From: Octopus vulgaris
Taxonomy: Eukaryota
Length of the DNA: 64,000 nt
Assembly: GCA_951406725.2 (NCBI GenBank)
Contig: OX597842.1
Coordinates: forward strand, 22,382,001-22,446,000
Direction of reading: 5' to 3'
Both the position numbers and the translations under genes were made by a program. This document shows, one piece after another, positions 1 to 64,000 of this stretch. Within the stretch, counting starts at the first letter, position 1. The number at the start of each line of letters is the position of its first letter. The notes below the pieces were generated by a model. That model worked only from the letters and a program-made list of their open reading frames with translations. It had not been told where the DNA came from and searched no databases.

Positions 1-240
1 AATGAAATTGTCACCCATAATTATAACCCTAGTATCGATCTATTGCATTTCAATCTATTTTAGGGTTAGGTTTAGAGTTATGGTTAGAGGTGGGGGAAGG
101 GTATCTTTTTTTCTTCGCAATGTAAATAAACCCAATCTGTTTCTTAAATGCGGGACATATTCATATGGCACAGAATGTTGTTTACGTCAATGGAGGTCAG
201 CGATTGGTTAAAATTGCAGAAATGCTCAAAATTAAAGTCG

Positions 241-1260
241 AAATATCTTACAAACTATAGAATTTTCTCAAGAAAGCCAAGAGAAAAAGATGTTTTATAA
301 ACACATTCTACCAGTATACGAAGTTTAAAAGTGTTTAGTTACATGGAAATTATTTTAAAAAACTGCCGTTCAAACCGAAAAGACCCAAATATCTTACAAA
401 CTATAGAGTTTTCTCAATAAAGCCAAGAGAAAAAGATATTTTATAAACACATTCTACCAGTATACGAAGTTTAAAAGTGTTTAGTTACATGGAAATTATT
501 TTAAAAAACTGCTGTTCAAACCGAAAAGATCCCAAATATCTTACAAACTATAGAATTTTCTCAATAAAGCCAAGAAAAAATGATGTTTTATAAACACATT
601 CTACCAGTATACGAAGTTTAAAAGTGTTTAGTTACGTGGAAATTATTTTTAAAAAACTGCCGTTCAAACCGAAAAGACCCAAATATCTTACAAACTATAG
701 AATTTTCTCAATAAAGCCAAGAAAAAATGATGTTTTATGAACACATTCTACCAGTATACGAAGTTTAAAAGTGTTTAGTTACATGGAAATTATTTTAAAA
801 AAACTGCTCTTCAAACCGAAAAGACCCAAATATCTTACAAACTATAGAATTTTCTCAATAAAGCCAAGAGAAAAAGATATTTTATAAACACATTCTACCA
901 GTATACGAAGTTTAAAAGTGTTTAGTTACATGGAAATTATTTTTAAAAACTGCCGTTCAAACCGAAAAGACCCAAATATCTTACAAACTATAGAATTTTC
1001 TCAATAAAGCCAAGAGAAAAAGATGTTTTATAAACACATTCTACCAGTATACGAAGTTTAAAAGTGTTTAGTTACATGGAAATTATTTTAAAAAACTGCC
1101 GTTCAAACCGAAAAGACCAAATATCTTACAAACTATAGAATTTTCTCAATAAAGCCAGAGAAAAAGATGTTTTATAAACACATTCTACCAGTATACGAAG
1201 TTTAAAAGTGTTTAGTTAACTAGAAATTGTGTTGAAAACTGCCGGTTAAACGGAAAAGAT
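241..1260 (+). repeat. Tandem array of 7 x ~146-147 bp units derived from the end of a foldback DNA-transposon-like element
   Basis: Unit AAATATCTTACAAACTATAG...CAAACCGAAAAGACCC starts at ~241, 387, 534, 681, 828, 974 and 1119. The same sequence forms the right arm of the foldback at 23208-23835 and recurs at 9957-10440 and 59426-59510. Confidence 0.92.
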
Positions 1261-1362
1261 TCGACTCATCCCTCCACTAAACTTTCTGACCTTGTGGCAA
1301 AACTTGAAAACATTATCTCAAAAATAAACAAATAATGACGATCCCCAAAACGTGTTGTATAT

Positions 1363-1812
1363 CATCATCATCATCATCATCATCATTTAACGTCCGCTTT
1401 CCATGCTAGCATAGGTTGGACGGTTCAACTGGGGTCTGGGGAGCCCGAAGGCTGCACCAGGCCAGTCAGATCTGGCAGTGTTTCTACAGCTGGATGCCCT
1501 TCCTAACGCCAACCACTCCATGAGTGTAGTGGGTGATTTTATGTGCCACCGACACAGGTGCCAGACGAGGCTGGCGAACGGCCACGCTCGGATGGTGTTT
1601 TTATGTGCTACCGACACAGGTGCCAGACAAGGCTAGCAGACAACCACGCTCGGATGGTGTTTTTATGTGCCACCGACACAGGTGCCAGACGAAGCTGGCG
1701 AACGGCCATGCTCGGATGGTGTTTTTATGTGCCACCGACACAGGTGCCAGACAAGGCTAGCAGACGACCACGCTTGGATGGTGTTTTTATGTGCCACCGA
1801 CACAGGTGCCAG
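1363..1812 (-). mobile_element. SINE-like family D copy ((GAT)n tail) with internal 62-bp tandem repeat
   Basis: Reverse complement ends ...ATGCTAGCATGGAAAGCGGACGTTAAATGATGATG. The 62-bp unit ATGTGCCACCGACACAGGTGCCAGAC starts at 1541, 1603, 1665, 1727 and 1789. Confidence 0.8.
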
Positions 1813-2044
1813 ATTATATTAAACCTCATCTTTTGATAAGATTTACAATTCAATAAATGTTGCATGGGATAACTGTGCGGACTATACTGAAATGGCAAGA
1901 GGTTGACAGCATTTTTTAGGTTAATAACTGTTTCATCTACAGCTTTATTGATGGCTCTTAATCAAGGTAAAATATGATGGAAAATAAGCCATCCATGACT
2001 GTCACATCAGTCCCACTACATATAATCATTAGTAATACTTATAG

Positions 2045-2397
2045 TCTTACTCTTTTACTTGTTTCAGTCATTTGACTGCGGCCATGCTGGAGCACTGCCT
2101 TTAGTCGAGCAAATCGACCCCTGGACTTATTCTTTGTAAGCCTAGTACTTATTCTATTGGTCTCTTTTGCCGAACTGCTAAGTTTACTCTTTTACTTGTT
2201 TCAGTCATTTGACTGAGGCCATGCTGGAGCACCGCCTTTAGTCGAGCAAATCGACCCGAGGACTTATTCTTTGTAAGCCCAGGACTTATTCCATTGGTCT
2301 CTTTCGCCGAACTGCTAAGTTACAGGGACGTAAACACACCAGCATCGGTTGTCAAGTGATGTTGGGGGGACAAATACAGACACAAACATATACACAC

Positions 2398-2474
<77 letters not shown>

Positions 2475-2640
2475 TACGACAGGCTTCTTTCAGTTTCCGT
2501 CTACCAAATCCACTCACAAGGCTTTGGTCGGCCCGAGGCTATAGCAGGAGACACTTGCCCAAAATGCCATGCAGTGGGACTGAACCCAGAACCATGTTGT
2601 TGGTTAGCAAGCTACTTTCCACACATCTACTCCTGTGCCT
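2045..2640 (-). mobile_element. tRNA-derived SINE family A (full copy plus duplicated 3' part)
   Basis: Matches the window's dominant repeat: A-box-like TGGCTGTGTGGT, B-box-like GGTTCAGTCCC, internal (TA)n, tail GAAACAAGTAAAAGAGTA. Confidence 0.85.
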
Positions 2641-2684
2641 ACAAAACTTTTCACCATCACTTATCAGATAATAATGTATTTATA

Positions 2685-3252
2685 TTGGGTTGTCCGGAAA
2701 GTTTGTGCCTATTTTTAAAGGAAAGAAAATGGTCAATAACTACTTGCCATTACATTTTTAATCAACCAAATATGAACCATTTTGTTGCACAATGCATCTC
2801 CATCTTTCCTTTAACTTGAAAATACCCTCTTCTCAGAATTGAGGGGCTTTCGTAGCAAAGAATTCATCAAGGCATCTTTTTATATGTCATCCAAAGAATT
2901 GAAATTTTTACCATTAAGCTTATTCTGCTGAGACCTGAATAAGTGGAAATCCGAAGGAGCAATATCTGGTGAATATGGAGGGTGGGGTAACACATCCCAG
3001 CCAAGCTGCAGCAATTTTTGTCTGATTCCCAAATCATCAAGTACTGAAAATGAACTTTCTTATCTTCCATTTTAAAGGGTTACAGAATTAACACAAGTTA
3101 TAGGAACATAAACCTTTTCCCACGAAAAGATAGCTTAAACTGTGCTCTAAATGGAGGTGTAGTCAAATCCTATTTTATGGATTCAACCATGTTCTAAAAT
3201 AAATCAAAAGGTAAGCTACTATAAATTGGCATGAGCTTTCCAGACAACCCAA
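2685..3252 (-). mobile_element. Internally deleted mariner transposon
   Basis: TA-flanked TIRs TTGGGTTGTCCGGAAAG / CTTTCCAGACAACCCAA. The interior is the reverse complement of the copy at 39110-39675, which encodes a YSPDIAPSD motif. Confidence 0.9.
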
Positions 3253-3305
3253 TATCTTCAAGTCTTATTTCTAGTGACTATTATATGGAAAACAATTTGT
3301 CTAAT

Positions 3306-3720
3306 GTAAAGTATACTAGCCATCTCAGTATGGCTAACCACTGAGGGTGGGTGTTACTGTAGCTTTTAGCCCCAGGAGATCATCGTCTCCAGCTGGCTTT
3401 AGGCACACTTTCTGTGCCCTAATGATATTTGCAAAGGGAGGTCATCCCTCTCTCGTCAACCTAAGTGATACGCATGGACTGCAGTTTCTAGGTATTTGCC
3501 TCTTGTCAACGTACGGTAATCACCAGTTTTCGATGAAAGGGGGACCTGTTTGCAAATATTTAATGTTTTTCCGAGTAACCTCTGTCACTGATTTCGAAAA
3601 ACTGTCTGCAAGCAATAATAAATCTCTGAACGAGATGTAAACAGTAACCGCTCAACAACGTAAAGTATACTAGCCATCTCAATATGGCTAACCACTAAGG
3701 GTGGGTGTTACTGTAGCTTT
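3306..3720 (-). mobile_element. Penelope-like element remnant with direct terminal repeat and degenerate hammerhead
   Basis: A ~60-bp direct repeat (GTAAAGTATACTAGCCATCTCA...GTTACTGTAGCTTT) at ~3306 and ~3660. Minus strand 3515-3471 reads CGTACG-TTGACAA-GAGGCAAATACCTA-GAAAC-TGCA-GTC-CATGCG. The same family forms inverted repeats at 21228-21447 and 32528-32710. Confidence 0.65.
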
Positions 3721-3951
3721 ATATTTGTCTAATATATTTAATGAAATGTGTGTTTTCAGTGAAATTGTTTGAAAAATGAAGTAAATATTTTATCAAAAAC
3801 TTTTCATGAAACTAATAAATTTTTCTTTTTTAATTTCAGCTTTGGCTTAAAGGGTAGTGAATTGTGAAGACAAATTTTATTCTGAATCAATGAACAAAAT
3901 TTAGAGAATAAATAAATATTTGATAGAGAGAGATAATTCTATATTCATAAA

Positions 3952-6900
3952 ATGGAGAAGATTAATGAAGAAAACAAAATGTTGGCTCTCACTCTTGTTG
4001 CAGACAGTGATGCAACACTAATTCATAAGGAAACTATACCAATTCTTCCCCGAATATTACATACACAAAACACAAAGAAAACTGAAGGACGGAAAACACA
4101 ATACACAATGACAATTGAAAAACAGGAAATGTCCATATTACCAAATTTTCTTCATATTGTGACATGTTACCTAACAATTATCAAAACAGACCACATCAAT
4201 ACGTTTATAGATTTTGTAAAGGATAAATGTAATAACGTAGAGTCTATGGGTTTAGACGGATCCTTTATCTTATGTAATATCAAGCATAAAATGCAAAAGT
4301 TTCTGGAATTTACCAAACAGTATAATGATTTTGTCCACCAAAATCTCGAATGGTTTCAACAAAGACTCTTTGACATTTATGTCACATGTAACCCATACAA
4401 CCACAAGTTTGTTGGGGCACCAAAAATAACAACAAAATTTCGACCACTTTGTCAGATCGTGACACGAGAAGCAAAGATCAATGAATCTCGTAAAGACTCA
4501 GGCAACAACACAATATCTAATATTGTTATCATACAAACGGGAATAGTAACGTATTCCCATCACTGTATGACAATATCTTGTATCACAAAAGATGGTGACA
4601 GAAATGATGTTCATTGCCCATCTCCTGTCACCGATTTTACCAGGATCGCTCAAGACACTGTATTGGCCACCCTCCCCTTTAAACAAATGATTCTTATTAT
4701 CAATTCCGTAAGCTTTATAATCAAAACACTTCCATTGGGTTTCTATAAAGTTTCTTACGTAGAACTTTCTACATTTATAGGTGTAGAAATGTTCAGTAAA
4801 ACCATCTACCTTGTGGACTGGGTTGATAATAAAATTGTAAGTCAATTCCTAGCCAAAGAGGTACCTACGGATATTGCTGTAGGTGCAGGAAATAAATTAC
4901 TGTTATCATTTCCCAAGTATTAGCAGAGTTACCTGTTACAATCTGGCTGGCCTGCAGTTGTTTGAGGTAGAGACACATTATCTGAACTTAGTAATGCAAA
5001 TCACGCTGTACCAAAACCATTTTTATGTCCTCCAAGGACATATCATTTATAGGATTTCAACCACAGGCGGTGTGACCATGAGAGACATTGGCATGAAATG
5101 CCGTTCTGTTTCTGTTTGTAGAGATGCCATTTTTGTAACAGATGATTTTGGTGTACCTCATATGGTTACAACAAATAAAGACTTTTGGCCCAGGCTGTCA
5201 TATAACCATCAGTGGTGTTCCCCCAGTTTGAGCAACCATTTTTATATAGAAGATTGCTACAACATTACAAATATTCTACCTATGGCAACATCTTCTACAT
5301 TAATAATCTACAGGAATAAGAAAGCTTTAGTATTCACTGATACTGGAGAAATAATTAGCAAAAATAATTTAACTTTCCTTGAGTTTCCTTCTGTTTTATG
5401 TAGAATAAACTCAAACAGATTCCTGGTCTTTTATCGTGAAATGAAAGGACTTCAGTATATCACCTATCCTGAACTAACCGAAGGCCCTTTAATAAAGGTC
5501 CACACTAATTACATTACCATATGTCATATTGTATTAAATAAGTTTTTAGCTCTGACCACCAGTGGAAACAAACATGAGGTACATATCCTATTGATCAAAG
5601 AGGACAAAGTTAACGTGATAGAAAGAATTTCTCTTGGACATTTTAATGTCACCATTGCTGCAACTCCAGTTAATTTTGTTGTCGTAGATGGAAGGGAAAA
5701 CAAACTGATATTTTATTTGACATCTGGTGAAGAACTTTTGAAAAATACCTTCCATTCTATGGTTCCTCTTATTTCATCTACTCTGATAATATTTATTTTT
5801 ATGTCCTGTTCAAGAGACACTCTATTGTGATATGTTATGATATATATGGAGACATTAGATGGCAGTGGAAACTGCCTTTCCCTGTTCACCCTGACATTGC
5901 TGTTTTTCAGGGGACTATTTATGTGCCGGATACTGAACTCAACAGGGTTCTTCTTTACAAGAATCATGACCGGTCGTCTGGCTGTTTTTTACACTTGAAA
6001 AATCCTTATATCAGAAATCTAAATATACGACTCAAAGAAAAAGGGAATGTCAAACTTCTCATTGCCGAAATATGTCATCTGTCCAATGGGCAGTTGGTGG
6101 TGTCTGACATCAACCATGATTGCTTGTTATACATTTCTAATGAAGGAGACATTGTGTCTAGATTATCTCTGCCGTCTACAGCTACAGATATATGTCGATG
6201 GAACCCTAATCAAATAGGTGTCATCTTACCCCTAGAGAAACAATTAAGGATTATCGAAAACCTATCAGAGACAGTTAGAACTGTATCATTAAGCCAGCCT
6301 TATGTACGGGTGTGCAAGCTGGGTAAAGATAAAATTGCTTGTTATTCTGATAAACCATCTCATTTAGATATTTTAGCCATTAAAAATTATAATCAAGTTG
6401 AAATAATTCATAGGATTAATATCACTTTTGTAGTGAAATCGTTAGCAATAGAAAATGAAACTCAAAAACTATTAATTGTTACTAGAGGAAAGGCTTTTCA
6501 GTACAACACTAGTTTCGGTGATGGTTGTCATAGCAGTGGTGATCGTCTTTGTAGTATTAAGATGGTCCCCAGGGTTTTACTGTCCCAAGTGAAATGCCCT
6601 CCCAATTTCTATGCTGGGTCTATTGATAAAACTTTTGTCTATCTGATAGACAACAGCCGTATGTTTGCTATAAACGATTATAATTTGATGGTTAATGATC
6701 TCATTACAAATAATCAACTTAATATTTATATCGACCTGGTAGATGTATTTTCCAGAAACATTTGTGTCAGTGAAATGTTATCTTCTACATTATATCTACA
6801 GGATCTGACAGTTTCTGATAAGGCTAGACACATTCCTCTTTCTCAGAGTTTCGGAGACGAACAACCGATGAGGATTCATTGTCTGGTTATTACTGAAAAT

Positions 6901-9348
6901 AACCTGATTGCAGGATATGACTGGCAAAATAAAAACATTAAGATATTCACGTTTGATGGTCAAGTTCTGGATTCTGTCAAATGGAATGCTTTTGGCTTTC
7001 TCAAAATGTGTCGATGGCAGTCAAACACATTGGTTATTACGGACGGTGATTGCATTGATAATAAATACCAACTGTTGACATTAAAAGTGGAATTTCCATT
7101 GTCGTTGGTAATTTATCAGACAGAAAATAGATATGACTGTATCACTTCTTTATCAAACAATCAACTGGTGTGTAGTAAATGGAGAGATTTATATAGTGTC
7201 TATGTTGTTGAAATCGATGAAATACATTCGACTTTGAATGAAATAAAACAAATAGCCATACCTGAAACATTATCACCAAGAAACGAACTTGGTAATAGAA
7301 ATTTTATCACTGATATACATGATATTACAGTTACTGCTGAAGATATCATCATTGTCTTAAACAAAAGATTCATCATTTTCTTCAACCGTGATGGTCAGTA
7401 TCTACATTCAGTTAGACACTACATAAAGTATGTCGGTCATAATGACATGATGACAGTTGATGACAGTTTATTGTACATTCAAGCAGCATGGGATAAATGT
7501 TCTAGTTACTTTGGATATAGAAGCATTGTGTGTTTGACACAGGCTGGGGAATACAGCGGAATACTTTTAAATAAAAGAATTCATCGAGCTAAACTAAGTT
7601 ACCCCAGTATAAACTGTAAGGGACCAAGGTTTGTTGGAAGCTACTACCCAAGGAATGAATTGTATGTTCAAGGTCTGTTTATTGTTAATCGAGAAAGCTT
7701 TTCTGTTGCTCGTTTACAAACAGACGAATGTCCTGTTGAAGTAAAAGATTTTGATATCTCTGATGAAGGGAAGATAGTTGTGTGTGAAAAAGCCAATAAT
7801 GGAAATGTTAAAATATTTTATGAAAGCGGGGAGTTGCTATGTCACAGAAATATTGCAAGTTTAGTTGGTGGTGTGTGTTTTACAGAAGAAAGAGACATAA
7901 TGACCACAGTTCCTAAAACACAAGAAATATTTCAACTGAATCGAAAAGATTTGGAGAAATTTAAAGTTTGGCAAAGTCAAGTACCTTATGGTGTAATATG
8001 GAGAAAAGTGGGAAATATTTACTGGTGTGTACATATTGAATTAACTGAATGTCATTGCATAAAGATTGATGGGGATCAAGTGAACATTCTGGAATCTGTG
8101 TCGTTATTAAATCTTGATTCTGGTCTTCATTTCCCTTCCATTACATCTCAGATGAACAAGGAAATATTCAGTAATGAATTAATTAATAAGTTGAATTACA
8201 GTGCAGGATTTGTCAGAGGTGGAAGAAGTGGTAAAACAGGTAAAAAAATTTGTAAAAGTAGATTAAAGGTGAGATGTGGTAATTACATAGCGGAGAGTAT
8301 GTTAGGAATTGATGAAATATCAGTGAGGCAACTGCCATATAGAACAGCAATGGTCCCTCTTTCCATTCCTACATTCGATGAACCTGTTAATTATAATTTT
8401 ATAGACATTAAGGACCGGAACAGTAAGCTAATTAAGTTAGATAACGATGTCAGTGTGTTGATGTTTAGAGAAACTCTCACGTTAATCAGTGCAACAGGTG
8501 ACATACTCCAACATAAACAACTGCCACAACAACAACCACATCTGGACATATGTCGGTGGAAAGATGAACAGTTCATAGTTGTCTTTGGTAAAGAAATGAT
8601 GGTCTTCAACAGAAATCTCTGTCGTTTAAAAACCATCAAAACAGAGAAATACTATAACACAATTTATAAATACAATGATAATCAAATTGTGTGTGGTGGT
8701 CATTATATTGGAGATATAACTCAAAACGAGAGAAACAAGAATTACGAAAAAGAAATCTACAACAACAGATTTTATTACTTCTGCAAAGACCCCGATGCCT
8801 GCGACTCTTATTATGTGGATGTAGTTGATATCAATGACGGGGAAATCAAATATGAAGTGTGTCGTGGGAAGACGAAGATGTTAGGAAAATTAGAGGGAGA
8901 GGCAGTCGTGTTTGATGTAGGAGTCACATCTTTTGGTGATGTTATTGTTGTGAGGAGGGAGACGGACAAGGAAGAGTTGGGAAGGTGGGTTGATTTATGT
9001 TTTGTTGAATGGTACAGAGAAAAGTCGTTGGTCAGAAGGATAGCGCTAGAAGGAAAATATTACGTCGGAGATAATATTCACAGAACTCGTCTAATCACAG
9101 TTGGTAAAAATGTTTATATAAGAGATAGAAAAAACAGTATTTATCAAATACCTGGACATATTGAACAAGAAACATCTGAAGATTCTGAAGATCTGACATT
9201 AAAAGATATTAAAAAATATTCACTCCTTAAGCAGGGTGATAATGAGGTCTTCCACGTTCTTGGTTTTGATATTTCAGAAAATTCTTTCATGGTTTTTGGA
9301 ATTATTCCAGGACGTCAATCTTTTGCTTTCTTTTTTTATGACAAATAA
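3952..9348 (+). CDS. ~1800-aa single-exon protein with six tandem beta-propeller-like (NHL-type) modules; two compensating frameshifts (assembly error or pseudogenisation)
   Basis: ORFs 3952-4923, 4883-5830 and 5827-9348 join into one frame via an extra A near 4914 (CCCAAGT) and a missing T in CTTTTG near 5737; ORF1 and ORF3 share a frame. Recurrent beta-strand-rich motif (TDICRW, KMCRW, LDICRW, SVLCRI, TDFTRI, GGVCFT). Polypyrimidine-AG acceptor at ~3820-3839. Fold is inferred. Confidence 0.7.
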
Positions 9349-9584
9349 ATATTTTCATAAATATTAGACTTTGATGTTGTTAACATTATTATTTAATTGG
9401 ATTAATCCAGGAATTGAACCTGCATCCCTTACGTTGCATTGTACACATTAACACTTATTCTTGTAACATACTTCAACATGCACACAATCTCTCTATATAA
9501 ATTTGTATACAATATTTGGTACATGTATATATAAAGTAATGAAAATACCCCTTCGTATGTATGTATATATGTGTGTGTGTGTAT

Positions 9585-9957
9585 ACTCTCTTTACTCTTT
9601 TACTTGTTTCAGTCATTCGACTGTGGCCATGCTGGAGCACCACATTTAGTCGAGCAAATTGACCCCGGGACTTATTCGTTGTAAACCTAGAACTTATTCT
9701 ATCGATCTCTTTTGCTGAACTGCTAAGTGATGGGGAGGTAACCAAACCGACATCGGTTATCAAGCAATCTTGGGGTGTGGGGGGCAAACACAGACACAAT
9801 CATAAACACACACATACATACATACATATATATGCAACGGGTTTCTTTCAGTTTCCGTCTACCAAATCCACTCACAAGGCATTGGTTGGCCCGAGGCTAT
9901 AGTAGAAGACACTTGCCCAAGTTGCCACGCAGTGGGACTGAACCCGGAACCATGTGG
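9585..9957 (-). mobile_element. SINE family A, head truncated by a foldback-end fragment
   Basis: Family A body that switches at CATGTGG|TATC into the foldback-end repeat. Confidence 0.8.
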
Positions 9958-10440
9958 TATCTTTTTTTCTTCACAAATGTAAATAAACCCAATCTGTTTC
10001 TTAAACGAAGGACATATTCATACGGCACAGAATGTTTTCACCTCAATAGACGTCATTGATTGTTGAAATTGCAGAAAAACAACAAATATCTTACAAACTA
10101 TAGAATTTTTCAAGAAAACCAAGAGAAAAGATGTTTTATAAACACATTCTACCAGTATACGAAGTTTAAAAGTGTTTAGTTACGTGGAAATTATTTTTAA
10201 AAACTGCCGGTCAAACCGAAAAGATGAATGTTTTCACCTCAATAGACGTCATTGATTGGTTGAAATTGCAGAAATTGAAGAAAAAACAACAACAAATAGC
10301 TTACAAACCATAGAATTTTCTCAAGAAAGCCAAGAGAAAAAGATGTTTTATAAACACATTCTACCAGTATACGAAGTTTAAAAGTGTTTAGTTACGTGGA
10401 AATTATTTTAAAAAACTGCCGGTCAAACCGAAAAGATCCT
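9957..10440 (+). repeat. Foldback-element terminal fragment, tandemly duplicated (2 units)
   Basis: Homologous to 100-390. GAATGTTTTCACCTCAATAGACG occurs at ~10030 and ~10226, and both units end CAAACCGAAAAGAT. Confidence 0.85.
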
Positions 10441-11892
10441 TCGTTTGCTTCTAGCAAATGAAAAGAAACTTGAAAAACTTGCACCGAATATATTTAATTA
10501 TGGATATTCGTTGAATGTGACTGTCAGGGTATCGGTAGAGTTAAATATCGTCTTTCGGTGAATTACGTTAGGGATTTTTAACTTACTACACCGGTCTATA
10601 TTCAGATGCCTGCTTGGTTTCCACTTAATTAATTCAGCTAATCTAATGATTTTTACGTATAATAATTGTGTATTGTTAAGGTAAACGTTAATGTTTGTGG
10701 ATAAAATATAGCGAGTTACTTATTTCGAAGTCAATGATCCACCCACTTCGTCGTTTTTAATAATTCCCGCAAACAAAATCGTTAATTGGCTTTTTTAATT
10801 GGATTTTTTTACACAAGACCAGGACAGAGGAAAAAGGATTTTCATCTCAGCAAATGAGTAAATAACTTCTCTGAACTTCCTTGATTTTTCAGTTGATCGT
10901 CGAATCAAAAAGAAAAAGAAAATATAATAGAACGCATGGACCTTTGTTTTAATCGTACTGTGCAGTTTCTTGATCTGTTAGTAACACACACACACACACA
11001 CTCACACATCACCTATTAGTTAGTCATCTACATGTGTACCTATGCACGTTTTATTTTTCACCTTACACTGTCGTAATAATAATGTAGAAAATGTAATTCT
11101 GTTCGTCAACAAAAACATATGTGTGGAATTTGGAGAAAAAAAAATTACATTGCATAATTTCCGTATTTGTAAGCCGAAACTGATATTCTCGACAAAAAGC
11201 TAAACCGTATATTTACTCAAGACCAGGACAGAGAAGGACCCATTTTAATTACCAACGAATGAGGGAATAGGTTTCCTGATCCTGCTTGACTTTTCTGTTG
11301 ATTGTCAATTCAAAAAAACAAAACAAAAGAAATACAACAGAACACACGGACTTTTCTTTCATCCGCAGTGCACAGTATAAATTCATACATACACGCATAC
11401 TAAGGCACACATATATACATATCAGTTATTAGGCATCTACATGTGTTCATGTTTTACACATTTTCTTTCATCTTACACTGCCGTATTGATAATGCAGAAA
11501 TTATAAGTCTTTTCGCCTACAAGAATATATTTTTGTATGGAAATTGGAAAGGACTGAACAAAACTCTTGTGGTCAGTAAAAAATATATCATTCCCACACT
11601 TGTGAACCGAAATCTACGAGTCACGACTAAAAGTTGAACCATTTGAGATAATACTTGACATTTCTCAGATTTTTGTCTCAGATTCCTGAAGAATTGATAT
11701 GGAAGACGTAATGATAATGTAGAAAATGTAACAAAAATATATGTGTGGAATTTGGAAAAAAAAAATATACATTGCATAATTTCCACACTTGTAAACCGAA
11801 ACAGATAATATTCTCGACAAAAAGCTAAACCGTAAGAAATAATTCTTTAAAACATTACTCAGATTTTTGTCTCAGATTCCTGAAGAATTGAT

Positions 11893-13605
11893 ATGGAAGA
11901 CGTTAAGGACTTGGACACTTCTACCACAACTGATTTTACCGATGTAGATTCAGCAACATCGATAGAGAGAGACGAGAAACCTTTATGGAGTGAACTATTT
12001 ATTAATCAAGCATCGATAATTGGAACTATTCCAAAATATTGCTGTGAGATTTGTGGGAAAACCTTCGATTCTGAACAGGATTTCTTCACGCATAAAGACG
12101 CACACAATAAGGACAAACCATTCCATTGTGAAATATGTGGGAAATATTTTGCATATAACAGTTATTTTATAAGTCATCAACGAATCCATACAGGGGAAAA
12201 GCCGTATCATTGCGAAATATGTGAGAAATCTTTCACTCAGAATTCTCACCTTGTTATCCACATACGTAGCCATACGGGGGAGAAACTATTTCGCTGTGAG
12301 ATATGTGATAAATCCTTTGTTTCCAACAGCAATTTAACAAAACATAGGCGAATCCACACGGGGGAAAAACCGTATCATTGTGAAATCTGCTTCAAGTCTT
12401 TCGTCTCAAATTGTAAATTAACCAGACACAAGCGGATTCATACGGGCGAAAGACCGTACCATTGCGAAACGTGCGGTGAATCTTTCATCTGTAGTAGTGT
12501 TTTAAACAGACATAAACGGATCCACACGGATGCCAAGCTTTTTCAGTGTGAAATCTGTGAGAAGACCTTCTTCGATCATGCTAATCTTGTCATTCACGAA
12601 CGGATCCATTCCGGAGAGAAACCGTTTGCCTGTGAAATCTGCGGGAAAGCATTCATTACTAATTCTAAGGTTACGATCCACAAACGGAGTCACACTGGGG
12701 AAAAACTGTTCCCCTGTGAAATCTGTTGGAAGTCTTTTGTCTCTAATAATGTCTTGACGAAACACAAACGAATTCATACTGGAGAAAAGAACTTCCATTG
12801 TGAAGTGTGTGCGAAAGCGTTTGGTACTAACAGTGATTTAATCAGACACAGACGAATCCACACGGGGGAGAAACCATACCACTGTGACATCTGTGGGAAA
12901 TCCTTTACTCAGAATTCTTGCCTTGTTATTCACACTCGTAGCCATTCCGGATTGAAACCGTATCACTGTGAAGTGTGCGGGAAATCTTTTGTTGATAATA
13001 GTAATCTAAACAGACACAGACAAACACACGCTAAAGAGAAAGCTTTCAACTTTAAAACTGTGGTAGAGGCTAAGCCTTTTAACCATGACACTTCGGCAGA
13101 AGCTAAGGCTTTTATCTATGGAACTTCAGCAGAACCTGAGCCTTTTAACCATGAAACTTCGGTAGAAGCTAAGCCTTTTATCTATGGAACTTCGGCAGAA
13201 CCTAAGCCTTTTAACCATGAAACTTCGGTAGAAGCTAAGGCTTTTAACTGTGAAACTTCGGTAGAGGCTAAGCCTTTTAACCGTGACACTTCGGTAGACG
13301 CTAAGCCTTTTAACTGTGGAACTTCGGTAGAAGCTAAGGCTTTTAACTCTGAAACTGTGGTAGAAGCTAAGCCTTTTAACTATAAAACTTCAGTAGAGGC
13401 TAAGGCTTTTAACTATGGAACTTCAGTAGAAGCTAAGGCTTTTAACCGTGAAACTTTGGAAGTGGCAAAGCCTTCAAAATGTGAAACTTCGGTAAAGGCT
13501 AAGCCTTTAAACTGTGAAACTTTGGAAGAGGCTAAACCATCAAACTGTGAAACTTTGGAAGAGGCTAAACCTTCAAACTGTGAAACTTCGGTAGAGGCTG
13601 TCTGA
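11893..13605 (+). CDS. C2H2 zinc-finger protein, 12 fingers plus C-terminal 11-aa repeat tail
   Basis: 570-aa ORF with 12 CxxC-x12-HxxxH fingers and TGEKP-type linkers, then ~17 repeats of EAKPFNxETSV. A TTTTTGTCTCAG acceptor lies just upstream. Confidence 0.95.
13033..13602 (+). repeat. Coding 33-bp minisatellite (~17 copies)
   Basis: Unit GAAGCTAAGCCTTTTAACTGTGAAACTTCGGTA and variants, in frame. Confidence 0.92.
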
Positions 13606-14637
13606 TATGTTTATAAACAATGACTTCCACTACAAAATGGAAGTGACCGACCGCATTCACTCAATTTACAAATAAATCAACATTGTACAAAATGAGAACT
13701 GAGATTAATTAAACTGAGTTAATTACTATTCTATGATATATTTTATTAACACAAAACAGCACACCTTGGAATTTTTGTAGACATTTGTTGATTCTACATG
13801 TGTAGTGTAATTAAAAATTTATAAGCAAATGATAGAGTTTGTGATTATTAAAATTAATTATACTGACTTAATAATCATTTTATAGTATAAATGAAATAGA
13901 GCATCACAGTTTAGAATTTTGGCAAGCATTTGGGGATTCCAGCATAGTTTCTATGTGGTCCCTTTCATTTTGTAAAGAAGATTGTTCATATGCCTATTCG
14001 ACATCTTTATCAAACTTTTTTGTATATTTAAACTCAAGTTCACCATGCATATATTGCAGAATGTACATTGTGAATTATACTGAAAAAAAAACAAACCCCA
14101 TTGTCTTTGAATTCTTGTAATCTATGAATGTTGTCTCTTTTGGGAGAAATACTTTCATTAAAGATTTGGGAAATTCTTATTTGTGAATTATGAACTATTG
14201 TTGTTTTAATGCTCACTTTTCCATGTTGGCATGGGTTAAATGGAATTTGTTGAGACAGGTTTTCTTTGGTTGGATGCCCTCCTTGTTGCCAACCATCACA
14301 CGTTTTACATGCAAAGTAATATTTCTTCGTGGTTGGTCACGTTTCCATTGGAGATTGAAAACAAACAACACCACATGTAGAAAGATGACACCTGTCTGCA
14401 ACAAACATGTGTCAAGATGTGGAGACACATACACACACTCTCTTCCACCTTCTAAATCCACTCACAAGGTTTGGGCTGACCCAAGGTGCCACACCCTAGG
14501 ATTGAACCTAAAACCACATGGTTGGGTAGCAGACTACTTAACCATGAAACCATACCTACATTTGTGCTCTCACATACACACATGTGGTGGGCTTCTTTTC
14601 AGTTTCTGAGTTCAAATTCTGCCTCCCACCAAATTTT

Positions 14638-15058
14638 CAAAATCGAAATCGATCAACATCAATGGAAATTGCAGCTGTGATACCAGTGCCAGTGGTACGT
14701 AAGAGGACCATCCGAACGTGGCCGTTGCCAGCGTCACCCCGACTGGCCCTGTGCCGGTGGCACGTAAAAAGCACCATCCAATTGTGGCCGTTGCCAGTCT
14801 CACCTCGCCCCCGTGCCGGTGGCACATAAAAAGCACCATCTGATCGTGGCCGTTTGCCAGCCTCGTCTGGCACCTGTGCCGGTAGCACGTAAAAAGCACC
14901 CATTACACTCACGGAGTGGTTGGCGTTAGGAAGGGCATCCAGCTGTAGAAACATTGCCAAATCAGACTGGGCCTGGTGCCGCCTTCTGGCTTCCCAGACC
15001 CCAGTTGAACAGTCCAACCCATGCTAGCATAGAAAGCAGACGCTAAACGATGATGATG
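14638..15058 (+). mobile_element. SINE-like family D copy
   Basis: GTGGCACGTAAAAAGCACC internal repeats, AGGAAGGGCATCCAGCTGTAGAAAC, (GAT)n tail. Confidence 0.8.
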
Positions 15059-15384
15059 TGTCTGTACTCCCTACCCAATCCACTCACAAGGCTCGGGTGG
15101 GCCTGGCTCTACAGCCAAAGGTATTCAGTGTGCCATTCAGCAGGACTGAACCCCAGATCACAGGGTAACTGAGCAATCTTCTTAACCACACAGCCCTGCC
15201 TGTCTTAAATATAAGCAAATACTGTATCTACAGGAGGGAAGTAGTGACAGGGTTTGTTGAAAACCTTGCAACCAGAAATAAAAAGGAAAGATGGGCCTTA
15301 ATGAATCAATGCAAGGAAACTGACAGCTGTATGGTTAACAAGCTTGCTTCCCAACCATCAGATATCAGGTTCAGTCCGATTCTC

Positions 15385-16768
15385 GTGTGTTTATGTCCCC
15401 GTAACTTAGCAGTTTGGCAAAAGAGACCGTGGGCAAATGTCTTCTACTATAGCCTCGGACCGACCAAGGCCTCCTGAGTGGATTTGGTAGACGGAAACTG
15501 AAAGAAGCCCGTCATATTTATGTATATATATATATATATATATGTGTGTGTTTGTGTCTGTCCCCTCAACATCGCTTGAGAACCGATGCTGGTGTGTTTA
15601 CATCCCCCGTAACTTAGCGGTTTGGCAAAAGAGACCGTGGGCAAGTGTCTTCTACTATAGCCTCGGGCTGACCAAGGCCTTCTGAGTGGATTTGGTTGAC
15701 GGAAACTGAAAGAAGCCTGTCGTATATATGTATATATATATATATATATATGTGTGTGTTTGTGTCTGTCCCCTCAACATCGCTTGAGAACCGATGCTGG
15801 TGTGTTTACATCCCCGTAACTTAGCGGTTTGGCAAAAGAGACCGTGGGCAATGTCTTCTACTATAGCCTCGGGCCGATAAGGCCTTCTGAGTGGATTTGG
15901 TAGAGACGGAAACTGAAAGAAGCCCGTCGTATATATGTATATATATATATATGTGTGTGTTTGTGTCTGTCCCCTCAACATCGCTTGAGAACCGATGCTG
16001 GTGTGTTTACATCCCCCGTAACTTAGCGGTTTGGCAAAAGAGACCATGGGCAAGTGTCTTCTACTATAGCCTCGGGCCGACCAAGGCCTTCTGAGTGGAT
16101 TTGGTAGACGGAAACTGAAAGAAGCCCGTCATATTTATGTATATATATATATATATATGTGTGTGTTTGTGTCTGTCCCCTCAACATCGCTTGAGAACCG
16201 ATGCTGGTGTGTTTACATCCCCCGTAACTTAGCGGTTTGGCAAAAGAGACCGTGGGCAAGTGTCTTCTACTATAGCCTCGGGCTGACCAAGGCCTTCTGA
16301 GTGGATTTGGTTGACGGAAACTGAAAGAAGCCTGTCGTATATATGTATATATATATATATATGTGTGTGTTTGTGTCTGTCCCCTCAACATCGCTTGAGA
16401 ACCGATGCTGGTGTGTTTACATCCCCGTAACTTAGCGGTTTGGCAAAAGAGACCGTGGGCAAGTGTCTTCTACTATAGCCTCGGGCTGACCAAGGCCTTC
16501 TGAGTGGATTTGGTTGACGGAAACTGAAAGAAGCCCGTCGTATATATGTATATAAATTTATATATATATGTGTGTGTTTATGTCTGTCCCCTCAACATCG
16601 CTTGACAACCGATGCTGGTGTGTTTACGTCACATTAGCAGTTCAGCAAAAGAGACCGATAGAACAAGTACCAGTCTTACAAAGAATAAGTCCTGGGATCG
16701 ATTTGCTTGACTAAAGGCAGTGCTCCAGCATGGCCACAGTCACGTGACTGAAACAAGTAAAAGAGTAA
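15385..16768 (+). repeat. Tandem array of six ~205-bp internal segments of SINE family A ending in a normal SINE 3' tail
   Basis: TTGGCAAAAGAGACCRTGGGCAA junction at ~15414, 15622, 15829, 16031, 16237 and 16440; each unit carries its own (TA)n. Confidence 0.92.
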
Positions 16769-16995
16769 CAAAAGGACAAAATTAATGAAAATGGTTTGGA
16801 CAGGTAAAAAGAGGATAAGCAGGTGTCTGGAAAAAAATAATTAACTTGAAATTTTGATGGTAATTAGATCACGTTAACCCTTTTGTTATATTTCTGTTGA
16901 AATGCAATGCCTTGGTTTCAATTAATTCTGAAAATAATTTAGCAAAGTAAACTGTCATTATTAACACTTTGCTTATCTTGTGCATGCTATATAGT

Positions 16996-17410
16996 AGAGC
17001 TGGCAGAATCGTTAGCACGCCGGGCGAAATGTGTAGCTGTATTTCGTCTGCCGTTAGGTTCTGAGTTCAAATTCCGCCAAGGTCGACTTTGCCTTTCATC
17101 CTTTCGGGTTCGATAAATTAAGTACCATTTACGCACTGGGGTCGATGTAATCGACTTAATCCCTTTGTCTGTCCTTATTTGTCCTCTCTGTGTTTAGCCC
17201 CTTGCGGGTAATAAAGAAATAGGTATATCGTCTGCCGCTACGTTCTGAGTTCAAATTCCGCCGAGGTCGACTTTGCCTTTCATCCTTTCGGGGTCGATAA
17301 ATTAAGTATCAGTTATACGCTGGGGTCGATGTAATCGACTTAATCCCTTTGTCTGTCCTTATTTGTCCTCTCTGTATTTAGCCCCTTGTGGATAGTAAAG
17401 AAATAGGTAT
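16996..17410 (+). mobile_element. SINE family B (partial dimer)
   Basis: GAGCTGGCAGAATCGTTAGC head, B-box-like GAGTTCAAATTCC, central GTCGACTTTGCCTTTCATCCTTTCGGGGTCGATAAATTAAGTACC, tail AAAGAAATAGGTAT. Confidence 0.85.
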
Positions 17411-17716
17411 ATAGTACACAAAACACTTTTCCCTGGCGTCTACGTGTTCACACATAAACGATACATCAAAGAGGCCAGGGAACAGAAGAAAGAAGAGATG
17501 CACCCAACACCAGAGCTGAAGACACCTCCGAAAGGTAGGGCCCCGCCACGTCAAAACGGTAGAGGAGTAGGGGCCGAAACCAGACGTGGTTCCTCCTGAT
17601 GTTGTCTTGAGCCAACTCGATCCTATAAAGGAGCGGTTGTGGTAGCAGACCATGAAACACGGTTGTAATTCCTCCAATCCTAGTTACAAAAAATTATTTT
17701 TTAAATCTGTAGTTCA

Positions 17717-18192
17717 ATGGCATATTTCGGTCATATTATGCGGAGAGAATCCCTGGAGAAGGACATCATGCTCGGAATAGTAAGTGGCAAGAGAGGAAGA
17801 GGCCGACCAAGAACCCGCTGGCTTTACACCATCAAGAGTGATACCTATTTCTTTACTACCCACAAGGGGCTAAACACAGAGAGGACAAACAAGGACAGAC
17901 AAACGGATTAAGTCGATTACATCGACCCCAGTGTGTAACTGGTACTTATTTAATCGACCCCGAAAGGATGAAAGGCAAAGTCGACCTCGGCGGAATTTGA
18001 ACTCATAACGTAACGGCAGACGAAATGCGGCTATGCATTTCGCTCGGCGTGCTAACGTTTCTGCCAGCTCGCCGCCTTAAAGAGTGATACCGCAATGGAC
18101 ATAGCCAATCTGAAGGAAGCGGCCAAGGATAGAACTGACTGGAGGACACCGATTCAACAAGTGACCGAGAGTCGACTTCGACTGAGCGGATA
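17717..18192 (+). mobile_element. RTE-clade LINE ORF2 3' fragment, split by a SINE
   Basis: YFGHIMRRESLEKDIMLGIVSGKRGRGRPRTRW is typical of the RTE/BovB ORF2 C-terminus. An uninterrupted paralogue lies at 53245-53475 (-). Confidence 0.85.
17846..18079 (-). mobile_element. SINE family B full copy with 12-bp TSD
   Basis: AAGAGTGATACC at 17834-17845 and 18080-18091. Confidence 0.9.
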
Positions 18193-18313
18193 GAGGGTTC
18201 AAAATGTAAAGATCCTGAAAACATTTACTTTACACCCCGTACATCTATTTTAATCAGGGCGTAAATCTTTTCAACAAATAAAGCTATTCATTGTAATATT
18301 TTCCTGGCACTTA

Positions 18314-18840
18314 TACTCTTTACTCTTTTACTTGTTTCAGTCATTTGACTGCGGCCATGCTGGAGTACTGCCTTTAGTTGAGCAACTCGACCCCGGAACT
18401 TATTCTTTGTAAGCCTAGGACTTATTCTATCGGTCTCTTTTGCTGAACCGCTAAGTAACAGGGACATAAACACACCAGCATCGGTTGTCAAGCAATGCTA
18501 GGGGGACAAACATATACACACACATACATATATGTATATTTATACATATATGCGACAGGCTTCTTTCAGTTTCCGTCTACCAAATCCACTCACAAGGCAT
18601 TGGTCGGCTCGAGGCTATAGTAGAAGACACTTGCCCAAGGTGCCACGCAGTGGGACTGAACCCGGAACCATGTGGTTGGGAAGCAAGCTACTTACCACAC
18701 AGCCACTCCTGCGCCTATCTATCTATCTATCTATCTATATATATATATATACAATGGGCTTCTTTCAGTTTTTGTCTACCAAATCCACTCTGGTCGTGAC
18801 ACCTTGGGCAAGCTACTTACCACACAGTCACTCCTGGGCT
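18314..18840 (-). mobile_element. SINE family A plus extra truncated head
   Basis: Family A consensus. Confidence 0.85.
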
Positions 18841-19009
18841 TATGTTTCTTATTTAATATCTCCTCCAGTCCCATTGTCACCAAATGTATTCAGTGTGTAA
18901 TTGTATTCATTTATTCAAGCGTGAAATTCGTTTGCAATTTTATTGCCTGAAAAGTCCAATTCAATTCAGTAACTATGAGTAAGCAAATCATATAACCTTG
19001 AAAAACAAT

Positions 19010-19432
19010 ATGACACACACACACATACTTATATTTACATGCACATACATGTTTGCATATACACAGATACACACACACACACATATATATATATATACAA
19101 ATATATAAATATACATATATATCTATATATATATACACATATATATATTTATATATACACACTCAGATACACACACACATATATATATACATACATTCAT
19201 ATATATATATACACACACATATATGCATATATATATATATATATTTCTTATTATACACATATGCATGGCCACAGCTCGTGAGCTGAAACTAGATAAAATA
19301 AAATTTAAAAAAATATATATATATATGTGTATGTGAGTGTGTATACATATATATAGATATATATATAAATATATATGTATATTTATATATATACTTATAT
19401 ATAAGTATATATTTATATATATATACATGTAT

Positions 19433-19465
<33 letters not shown>

Positions 19466-19511
19466 GACACATATATATATGTATACATAGTTTCTGCTCG
19501 CTGGGGCATGC

Positions 19512-19560
<49 letters not shown>

Positions 19561-19830
19561 TATATATGTGTATGTATATGTGTGTATATATTATGTATGT
19601 ATATATGTGTGTGTGTATATATATATGGGTGTGTGTGTATATATATAGATATATATGTATATTTATATATTTGTATATATATATGTGTGTGTGTACGTGC
19701 GTATATGCATGCATGTGCATGTAAATATATGTATATGTGTGTGTCACATGTTATTTATATATATACATATATACATAGATATATATAGAGCGACATATAC
19801 ATACACACACATATATATATATATGCATAT
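19010..19830. repeat. Compound (CA)/(TA)/(TG) microsatellite field with inverted arms
   Basis: Dinucleotide low-complexity tract; ~19011-19070 is reverse-complementary to ~19690-19747. Confidence 0.9.
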
Positions 19831-20283
19831 CACGTGACCGACCAGACCATCAGATGTTTTACACATCGCCGGTCACAATGCGTTCGCTGGCTAAGCGAGC
19901 AGGCCAACAGAAGAAAAAGAGAGAAAGAGTACAGCAGGGATCACCACCCCCTGCACGCGCCCACGCAGACCAGTCTGCGCATGTCATCGTTCTTCTGCCT
20001 TCCACACCAATTCAGACCACACCCGTAGAAGAAATGGTTTCGTCCAACTCCTGCTCTCGCAAAAGTTCCGAAAAACTGTCCCTCATCCCGAAGTATAGAA
20101 ATAGAAGGTAAAACTGAAACTTGGTTTTCTTTTTCTTTTCACTTTGTTCCTGTTTTATACAACCATTTCCTTATATAATGCTTACGATAAGGTGGCGAAC
20201 TTAATCCGTTTGTCTGTCCTTGTCTGTCCCCTTTGTGTTTAGCCCCTTGTGGGTAGTTAAGAAATATATATAATGTTTACGAT

Positions 20284-20585
20284 AAGGTGGCGAACTCGCA
20301 GAAACGTTAGCACGCCGGGCGAAATGCGTAGCCGTATTTCGTCTGCCGTTACGTTCTGAGTTCAAATTCCGCCGAGGTCGACTTTGCCTTTCATCCTTTC
20401 AGGGTCGATAAATTAAGTACCTGTTACGCAGAGGGGTCGATGTCATCGACTTAATCCGTTTGTCTGTCCTTGTTTGTCCTCTCTGTGTTTAGCCCCTTGT
20501 GGATAGTAAAGAAATAGGTATTTCGTCTGCCGCTACGTTCTGAGTTCAACCTTGTTTGTCCCCTCTGTGGATAGTAAAGAAATAT
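20284..20585 (+). mobile_element. SINE family B
   Basis: Family B consensus flanked by repeated TATAATGTTTACGA. Confidence 0.85.
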
Positions 20586-20595
20586 ATAATGTTTA

Positions 20596-20807
20596 CGAGG
20601 GGTGCAGAAAAGTTCCTGGCTTTGGGTAAAAGGAAATGCGCGAGGATCAGTTAATGATGATTCAATTCAACATGTTCCCCTCTCAGATTCACATAATAAC
20701 TGCAGTGGTCCTTCAGTTTTTCTAAGTTCTATAAAAGAACACGGAACGTTAAGCCTCAAACGAGGCCTTTGACAACCCTTAAATAAAGGAAATTTTCTGC
20801 ACCCCTG
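20596..20807. mobile_element. Mariner-like MITE (~210 bp)
   Basis: TA-CGAGGGGTGCAGAAAAGTTCC ... GGAAATTTTCTGCACCCC inverted ends; related copies at 40236-40448 and 44818-44919. Confidence 0.75.
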
Positions 20808-21227
20808 TGGATTCCGATAGAATCATGTACTTAAAAGATATGCACTGGTAGAGTTAAGAGTGAAGGTGAATAATATGCGCGCTCAGTATTTAAGGTTAGG
20901 GTTTCGCCGAAAACGGGTGGTGTGCGTATTCTTTACCTCCGCCAGGGTTGAGTAATGTCTGAGGTTTCGGTCAATGGCTGGTTGGAGTCAAGATATTAGG
21001 TAGTATATCTCGACTTTACACACAGAGAAAAACTAACCCTACGAGTATTTAGCGCCCGAGGGGCTTGCCCACCTTACACCTTACTTTAAATAATACGTTG
21101 TGGGTATAGGGCAGTTTCCAGAAGAAAAAAAAAAGTAATATAAAATGCTTATGTATTTGTATTATTTGTTTATAAAATAAATATAAGATTTTAAAATGTC
21201 AGCTTTTATTATATTCGTTATATATAT

Positions 21228-21447
21228 TGTGAGGTATACTAGCCATCTAAATATGGCTAACCACTAAGGGTGGGTGTTACTGTAGCTTGTAGCCCCAGGA
21301 GAACATCGTCTCCAGCTGGCTTTAGGCACACTTTCTGTGCCCTTATGCCTAAAGCCAGCTGGAGACGATGTTCTCCTGGGGCTACAAGCTACAGTGACAT
21401 CCACCCTTAGTGGTCAGTCATATTGAGATAACAAATATACCTCACAT
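21228..21447. mobile_element. Penelope-like terminal repeat in inverted (hairpin) arrangement
   Basis: Same sequence as 3308-3420 followed by its reverse complement (...CAGCTGGCTTTAGGCA / TGCCTAAAGCCAGCTG...). Confidence 0.7.
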
Positions 21448-22044
21448 TGTCGTGCTGTTACTGTTTATACCTCGTCCAGAGATTTATTATTGATTATATA
21501 TATTATTACCGGTATAAATTAATATTACTAAGAAATATTACCAATCCCTGGCATATTGGGGGGAAAAAAGGAACTGCCTCTAGATAGTTTAGGAAGCACT
21601 ATTCTAGGGTGTCCTAACAGGTTTTAGATTCCAATTGGTGAAAAGGTCACAGCCATCTTGGGTTTTTTTCATTTACTTCGATTGTACATATAACACAGGA
21701 TTCTTTCAGTTTCCGTCTTCCAAATCCACTCTCAGGCTTTCGTCGACTCGGGACTATAGCAGAAAATACTTGCCCAAGGTGCCACCCTGTGGGACTGAGG
21801 CAGGACCGTGTTGTTGGAAAGCAAGGGTCTTACCACAGGGCCACGCCCTTGTATTAAACGATTTCAAAATATCACTGTTTGATTTGACCTCATTATTAAA
21901 AGGCGGCAAGTTAGCAGAAACGTTAGGGCGCAGGGCAAAATTCTGAGCGCCATTTCGTCTGTTTTTACGTTTTGAGTTCAAATGCTGCCGGAGGTTTCTT
22001 AGCCTCTCATTGTTCTAGTGTTGTTGAAATAAGTACTAGTTAAT

Positions 22045-22278
22045 ACTTATTTCTTTACGACCCACAAGGGGCTAAACACAGAGAGGACAAACAAGGACAG
22101 ACAAACGGATTAAGTCGATTATCTCGACCCCAGTGCGTAACTGGTACTTAATTTATCGATCCCGAAAGGAAGACAGGCAAAGTCGACCTCGGCGGAATTT
22201 GAACTCAGAACGCAACGGCAGACGAAATACGGCTACGCATTTCGCCCGGCGTGCTAACGTTTCTGCCAGCTCGCCGCC
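22045..22278 (-). mobile_element. SINE family B
   Basis: Reverse complement of family B consensus; another partial copy at 22603-22775. Confidence 0.85.
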
Positions 22279-22302
22279 TCTTTGCCAGGGGCAATATAAT
22301 CG

Positions 22303-22587
22303 AGGTCCCGTCCCGGTGGGTGCACACACGCAGTCGTGCCTCCGCGCTAGCTAGTCGTGACTAGTCGACCCTACAACGGCTACCTAGCAAAGTAAATAAA
22401 ACACAAAATAAATAATTTTTTTACACAAAGCAAATAATTTTTGTTAAACAAAGTAAATAAAACACAAAAACACGAAGTAAATAATTTTTTAATTAAAGTA
22501 AATAAAACGCAAAAACAAAGTAAGGATCGACTAGTCATGACTAGCTGGGTGCGGATGCACGAGTACGCGAGAGCGCGCACCGGGACC
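22303..22587. mobile_element. MITE with CpG-rich ~65-bp TIRs (same family as 49812-51111)
   Basis: GTCCCGGTG...GCTAGCTAGTCGTGACTAGTCGACCCTAC versus GGATCGACTAGTCATGACTAGCT...GCGCGCACCGGGACC; AT-rich AAAGTAAATAAAAC repeats inside. Confidence 0.7.
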
Positions 22588-23207
22588 ACTGTTCGCTAGT
22601 AGTACCTATTTCTTTATTACCCACAAGGGGCTACACACAGAGGGGACAAACAAGGACAGACATAGTTATTAAGTCGATTACATCAACCCAGTGCGTAACT
22701 GGTACTTATTTAATCGACCCCGAAAGGATGAAAGGCAAAGTCGACCTCGGCGGAATTTGAACTCAGAACGTAGCGCTAGTATTACCTATAATCTCCTCCC
22801 TGAAATTGCTGATCTTGTGCCAAAATTTTAAACCAGTATTACAACGGCCACATTTCGTTTTGTAGTGTGGCCAAATGGCGGATGTGCGCACAATGAGTCC
22901 CACCCATTTGACTGACCTTTCCGGATTTGGTTTTTATCCGGATTCCTATGCTTTCGAAGACGGTGATTCCGTCATCGAAAAACCATGTTTTCAAAATTTT
23001 TAACCCCGCAATTTTTTATTTTAAACTTTTTTTCGAAATCTTTTTTTCAATCTACGTGAAAAAATACGGAGATTAAAAATATGGGAGGGGATGGGGAAAA
23101 TAAATTTTGGCGATCCTTCGGTATAAGTACCGTAAGTGGCTTAGTTTACATTTCTGAAGATAACAGAAACCCTTTTCTCCTAAACTTATCACAAACCCTA
23201 ACCCTAA

Positions 23208-23835
23208 CCTTTTCCTTTTGAATGGCAGACAATTTCTAGTTAACTAAACACTTTAAAACTTCGTATACTGGTAGAATGTGTCAAAATAAAACATTTTTTT
23301 TTGTCTTGGCTCTCTTGAGAAAATTGTAATTTGTTTGTTTAACATAGTTTAATTTTTCGAATTTAAACCAATCCTATGGCCTCTTTTGAGCTAAAATCAT
23401 TTGCTGCGTCTAAAACTGAGACAACATCCTGTAACTAACCCTAAACCTCCCCCTAACCCTAAATTTTTTTTCTTAATTGTTAACTTAATCCAATTGTTAC
23501 GCGTGTAAAAAAATCTAAAGCAATGGAATTAAATTAATTTAACAATTAAGAAAAAAAAATTTAGGGTTAGGGTTAGGGGGAGGATTAGGGTTAGTTACAG
23601 GATGTTGTCTCAGTTTTAGACGCAGCAAATGATTTTAGTTGAATGGAGGTAATCGATTGGTTAAAATTACCGAAATGCTCAGATTTTCAGACGAAATATC
23701 AAACAAACTATAGAATTTTCTCAAAGCCAAGAGAAAAAGATGTTTTATAAACACATTCTACCAGTATACGAAGTTTAAAAGTGTTTAGTTAACTAGAAAT
23801 TGTGTTGACATCTGCCGTTCAAAAGGAAAAGATCC
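23208..23835. mobile_element. Foldback element with ~275-bp imperfect TIRs containing TTAGGG/CCCTAA repeats
   Basis: CTTTTCCTTTTGAATGGCAGA...TAACCCTAAATTTTTTTTCTTAATTGTTAA versus TTAACAATTAAGAAAAAAAAATTTAGGGTTAGGG...TCTGCCGTTCAAAAGGAAAAGATCC. Confidence 0.85.
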
Positions 23836-24107
23836 CCCTTTTCTCCTAACCCTAACACAAACCCTAACCCCCCATATAAAAAAAACAAACACTTTCTTGA
23901 AATGTATCCGGTACTTATAACGAAGTTACGCCCAAATACTAATTGCAAATTTTTTTATGAAAAACGCTGTTTAAAAGTGAAAATGAGCGAATGTTTTGTC
24001 CGTTTCTGCATGCGTTGATTTATGGTGAAAAACAGCAAAAGGACTATGGCACGTGAAGCCCTCACCACGAAACTCGATATGCTAAAAATAACAGCTTAAT
24101 GCCTTTT

Positions 24108-24499
24108 TTACTCTTTTACATGTTTCAGTCATGCTGGAGCACCGCCTTTAATCAAGCAACTCGACCCCGGGACTTATTCTTTTGTAAGCCCAGTACTTAT
24201 TCTATCGGTCTCTTTTGCCGAACCACTAAGTGATGGGGACATAAACACACCAGCATCAGTTGTCAAGCAATGCTAGGGGGACAAACACAGACACACAAAC
24301 ACACACACTCATATATGTATATATACACATATATACGACAGGCTTCTTTCAGTTTCCGTCTACCAAATCCACTTACAAGGCATTCGTCGGCCTGAGGCTA
24401 CAGTAGAAGACACTTGCCCAAGGTGCCACGCAATGGGACTGAACCTGGAACCATGTGGTTGGTTAGCAAGCTCCTTACCACACAGCCACTCCTGCGCCT
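24108..24499 (-). mobile_element. SINE family A
   Basis: Family A consensus. Confidence 0.88.
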
Positions 24500-24946
24500 G
24501 GAGAATTTTTGTGTTTGTGTGTATGTGTTTGACTGAGGACTGGCCAGCCAGCAGGCTGCACCAGGCTCCAATCTGATCTGGAAAGGTTTCTACAGCTGGA
24601 TGCCCTTGCTAATGCCAACAACTCCCAGAGTGTAGTGGGTGCTTTTTACTTGCCTCTGGCATGGGAGCCAGTCAGGCTGCACTGTATATTACTTATACAT
24701 GTGTGTGTGTGTGTGTAGATTTATATACATATGATGAGCTTTTTAAAAAATTGTTTTTGTTTATTTTTCTAGCGCCTGTCTTTGAAAAAAGACATGGCGT
24801 TTATTCAGATTATGAAGAAAATTATTCAAGGTGACATTGAATATGTTGAAAAATTTATTCAAGAAAATAAAGTAAGTTAAATTTTCTGATGTTTTGTCAG
24901 AATTGATTATTTGTATATTATTTTATACTAAGTATTAAGAGTTCCT

Positions 24947-25276
24947 GTGAAGGCACATGGCTCTGTGGTTAGAGCATCGAGCTTACAATCTTGAGGTTGT
25001 GAGTTCGAATCCCGGACCGGGCTGTATGTTGCAAGACACTTTATTTCACGCTGCTCCATTTAACTCAGCTGTAGAAATGAGTTGCGACATCACAGTTGCC
25101 AAGCTGTATCGGCCCCTTTGTCTTTCCCTTGGATAACATCGGTTGTATGGAGAGGGGCAGCTGGTATACATGAGCGACTGCTGGCCTTCCATAAACAACC
25201 TTGGCTAGACTTGTACCTTGGAGGGTAACTTTCTAGGTGCAATCTCATGATCATTCATGACCGAAGGGGGTCTCCC
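24947..25276 (+). mobile_element. tRNA-derived SINE family E with 14-bp TSD
   Basis: A/B boxes TGGCTCTGTGGTTAGAG / GAGTTCGAATCCC; TSD TATTAAGAGTTCCT at 24933-24946 and 25277-25290. Confidence 0.88.
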
Positions 25277-26219
25277 TATTAAGAGTTCCTAGGAGAGCAA
25301 GCTGGTAGAATTGTTTGCACATTGAGCACATTTTGTTCATCTTTGTCCTGAGTTCAAATTCCACCAAGGTTAGCTTTGCATTTATCCTTTCAGGGTTGAT
25401 AAAATATATAACAATCAAGCTCTGGGGTCAATGTAATCTACTTGCTTCCTCCCCTGAAACTGCTGGCCTTGTGCCAAAATTTGAATCCAGTATTTGGGGT
25501 TCTTAATTAATTGCATATATTTGTCTGTGATATTTTATTTGTCTTCAAATCTTACCTCTTCATCATTATTAGTTTTTATAAATTGTTAATGAAACCTTGA
25601 GTCATGCCACAGTCGATGGAATGGGAGTGTGGAAGCTGGTCATCATATTCTGAGAGGAAATATTCAGTCAAAGAGATGAGAGCTAGATGGAACCAATAGA
25701 CAAGTTCCCCTGCCTCACACAGTTGAACGTTTTAAGAAATGTTCCATACTAAACATGAACCAATGACGAAATATATGGAATTCTAGCCTGGAGGGGGTTT
25801 TCGTATTAATTGTTTGGACTTTGTGAACACATACCAATTGTTTTTATAAGATTTTTAACGCTTTGAATTAAATGTGACCATTTTGCAAAGCCAGGCAATA
25901 CTGCTAGTTGTGTATATATTTTTTCATTGTGTTGTATGGCATACTGAAAGATGTCTTGTACTCTTCTATATTTTAACATTCATCGATTTTCTCGCAGCTC
26001 AACATAGACAAACTTTCCATTATAGTCGTGGCATGCTATCTAGCAGAACAAGGTACAAACTTCTATCATCGAAACAACACCAATGCCACACCACTTGATG
26101 TCTCTGAGGACACAAATTTAAAAGAGGAACTGAAAACATTTGTTTCAACTAGGTAAGTGATGTACTAAACCTTGCAAAATAAACCAGTGAGTTGTTGTGT
26201 CTTTTGTTTTTGTGCTTGA

Positions 26220-26743
26220 GAAAACCCAGCAAGCCAAATGAGACCATAACCTCATGGCCTATGCCAGGGGCAGAACCAGCCCACTTATGCGTACCTTTCC
26301 TTCTTTGGACACTAAACTCTGCTTGCGAAGACCTGTTGAGGCAAGTGAAATCGAAATCAAATTCGATGACTGGCATCTGTGCTAGTGGGGCGTAAAGAGC
26401 ACCATATTAGCATGATCCTTGACACAGCAGCTAACTGGCTTCCGTGTCAGTGGCACATAAAAGGCACCATTCAAGCGTGATCTTACCAGTGTCGCCTTAT
26501 TGGCACATGTAAAAACATTCGAGCGAGGTTGTTGCCAGTACCACCTGACTGGCGCCTGTGCCGGTGGCACGTAAAAGCACCCACTACACTCTCGGATTGG
26601 TTGGCGTTTGGAAGGGCATCCAGCTGTAGGAACTCTGCCAGATCAAGACTGGAGCCTGGTGCAGCCATCTGGTTTGCCAGCCCTCAGTCAAATCGTCCAA
26701 CCCATGCTAGCATAGAAAGCGGACGTTAAACGATGATGATGAT
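26220..26743 (+). mobile_element. SINE-like family D copy (longer 5' end)
   Basis: Family D repeats and GCGGACGTTAAACGATGATGATG tail. Confidence 0.78.
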
Positions 26744-26959
26744 GCTTATTGTCACTTGTGCCAATACATTTGTTACTGCTAATACTTCTTTCCATAACTC
26801 TACTGATTAAAGAAGGAACTGTGTTGGTATCTTGATTAAATAGAGGTCAGTCTGTGTATGTTGCTCCCGTATTACCTTTAATGATCCATTTCCCTGATTA
26901 ACATTGGAAGAGTGAAGAAATGCTGATAAATCAAGAGTCATCCATACAAGAAACAACAG

Positions 26960-27680
26960 TTAACCCTTTTGATACAAATCCGGCTGTTCTCTGGCTCTGA
27001 GAACAAATGTCTTGTTTTCATAAGTTTTGAATTAAAGTCTTCCACCAAATCTTAATCACAATTTATGTTCCTAACACTAGCTTAATGATAACTAAGTTAT
27101 TTTACTAAATTCTTTGTCAAATAAAATTGAAAGAAACAGAGCATCGCGACAGAAATATGGTAACAAAAGGCTTAAAATATATAATAGAGAAACAATTCTT
27201 AACCCTTTTGTTACCAACCTGGCTGAAACCAGCTCTGGCTCTGAGTACAAATGTCTTGTTTTCATAAGTTTTGAATTCAAATCTTCCACCAAACCTTACT
27301 CATAATTTATGTTCCTAACACTAGCTGAATGATAACTAAGTTATTTTACTAAATCCTTTGTTATATTTAAACTAATTGAAAGAAACACAGAACATCTTAA
27401 CAGAAATATGGTAACAAAAAGGCTTAAAAATATATAATAGAGAAACAATTCTTAACCCTTTTGTTACCAACCTGGCTGAAACCAGCTCTGGCTCTGAGTA
27501 CAAATGCCTTGTTTTCATAAGTTTTGAATTAAAATCTTCCCACCAAACATCAATCACAATTTATGTTCCTAACACTAGCTGAATGATAACTAAGTTATTT
27601 TACTAAATTCTTTGTTATATTTAAAGCAATTGAAAGAAACAGAGAACATCCCAAAATAAATACAGTAACGAAAGGATTAA
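26960..27680. mobile_element. piggyBac-like MITE trimer (three TTAA-CCC...GG-TTAA units with a constant spacer)
   Basis: Units start TTAACCCTTTTG at 26960, 27199 and 27452; spacer AATATATAATAGAGAAACAATTC. Confidence 0.8.
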
Positions 27681-28035
27681 AATAAGGGATTGACAAAATC
27701 TAAGAGGGAACAGTAATGATGGTACAAGTTGTTGTCCATCAAGCTTTAAGAAACAACGGAGCTAGCTTAATCTTTAATCACTGGATCACAAATCTATTTA
27801 TAAATTACAACATTTCAATGAGATCTACACAGAATCACATCTCCTCAAGTAATTATCAAAACCCCTGTTAATCATTATAGATCATCTTATTTCACTATTT
27901 GATTTGGATTACCTTTGTAGAATCTCTTTATTACTCTTTTACTCTTTTTGTTTCTGTCATATGACTGTGGCCATGCTGGAGCACCGCCTTTGGTCAACTT
28001 GCGCCGCAGGGTCTTGGAGGAGATAGTGTTAGTTG

Positions 28036-28248
28036 AAGGTGGCAAGCGGGCGAAATGCGTGGCCGTATTTCGTCTGCCGCTACGTTCTGAGTTCAAATTC
28101 CGCCGAGGTCGACTTTGCCTTTCATCCTTTCGGGTCGATTAAATAAGTACCAGTTATGCACTGGGGTCGATGTAATCAACTTAATCCGTTTGTCTGTCCT
28201 TGTTGGTCCCTTCTATGTTTAGCCCCTTGTGGATAGTAAAGAAATAAG
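28036..28248 (+). mobile_element. SINE family B
   Basis: Family B consensus flanked by repeated AGTGTTAGTTGAAGG. Confidence 0.85.
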
Positions 28249-28519
28249 TGTTAGTTGAAGGCTACCAAACCTGACACACACAGACGACTTCAGCTTTTTG
28301 TATATATAGATTTCATCCCTAAGCAAGCATGTAATCGAGCCTAAATGGTTGAGTGTGTATGCATGGTCAAGAAGTTAAAGAGTTTGCTTCAGAATCCTGA
28401 AGGTCCTGGTTCAATTTTTAAAATACACTACATAAAATAGAGCAAGAGACAGTCTTCAGGAAAGTTGGGATAAAAAGTGTTAAAGTTCTACTTTTTTATC
28501 GCTTTTTCTAAAGAACATT

Positions 28520-28927
28520 TACTCTTACTCTTTACTATTTTTACTTGTTTCAGTCATTTGACTGCGGCCATGCTGGAGCACCGCCTTTAATCGAGCAACT
28601 CGACACCGGGACTTATTCTTTTGTAAGCCCAGTACTTATTCTATCGGGCTCTTTTGCCGAACCGCTAAATAACGGGGACATAAACACACCAGCATCGGTT
28701 GTCAAGCTATGCTAGGGGGACAAACACAGACACAAACACACACACGCATATATATATATATATACATATATACGACGGGCTTCTTTCAGTTTCCACCTAC
28801 CAAATCCACTCACAAGGCATTGGTCAGCCCGGGGCTATAGCAGAAGACACTTGCCCAAGGTGCCACGCAGTAGGACTGAACCCGGAACCATGTGGTTGGT
28901 AAACAAGCTACTTACCACACAACCACT
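28520..28927 (-). mobile_element. SINE family A
   Basis: Family A consensus. Confidence 0.88.
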
Positions 28928-29336
28928 TGACTAATTTTTTTGTGAATTGTCTGATTCTAATATTTCTAATAAAATATACAGACACGGAATTGTATATTTC
29001 TCATTTCAGATGGATCCCAAGTTAATGTCATAGATTCCTGTCAGGTTCCCAGAGATGAATTTATGAGATTACAACTCAGAGAATAAACCAAATGTACAAT
29101 ATGTCAGCAGAGACGTTGGAACATAGTCTTTGAATGTGGCCACGCCTCATGTAAAGAATGTGGAGAACAACTCAGTTATTGCCACATGTGTTGGTAACCT
29201 TTGAACAAAAGGATTGTTATACATTGACCATCTTTATTCTGGTTTTCTCTTTGCTTTATTGCTCGCCAATCTGAGAACTACCCCTGATCACATTAACCAG
29301 ACAGCCACGTCCACTCTGTATGAGTTGGAACTTTAA

Positions 29337-29919
29337 CCCCTTACCCAATAATTATTTTGAAAATAAATGTATTTTTTCAGACATATTTTTTAATTGTTTT
29401 ATTTTACCATGTTTTGAATGGTGATTTCGAGGTATATTTCAAACCTTATTTATTATGAATTTTAATTCAATAATATTGATTTTAAATTACCGCTGTGGGC
29501 AGAAACGAGTTAACCGGTTTTTTTCATAAATCATATTACTTTTACAAAAAATCATGTTATTTTATTTGGTTATCGACATGGTGGGGTTATAATATAAAGG
29601 TATAAAAAAAACAACGTAAAAACAAAGTGAATACTTCTATTCATAAAATGTGCCTTCCAACCCTTCGACTGTCTCCAGGTGACTAAATCATACTCGGTCT
29701 TCAATGCCTTACTCAAGTGAAAGGTGGCAGAAATCGTCACTGCCAGACGTATAAAGTGAGCGAATATACTCGTATATGTCAAAAACGAGTTTATAATAGA
29801 CAAAGGAACTCGTTTGCTGTCGATTTTGGTGAGTCTATTTTTTGACAAGTTAACTCGCCAGAGATAGAAAAAAACGATTTTGGTCAAAACGCATATATTC
29901 GTTTCTGCCGGGTAAGGGG
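29337..29919. mobile_element. piggyBac-like non-autonomous element
   Basis: TTAA-CCCCTTACCC ... GGGTAAGGGG-TTAA (TTAA at 29333-29336 and 29920-29923). Confidence 0.78.
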
Positions 29920-30108
29920 TTAACACGTTTCTGAACATTTTTACCAAACAAGAGAAACCTAAGAATATTTTAACAATATCATGAAGATTAATAAACCATT
30001 TGTGCATTTGTATCCTGTTCTTTTATAGCATGCACAAATGTGTGTGCTATAAAAATCACAAATAATGAGCAAAATTTGAAGCAGGTCTCTTTTTTTATTT
30101 TTCGTTTG

Positions 30109-30602
30109 AAAATCAAAATCGAAATCGATCAACATCAATGGAAATTGTAGCTGTGATACCAGTGCCGGTGGCACATAAGAGGACCATCCAAACGTGGCTG
30201 TTGCCAGCACTGCCCCAACTGGCCTCCGTGCCGGTGGCACGTAAAAAGCACCATCCGATCGTGGCCGTTTGCCAGCCTCGTCTGGCACCTGTGCAGGTGT
30301 CATGTAAAAAGCACCATCTGATTGGGGCCGTTTGCCAGCCTCGTCTGGCACCTGTGCAGGTGGCACGTAAAAAGCACCATCTGATTGGGGCCGTTTGCCA
30401 GCCTCGTCTGGCACCTGTGCAGGTGGAACGTAAAAAGCACCCACAACACTCACGGATTGGTTGGCGATAGGAAGGGCATCCAGCTGTAGAAACACTGCCA
30501 GATCGAACTGGAGCCTGGCGCAGCCTTCTGGCTTCCCAGATCCCGGTCGAACCGTCCAACCCATGCTAGCATGGAAAACGGACGTTAAACGATGATGATG
30601 AT
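30109..30602 (+). mobile_element. SINE-like family D copy with expanded internal tandem repeat
   Basis: Three tandem CCGTTTGCCAGCCTCGTCTGGCACCTGTGCAGGTG units; (GAT)n tail. Confidence 0.82.
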
Positions 30603-30693
30603 CGTAATGATGCAGTTTCCCTCCTGTGAATATGTCAGTTTAGGTTCATGTAACTACTACAAGATAAATTTACCACAGATGTACGATTTAGTG

Positions 30694-30921
30694 TACTCTC
30701 TTTACTCTTTTACTTGTTTCAGTCATTTGACTGCGGCCATGCTGGAGCACCACCTTTAATCGAGCAACTCGACCCCGGGACTTATTTTTTTGTAAGCCCA
30801 GTACTTATTCTATCGGTCTCTTTTGCCAAACCACTAAGTAACGGGGACATAAACACACCAGCATCGATTGTCAAGCAATGCTAGGGGGACAAACACAGAA
30901 ACACAAACACACACACTCATA

Positions 30922-30954
<33 letters not shown>

Positions 30955-31131
30955 ATATATATATATATACGACGGGCTACTTTTCAGTTTCCGTCTACCA
31001 AATCCACTCACAAGGCTTTGGTCGGCCCGAGGCAATAGTAGAAGACACTTGCCCAAGGTTCCACGCAGTGGGACTGGACCCGGAACCATGTGGTTGGTAA
31101 ACAAGCTACTTACCACACAGCCATGCCTGCG
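30694..31131 (-). mobile_element. SINE family A
   Basis: Family A consensus. Confidence 0.88.
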
Positions 31132-31139
31132 TACTGAAT

Positions 31140-32220
<1,081 letters not shown>

Positions 32221-32527
32221 TTTCCTTAGACATTAAATAAGTACCAGTTACGCACTGGAGTCGATATAATCGACTTAATCCATTTGTCTGTCCTTGTTTG
32301 TCCTCTTTGTGTTTAGCCCCTTGTGGGTAGTAAAGAAATAGGTATTACGAATCATTCCTCTTGCTGGGGGGGAATTGTACTACACCTATCAGATATAGCT
32401 GATATAAAATACTCACAAATATCCATTGATTTTGTATCATAAATAAAAATTTTAGAATCTTAACACACTTAACAATTCGACATTTTAAGCAAGATTTCAA
32501 AAAATAAAATAGATTTTATTCTTGTTA

Positions 32528-32710
32528 TCGTGACGTGTATTTGCCATTTAAATATGGCTAACCCCTAATAGGGGGGTGCTACTGTAGTTTGTAGCCCCAG
32601 GAGGACGCCTCCTCCAGCTGGCTTTAGAGGTGTCCTCCTGGGGCTACAAACTACAGTAGCATCCACCCTTAGGGATTAGCCATATTTAAATGGCAAATAT
32701 ACGTCACGAT
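32528..32710. mobile_element. Penelope-like terminal repeat in inverted arrangement
   Basis: TCGTGACGTGTATTTGCCATTTAAATATGGCTAA...CCCCAGGAGGAC versus GTCCTCCTGGGG...TTAGCCATATTTAAATGGCAAATATACGTCACGA; homologous to the 3308 and 21228 copies. Confidence 0.7.
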
Positions 32711-33231
32711 GTGTTGCAGCTACTTTTCATAACTCGCTCTAAGATTTATTATTCTTGTTACGTCTGTGCAGAAATAAAGTACGTTTCGCCATTTCTAATT
32801 CCGAGTCAGTTTTTTTAATTGCTATTTTATTTCCTGTGGAATCGCACCTTCGTTATAAATTACACTGAATTAAATGTTACAGCAGGTAAGATATGATGCA
32901 TACTTTTAGTAAAGATCGTTAAGGTGATCTTAAGTGTAAGTTTTTAATTGTCTGAATTACTAAATATTTAAACATAGACTTAACACTATCACTTGTTCGT
33001 TATGGATACGTACACTATGTTTGTTATTGCATATATGCATGTGTGCTCTACGATTGAATCTTGCCAATACCCACAAATACCTCATAAATCCTCCTTTGTT
33101 TTTATTTCGTTTTTTAGACGTTATAGTGTACTTTACGGAAGATTTGGCTGTGGTTGTTGTTTCTAGCAGTTCGGAAAATCATGTAAAGGTTTCGTCTTTG
33201 CTGATTTCCATGACAACAGACAGTTCCGAAC

Positions 33232-34076
33232 GGTTAATATAGGGCGTTACGTCTATCAGAAAATCAAAAAAAAAAATGTGTGTAATAGGTGTAAAACAAC
33301 TTCCTATGAACGAATAGGAAAAAAAAAAAATTCGCGCACGCGAAAGGGGGGTGGGGGAGAGGCCTCAGAAAATTCACATCGGGAAGTTCCGAAAGCGTCT
33401 GAGGGGCTGACCCGGGCACCAAAACAAAAAAAAAATAGTGTAATATGTGTAAAACAACTTGCTCTAAACGAATATGACAAAAAATGACAAACGAATATGA
33501 CAAAAAATGTACAAAAATACGGAGTTTATGATTCATGTGTGAGTGTGTGTTCTTGATACTCGTTTAGAACAAGTACTTTTACACCAATTACACTATTTTT
33601 TCTTAGTTTAAAGGCCGTGGACTGAAGATGTGAAATTTCCGAAGCCTCTCCCCCACCCCCTTTCGCGAGCGCGCATTTTTTCCATGATAGTTGTTTAGAG
33701 CAAGTTGTTTTACACCTATTACGCTGTTTTTGTTTTTGTTTTTGTGCCCGGTTCAGACGCTTTCGGAAATTCCCGATATAAATTTTCCGAGGCCTCTCCC
33801 CCACCCCTCTTTCGCGAGAGCGCATTTTTTTTGTCATATTCGTTTAGAGCAAGTTGTTTTACACATATTACACTATTTTTTTTTGTTTTGGTGCCCGGGT
33901 CAGCCCCTCAGACGCTTTCGGAACTTCCCGATGTGAATTTTCCGAAGCCTCTCTCCCACCCCCCTTTCGCGAGAGCGCATTTTTTTTGTCATATTCGTTC
34001 ATAGGAAGTTGTTTTACACCTATTACACACATTTTTTTTTTTGATTTTCTGATAATCGTAACGCCCTATATTAACC
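33232..34076. mobile_element. Foldback MITE, ~250-bp TIRs starting GG, 8-bp TSD
   Basis: TSD TTCCGAAC at 33224-33231 and 34077-34084; TIR GGTTAATATAGGGCGTTACG / CGTAACGCCCTATATTAACC; ~155-bp subrepeats inside. Confidence 0.9.
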
Positions 34077-34440
34077 TTCCGAACTACATTCTTTTATTCT
34101 TTCACTTGTTTCAGTCATTTGACTGCGGCCATGCTGGAGCACCGCCTTTAATCGAGCAACTCGACCCCGGGACTTATTCTTTTGTAAGCCTATTACTTAT
34201 TCTATCGGTCTCTTCTGTATAAATGTATTCTATTGGCTAAAATTACATAAATTTAAATGCTTGTGTTAATTATTATTATTATTAATTTGTAGAAAAAGAA
34301 AAGGCAGCTTGCTGGCAGAATCATTATCACGCCGTCTTACTGTTCTGAGTTCAAAATCTGCCGAGGTCGACTTCGCCTTTCATCCATCCGTTCAGTGTCT
34401 CTAAATCGGTCAAACTCCAGCAAAAAAAAAAAAAAAATAC

Positions 34441-34870
34441 GGCGATCTTTCGTCTCTAGTAGACATTTCCGTTGATTTCCGTAAATTTTTTTTTTCATAT
34501 ATATGGGCTTGCGGGAACTTTTGAAGTAATATACATACATATACACATACACCGAGTAAAAAATTTCAGTTATCTCTCTCTTTCACACATTACTCTCTCT
34601 GTCTCTTCACACACACTAACAAAAGCACTTCACTTACACAACATACTGTCTGTCTCCCACACCCCATCAAACACACACACGCACGCACACACACATGTCC
34701 ATCAATGCTCACATGCACGGTAACTTCAAAAGAACTTCCCTCGTCATACAATCGCTTTCTCTTAGTCTCTTTCGCTCTCATTACTTCAAAAGTTCCCGCA
34801 AGCCCATATGTAAAAAAAAAAAAATTTTACGGAAATCGACGGAAAGGTCTACTAGAGACGAAAGATTGAC
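34441..34870. mobile_element. MITE with ~90-bp TIRs (GGCGATCTTTCGTCTCTAGTAGAC)
   Basis: Inverted ends; near-identical copy in opposite orientation at 56006-56432. Confidence 0.88.
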
Positions 34871-35627
34871 AAAAAGGCAATAGGTGTAAAACAACATGTA
34901 GTAAAAGAATATGAAAAAAAAATGCGCGATGGCGAAGAGGGTGCGGGGGAAAGGACTCGGAAAAATATTTTTGCTGAATTTGAACGGTCTTTTATGCATG
35001 TTTATCTAGAGCTGTGGTTTTCAACCATTTCCTGCTATGGACCTCTTTTGGTTAGTATTTTATTTTGATGGACCCCGATTGCCATTCAATGTTTAAAAAC
35101 TCGTTTTATAGAAACTTCTTTCAAAATTCCTATTTTGTTTTTTACACATTAACTTGTGTAAGGTGAACTACATAAAATTTTAGATGATTAATTTTTAAAA
35201 TATGGATTACGTTTGATAAATTATAATTCATTTCTGTAGGAATATACTGAAATTTTCACTGTTTTTTCTCTTATTTTAAGATTTTTCTGTATTTTACATT
35301 TCAGATCAGATTATCAGAAAGGAATTGTTTACCTCTGTAACATCATCAACACCAGTTGTCTTTTAATGGCTAAAGAAAAATGTAATGGAACATATATAAC
35401 ACTTTACATAAGTCTACAGTGAATTAGGGTGAAATATTTCTTTTCAACTGGAATTTATATCAAGATATTTCTTATAAAACTTGGACAAATTTTCAAAGGA
35501 GTTTGCAGTATTTTCAGATATTGAGAAAGATTGCCAATGTTGGAAATATAGCAGAAGAAATATTAGAATCAAATATAACAACAAAAAGTAGAACATATAT
35601 ATTTATTGTGGTGAGAGAATATGAACA

Positions 35628-37067
35628 ATGGAGAATGAATTATTAGTGACCAAGGTTAGATTTAAATCACAGTTTAAAAGTATTGAATTTCCTGATGATA
35701 TAAAGAAAGAGAACACAAAGAGAGAAAGCTTATATCACTGTGATGTCTGTGGTAAGTCATTCTATAAGAAGTCCAATCTCACAACTCACAAATACATTCA
35801 TACAGGAGAAAAACCATATCGTTGTGATGTCTGTGGTAAATCATTCTCTCAAAATGTTCACTTAATTGGACACAAATACATTCATACAGGAGAGAAACCA
35901 TATCACTGTGATATCTGTGGGAAATCGTTTTCTCAAAGGTCTAGTTTAACTAATCACTTATATATTCACACAGGATTAAAACCATATCAGTGTGATATCT
36001 GTGGTAAAGCATTCTCTCAAAAGGAACACTTAACCAAACATAAACGTATCCATACAGGAGAAAAACCATATCAGTGTGATATCTGCAGCAAATCATTCTC
36101 TCAAAGATCTAGATTAACAAACCACTTACTAACACACACAGGAGTTAAACCATATCACTGTGATATCTGTGGTAAATCTTTTTCTCAAAATGAGCACTTG
36201 ACTAAACATAGACGTATTCATACAGGAGAAAAACCATATCAGTGTGATATCTGCAGTAAATCATTTTCTCAAAGATCTAGCTTAACTAACCACATGCATA
36301 TTCATACAGGAGGAAAACCATATCATTGTGATATCTGCGGTAAAACCTTCTCTCAGAATGAACAGCTGACCAAACATAAACGTATTCATACAGGAGAGAA
36401 ACCATATCATTGTGATATCTGCGGTAAAACCTTCTCTCAGAATGAACAGCTGACCAAACATAAACGTATTCATACAGGAGAGAAATCATATCAGTGTGAT
36501 ATCTGTGGTAAATCATTCTCTGAAAGTGGTTATTTAACTTCTCATAAACGAATTCATACAGGAGACAGACCGTATCAATGTGATATCTGTGGGAAATCAG
36601 TCTCTCAGACAAGTGAATTAACTAAACACAAACGTGTTCATACTGGAGAAAAACCATATTGCTGTGATATCTGTGGTAAATCATTCTCTGTAAGTACTGC
36701 CTTGACTAGACACAGACGTATTCATACAGGAGAGAAGCCATATCACTGTGATATCTGCAGTAAATCATTTTGCCAGAGTGGTGAATTAACTAAACACAAA
36801 CGTGTTCATACTGGAGAAAAACCATATTGCTGTGATATCTGTGGTAAATCTTTCTCTCAAGTAAACAGCTTAACTACACACAAACGTATTCACACAGGAG
36901 AAAAGCCATATCACTGTGATATCTGTGGTAAATCATTCCCTCAAAGAAATAACTTGACTATACACAAACGTATTCACACAGGAGAAAAGCCATATCACTG
37001 TGATATCTGTGGTAAATCATTTTCTTCAGGAAATCCTTTAAATATTCACAAACGCATACATATGTGA
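35628..37067 (+). CDS. C2H2 zinc-finger protein, 16 tandem fingers, no KRAB/BTB-type effector domain visible
   Basis: 479-aa ORF with a 36-aa leader and 16 canonical 28-aa fingers. Splice acceptor TTTTACATTTCAG ends at 35304; a degenerate finger follows the stop. Confidence 0.95.
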
Positions 37068-37310
37068 GGAAGACCATGTTGCTGTGATATCATTGGCAAA
37101 TGATTCTCTTCAAGAAGTCACTCAACTACACACATTTTTATTCCGATGAAAAAGTAATTGTTTTAACATTGACCCTTTAGCATTCGAGCCTGCTGTATCA
37201 GGCCAAAATATTTAACCAATTTTATGTGAAACTGGCCAGATCTGGCTTCTAACTAAACCCCTTCAATGTCATTCTAAATGTAAACAATCACATCATCAAA
37301 ATCCCAACAA

Positions 37311-37925
37311 TCATCATCATCATCATTGTCGTTTAACGTCCGCTTTCCATGCTAGCATGGGTTGGACAATTTGACTGAGGTCTGGCAAACCAGATGGCTG
37401 CACCAGACTCCAGTCTGATCTGGCAGAGTTTCTACAGCTGGATGCCCTTCCTAATGCCAACCACTCCTAGAGTGTAGTGGGTGATTTTACGTGCCACCGG
37501 CACGAGGGCCAGTCAGGTAGTACTGGCAACAGCTACACTCAATGGTGCTTTTTTTTTATGTGCCACCTGCACACCGGCACAAGTGCCAGTAAGGCAACAC
37601 TGGTAACGATCACACTCAAATGGTGCTTTTTACATGCCTCCAGCACAAACGCCATTTAGCCGCTCTGGCAACAATCACGCTCATATGGTACTCTTAGCAC
37701 TCCACTAGCATGGATGCCAGGAGAGGCTGGTAATGGCCATGATCGGTTGGTGCTTTTCATGTGCCACCGGTACAGAAGCCAGTCAAGGCGGTGCTGGCAT
37801 CGGCCACATTCAGATGGTGCTTTTTACGTGCCACCAGCACGGGTATCACAACTACAATTTCCATTTGGTTTTTATTTGATGTTGATGTACTTGACTCAGT
37901 AGGTCTCCTCAAGCACAGCAGGTCG
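37311..37925 (-). mobile_element. SINE-like family D copy
   Basis: (CAT)n followed by the reverse complement of family D. Confidence 0.8.
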
Positions 37926-38184
37926 CAAACTGGCCATATTAAACCAAATATTCAACTCATTTTATTTTCAGACAAACCAGATCCAGCCTCTTGCACCTAC
38001 CCTACAATGTCATTCTAAAACTAAGCTATCACATTATTGAAATCTGTAAACTACAAAATAATGTATGATTAATTGACAACAATATAAATAAATAAACATT
38101 ACATTTGACAAATTAATGTGAATCTAAAACGATTAAAGTTTGAATTATGGTAATTACCTTGTAACAAACATATTCTTTTTGTTT

Positions 38185-38756
38185 TTACTCTTTTACTTGT
38201 TTCACTCATATGACTGCGGCCATGCTGGAGCATCGCCTTTAGTCGAGCAAATCGAACCCAGGACTTATCCTTTGTAAGCCTAGTACTTATTCTATCGGTG
38301 TCTTTAGCCGAACTGCTAAGTTATAGAGACGTAACACACCAGCATCGGTTTCAAGAGATGTTGGAGGGACAAACACAGACACACAAACATATACACACAT
38401 ACATCATCATCATCATTTAACATCTGCTTTGCATGCTAGCATGGGTTGGATAATTTGACTGAGGACTGGTGTACCAGATGGCTGCACCAGGCTCCAATCT
38501 GATCTGGCAGAGTTTCTACAGCTGGATGCCCTTCCTAATGCCAACCACTCCGAGAGTGTAATGGTTGCTTTTACATGCTACCAGCACGAGGGCCAGGGCT
38601 TCTTTCAGTTTCCGTCTACCAAATCCTCTCACAAGGCTTTTGTCAGCCCGAGGCTATAGTAGAAGACACTTGCTCAAGGTGCCACGCAGTGGGACTAAAC
38701 CCAGAACCATGTGGTTGGTAAGCAAGCTACTTACCACACAGCCACTCCTGCGCCTA
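38185..38756 (-). mobile_element. SINE family A interrupted by a family D fragment (~38403-38598)
   Basis: Family A tail, then (CAT)n-led family D segment, then family A head. Confidence 0.8.
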
Positions 38757-39109
38757 TTTTTGTGGAGTAAATTATTTTTTTTTACCTTCTCTTTGGTATT
38801 TTTTATCATTTACTTGTTAGTCATTTGACTGTGGCCATGCTGGGGCACTGCCTTGAACTTTTAGACAAATGAATTGACCCCGACGCTTATTTTTGTTTTA
38901 AAACCTGGTACTTTATTAGTTTCTTTTGCTGAAACCACTAAGCTACAGGAATGTAAACACATCTGCATTGGTTATCAAGCAGTGTGGTGGTTGGGGGGAC
39001 AAACACAGTCACAAAGATACACACACAAACATTATTATTCCAACCAGGAAACCCTGGGTAGCTGTATTTAAATGATTTGTGGGTTTTTTATTTTCTTTAC
39101 CCTCTTCTA

Positions 39110-39675
39110 TTGGGTTGTCCGGAAAGTTTGTGCCGATTTATAGTAGCTTACCTTTCGACTTATTTTAGAACATGGTTGAGTCCATAAAATAGGATTTGAC
39201 TACACCTCCATTTAGAGCACAGTTTACGCTATCTTTTCGTGGAAGAAGGTTTATGTTCCTATAACCTGTGTTAATTCTGTAACCCTTTAAAATGGAAGAT
39301 AAGAAAGTTCATTTTCGGCACTTGATGCTATGGGAACCAGACAAAAATTGCTGCAGCTAGGCTGGGATGTGTTACCCCACCCTCCATATTCACCAGATAT
39401 TGCTCCTTCGGATTTCTGCTTATTCAGGTCTCTGCAGAATAGTCTTAATGGTAAAAAATTCAATTCCTTGGATGACTTAAAAAGATACCTTGGTGAATTC
39501 TGTGCCATGAAACCACCTCAATTTTGGGAAGAGGGTATTTTCAAGTTAAAGGAAAGATGGAGATGCATTGCGCAACAAAATGGTTCATATTTGGTTGATT
39601 AAAAATGTAATGGCAAGTATTTATTGACCTTTTTCTTTCCTTTAAAAATCGACACAAACTTTCCAGACAACCCAA
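39110..39675 (+). mobile_element. Internally deleted mariner transposon with transposase C-terminal remnant
   Basis: TA TSDs and TIRs TTGGGTTGTCCGGAAAGTTTGTG / CACAAACTTTCCAGACAACCCAA. ORF 39330-39602 contains LGWDVLPHPPYSPDIAPSDF (mariner DD34D third-Asp motif). Confidence 0.93.
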
Positions 39676-39696
39676 TACTTGTTGAAGAATTACACC

Positions 39697-40018
39697 GGAA
39701 ATTGCAGCTGTGATACCAGTGCCGGTGGTACATAAGAAAACCATCCGAACGTGGCCGTTGCTGGCACCTCCCCGACTGGCCTCGTGCCAGTGGCATGTAA
39801 AAACCACCATCCGATCATGGCCGTTGCCACCCTCGTCTGGCACGTAAAAAGCACCCACTACACTCATGAAGTGGTTGCCGTTAGGAAGGGCATCCAACCG
39901 TAGAAACTCTGCCAGATCAGACTGGGCCTGGTGCAGCCTTCTGGCTTCCCAGACCCCAGTTGAACCGTCCAACCCATGCTAGCATGGAAAGCGAACACTA
40001 AACAATGATGATGATGAT
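39697..40018 (+). mobile_element. SINE-like family D copy
   Basis: Family D body and (GAT)n tail. Confidence 0.78.
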
Positions 40019-40235
40019 ATATATGACATGCTTCTTTTAGTTTTTGACAGGTTGGTATCAAAAGGGTTTATAGAATCTAAGATTGGACAGTATGATGTGG
40101 AGGACATGATGTTGCCCATGCAGCATGTTCTCATTTTCATGTCACTGATGAATCCAGTGGAGGGTGGGAAAGCCAATGTTTCAGACAGAGTCCTTCGATG
40201 AAAGGACAGAAAATAATGCCAAGGCATGTCATATA

Positions 40236-40448
40236 CGAGGGGTTGCTGGAAAGCTCCTAGCTTAAAGGGTACTACAAAAGGCCTGATTGGAGGCCCAACC
40301 TTTCAAGTTTTTATACAGGGCTTAGAAAAACTGAAGGACTACTGCAATGTGTGTGAAGCTGAGAGGGGAATATGTTGAATAAAATCATAATTAATGGATT
40401 TGTCTTGTATTTTCTTTTATTCAAAGCCAGGAACTTTTCAGCACCTCG
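40236..40448. mobile_element. Mariner-like MITE
   Basis: TA-CGAGGGGTTGCTGGAAAG ... CTTTTCAGCACCTCG-TA. Confidence 0.78.
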
Positions 40449-40460
40449 TATATATACATG

Positions 40461-40504
<44 letters not shown>

Positions 40505-40506
<2 letters not shown>

Positions 40507-40810
40507 CGTGATCACGTGACCGACCAGACCATCAGATGTTGTTACACATCACTGGTCACAATGCACTTTGCATTGTTTTAGCCTTCAAATGGCGCCACCC
40601 CGTTGGCTAAGCGAGCAAGCCAACAGAAGAAAGAATGAGAGAAAGTTGTGGCGAAAGAGTACAGCAGGGATCACCATCACCCCCTGCCGGAGCCTCATGG
40701 AATTTTAGGTGTTTTCACTCAATAAACACTCACAACGCCCGGTCTGGGAATCGAAACCGCGATCCTACGACCGCGAGTCCACTGACCTAACCACTGGGCC
40801 TTTGTGCCTC

Positions 40811-40812
<2 letters not shown>
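40505..40812 (-). mobile_element. tRNA-derived SINE family C in a (TA)n tract
   Basis: Reverse complement of the 43180-43472 copy; CACGTGA tail. Confidence 0.85.
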
Positions 40813-40880
<68 letters not shown>

Positions 40881-40896
40881 GTATATATATATATAC

Positions 40897-41361
40897 ATAC
40901 GAGCAAAACGCCCCCCTCCCCCCCCCCCGTTCAATGGACGGTGCTAAGTTGTCAAACATTTAAACCAAATTTTCTCAAAACAACTTGTCCGACCGTCCCA
41001 TAGGCATCCCCTTTGAGAAACACTGATTTAACCTAAATTTGAGACACCAGCAAAAGAAAAAAGCTTTCCATTACAATCCACAAGAAGTTTATTTGTCTCA
41101 TCCTCACATGATCATTGGTAGCATGTCATCTGTTTGCGTCCATTGTAACACCAAGAGGTGGCCAGCATGCATACAAATGCACGTTCCCATGGCTTTATCG
41201 ATCACATCCTCACCTGGAATCGATTTTTGTAATTTTTTCAAGACTTATACACGCCCTGATACCGTCGGTATCTACATATCAAATTTGAGTGCAATCGGAT
41301 GGAGGTTGCCCGAGATTCTAGAAGACACACAGACAGACACAATGGATTTTATATAATAGAT
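40897..41361 (+). mobile_element. Non-autonomous Helitron-like element carrying a RepHel N-terminal fragment
   Basis: AFHYNPQEVYLSHPHMIIGSMSSVCVHCNTKRW resembles the Helitron RepHel N-terminal CxxC region. The end AAATTTGAGTGCAATCGGATG...ACAGACAGACAC...TTTTATATAATAAGAT resembles non-autonomous Helitron/Helentron ends. Confidence 0.6.
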
Positions 41362-41372
41362 ATATACATACA

Positions 41373-41536
41373 TAGGCGCAGGAGTGGCTGTGTGGTAAGT
41401 AGCTTGCTTACCAACCACATGGTTCCGGGTTCAGTCCCACTGCGTGGCATCTTGGGCAAGTGTCTTCTGCTATAGCCCCGGGCTGACCAATGCCTTGTGA
41501 GTGGATTTGGTAGAAGGAAACTGAAAGAAACCTGTC

Positions 41537-41574
<38 letters not shown>

Positions 41575-41765
41575 GTTTGTCCCCATAGCATTGCTTGACA
41601 ACCGATGCTGGTGTGTTTATGTCCAAGTCACATAGCGGTTCAGCAAAAGAGACCGATAGAATAAGTACTGGGCTTACAAAGAATAAGTCCCGGGGTCGAT
41701 TTGCTCGACTAAAGGCGGTGCTCCAGCATGGCCTCAGTCAAATGACTGAAACAAGTAAAGGAGTA
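41373..41765 (+). mobile_element. SINE family A
   Basis: Full family A consensus. Confidence 0.88.
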
Positions 41766-41976
41766 AGTGTTGATGAATGGTTCAATTATTAAATTCAAGC
41801 TTCTCTGCTGGTTCCTCAACAATTACAATGGGATTTTGCTCCACCAGGATTTGTAGTACGTCCTTGTCAAGCTCTACAGATCTTCCAGGACAAGGCTCAT
41901 CGTCTCCGCAGTATTTTCTGGCGTCACCGTTAACACTGCCTTATGCTTACTGCCTGATTCCCATATACTGCTCTCT

Positions 41977-42703
41977 TCACTCTTTTACTCGTTTCGGTCA
42001 GTTGACTGCGGCCATGCTGGAGCACCGCCTTTAGTCGAGCAACTCGACCCCGGGACTTATTCTTTGTAAGCCCAGTACTTATTCTATCGGTCCCCTTTGC
42101 TGAACCGCTAAGTAACGGGGACATAAAAACACCAGCATCGGTTATCAGGCCATGCTAGGGGGACAAACACACACATGCATATATATATATATACATATAT
42201 ACGACGGGCTTCTTTCAGTTTCCGTCTACCAAATCCACTCACAAGGCATTGGTCGGCTTGGGGCTATAGTAGAAGACACTTGCCCAAGGTGCCACGCAGT
42301 GGGACTGAACTCGGAACCATGTAGTTGGTAAACAAGCTACTTACCACACAGCCACTCCTGTGCCTATATACGATGGGCTTCTTTCAGTTTCCGTCTACCA
42401 AATCCACTCACAAGGCATTGGTCAGCTTGGGGCTATAGTAGAAGACACTTGCCCAAGGTGCCACGCAGTGGGACTGAACCCGGAACCATGTAGTTGGTAA
42501 ACAAGCTACTTACCACACAGCCACTCCTGTGCCTATATACGATGGGCTTCTTTCAGTTTCCGTCTACCAAATCCACTCACAAGGCATTGATCAGCTCGGG
42601 GCTATAGTAGAAGATACTTGCCCAAGGTGCCACGCAGTGGGACTGAACCCGGAACCATGTGCTTGGTAAACAAGCTACTTACCACACAGCCACTCCTGCA
42701 CCT
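41977..42703 (-). mobile_element. SINE family A with three tandem 5' heads
   Basis: ~169-bp head unit repeated at ~42203, 42371 and 42541. Confidence 0.88.
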
Positions 42704-43179
42704 TAATACTGCATTAATATTCCTTGTTGTTGTTGCCTTTATTGCACTCATAAATTAAAATATGCTGAATATCCTCTTTTGAAAAAAATAATTGTTAAAA
42801 TCGAACTGCACTCTATAAAATTTGCATTGAGGATAAATACAAGGCAAAGTTACTACCTGCTTTTATAGCAAGCTGATGCAGGTAGTTTATCCTATCCCCC
42901 TCTGCAATGGAAAAATCTGCATCATATATGGTAGGACCCCATATATATATATATATATCATCATCATCATCATCATCGTTTAATGTCCACTTTCCATGCT
43001 AGCATGGGTCGGTTGGTTCGACCAGGGTCTGGGAAGCCAGGTGGCTGCACCAGGCTCCAGTCTGATCTGGCAGTGTTTCAACAGCTGGATGGCCTTCCTA
43101 ATGCCAACCACTCCATGAGTGTAGTGGGTGCTTTTTACGTGTCACCGGCACAGGAGCCAGAGGATATATATATATATAT

Positions 43180-43472
43180 GTGGAGGCGCAATGGCCTAGT
43201 GGTTAGGGCAGCGGACTCGCGGTCGTAGGATCGCGGTTTCGATTCCCAGACCGGGCGTTGTGAGTGTTTATTGAGCAAAAACACCTAAAAGCTCCACGAG
43301 GCTCCGGCAGGGCGTGGTGATCCCTGCTGTACTCTTTCACCACACTTTCTTCTGTTGGCCTGCTCGCTTAGCCAGCGGGGTGGCGTCATTCGAAGGCTAA
43401 AACAATGCGAACGCATTGTGAACAGTGATGTGTAACTACATCTGATGGACTGGTCGGTCACGTGACGTGATG
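43180..43472 (+). mobile_element. tRNA-derived SINE family C
   Basis: TGGCCTAGTGGTTAGGGC A-box and GGTTTCGATTCCC B-box in a tRNA-like head; GTCACGTGA tail; inserted in (TA)n. Confidence 0.88.
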
Positions 43473-43488
43473 ATATATATATATATAT

Positions 43489-44031
43489 ACTCTTTCACTT
43501 GTTTCAATCATTTGACTGTTGCCATGCTGGAGCACCACCTTTAGTCGAGCAAATCGACCTCCAGGACTTATTCTTTGTAAGCCTAGTACTTATTCTATCG
43601 GTCTCTTTTGCCGATCCGCTAAGTTACGAGGATGTAAACACACCAACATCGGTTGTCAAGCGATATTGGGGAAACAAACACAGACACACAAACATATACA
43701 CACGCATACATATATATATATATACATATACACGACAGGCTTCTTTCAGTTTCCGTCTACCAAATCCACTCATAAGGCTTTGGTCAGCCCGAGGCTATAG
43801 TAGAAGACTCTTACCCAAGTGCCATGCAGTGGGACTGAATCCAGAACCGTGTGGTTGGTTAGCAAGCTACTTACCACACAGCCACTCCCATATATATATA
43901 TATATAAATGCGGTTTCAGTTTCCATTTACCAAATCCACTCACAAGGCTTTGGTTAGCCCAAGGCTATAAATAGAAGACATTTGCCCAAGGTGCCACGCA
44001 GTGGGACTGAACCCAGAACCGTGTGGTTGGG
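43489..44031 (-). mobile_element. SINE family A plus second head
   Basis: Family A consensus. Confidence 0.85.
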
Positions 44032-44378
44032 AATCCGGCTTCGGAGCAAGAATGGCCTTCAACCATTTCTATGATATGAAATGCAAAGGTTGTATTGCCC
44101 AAGCTAGGATGCTGTTAAATGTTTTAATCTTTTCTGTTATCTTGGTGCGGTACTGTGGATAAATTTGAGACTTTAGCTCTTATTTCTAGCAAGTGGATGC
44201 TTGTTTAAGCATCCTAACACTTCGTACAACTTAATAATTCATAGCTATTTAATGCTATTGCACCTGCGATCCACCTATGTCACTGCTGGTGATATCATCA
44301 ATTTTAAAATTTATCCACAGATGATATGAACAGTAGCGACATCTGATTTCAAATCTCAGTATTTGAATGTTTTGCTTA

Positions 44379-44416
<38 letters not shown>

Positions 44417-44420
44417 CATA

Positions 44421-44455
<35 letters not shown>

Positions 44456-45084
44456 CAAAATATATATATATATATTGGGCCACTTGGTGTTGAATAGATA
44501 TACTATTAAATTAGTATCTAATTCTCACACCTTATTAATTAATTAATTATATATATATATATATATATAAATATATATATATATACAAATATACAGGAAT
44601 GTGACGAAAGAACTCTGGTTGAAATAAGATTAAGATTAATGTAAAAAATGAATAACACTGAAGCAAATTAACACCAAATATATAGTGCGTGTGTTTTTAT
44701 TGGCTAAACTGGCAACATGACCATTCCGAAATATAACAATATAAATATATATATATACTCGTATATATATATATATTTGTGTGTGTGTGTGTGTGTGTGT
44801 GTATGCATGTATATATACGAGGTGTTGAACAGTTCCTGGTTTTGAATAAAAGAAAATACAAGACAAATCCATTAATTATTATTTTATTCAATATATTCCC
44901 CTCTCAGCTTCACACACAGTTTCACATAAAATAGGTTAAATATTTTGGCCTGACACAGCAGGCTCAAATGCTAAAGGGTTAAATGTTAAAACAATTACTT
45001 TTTCATAGGAATAAAAATGTGTGTAGTTGAGTGACTTGTTGAAGAGAATCATTTGCCAATGATATCACAGCAACATGGTCTTCC

Positions 45085-46356
45085 TCACATATGTATGCGT
45101 TTGTGAATATTTAAAGGATTTCCTGAAGAAAATGATTTACCACAGATATCACAGTGATATGGCTTTTCTCCTGTGTGAATACGTTTGTGTATAGTTAAGC
45201 TGTTTACTTGAGAGAAAGATTTACCACAAGTACTGCAATGATATGGTTTCTCTCCTGTATGAATACGTTTGTGTATAGTTAATTCACCACTTTGGCAAAA
45301 TGATTTACTGCAGATATCACAGTGATATGGCTTCTCTGCTGTATGAATACGTCTGTGTCTAGTTAAGGCACTACTTACAGAGAATGATTTACCACAGATA
45401 TCACAGCAATATGGTTTTTCTCCAGTATGAACACGTTTGTGTTTAGTTAATTCACTTGTCTGAGCGACTGATTTCCCACAGATATCACATTGATACGGTC
45501 TGTCTCCTGTATGAATGCGTTTATGAGAAGTTAAGTGACCACTTTCAGAGAATGATTTACCACAGATATCACACTGATATGGTTTCTCTCCTGTATGAAT
45601 ACGTTTATGTTTGGTCAGGTGTTCATTCTGAGAGAAGGTTTTACCGCAGATATCACAATGATATGGTTTTCCTCCTGTATGCATATGCATGTGGTTATTT
45701 AAGCCAGATCTTTGAGAAAATGATTTACTGCAGATATCACACTGATATGGTTTTTCTCCTGTATGAATACGTCTATGTTTAGTCAAGTGCTCATTTTGAG
45801 AAAAAGATTTACCACAGATATCACAGTGATATGGTTTAACTCCTGTGTGTGTTAGTAAGTGGTTTGTTAATCCAGATCTTTGAGAGAATGATTTGCTGCA
45901 GATATCACACTGATATGGTTTTTCTCCTGTATGGATACGTTTATGTTTGGTTAAGTGTTCCTTTTGAGAGAATGCTTTACCACAGATATCACACTGATAT
46001 GGTTTTAGCCCTGTGTGAATATATAAGTGATTAGTTAAAGTAGACCTCTGAGAAAACGATTTCCTACAGATATCACAGTGATATGGTTTCTCTCCTGTAT
46101 GAATGTATTTGTGTCCAATTAAGTGAACATTTTGAGAGAATGATTTACCACAGACATCACAACGATATGGTTTTTCTCCCGTATGAATGTATTTGTGAGT
46201 AGTGAGATTGGACTTCTTATAGAATGACTTACCACAGACATCACAGTGATATAAGCTTTCTCTCTTTGTGTTCTCTTTCTTTATATCATCAGGAAATTCA
46301 ATACTTTTAAACTGTGATTTAAATCTAACCTTGGTCACTAATAATTCATTCTCCAT
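45085..46356 (-). CDS. C2H2 zinc-finger protein, 14 tandem fingers; inverted paralogue of 35628-37067
   Basis: 423-aa ORF with the same leader and first two fingers at protein level. Flanking non-coding DNA is also homologous (35199-37233 vs 46786-44921). Confidence 0.95.
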
Positions 46357-46786
46357 TGTTCATATTATCTCACCACAATAAATATATATGTTCTACTTTT
46401 TGTTGTTACATTTGATTCTAATATTTCTTCTGCTATATTTCCAACATTGGCAATCTTTCTCAATATCTGAAAATACTGCAAACTCCTTTGAAAATTTGTC
46501 CAAGTTTTATAAGAAATATCTTGATATAAATTCCAGTTGAAAAGAAATATTTCACCATAATTCACTGTAGACTTATGTAAAGTGTTATATATGTTCCATT
46601 ACATATTTCTTTAGCCATTAAAAGACAACTGGCGTTGATGATGTTACACAGGTAAACAATTCCTTTCTGATAATCTGATCTGAAATGTAAAATACAGAAA
46701 AATCTTTAAAATAAGAGAAAAAACAGTGAAAATTTCAGTGTATTCTTATAAAGATGAATTATAATTTATCAAATGTAATCCATATT

Positions 46787-48090
46787 GAGGTGGAAGACGC
46801 ATCATGGCTTAGAAAGAAGGATGACCACAACCACATCAATGTGGCCGAAATGGATGCTGTGTTGAATGTTGTCAACCTAGCATTGAGATGAGGACTGCAA
46901 ACTGTTGAGGTCCAGATTGATTCTGCCTCAGTGGTCACCAACCGGAAGAGGATTTGTATGAAAGGGGCCATGGAAATGGTGATCAAGCATTGTCTGGGAA
47001 TCCTGAAGGAGCTAGCTGCCAAGTTCACCCTACAACTGCATGCAGTGTTTGTGCCCTCGGAAAAGAATAAGGCAGATGTTCTAACCAGAGTGAAAAAAGA
47101 ATTGGTTGGAAACAGGAGAGGGGTTTGTTGGTTGGAGGACACAGAATTAAGGAGGCTGCACAGTATGTGGAACTGTGACAGGTGCCAATTGGCTGATCCT
47201 GCCCCGGACACACTTGAACCAGGAAACATTCAGATAGAGGAAGAATGAAAGATGCTAGCTATTGATGCGACATGCTATCGGGGAAAGGTGTACCTTTCAA
47301 TGGTCGACTGTGAACCGGGACAAATGACTATATGGAGAAAAATTAGGGTGGAGACTGTTGTCGAAGTCACAGAGGTCCTGTATGCAGTGTTTTTGGAAAG
47401 GGGGCTGGTAGACAAGCTATTGATGGATAACAGCTCAGTTTTTTGCTCAGAGCTGCTGAGAGAGATGCTTGGAAGATGGAGTATGGGAAAACTTATTCAG
47501 AGCTGTATGCAGGCCAGGTAGAATTGGGATTGTGGAGCGGTACCACTGTATGATTTAAGCCATGGCTGAGAAGGGATGAATCTCCCCTATAGGGGCAGTC
47601 TTCTTGTATGATATGTTGCCCAGGGTAGGACAAGCCAAAGAGTCGGTCCTGCACAGGGCTGTAATCCGATACAAATGGAGACACCCGAGCATGGTGCCAC
47701 AGCGGCACAATCATGGTGCAGCACCCTGAATAATGTGTCAATGGATGTCTTAGATATTCGAAGGGTGATTAGGTCTTCCGATGACGAAGGGTAGGGAAAA
47801 GGCGACTCCGAGACCCTACGGAGATCTCTAAGGGAACGTTCCCAGCCCCAGGTAGATGGATGATTACAAGACAGAACAAGGAGCAGTGATCGTTAGATCG
47901 GGGTAGGGTGGGGGGCATGTGGTGGAAGGAAGAATGGAAGCGTCGAGAGATGACGGCAGCGAGTGAGAAGAAAAATTTTCCCCTGCGTTTGGTTTTTTCC
48001 TGGGGATGCGAGCTGTGACAGACGCCAGTGGTGAAGATACTAAGGTCATATTTAACACGGGTGAAGAATTGATCAATCTGTCAGCGGTAC
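46787..48090 (+). mobile_element. Degenerate Ty3/Gypsy LTR-retrotransposon 3' part (RNase H-like, integrase, PPT, start of 3' LTR)
   Basis: EDASWLRKKDDHNHINVAEMDAV and LAIDATCYRGKVYLSMVDC...LLMDNSSVF (integrase D,D core), with stops. Purine tract GGGGTAGGGTGGGGGG followed by TG at 47918. Confidence 0.8.
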
Positions 48091-48095
48091 CTGAG

Positions 48096-48462
48096 GAGGC
48101 GAGCTGGCAGAAACGTTAGCACACCGGGCGAATTGCGTAGCCGTATTTCGTCTGCCGTTTCGTTCTGAGTTCAAATTCCGCCGAGGTCAACTTTGCCTTT
48201 TATCCTTTCATGGTCGATAAATTAAGTACCAGTTTCGCACTGGGGTCGATGTAATCGACTTAATTCCTTTGTCTGTCCTCTCTGTGTTTAGCCCCTTGTG
48301 GGTAGTAAAGAAATAGGTATTTCGTCTGCCGCTCGTTCTGAGTTCAAATTCCGCTGAGGTTGACTGTGCCTCTCATCCTTTTGGGGTCGATTAAATAAAT
48401 GCCAGTTACACACTGGGGTCAATATAATCGACTTAGTCCATTTCTCTGTCCTTGTTTGTCCC
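48096..48462 (+). mobile_element. SINE family B partial dimer
   Basis: Family B consensus. Confidence 0.85.
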
Positions 48463-49795
48463 TTGAGTATAATATGCAGGGGATTTTTAGGGGGCTGTAC
48501 CACTGAAAAACCTAAACCTTGAGTATAATATCCACCCCTTCTCTAACTTGAGTCAAGGAGGTCTATATAACGTCCTTGGTTTGTACAAATGTATACAGTA
48601 ACGTCCTTTATTATTATTGTATATATAACATAATGCAAGCGTGTAGCTTTTTTGTGCATTTTGTTTGCAGAAAATAAAGAAATAACAGTAATAACGTTTA
48701 ATAAATGTTGCTTACTGCAAGTTATGGATGATTCTTTTATGACTTCATTGCTTTCAGGCTTAGCTTAAGGTATTTTCGCGCCTGACATCACAAAATGCGT
48801 CTGAATAAACATTGCCAGACATCAAATAGAGTCTCGGACATTGCTCAGGAAATAATTTTCATTTTTAACTTCGTATATAGTACGCTCTAGGGATTTTGAT
48901 CTTTAAATTTTGGGAAAAAAATGCGGATTATACTCGAAGATTTACGGTATATATATATATAGTTGAATAAGGGTAGAAATTGATATTAATCAATTAAAAC
49001 CAGTGGCCTAGCATATTAAAAAAATATGAAGATTAAAATATTTTTTACATACAAAATTTAAAGGACTGACCACTAAAAGTGGACGGTCAATATGCTAGAT
49101 ATAGACGTCAATGTGCTGAGTTTTCTCTTGAGAACACATTCTTGGTGGAAAATAGCGATTTTGACGTCTATATCTAGCATATTGACCGTCCACTTTTAGT
49201 GGTCAGTCCTTTAAATTTTATATATATATATACATATATATATGTGATGTATATCAGTATGTATGTGTGCGCACCGAATTTTATTCATGATATAATTGTA
49301 ATCTACACCACCTGAAAATTTGATTTTAAAATATTCATTTCACTCTAAGTTATGAGAAAGCAAAGACAGGTGTGCAATAGTTTTGCAGGTAGGCCTGTTT
49401 AATTACAATTAATTACATTTGAGGATAGACAATAAAAAAACTCGGGAACTTTCACGTTTGACAGGAAATTTCAATTAACCCATATTCACAGAAATTTACT
49501 AAAAATAAAATATATGTTATATTTTACCTGTTACAATATATAACTCAGTGTTCCGTGAAAAATGTAATTATATTACACCAAAGTGCAATTAACTGGAGAT
49601 TAAAGTCAACAAAATTTTTGGGAAAAGTAAAAATCGACTGGGAACAAACGAAACGTACTAAATATCCGGAAGTTGTCACCTGGTATGTCTTAGCCTTCAT
49701 TTGAATATTCTGTGGTGTCTGGGGAGAATATCTTTATTATGATCATGGTGATCTTACATAAAATGGGGCAAAACAGGACAAACAAAAGACAGGTA
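48462..49795. repeat. Segment duplicated in inverted orientation at 55940-57780
   Basis: Colinear reverse-complement match that includes the pogo-like MITE, a palindromic repeat and unique AT-rich sequence. Confidence 0.92.
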
Positions 49796-49811
49796 CTAGT
49801 CGTGTAGACTG

Positions 49812-51111
49812 GATCCGGTGCGCGCAGACGAGCATCCGTGCTAGCTAGTCGTAGGTAGTAGATCCTACAGCGACTTGCGTATGCAAATGAGCTGATTGGC
49901 GCAACATTGCAAAAACTAAGTTAATAGCGAGCCCCTACTGAAGCTTAAAAAATATTTTTCAACGATATACGGTGTATATTATTTTAAAGACAATTGCGGT
50001 TTTTTTTTCATTACAAAACAATTAGAAGCATTGAAAAAAAGCAAAACAACCTTAAGGACAGTCAAACTTTTTTTTTTCAAAGTAGACCACTACAGGCGAC
50101 AATTCACTTGTGTTTACTTTGAATAGCTACGGAAAACTTCGTTAACCATTCAGCTATGCTCGTTCTCTTTCAACTGGAATTTAAGCCCTGACCAACCCTA
50201 AACTATTAGACATTTTGGTCGTGGCCATCCCGCTTTGTTGTAAATCCAATACTGCATTGTTCAGTTTGACTTAAAAAAAAATTCGGCTGCTATTTCTAAC
50301 AGCTCGGTGGAAGATATCTCTTGACCGAAGTTGTACAAGGTCTGTGTTTGCTCCTTGTTTTCAGTTTCTCCAAAGACCCAACTGAACTCTCGTCTTTAAC
50401 TTCAGCTAAAGAGTTCCCAGTCCCAAGACTGCCCTGGCCGTGCAGACCTGATCAAAGGAGTTTATTTTTAACCAGACGTAAAGTAACCCTTTACTTCATA
50501 GAAATGTTTTATTTCTACGTGGGGGAAAATTTGGTTACTATAAGTTTACATTGAAGAGACTTGGTCGTTGACAGGAGCCTCATAAGTTAACGCAGTGAAC
50601 CATTTCATACGAGGCAATTAGTGTTATCTTCGTCTGTGATCTGTCACTGTACTACCCTTCCTCTATCTGCCTGGCAACTAAATTCAGACCCCACGTTGTT
50701 GGCTTGTCACCAGTAAACGATTTTCCTGTTGAAGCCTACAGTAAAATTACCTTGTTGGGGAGGGGTTAAGCCAATTTTTAAAAACTTTTTTTTTGAATTT
50801 TCATGCTGCAGTTTGCCGTAGCTATTCAAAGTAAACACAAGTGAATTGTCGCCTGTAGTGGTCTACTTTGAAAAAAAAATGTTTGACTGTCCTTAAGGTT
50901 GCTTTGCTTTTTTTTCAATGCTTCTAATTGTTTTGTAACGAAAAAAAAACGCAATTGTCCTTAAAATAATATACACCGTATATCGTTGAAAAATATTTCC
51001 TAAGCTCCATTAAGGGCTCGCTATTAACTTAGTTTTTGCAATGTTGCGCAAATCAGCTCATTTGCATACGCAAGTCGCTGTAGGATCGACCACCTACGAC
51101 TGGCTAGCGCG
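49812..51111. mobile_element. Foldback DNA-transposon-like element with ~295-bp TIRs; right tip replaced by a SINE
   Basis: 49841-50137 is reverse-complementary to 50811-51111; the terminus GGATCCGGTGCGCGC is related to the 22303-22587 MITE. Confidence 0.85.
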
Positions 51112-51421
51112 TAACTGGTACTTAATTTATCGACCCTGAAAGGATGAAAGGCAAAGTCGACCTCGGCGGAATTTGAACTCGCAACGTAACGCAGACGAAA
51201 TACCTATTTCTTTATTACCCACAGAGCGGACAAACAAGGACAGACATAGGTATTAAGTCGATTACATCGACCCCAGTGCGTAACTGGTACTTAATTTATC
51301 GACCCTGAAAGGATGAAAGGCAAAGTCGACCTCGGCGGAATTTGAACTCACAACGTAACGGCAGACGAAATACCGCTAAGCATTTCGCCCGACGTGCTAA
51401 CGTTTTGCCAGCTCACCGCCT
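51108..51421 (-). mobile_element. SINE family B partial dimer
   Basis: Reverse complement of family B. Confidence 0.85.
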
Positions 51422-52113
51422 TATCGTAAAACATTGTATAAGGAAATGGTTGTATAAAACAGGAACAAAGTGAAAAGAAAACCAAGTTTCAGTTTTACCT
51501 TGTATTTCTATACTTCGGGATGAGGGCCAGTTTTTCCGAACTTTTGCAAGAGCAGGAGTTGGACGAAACCATTCCTCCAATGGGTGTGATCTGAATTGGT
51601 GTGGAAGGCAGAAGAACGATGACATGCGCAGACTGGTCTGCGTGCGCGCGTGCTTCGTGTTCTTTCTTCCTCCTGGTCGAGGCTGATCTCAATTTGCTCA
51701 ATTTTCTTTATTCGTAAAAATGTTCGTTTTCTATGTTTGTGTTTGCATGCTTTCGTTTCTCATTGTGTCTACATTTTTTTTGCTGTCCTGTACGCATATA
51801 TGCATGTATATATACATATATATGTAGGTATATAAATATATGTATGTATATATGCATATATATATATGTGTGTGTGTGTGTATCTGTGTATATGCATGCA
51901 TGTATGTGCATGTAAATATATGTATATGTGTTTTTGTGTGTCACATGTTTTGCAAGCTTACATGACCAGCTTACTCAAAGTCACTGAATTGAATTGGACT
52001 TTTCAGGCAATAAAATTGCAAACGAATTTCACGCTTGAATAAATGAATACAATTACACACTGAATACATTTGGTGAAAATGGGACTGGAGGAGATATTAA
52101 ATAAGAAACATAA

Positions 52114-52680
52114 GCCCAGGAGTGACTGTGTGGTAAGTAGCTTGCCCAAGGTGTCATGACCAAAGCCTTGTGAGTGGATTTGGTAGAGGGAAACTGAAAG
52201 AAGCCCATTGTATATATATATAGATAGATAGATGCAGGAGTGGCTGTGTGGTAAGTAGCTTGTTTACCAACCACATGGCTCCGGGTTCAGTCCCACTGCG
52301 TGACACCTAGGGCAAGTGTCTTCTACTATAGCCTCGGGCCGACCGAAGCCTTGTGAGTGGATCTGGTAGACAGAAACTGAAAGAAGCCCATCGTATATAG
52401 GCGCAGGAGTGGCTGTGTGGTAAGTAGCTTTCCCAAGGTGTCATGACCAAAGCCTTGTGAGTGGATTTGGTAGAGGGAAACTGAAAGAAGCCCATTGTAT
52501 ATATATATAGATAGATACATGCAGGAGTGGCTGTGTGGTAAATAGCTTGTTTACCAACCACATGGTTCCGGGTTCAGTCCCACTGTGTGGTATCTTGGAC
52601 AAGTGTCTTCTACTATTGTCTCGGGCCGACCAAAGCCTTGTGAGTGGATTTGGTAGACAGAAACTGAAAGAAGCCCATTG

Positions 52681-52718
<38 letters not shown>

Positions 52719-52881
52719 TGCAGGAGTGGCTGTGTGGTAAGTAGCTTGCTTACCAACCACATGGTTCCGGGTTCAGTCCCACTGCGTGGCACCTTGGGCA
52801 AGTGTCTTCTACTATAGCCTCGGGCCGACCAAAGCCTTGTGAGTGGATTTGGTAGACAGAAACTGAAAGAAGCCCGTCGTA

Positions 52882-52912
<31 letters not shown>

Positions 52913-53124
52913 GTTTGTGTGTCTGTGTTTGTCCCCCTAGCATTGCTTGACAACCGATGCTGGTGTGTTTACGTCCCCGTCACTTAGTGGTTCGGCAAAA
53001 GAGACCGATATAATAAGTACTAGGCATACAAAGAATAAGTCCTGGGGTCGAGTTGCTTGACTAAAGGCGGTGCTCCAGCATGGCCGCAGTCAAATGACTG
53101 AAACAAGTAAAAGAGTAAAGAGTA
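52114..53124 (+). mobile_element. SINE family A with multiple tandem heads
   Basis: Repeated CAGGAGTG(G/A)CTGTGTGGTAA heads at ~52117, 52234, 52404, 52522 and 52721 before one full body. Confidence 0.88.
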
Positions 53125-53244
53125 TAAGTGCCAGGAAAATATTACAATGAATAGCTTTATTTGTTGAAAAGATTTACGCCCTGATTAAAATAGATGTACG
53201 GGGTGTAAAGTAAATGTTTTCAGGATCTTTACATTTTGAACCCT

Positions 53245-53475
53245 CTATCCGCTCAGTCGAAGTCGACTCTCGGTCACTTGTTGAATCGGTGTCCTCCAGT
53301 CAGTTCTATCCTTGGCCGCTTCCTTCAGATTGGCTATGTCCATTGCGGTATCACTCTTGATGGTGTAAAGCCAGCAGGTTCTTGGTCGGCCTCTTCCTCT
53401 CTTGCCACTGACCATTCCGAGCATGATGTCCTTCTCCAGGGATTCTCTCCACTTAATATGACCGAAATATGCCAT
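53245..53475 (-). mobile_element. RTE-clade LINE ORF2 3' fragment (uninterrupted paralogue of 17717-18192)
   Basis: YFGHIKWRESLEKDIMLGMVSGKRGRGRPRTCW...AAKDRTDWR. Confidence 0.85.
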
Positions 53476-53988
53476 TGAACTACAGATTTAAAAAATAATT
53501 TTTTGTAACTAGGATTGGAGGAATTACAACCATGTTTCGTGTTCTGCTACCACAACAGCTCTTTTATAGGATCCACTTAGCTCAAGATAACATCAGGAGG
53601 AACCACGTCCGGTTTCGGCCCCTACTCCTCTACCGTTTTGACGTGGCGGGGCCCAACATTTCGGAGGTGTCTTCAGCTCTGGTGTTGGGTGCATCTCTTC
53701 TTTCTTCTGTTCCCTGGCCTCTTTGATGTATCGTTTATGTGTGAACACGTAGACGCCAGGGAAAAGTGTTTTGTGTACTATATACTTATTTCTTTACTAC
53801 CCACAAGGGGCTAAATACAGAGAGGACAAATAAGGACAGACATAGTGCCTCAATATACGAGTTAATTTGTTCCTGGAGGCTGCTCATAAAGTGAAAACTC
53901 ATAAAGCAGAGCAATAATTTCTCATAGAAGCAATGTTATTAATGATAATTTGTTCCTAGAAAAATATTTTACCATAAAATTTATAATT

Positions 53989-54326
53989 GAGACCCCCTTC
54001 GATCACGAATGACCATGGGATTGCACCTAGAAATTTACCCTCCAAGGTACAAATCCGGGCAAGGTTGCCTATGGAAGACCAGCAGTCACCCATGCATACC
54101 AGCTTCCCCTCTCCTCGCCACTGATGTTATCCAAGGGAAAGGCAAAGGGGCCGATACAGCTTGGCACTAGTGACGTCGCAACTCATTTCTACAGCTGAGT
54201 GGACTGAAGCAACGTGAAATAAAGTGTCTTGCTCAAGAACACAACACACAGCCCAGTCTGGGAATCAAACTCACAACCTCACGATCGTAAGCTCGACGCT
54301 CTAACCACTGAGCCATGCACCTTCAC
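53989..54326 (-). mobile_element. SINE family E with 12-bp TSD
   Basis: Reverse complement of 24947-25276; AAAATTTATAAT at 53976-53987 and 54327-54338. Confidence 0.88.
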
Positions 54327-54346
54327 AAAATTTATAATACTCATAA

Positions 54347-54728
54347 GTGGAGGCGCAATGGCCCAGTGGTTAGGGCAGCGGACTCGCGGTCATAGGATCG
54401 CGGTTTCGATTCCCAGACCGGGTGTTGTGAGTGTTTATTGAGCGAAAACACCTAAAGCTCCACGAGGCTCTGGCAGGGATGGTGGTGATCCCTGCTGTAC
54501 TCTTTCACAACTTTCTCTCAAGCTTACTTCCTGTTTCTGTTGTACCTGTATTTCAAAGGGCCGGCCTTGTCACTCTCTGTGTCACGCTGAATATCCCCGA
54601 GAACTACATAAAGGGTACACGTGTCTGTGGAGTGCTCAGCCACTTACACATTAATTTCACGAGCAGGCTGCTCCGTTGATTCGGATCAACCGGAACCCTC
54701 ATCGTCGTAACCGACAGAGTGCTTCCAC
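54347..54728 (+). mobile_element. SINE with family C head but a different 3' half; 11-bp TSD
   Basis: Head as in 43180; AATACTCATAA at 54336-54346 and 54729-54739. Confidence 0.85.
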
Positions 54729-55319
54729 AATACTCATAAATAAATGGCAATAAAACAACAGCAAAATGTAAAGAATATTTAATGCGAAGTAAAAAGAATC
54801 TCCAGATCATTTAGAATAGACAAAATATTATTATTATTGTTTTCTGAATCCTTTTCATTATAATCGTGCACATCATCACTTGTAGATGGGACTGCCAATT
54901 CACAAGCACACATAGATGAATTTGTAGATTTCTTTTAAAAAACAAGTCTAAAGTTTCGTTTTCGGATTTGGTTTGCAAGATTCTTTATATTAATTCGTGT
55001 GTTGAAGCATATTCTGTTGTGTCTGGGGAGAGTCATTTGCTTCCACGGAAACACCCGAAGTGAAATGTTTTGATTTTGTCGAAAGAATGCTGTTTAAATT
55101 TCATTTCATCTCGATTAGCATGTCTTGGGGGCACACCCTGCTGTTCTTCGTTTTATTGTGAATTCCAACGAAATACTTCCAGATCATCAGATAACATGGT
55201 AATTCAACATTGCAAATAAACACTGTTTTATTGTGAATTACAACGAAATACATTTCGTTTTCGGATTTGGTTTGCAAGATTCTTTATATGAGTTCGTGTG
55301 TTGAAGCATATTCTGTTGT

Positions 55320-55570
55320 GTCTGGGGAGAGTCATTTTCTTTTTGTGCCTTATAAGGCGACACACTCCCCGGTAAAATTACCACTTATTTCTTATTTTTA
55401 TTTTCCTAAAAGTTTCGTTGCATCGTGTAACCTTTTCAATATTGCAACCTATTGAAAAGGTTGCAAGACGCAAAGAAAATTTTAGGAAAATAAAAATAAG
55501 AAATAAGTGGAAATTCTACCGATGAGTGTGTTACATTATAAGGCACAAAAACAAAATGGCTCTCCCCAGA
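55320..55570. repeat. ~120-bp-arm imperfect palindrome of an unclassified repeat
   Basis: TCTGGGGAGAGTCATTTT...AACCTTTTCAAT versus ATTGAAAAGGTT...AAAATGGCTCTCCCCAGA; partial direct duplicate at 54954-55038 vs 55255-55337. Confidence 0.75.
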
Positions 55571-55865
55571 CGAGAATGGAAGGTGCGGTGAAAGGGTCTT
55601 TCATCTCAGGCCCCGGTTTGCTGACCTACTTCAGATACCATCTGAAGAGCAAGATGGGGCTGAAGAGGAGGATCCTGCCACCGACAGTATTCGAGAAACG
55701 ATGGATGTGATGAGAAAGGTGGGTGTTAGTAACCCAGCTTAATCATTGAGGAAAGGAAAAGTTCGTTGTTGGGCCTTACAGGCTGCCGGGTGCGACCCAT
55801 AACGTTTTGTTCTTGTTTTTCTTTGATTTAGTTTCAGTTTAAATAAAAGTTCTAGTTAAATGAAA
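55571..55865 (+). mobile_element. Probable L1/Tx1-type LINE 3' end
   Basis: RMEGAVKGSFISGPGLLTYFRYHLKSKMGLKRRILPPTVFEKRW resembles a Tx1-type ORF2 C-terminus, followed by a T-rich UTR and AATAAA. Confidence 0.5.
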
Positions 55866-56005
55866 ATTCAAACGATATATAAAATACATATTATTTAAGT
55901 AAATTTTTAATATTTATATTATGCGAACACATGAAACATATTTGTCTTTTGTTTGTCCTGTATTGTCCCATTTTATGTAAGATCACCATGATCATAATAA
56001 AGATA

Positions 56006-56432
56006 GGCAATCTTTCGTCTCTAGTAGACCTTTCCGTCGATTTCCGTAAAAAATTTTTTTTTTTACATATGGGCTTGCGGGAACTTTTGAAGTAATGAGA
56101 GCGAAAGAGACTAAGAGAAAGCGATTGTATGACGAGGGAAGTTCTTTTGAAGTTACCGTGCATGGGAGCATTGATGGACATGTGTGTGTGCGTGCGTGTG
56201 TGTGTTTGATGGGGTGTGGGAGACAGACAGTATGTTGTGTAAGTGAAGTGCTTCTGTTAGTGTGTGTGAAGAGACAGAGTAATGTGTGAAAGAAAGAGAT
56301 AACTGAAATTTTTTACTCGGTGTATGTGTATATGTATGTATATTACTTCAAAAGTTCCCGCAAGCCCATATGTAAAAAAAAAAAAAATTTACGGAGATCG
56401 ACGGAAAGGTCTACTAGAGACGAAAGATCGCC
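56006..56432. mobile_element. MITE, GG-ended TIRs, 8-bp TSD (Merlin-like by end signature)
   Basis: TSD TAAAGATA at 55998-56005 and 56433-56440; empty site in the paralogue at ~49730-49737. Confidence 0.9.
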
Positions 56433-56926
56433 TAAAGATATTCTCCCCAAACACAGCAGAATATTCAAATGAAGAACTAAGACATACCAGGTGACAACTT
56501 TCGGATATTTAGTACGTTTCGTTTGTTCCCAGTCGATTTTTACTTTTCCCAAAAATTTTGTTGACTTTAATCTCCAGTTAATTGCACTTTGGTGTAATAT
56601 AATTACATTTCTCACGGAACACTGAGTTATATATTATAACAGGTAAAATATAACATATATTTTATTTTTAGTAAATTTCTGTGAATATGGGTTAATTGAA
56701 ATTTCCTGTCACACGTGAAAGTTCCCGAGTTTTTTTATTGTCTATCCTCAAATGTAATTAATTGTAATTAAACAGGCCTACCTGCAAAACTACTGCACAC
56801 CTGTCTTTGCTTTCTCATAACTTAGAGTGAAATGAATATTTTTAAATGAAATTTTCAGGTGGTGTAGATTACAATTATATCATGAATAAAATACGGTGCG
56901 CACACATACATACTGATATACATCAC

Positions 56927-56962
<36 letters not shown>

Positions 56963-57251
56963 GTATATATATAAAATTTAAAGGACTGATCACTAAAAGT
57001 GGACGGTCAATATGCTAGATATAGACGTCAAAATCGCTATTTTCCACCAAGAATGTGTTCTCAAGAGAAAACTCAGTACATTGACGTCTATATCTAGCAT
57101 ATTGACCGTCCACTTTTAGTTGTCAGTCCTTTAAATTTTGTATGTAAAAAATATTTTAATCTTCATATTTTTTTAATATGCTGGGCCACTGGTTTTAATT
57201 GATTAATATCAATTTCTACCCTTATTCAACTATATATATAGATGCAGCACG

Positions 57252-57291
<40 letters not shown>

Positions 57292-57805
57292 CCCGTAAAT
57301 CTTCGAGTATAATCCGCATTTTTTTCAAAAAATTTAATGGTCAATATCCCTAGTGCGTACTATATACCAGGTTAAAAATGAAAATCATTTCCTAAGCAAT
57401 GTCCGAGACTATTTGCTGTCCGCCAATGTTTATTCAGACGCATTTTGTGATGTCGGGCGTGAAAATACCTTAAAGCTAAGCCTGAAAGCAATGAAGTCAT
57501 AAAAGAATCATCCATAACTTGCAGTAAGCAACATTTATTAAACGTTATTACTGTTATTTCTTTATTTTCTGCAAACAAAATGCACAAAAAAGCTACACGT
57601 TTGCATTATGTTATATATACAGTAATAATAAAGGACGTTACCGTATACATTTTTGCAAACCAAGGATGTTATATAGACCTCCTTGACTCAAGTTAGAGAA
57701 GGGGTGCATATTATACACAAGGTTTAGGTTTTTCAGTGGTACAGCACCCTAAAAATCCCCTGCGTATTATACTCAAGGGCGAACCATACTCGAGGATTTA
57801 CGGTA
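57292..57805. mobile_element. pogo/Tc1-mariner-like MITE
   Basis: CCGTAAATCTTCGAGTAT ... ATACTCGAGGATTTACGG-TA; one-ended paralogue at 48462-48948. Confidence 0.78.
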
Positions 57806-57832
57806 ATCGGAATCGAACCATCTGAAAAGTAT

Positions 57833-58523
57833 TTACTCTTTTACTTGTTTTTTGCCCAACCGCTAAGTAACGGGGACATAAGCACACCAGCATCGGTTGT
57901 CAAGCAATGCTAGGGGACAAACACAGACACACAAACATACACGCACACAGACATATATATATATATATATATATACATGGCTGTGTGGTAAGTAGCTTGT
58001 TTACCAACCACATGGTTCTGGGTTCAGTCCCACTGCGTGGCACCTTGGGCAAGTGTCTTCTACTATAGCCTCGGGCCAACCAAAGCCTTGTGAGTGGATT
58101 TGGTAGACGGAAACTGAAAGAAGCCCGTCGTTTATATGTATATATATGTGTGTGTGTGTTTGTCCCCCAAGCATTGCTTGACAACCGATGCTGGTGTGTT
58201 TATGTCCCCGTCACTTAGCGGTTTGGCAAAACAGACCGATAGAATAAGTACTGGGCTTACAAAGAATAAGTCCCGGGGTCGAGGTGCTAGATTAAAGGCG
58301 GTGCTCCAGCATGGCCGCAGTCAAATGACTGAAACAAGTAAAAGAGTAAAGAGTAAAAAGAGTAATATACGACGGGCTTCTTTCAGTTTCCGTCTACCAA
58401 ATCCACTCACAAGGCTTTGGTCGGCCCGAGGCTATAGTAGAAGACACTTGCCCAAGGTACAACGCAGTGGGACTGAACCCGGAAGCATGTGGTTGGTAAA
58501 CAAGCTACTTACCACACAGCCAC
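57833..58523. mobile_element. Nested SINE family A: plus-strand copy (57978-58365) inside the (TA)n of a minus-strand copy
   Basis: Minus-strand tail portion at 57833-57960 and head portion at 58368-58523 flank a plus-strand copy. Confidence 0.82.
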
Positions 58524-58742
58524 AGACAATTTCACTACAACGTGCCTATTTTTCTGAAAGTTACTGGTAAAACCAAGACAGTGGGATGGAATACACTTGT
58601 GTGGGCTTGCTATTTATCTATTTGGATATTGTAAAGACTGATCAATTATGTGTCTCAACATACGTACCTTTTTATATTGCATATGTCCACTTCCATTGTA
58701 TTTACTAGAATTTATTACAAAAGGTACACATAGGTACAATAT

Positions 58743-59425
58743 AGGCGCATGAGTGGCTGTGTGGTAAGTAGCTTGCTTACCAACCACATGGTTCCGAGTT
58801 CAGTCCCACTGCGTGGCACCTTGGGCAAGTGTCTTCTACTATAGCCTCGGGCCGACCAAAGCCTTGTGAGTGGATTTGTTAGACGGAAACCTAAGAAAAG
58901 CCCGTCGTATATATGTATATATATATGTGTGTGTGTATGTTTGTGTGTCTGTGTTTGTCCCCCTAGCATTGTTTGACAACCGATGCTGGTGTGTTTACGT
59001 CCCCGTTACTTAGCGGTTCGGCAAAAGAGACCGATAGAATAAGTACTGGGCTTACAAAAGAATAAGTCCCGGGGGTCGAGTTGCTCGATTAAAGGCAGTG
59101 CTCCAGCATGGCCGCAGTCAAAATGACTGAAACAAGGAAAAGAGAAAAGAGAGAATAGGCGCAGGAGTGGCTGTGTGGTAAGTAGCTTGCTAACCAACCA
59201 CATGGTTCCGGGTTCAATCCCACTGCGTGGCATCTTGGGCAAGTGTCTTCTGCTATAGCCCCGGGCCGACCAATGCCTTGTGAGTGGAAACAGAAAGAAG
59301 CCTGTCGTATATATGTGTATATATATATATATATAAATGTGTGTGTGTGTGTGTATATATATATACGTTTGTGTGTATGTGTTTGTCCCCCTAGCATTGC
59401 ATGACAACCGATGCTGGTGTGTTTA
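58743..59425 (+). mobile_element. Two tandem SINE family A copies, the second cut by a foldback-end fragment (59426-59510)
   Basis: Family A consensus at 58743-59155 and 59157-59425. Confidence 0.85.
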
Positions 59426-59667
59426 CACATTCTACCAGTATACGAAGTTTAAAAGTGTTTAGTTAACTAGAAATTGTGTTGACATGTGCCGTTCAAAAGG
59501 AAAAGATCCCTAAAGTTAACTTTGCTTTTCATCCTTTCGGAATTGATACAAAAAAAAAAAGATGTAGTGGTTGAACCCTGGATCCAACTATTTCCATTTC
59601 TACTCCCCTCTAACTACCTCACCAAGGAAACAAAGAAAAAGTAAAAAGAAAAAAAAAGAAAAGGGTG

Positions 59668-60388
59668 ATGCTTACGAACCACTTGGTTCCAGGTTCAGTC
59701 CCACTGCGTGACACCTTGGGTAAGTGTCTTCTACTGTAGCCTTGGGCTGACCAAAGCCTTGTGAGTGGATTTGGTAGACGGAAACTGTAAGAAGCCCATC
59801 GTATGTAGGCGCAGGAGTGGCTGTGTGGTAAGTAGCTTGCTCACGAACCACATGGTTCCAGGTTCAGTCCCACTGTGTGGCACCTTGGGCAAGTGTCTTC
59901 CACTATAGCCCCAAGGCGACCAAAGCCTTGTGAGTGGATTTGGTAGACGGAAACTGTAAGAAGCCCATCGTATGTAGGCGCAGGAGTGGCTGTGTGGTAA
60001 GTAGCTTGCTCACGAACCACATGGTTCCAGGTTCAGTCCCACTGTGTGGCACCTTGGGCAAGTGTCTTCCACTATAGCCCCAAGGCGACCAAAGCCTTGT
60101 GAGTGGATTTGGTAGACGGAAACTGAAAGAAGCCCGTCTTATATATGCATATGTGTGTATATATATTTATGTCTGTGTGTGTTTGTGTGTCTGTATTTGT
60201 ACACCAACATCGCTTGACAACCGATGATGGTGTGTTTATGTCCCCGTAACTTAGCGGTTTGGCAAAAGACACCAATAGAATAAAGTACTAGGCTTACAAA
60301 GAATAATTCCTGGGGTCGATTTGCTCGACTAACGGCGGTGCTCCAGCATGGCCACAGTCACGTGACTGAAACAAGTAAAAGAGTAAAG
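59668..60388 (+). mobile_element. SINE family A with three tandem heads
   Basis: Head unit (~170 bp) repeated before a full body. Confidence 0.87.
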
Positions 60389-60626
60389 AATATGGTAATT
60401 AAGCAGCAAGAGGTGGAGGGAGGGAGTTAGGGGTTTTATCTTTTCCTTTATGTTTCAGCCATTGTAAGACTGTGGCCATGCTGGGGCACAGCTTTGAACA
60501 AATTTTTGTCAAAACTTATCAAACCCAGTACTTTGGTATTTATTCTATTGGTCTTTCTTGCCAAACTGCTAAGTTATGGGGGACATAATCACACCAACTG
60601 TGATTGTCAGACAATCGTGGAGCACG

Positions 60627-60678
<52 letters not shown>

Positions 60679-60689
60679 TAATTAGGATA

Positions 60690-61090
60690 TACTCTTTTAA
60701 TTGTTTCAGTCATTTGACTGCGGCCATGATGGAGCACCGCCTTTAATCTAGCAACTCGACCCCAGGACTTATTCTTTGTAAGCCCAGTACTTATTCTATC
60801 GGTCTCTTTTGCCGAACCACTAAGTAACGGGGACATAAACACACCAGCATTGGTTGTCAAGCAATGCTAGAGGGACAAACACAGACACATAAACACACAC
60901 ACGCATATATATATATACATATATACGACGGGCTTCTTTCAGTTTCCATCTACCAAATCCACTCACAAGGCATTGGTCGGCCCGGGGCTATAGTAGAAGA
61001 CACTTGCCCAAGGTGCCACGCAGTGGGACTGAAACCGGAACCATGTGGTTGGTAAGCAAGCTACTTACCACACAGCCACTCCTGCACCTA
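60690..61090 (-). mobile_element. SINE family A
   Basis: Family A consensus. Confidence 0.88.
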
Positions 61091-61283
61091 TATATATACA
61101 TAATTAGAATAAAATCATTATTTAATGATTTATCAGTGGCCAGCAAACTAAGAATACCATATTGGTTAATTTATATTAAAATTATAATAAGGGTGCTAAA
61201 TGATTTCAACACCAGTCCGCTAGAAATAGACCCCAAATAGTCCATGAACTACTTAGATTATTACTCCAGTACACAAGGCTGTA

Positions 61284-61320
<37 letters not shown>

Positions 61321-61325
<5 letters not shown>

Positions 61326-61857
61326 TGGTTGTATACTGTCAACTTAACGTGACAGTCCTGTAAGGGAATTACACCACCCCTGTTTAGCCCTAGGAAACAT
61401 TGACGCTTACTGTCGTCTTTAACACATTTCCTGTGTCCTTATATATATTTACGAAGGGGAGACAAACACCCTCAACAGCTAGGCCTGCATCTAGAGACAC
61501 GCATATTTCAGGGTCTTGCCTATCATCAGTCTAGAGTAGCAGAGGCCTGCTAGCTGAAGATATTTGTCTAGACTTCGTAAATATATATATATATTTTCAG
61601 TGAAGTTTATTCACTGATCACCAAAATCAGAAATATTAAATTTCTAAATATCTCATAGAGATATGTATGGTCGTGGAGCGATAGAGTGGTTGTAGGAAAT
61701 GTGTCAAGGCCGACAGGAAGCGTTTATGCTCCCTAGGGTTAAACAGTGGTGGTGTAATTCCCTTACAGGACTGTCACGTTAAGTTGACAGTATACAACTA
61801 CTCTATCACCGTACATATCTCTATGAGATATTTAGAAATTTAATATTTCTGATTTAT
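61321..61857. mobile_element. Penelope-like element remnant with nested inverted repeats, in microsatellite context
   Basis: 61321-61432 is reverse-complementary to ~61692-61805, and 61623-61670 to 61809-61857. It carries a hammerhead and is homologous in layout to 3306-3720. Confidence 0.7.
61490..61535 (-). ncRNA. Minimal type I hammerhead ribozyme
   Basis: Minus strand: TCTAGA-CTGATGA-T-AGG-CAAGAC-CCT-GAAA-TATGCGT-GTC-TCTAGA. It has an intact CUGAUGA/GAAA/GUC core and stems I-III, and stem I extends over 61476-61556. Confidence 0.8.
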
Positions 61858-61874
61858 ATATATATATATATAAT

Positions 61875-61917
<43 letters not shown>

Positions 61918-61984
61918 GGAGTAAACACATAAATGTGAAACAATGTGGAAAAAAGAGTACTCAAATACCAGTGGTAGAGTAATA

Positions 61985-62071
61985 TGCTTTATTTAAAGCA
62001 GCAGAAAATTCAACAAAACCTGTTACTCTGAGTAACAGGTTTTGTTGAATTTTCTGCTGCTTTAAATAAAG

Positions 62072-62072
<1 letters not shown>
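61985..62072. repeat. Near-perfect ~85-bp palindrome within (TA)n
   Basis: CTTTATTTAAAGCAGCAGAAAATTCAACAAAACCTGTTACTC-T-GAGTAACAGGTTTTGTTGAATTTTCTGCTGCTTTAAATAAAG. Confidence 0.85.
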
Positions 62073-62124
<52 letters not shown>

Positions 62125-62862
62125 ATTAGCTTCCTACAGTTTCCATCAACTAAATTCACTCACAAAGCTTTGGTCAGCCCTAAGCTAGAGTAAAAAACAC
62201 TTGAACAAGGGGCTGTGTAGTGGGACTGAACCTGCAACCATGTGATTATGATGCAAATTTCTTACCACACAGCCATGCCTGTGCTTACATAACAATTCCT
62301 TCTTTTATCTTTGTAAAAAAAATGTTTTAGCCTTTTCTCTGTTGAATCTCTACTTTTCAAGTATCTTCTATAACTTATATTTTCTCTCTCTTATTTCAGA
62401 ATATCAGATGGCATTCTCATAAAAGAATATTTTTACATCAGATAATCATCCATGTTTGATAATCCCTTGAAGACTAAAAGGAAGTTGTCACACAGAAGAG
62501 ATTTAAAAGGGACATATCTAGCCCAAATATTCTACCTGTTATATTTTCAAACTGGCTAGGTCCAGCTTCTCACACCAACCCTGCAATAAAACAATAAACA
62601 TTGCCTTTTTCAAGCCTAGCCAGGCTCATGGGCCCGGTTTCTGTGGCATATGGGTTCCCCCCAGACAGACAAACACAGCCTTTGTAATGGATAGGGAGAG
62701 AAGTCAGTGAAAAATTTTCAAATGGTAACAAACAAACTTTGATGTATAAAACAAAACAAATTACTGGCTGTTTAACCAACAAGTTCATCAATTAGTTAGT
62801 TGGGTAGATAATTAATCAATTGTCTAATAATAAAGGAGCAGAAATGAACCATGTGTGTGTTA

Positions 62863-63344
62863 TTAACCCTTTCGTTACCAACCCGGCTGAAACCAGCTCT
62901 GGCTCTTTAGTACAAATGTCTGGTTTTCAAAAGTTCTGAATTAAAATCTGCCACCAAACCTGAGTCATAATTTACGTCCCTAACTCTAGCTTAATGATAA
63001 CTAAGTTATTTTACTAAATTCTTTGTTATATTTAAAATTAATTGAAAGAAACACATAGCATCTCGACAGAATACGATAACAAAAGGGTTAAAATATATAA
63101 CAGAGAAACAATTCTTAACCCTTTCATTACCAACCCTGCTGAAACCACCTCTGGCTCTGTAGTACAAATGTCTTGTTATCATAAATTTTGAATTAAAATC
63201 TTCCACCAAACCTTAGTCACAATTTATGTTCCTAACACTAGCTTAATAATAACTAAGTTATTTTACTAACTTCTTTGTTATATTTAAAATTAATTGGAAG
63301 AAACACTGAACATCTCAAAATAAATTCAGTAACGAAAGGGTTAA
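62863..63344. mobile_element. piggyBac-like MITE dimer (same family and spacer as 26960-27680)
   Basis: TTAACCCTTTCGTTACC at 62863, GGGTTAA at ~63091, spacer AATATATAACAGAGAAACAATTC, second unit 63115-63344. Confidence 0.82.
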
Positions 63345-63467
63345 TATTGGCATAATGGCACTCACTAGACAGTAAAATCAAACGAAAATTTTTTTTAAAA
63401 TAGGGAAATATTGTGGTGGAAGAAAAAAAATTACAGGAAAAAATGAATTTTGTGCGACACTTTGAGG

Positions 63468-64000
63468 ATGAGTGATTTTATTAAAGAGATGGCAAAAGGG
63501 AGAGGAAAACCATCATACCACTGCAAAAAGTCCTACTCTAAAAAAGGAAACGTTCCTACTCACAAACGTATTCATACACAGGAGAAACCACATCACGGTG
63601 AAGCCTCTGATGAATCATTCCCTGCAAGTAGTTCCTTGACTAATGACAAAAGCCTGAACGCAGGCGAGAAAGCATATCACTGTGATATCTGTAGAGAGTC
63701 GTTCTCTCAAAATATTCACTTAACTATACACAAACGCATTCATACTGGGGAGAGACCACATCATTGTGAGATCTGCGGTTTGTGTTTCTCTCAAAAAAAC
63801 AATTTAATTTATCATAAACGTACACATACAGGAGAAAAACCACATCACTGTGACATCTGTGGTAAATCATTCTCTCAGAAAAGTAACCTCACTACCCATA
63901 AACGTACACATACAGGCGAAAAGCCATATCATTGTGATATTTGTGGTAAATCATTCTCTCAAAATGTTCAACTGACCAGACATAAACATATTCATACAGG
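63468..64000 (+). CDS. C2H2 zinc-finger protein, 5' part (open to window end)
   Basis: ATG at 63468 opens MSDFIKEMAKGRGKPSYHCKKS..., then two degenerate and four canonical fingers ([23 protein letters not shown] etc.) with no stop before 64000. Likely splice acceptor at ~62399. Confidence 0.88.
   Translation, partial: MSDFIKEMAKGRGKPSYHCKKSYSKKGNVPTHKRIHTQEKPHHGEASDESFPASSSLTNDKSLNAGEKAYHCDICRESFSQNIHLTIHKRIHTGERPHHCEICGLCFSQKNNLIYHKRTHTGEKPHHCDICGKSFSQKSNLTTHKRTHTGEKPYHCDICGKSFSQNVQLTRHKHIHT

Follow-up and report, generated by a model that had tools for sequence, protein, structure and literature searches.

Divergence of contact residues and finger number in an inverted pair of KRAB-less C2H2 zinc-finger genes of Octopus vulgaris

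Two zinc-finger (ZNF) genes, here called copies A and B, lie in opposite orientations in a 64 000-nt stretch of the Octopus vulgaris genome (the window; contig OX597842.1, positions 22,382,001 to 22,446,000). A preliminary description of this DNA saw in them young paralogues that diverge preferentially at the DNA-contacting helix positions and by gain or loss of whole fingers. The locus raises the question of whether selection has retuned the binding site of one or both copies, or whether the differences represent the ordinary turnover of poly-zinc-finger arrays.

Structure of the inverted pair

The pair represents an inverted whole-gene duplication, each copy having a first exon without coding sequence and a single coding exon (Table 1). 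The inverted arrangement reported earlier is thus real, but the duplication is larger than was stated, since it includes exon 1 of each copy; for the same reason, the possibility of a promoter-less exon duplicate was rejected. The exon 1 stretch has two matches only in the genome. A still larger inverted arm, joining 34441-34868 to 56008-56432, was also rejected because that stretch is a high-copy repeat. The copies differ by 3.6 % in non-coding sequence (63/1736) and at 33 positions in 1272 nt of coding sequence, while their first exons are 6.5 % apart. The intron of copy A can be aligned with that of copy B at its ends only, and RNA-like contigs begin at 35302-35303, at the copy A acceptor.

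Table 1. Positions of the features of copies A and B in the window
Feature	Position	Strand	Remarks
Copy A non-coding first exon/promoter-proximal region; start site approximate	19953..20107	+	Donor GT at 20108
Copy A intron, 15.2 kb, filled with repeats	20108..35304	+	Acceptor AG at 35303-35304
Copy A exon 2, 5' UTR	35305..35627	+	In-frame stop immediately ahead of ATG
ORF A, leader of ~35 aa and 16 C2H2 fingers, 479 aa	35628..37067	+	
Finger 8 of A and its young tandem copy, finger 9; both Q at +3	36321..36488	+	83/84 nt
Five +3 codons differing between A and B (35943, 36111, 36279, 36363, 36531)	35943..36533	+	
70-nt tract equal to 36613-36682 (fingers 11/12), attributed to intra-array conversion	36781..36850	+	Sequence identity
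Finger 15 of A, missing in B	36909..36992	+	Flanked by 60-nt in-register identical tract
3' sequence common to A and B	37068..37234	+	
Copy B exon 2, to limit of homology	44916..46679	-	
ORF B, same leader and 14 C2H2 fingers, 423 aa	45085..46356	-	
Copy B intron, 4.8 kb, with integrase remnant and repeats inside	46680..51498	-	
Copy B non-coding first exon	51499..51653	-	Exact match to spliced loose end of an RNA-like contig

Both arrays are of the tandem Krueppel-type C2H2 poly-zinc-finger kind, built of C-x2-C-x12-H-x3-H repeats joined by TGEKP-type linkers, and were matched by PF00096 and PF13465. Each ORF consists of leader and fingers only, with no PR/SET domain; no KRAB domain, nor any other Pfam family, was found in the leader of either copy. 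Together with the stop codon in frame upstream of the ATG, this bears out the earlier view of the array as KRAB-less; that the two are true young paralogues is likewise supported.

Differences between the finger arrays

The finger counts given previously (16 in A and 14 in B) were confirmed, as was the protein identity of the leader and of fingers 1, 2, 4, 6 and the last. All eight of the contact changes listed in the preliminary description are present. Five are at +3 (A to B: finger 3 S>T, 5 R>G, 7 S>G, 8 Q>H and 10 Y>H), one is at +2 (finger 12 T>S) and two are at +6 (finger 13 K>I and finger 14 T>I). The list had omitted, however, 9 of the 17 amino acid differences, all of them non-contact: finger 3 G>R, finger 7 T>N at +5 and I>M at +10, finger 11 S>A at -2, G>A in the linker of finger 12, finger 13 V>I at +10, and C>H, D>S and I>T in finger 14. 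No amino acid change was observed at -1, nor at any of the C, C, H, H, F, L or Y positions, and both ORFs are intact. Among the +3 changes are two G/C transversions, and in two fingers Gly arose in parallel. Copy B has an unusual finger start, HCST, which is unique to it among 1729 sampled fingers.

Finger 9 of A, described as an exact duplicate of finger 8, is indeed a duplicate, but not an exact one, and has the linker TGEKS. Apart from these two, the non-sister fingers within one array differ at approximately 9-28 of 69 nt, which indicates that the array has not been homogenised.

Intra-array gene conversion had been named as a possible source of the differences between the copies. Recombination within the array explains, or is compatible with, the changes at +6, but does not explain those at +3. 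Within the 70-nt tract listed in Table 1 lie K at +6 and V at +10 of finger 13, a pair of synonymous changes and the beginning of finger 14; because the tract is identical to fingers 11/12, the K>I difference is attributed to conversion. At +6 of finger 14, I is the letter found in finger 15, and the site adjoins 60 nt of in-register identity (36878-36937 = 36962-37021) which is likely to be the crossover site of a deletion that took one finger from B, although the T>I change may also have arisen by point mutation. Finger 15 differs from finger 14 at 10/69 nt, and the nearest of 2382 sampled fingers is 6/69 nt away. Since it was not recently copied from an adjacent finger, it is more parsimonious to assume that B lost it than that A gained it. 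Whole-finger gain and loss is therefore supported, although finger 15 reads better as a loss from B than as the extra finger of A that it was taken to be. At each of the five +3 codons, in contrast, one allele or both lack a donor in the two arrays and among the sampled genes, and all five are private point mutations. A trap for tests of the kind presented below is that in-register conversion raises omega wherever a site is variable, at contacts and non-contacts alike.

Rates at contact and framework residues

The proposal that the copies diverge preferentially at the contacts was upheld with respect to the framework (P 0.002-0.004), but contact dN/dS did not significantly exceed the synonymous rate (omega 1.1-2.1, P 0.14-0.49). 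Non-contact omega was 0.21-0.36, significantly below 1 (P 0.001-0.03). With the non-coding differences (63/1736) as reference, contact omega was 1.8 (P 0.09), and 1.5 (P 0.23) when the recombination tracts were removed. The five +3 changes alone gave an omega of 3.3-4.4 (P 0.008-0.03), for a position picked post hoc; after a fourfold correction P becomes 0.03-0.13, and 80 such looks are possible across 20 pairs, among which the focal +3 count is the highest for any single position.

The comparison set comprised 19 other young pairs from approximately 1.7 Mb of the O. vulgaris genome, the focal pair being left out. Pooled tests used 138 of 171 sampled ORFs (101 of 123 in a first round), each gene being used in one pair only, with fingers aligned at no more than 5/69 differences; the other 33 ORFs failed the intactness filter (broken, partial or short). 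Finger number differs in 17 of the 19 pairs. Pooled contact omega was 1.51 (bootstrap 1.00-2.21), nominally above 1 (P 0.006), and framework omega was 0.45 with one site excluded. That non-contact site (site x, between the Tyr and the first Cys) gave an omega of 2.4, higher than every contact position. In the seven pairs whose arrays are heterogeneous, like the focal ones, contact omega was 1.13 with one +3 change. A finger network gave contact omega values above 1, with P down to 1e-8. For donor-free alleles, contact omega ranged from 0.8 to 1.6 with the settings used, and a looser donor-free test gave 2.05 at +3 (P 0.005). For base-matched transitions, 56 were counted where 49 were expected, and 34 where 24 were expected. 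Broken ORFs were tried as a neutral control and were unusable (32 edges, contact omega 1.9). Hard-wired RNA editing as a source of the +3 A>G changes, both in TAG, was not supported by the family counts: at contacts, A>G and T>C are equal (0.033 and 0.035), and TAG>TGG was found in 1 of 130. It is apparent that the focal pair, taken alone, is one typical example among many.

We consider it rather probable, on these data, that a conserved scaffold is combined with contacts that change approximately neutrally, likely by point mutation and in-register recombination between 84-bp fingers, in an inverted KRAB-less duplicate. The pattern is likely to be the usual turnover of poly-zinc-finger genes, with some hint that +3 is under selection. 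The duplication took in exon 1, the intron and the coding exon and, to judge from the contigs, apparently preceded the split of the two organisms, A and B. Purifying selection has held the fold (framework omega 0.2-0.4), while the five fingers with a point change at +3 would mostly reflect tolerated drift, possibly with some adaptive share. The 70-nt identity shows conversion of finger 13/14 of A by finger 11/12, this direction being the presumed one; one finger was probably lost in B, and finger 8 of A, which differs from its duplicate at 1/84 nt, would have been duplicated following its H>Q change. General knowledge of C2H2 fingers predicts an altered binding preference.

That positive selection retuned the binding site after the duplication, chiefly at +3, with transposons or gene regulation as the possible agent, is a more doubtful reading. 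It draws on the +3 omega and the donor-free +3 alleles, and on a pooled contact omega of 1.5-1.6. Against it are the post hoc choice of +3, the unchanged -1, the compatibility of the +6 changes with recombination and the rate at site x, which exceeds that of all contact positions. Moreover, S>T and S>G exchange small residues, and S, T and G are weak base readers.

Selection of this kind would have a precedent in the vertebrate KRAB/poly-ZF paralogues, in which, according to the accessible text of Emerson and Thomas (2009, PMC2604467), contacts likewise vary more than framework and the significant sites are concentrated at -1, 3 and 6, surviving the removal of converted genes. Finger number differs in all but one of the 24 vertebrate expansions treated there, compared with 17 of 19 octopus pairs. 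The octopus pair, unlike these paralogues, has no KRAB domain, an unchanged -1, +6 changes of a recombinational kind and a nominally high rate at +3 only. In PRDM9, the minisatellite array is reshaped by in-register conversion and unequal crossing-over. The octopus arrays have also been reshaped by recombination, but they lack a PR/SET domain and their fingers are not homogenised outside the contact codons.

A bolder form of the argument, that effector-less octopus arrays are under diversifying selection at contacts like vertebrate KRAB-ZNFs, and that the five parallel +3 replacements retune a Q-H-K/Q-x-N repeat that could read (TGA)n, is unlikely. By a general recognition code, the alternating Q-H-K and Q-x-N fingers could read the (TGA)n at the heads of repeats that are abundant in octopus. 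A scan with three repeats of the target motif KGANNA, derived from such a code and low in information, returned two (TGA)n microsatellites only, which is no evidence of binding. The tests run here gave no support for a transposon arms race. The accessible text of Wells et al. (2023, PMC10547256) reports a predicted preference for TE sequence, and high entropy at contact sites, for a species set that includes octopus; the dN/dS analysis in that text is for zebrafish only.

Integrity, transcription and family placement of the copies

Decay of one copy, whereby constraint on a redundant duplicate is relaxed and the contact changes represent loss of binding with no retuning, is improbable. The Gly gained by B at +3 in two fingers, its G>R change and its HCST finger start, the TGEKS linker of A and the proportion of sampled ZNF ORFs that failed the intactness filter (33/171) would all agree with it. 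Both ORFs are intact, however, with unchanged C/C/H/H/F/L/Y positions and a non-contact omega significantly below 1, and a spliced B-type exon 1 and the A-only 3' flank are both represented in RNA-like contigs. Contigs of four small runs (three of them RNA by guess and one of unknown kind) cross from the shared 3' sequence into the A-only flank. Both copies are likely to be transcribed DNA-binding proteins with somewhat different targets. Contigs drop alleles: those of X3 show only G at 36111 and those of X4, X5 and X7 only C at 36365, while those of X1 keep the A-type letter at 36365. Both Y and H at +3 of finger 10 are present in contigs of organism B, so this difference may be old and kept.

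An assembly artefact of uncollapsed haplotypes, a caveat attached to the preliminary description, is suggested by the close similarity of the copies (33 differences in 1272 nt), and one DNA run may have been used to build the assembly, in which case it is no independent evidence; an artefact is nevertheless exceedingly improbable, and already largely refuted, given that the copies are inverted, with first exons that are separate and divergent, that their introns measure 15.2 and 4.8 kb, and that both junction types occur in other sequencing runs, one of them labelled as a second organism. The right junction of copy A is bridged by contigs in X1, X3 and X4 and the left junction in X3; B-type contigs end exactly at 35199 in X1, X4 and X6, and in X3, X4 and X6 the depth of shared-arm contigs is, as a hint only, 1.3-1.9 times that of an adjacent single-copy contig.

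The pair belongs to a lineage-expanded octopus C2H2 family, as indicated by its clustering (18 ORFs with at least five fingers in a 260-kb block around the window) and by its common leader, for whose profile all named matches were ZNFs of Octopus sinensis, O. bimaculoides and O. vulgaris. Neither exact protein was found in protein databases, where the focal leader alone as query also found nothing and the finger region returned long vertebrate arrays but no orthologues. The leader, of which 33 aa are shared in the family and which has what we take to be SUMO- and SIM-like motifs, has a pN/pS of 1.02 (23 independent leader pairs), and a codon-position signature was looked for in it and not found. 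At a pN/pS of approximately 1, a role as a KRAB- or FiNZ-like effector was rejected. The zebrafish FiNZ-ZNFs are also a lineage-specific KRAB-less expansion (PMC10547256), but have a conserved accessory domain, unlike the neutral octopus leader. The pair resembles the clustered, effector-less poly-C2H2 genes of the octopus/coleoid expansion, for which the accessible texts of PMC9068888 and PMC12513265 provide gene counts, trees and expression but show no contact-residue test at the codon level. In the open-access literature, to which the search was limited, no study that applied dN/dS to cephalopod contact residues was found. An arms race as the driver of the cephalopod C2H2 expansion is presented as an open question in the accessible text of PMC12513265; diversifying selection at contacts, if true, would be codon-level support for such a race between cephalopod ZNFs and transposons. 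The focal pair and the other young pairs constitute a ready test set for contact-residue selection in cephalopod ZNFs.

Structure of the inverted pair and its setting

Copies A and B, the inverted pair of poly-C2H2 zinc-finger (ZNF) genes, reside in a genome of 2.8 Gb (227 contigs), and 18 ORFs with at least five C2H2 fingers are present in the 260-kb block surrounding the window. Contigs of four small sequencing runs (three tentatively labelled RNA, the fourth of unknown type) begin at the acceptor at 35303, with the intron uncovered. The loose end of one contig is an exact match to 51501-51528(-), and matches 20078-20105(+) with two mismatches. Because AG|GT closes both matches and the exon-1 stretch has just two copies genome-wide, one per gene, each copy is a complete two-exon gene. 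The introns (15.2 kb in A, 4.8 kb in B) have their ends alone in common. Since contigs run on into the A-only 3′ flank in all four small runs, both copies are likely transcribed, with the proviso that contigs can be mosaic and that A's exon 1 was not seen spliced.

Features of the pair and of the surrounding window
Feature	Position	Strand	Remarks
ORF A	35628-37067	+	16 fingers
ORF B	46356-45085	-	14 fingers
Homology spanning coding exon, A side	35199 to 37234		sequence comparison of copies
Homology spanning coding exon, B side	46786 to 44916		sequence comparison of copies
Broken ZNF pseudogene	31150-32232	-	within copy A's intron, opposite strand to A
12-finger ZNF	11884-13602	+	C-terminus made of a 33-bp (11-aa) unit repeated in tandem ~17 times
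Integrase-core remnant	47249-47518	+	B's intron; weak rve match
Mariner-like transposase remnant	39303-39599	+	between arms; by eye, no Pfam match
Stop-free frame	5731-9345	+	1205 aa
Frame	3937-4920	+	328 aa; before 1205-aa frame, overlapping out of frame
Frame	4883-5827	+	315 aa; before 1205-aa frame, overlapping out of frame

It had been considered that A and B might be uncollapsed haplotypes. This can be set aside, as both junction types were found in contigs of other runs: A's right junction is bridged in X1, X3 and X4 and its left junction in X3, while 35199 is the exact point where B-type contigs break off in X1, X4 and X6 (X6 bears the label of a second organism). The assembly itself may derive from one of these runs, but not from all of them. 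A and B are a real pair, and the duplication appears to be older than the split of the two organisms.

The 33-aa leader (MENEL..C..E....IDFPDD), which in the pair has no Pfam match and shows no effector, recurs on several contigs and is present in 47 of the 123 ORFs sampled (one such locus is L067:6802-6903). Its named database matches are all from Octopus, in ZNFs of three Octopus species, and it is neutral overall (pN/pS 1.02).

Several further observations were made in the window. The copies are convergent (35199-46786), with 3′ ends ~8 kb apart; read-through would give a 2-kb hairpin. At position 37208 the two genomic copies and the DNA contigs of X1 and X3 all carry A, but contigs of three of the four RNA-like runs, with both organisms represented, show A>G; the position is a candidate editing site or shared SNP. 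A Pfam scan of the 1205-aa and 328-aa frames gave no match; the former is repeat-like by eye and possibly represents a beta-propeller gene, frameshifted or split. Microsatellites of the type (TGA)n/(ATC)n, at 1362-1385 and 42958-42975, head an abundant repeat and fit the site roughly predicted for the core fingers, which is offered as a lead only.

Divergence and recombination between the copies

Of 1272 aligned nt, 33 differ between the copies, which gives 17 residue differences; their non-coding divergence is 63/1736 nt (3.6%). All eight changes that the preliminary description listed at contact positions (-1, +2, +3 and +6 of the helix) are present in the alignment, but nine non-contact changes had been left out; position -1 has no amino-acid changes. 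Finger 9, described as an exact copy of finger 8, differs from it by one base, in the linker. B finger 13 opens with HCST (45229-45240(-)), a cluster of changes absent from all other of the 1729 sampled fingers.

A 70-nt tract over A fingers 13/14 is identical to fingers 11/12. Its contents are the K at +6, the V at +10, a pair of synonymous changes and the codon for the Cys that opens finger 14; within single fingers, the next longest non-sister tracts reach at most 31 nt. B finger 13 matches A finger 14 at 7/7 informative sites mid-finger, but at the final informative site, the +6 codon next to an identical tract of 60 nt, it matches A finger 15. A single deletion would therefore account for both the missing finger in B and the T>I change, a point mutation there being possible. 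For each of the five changes at +3 and the one at +2, at least one allele has no donor among the two arrays and the sampled genes, so these are point mutations. Intra-array exchange, which had been raised as an explanation for the contact changes, accordingly accounts for part of the pattern (the 70-nt tract and, probably, the deletion junction), but not for these six.

Selection at the contact positions

It is apparent that contacts diverge more than non-contacts (P 0.002-0.004), as had been proposed. An excess over synonymous sites was not significant: contact omega (the nonsynonymous rate relative to a neutral reference) was 1.1-2.1 (P 0.14-0.49) over kappa 1-3 with recombined tracts in or out. 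Relative to non-coding DNA it was 1.8 (P 0.09), or 1.5 (P 0.23) with tracts removed. Non-contact omega was 0.21-0.36, significantly below 1. The enrichment therefore results mostly from a constrained framework around near-neutral contacts, plus a nominal excess at +3.

Adaptive retuning at +3 would account for that excess, and is judged possible but less likely. Position +3 by itself gave an omega of 3.3-4.4 (P 0.008-0.03), with P rising to 0.03-0.13 once four positions were allowed for. Five changes at a single position, as seen in A and B, is the highest count in the 20 pairs; this is weak evidence, because it is one of 80 looks and counts of four occur five times elsewhere (at -1 in three cases, at +2 and at +6 in one case each).

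The comparison derives from a non-random family sample, ~1.7 Mb picked around ZNF matches and dominated by contig C27, in which 171 ORFs (2382 fingers) were called, yielding 138 intact genes and 20 independent young pairs. Whole-finger gain and loss, noted initially for A and B, is recurrent: finger number is unequal in 17 of the 19 other pairs, in some via truncation. Pooled contact omega for these 19 was 1.51 (P 0.006; bootstrap 1.00-2.21), peaking at -1 (2.06), with a framework omega of 0.45 excluding one non-contact site between Tyr and the first Cys. That site had the highest omega in young fingers (2.39 pooled; range 2.2-2.6) and a raised synonymous rate, which together would be the expected outcome of conversion among variable sites; a hot spot for conversion and a contact with the backbone are both possible readings. 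In the seven pairs with heterogeneous arrays like those of A and B, contact omega was 1.13, with one +3 change. Alleles for which no donor was sampled gave 0.8-0.9 under strict and 1.4-1.6 under loose settings. Among synonymous changes, G>A and C>T outnumber A>G and T>C by a factor of 2-3; base-matched transitions, derived arithmetically from the donor-free-allele test, give 1.1-1.4.

At C27:24.17-24.36 Mb and C27:24.49-24.56 Mb (loci L094-L120), ZNF arrays that are long and internally homogenised lie in clusters, with median nearest-finger distances mostly 3-5 of 69 nt. These arrays resemble PRDM9 more than A and B do, and are better candidates for selection tests.

Evolution of the cephalopod arrays

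Finger gain and loss with contact-biased divergence is presented as the standard poly-ZF pattern in the relevant part of PMC2604467, and PMC9068888, as excerpted, documents how large and how clustered the expansion is. Predicted binding of transposable elements and contact entropy are already published for a species set including octopus (PMC10547256), where the dN/dS analysis, in the portion available, covers zebrafish only. A search of the open-access literature found no cephalopod contact-site dN/dS study, and a passage of PMC12513265 terms the cephalopod arms race an open question. Taken together, the data for A and B are best read, with reasonable though far from complete confidence, as ordinary birth-and-death evolution with near-neutral contacts and in-register recombination.
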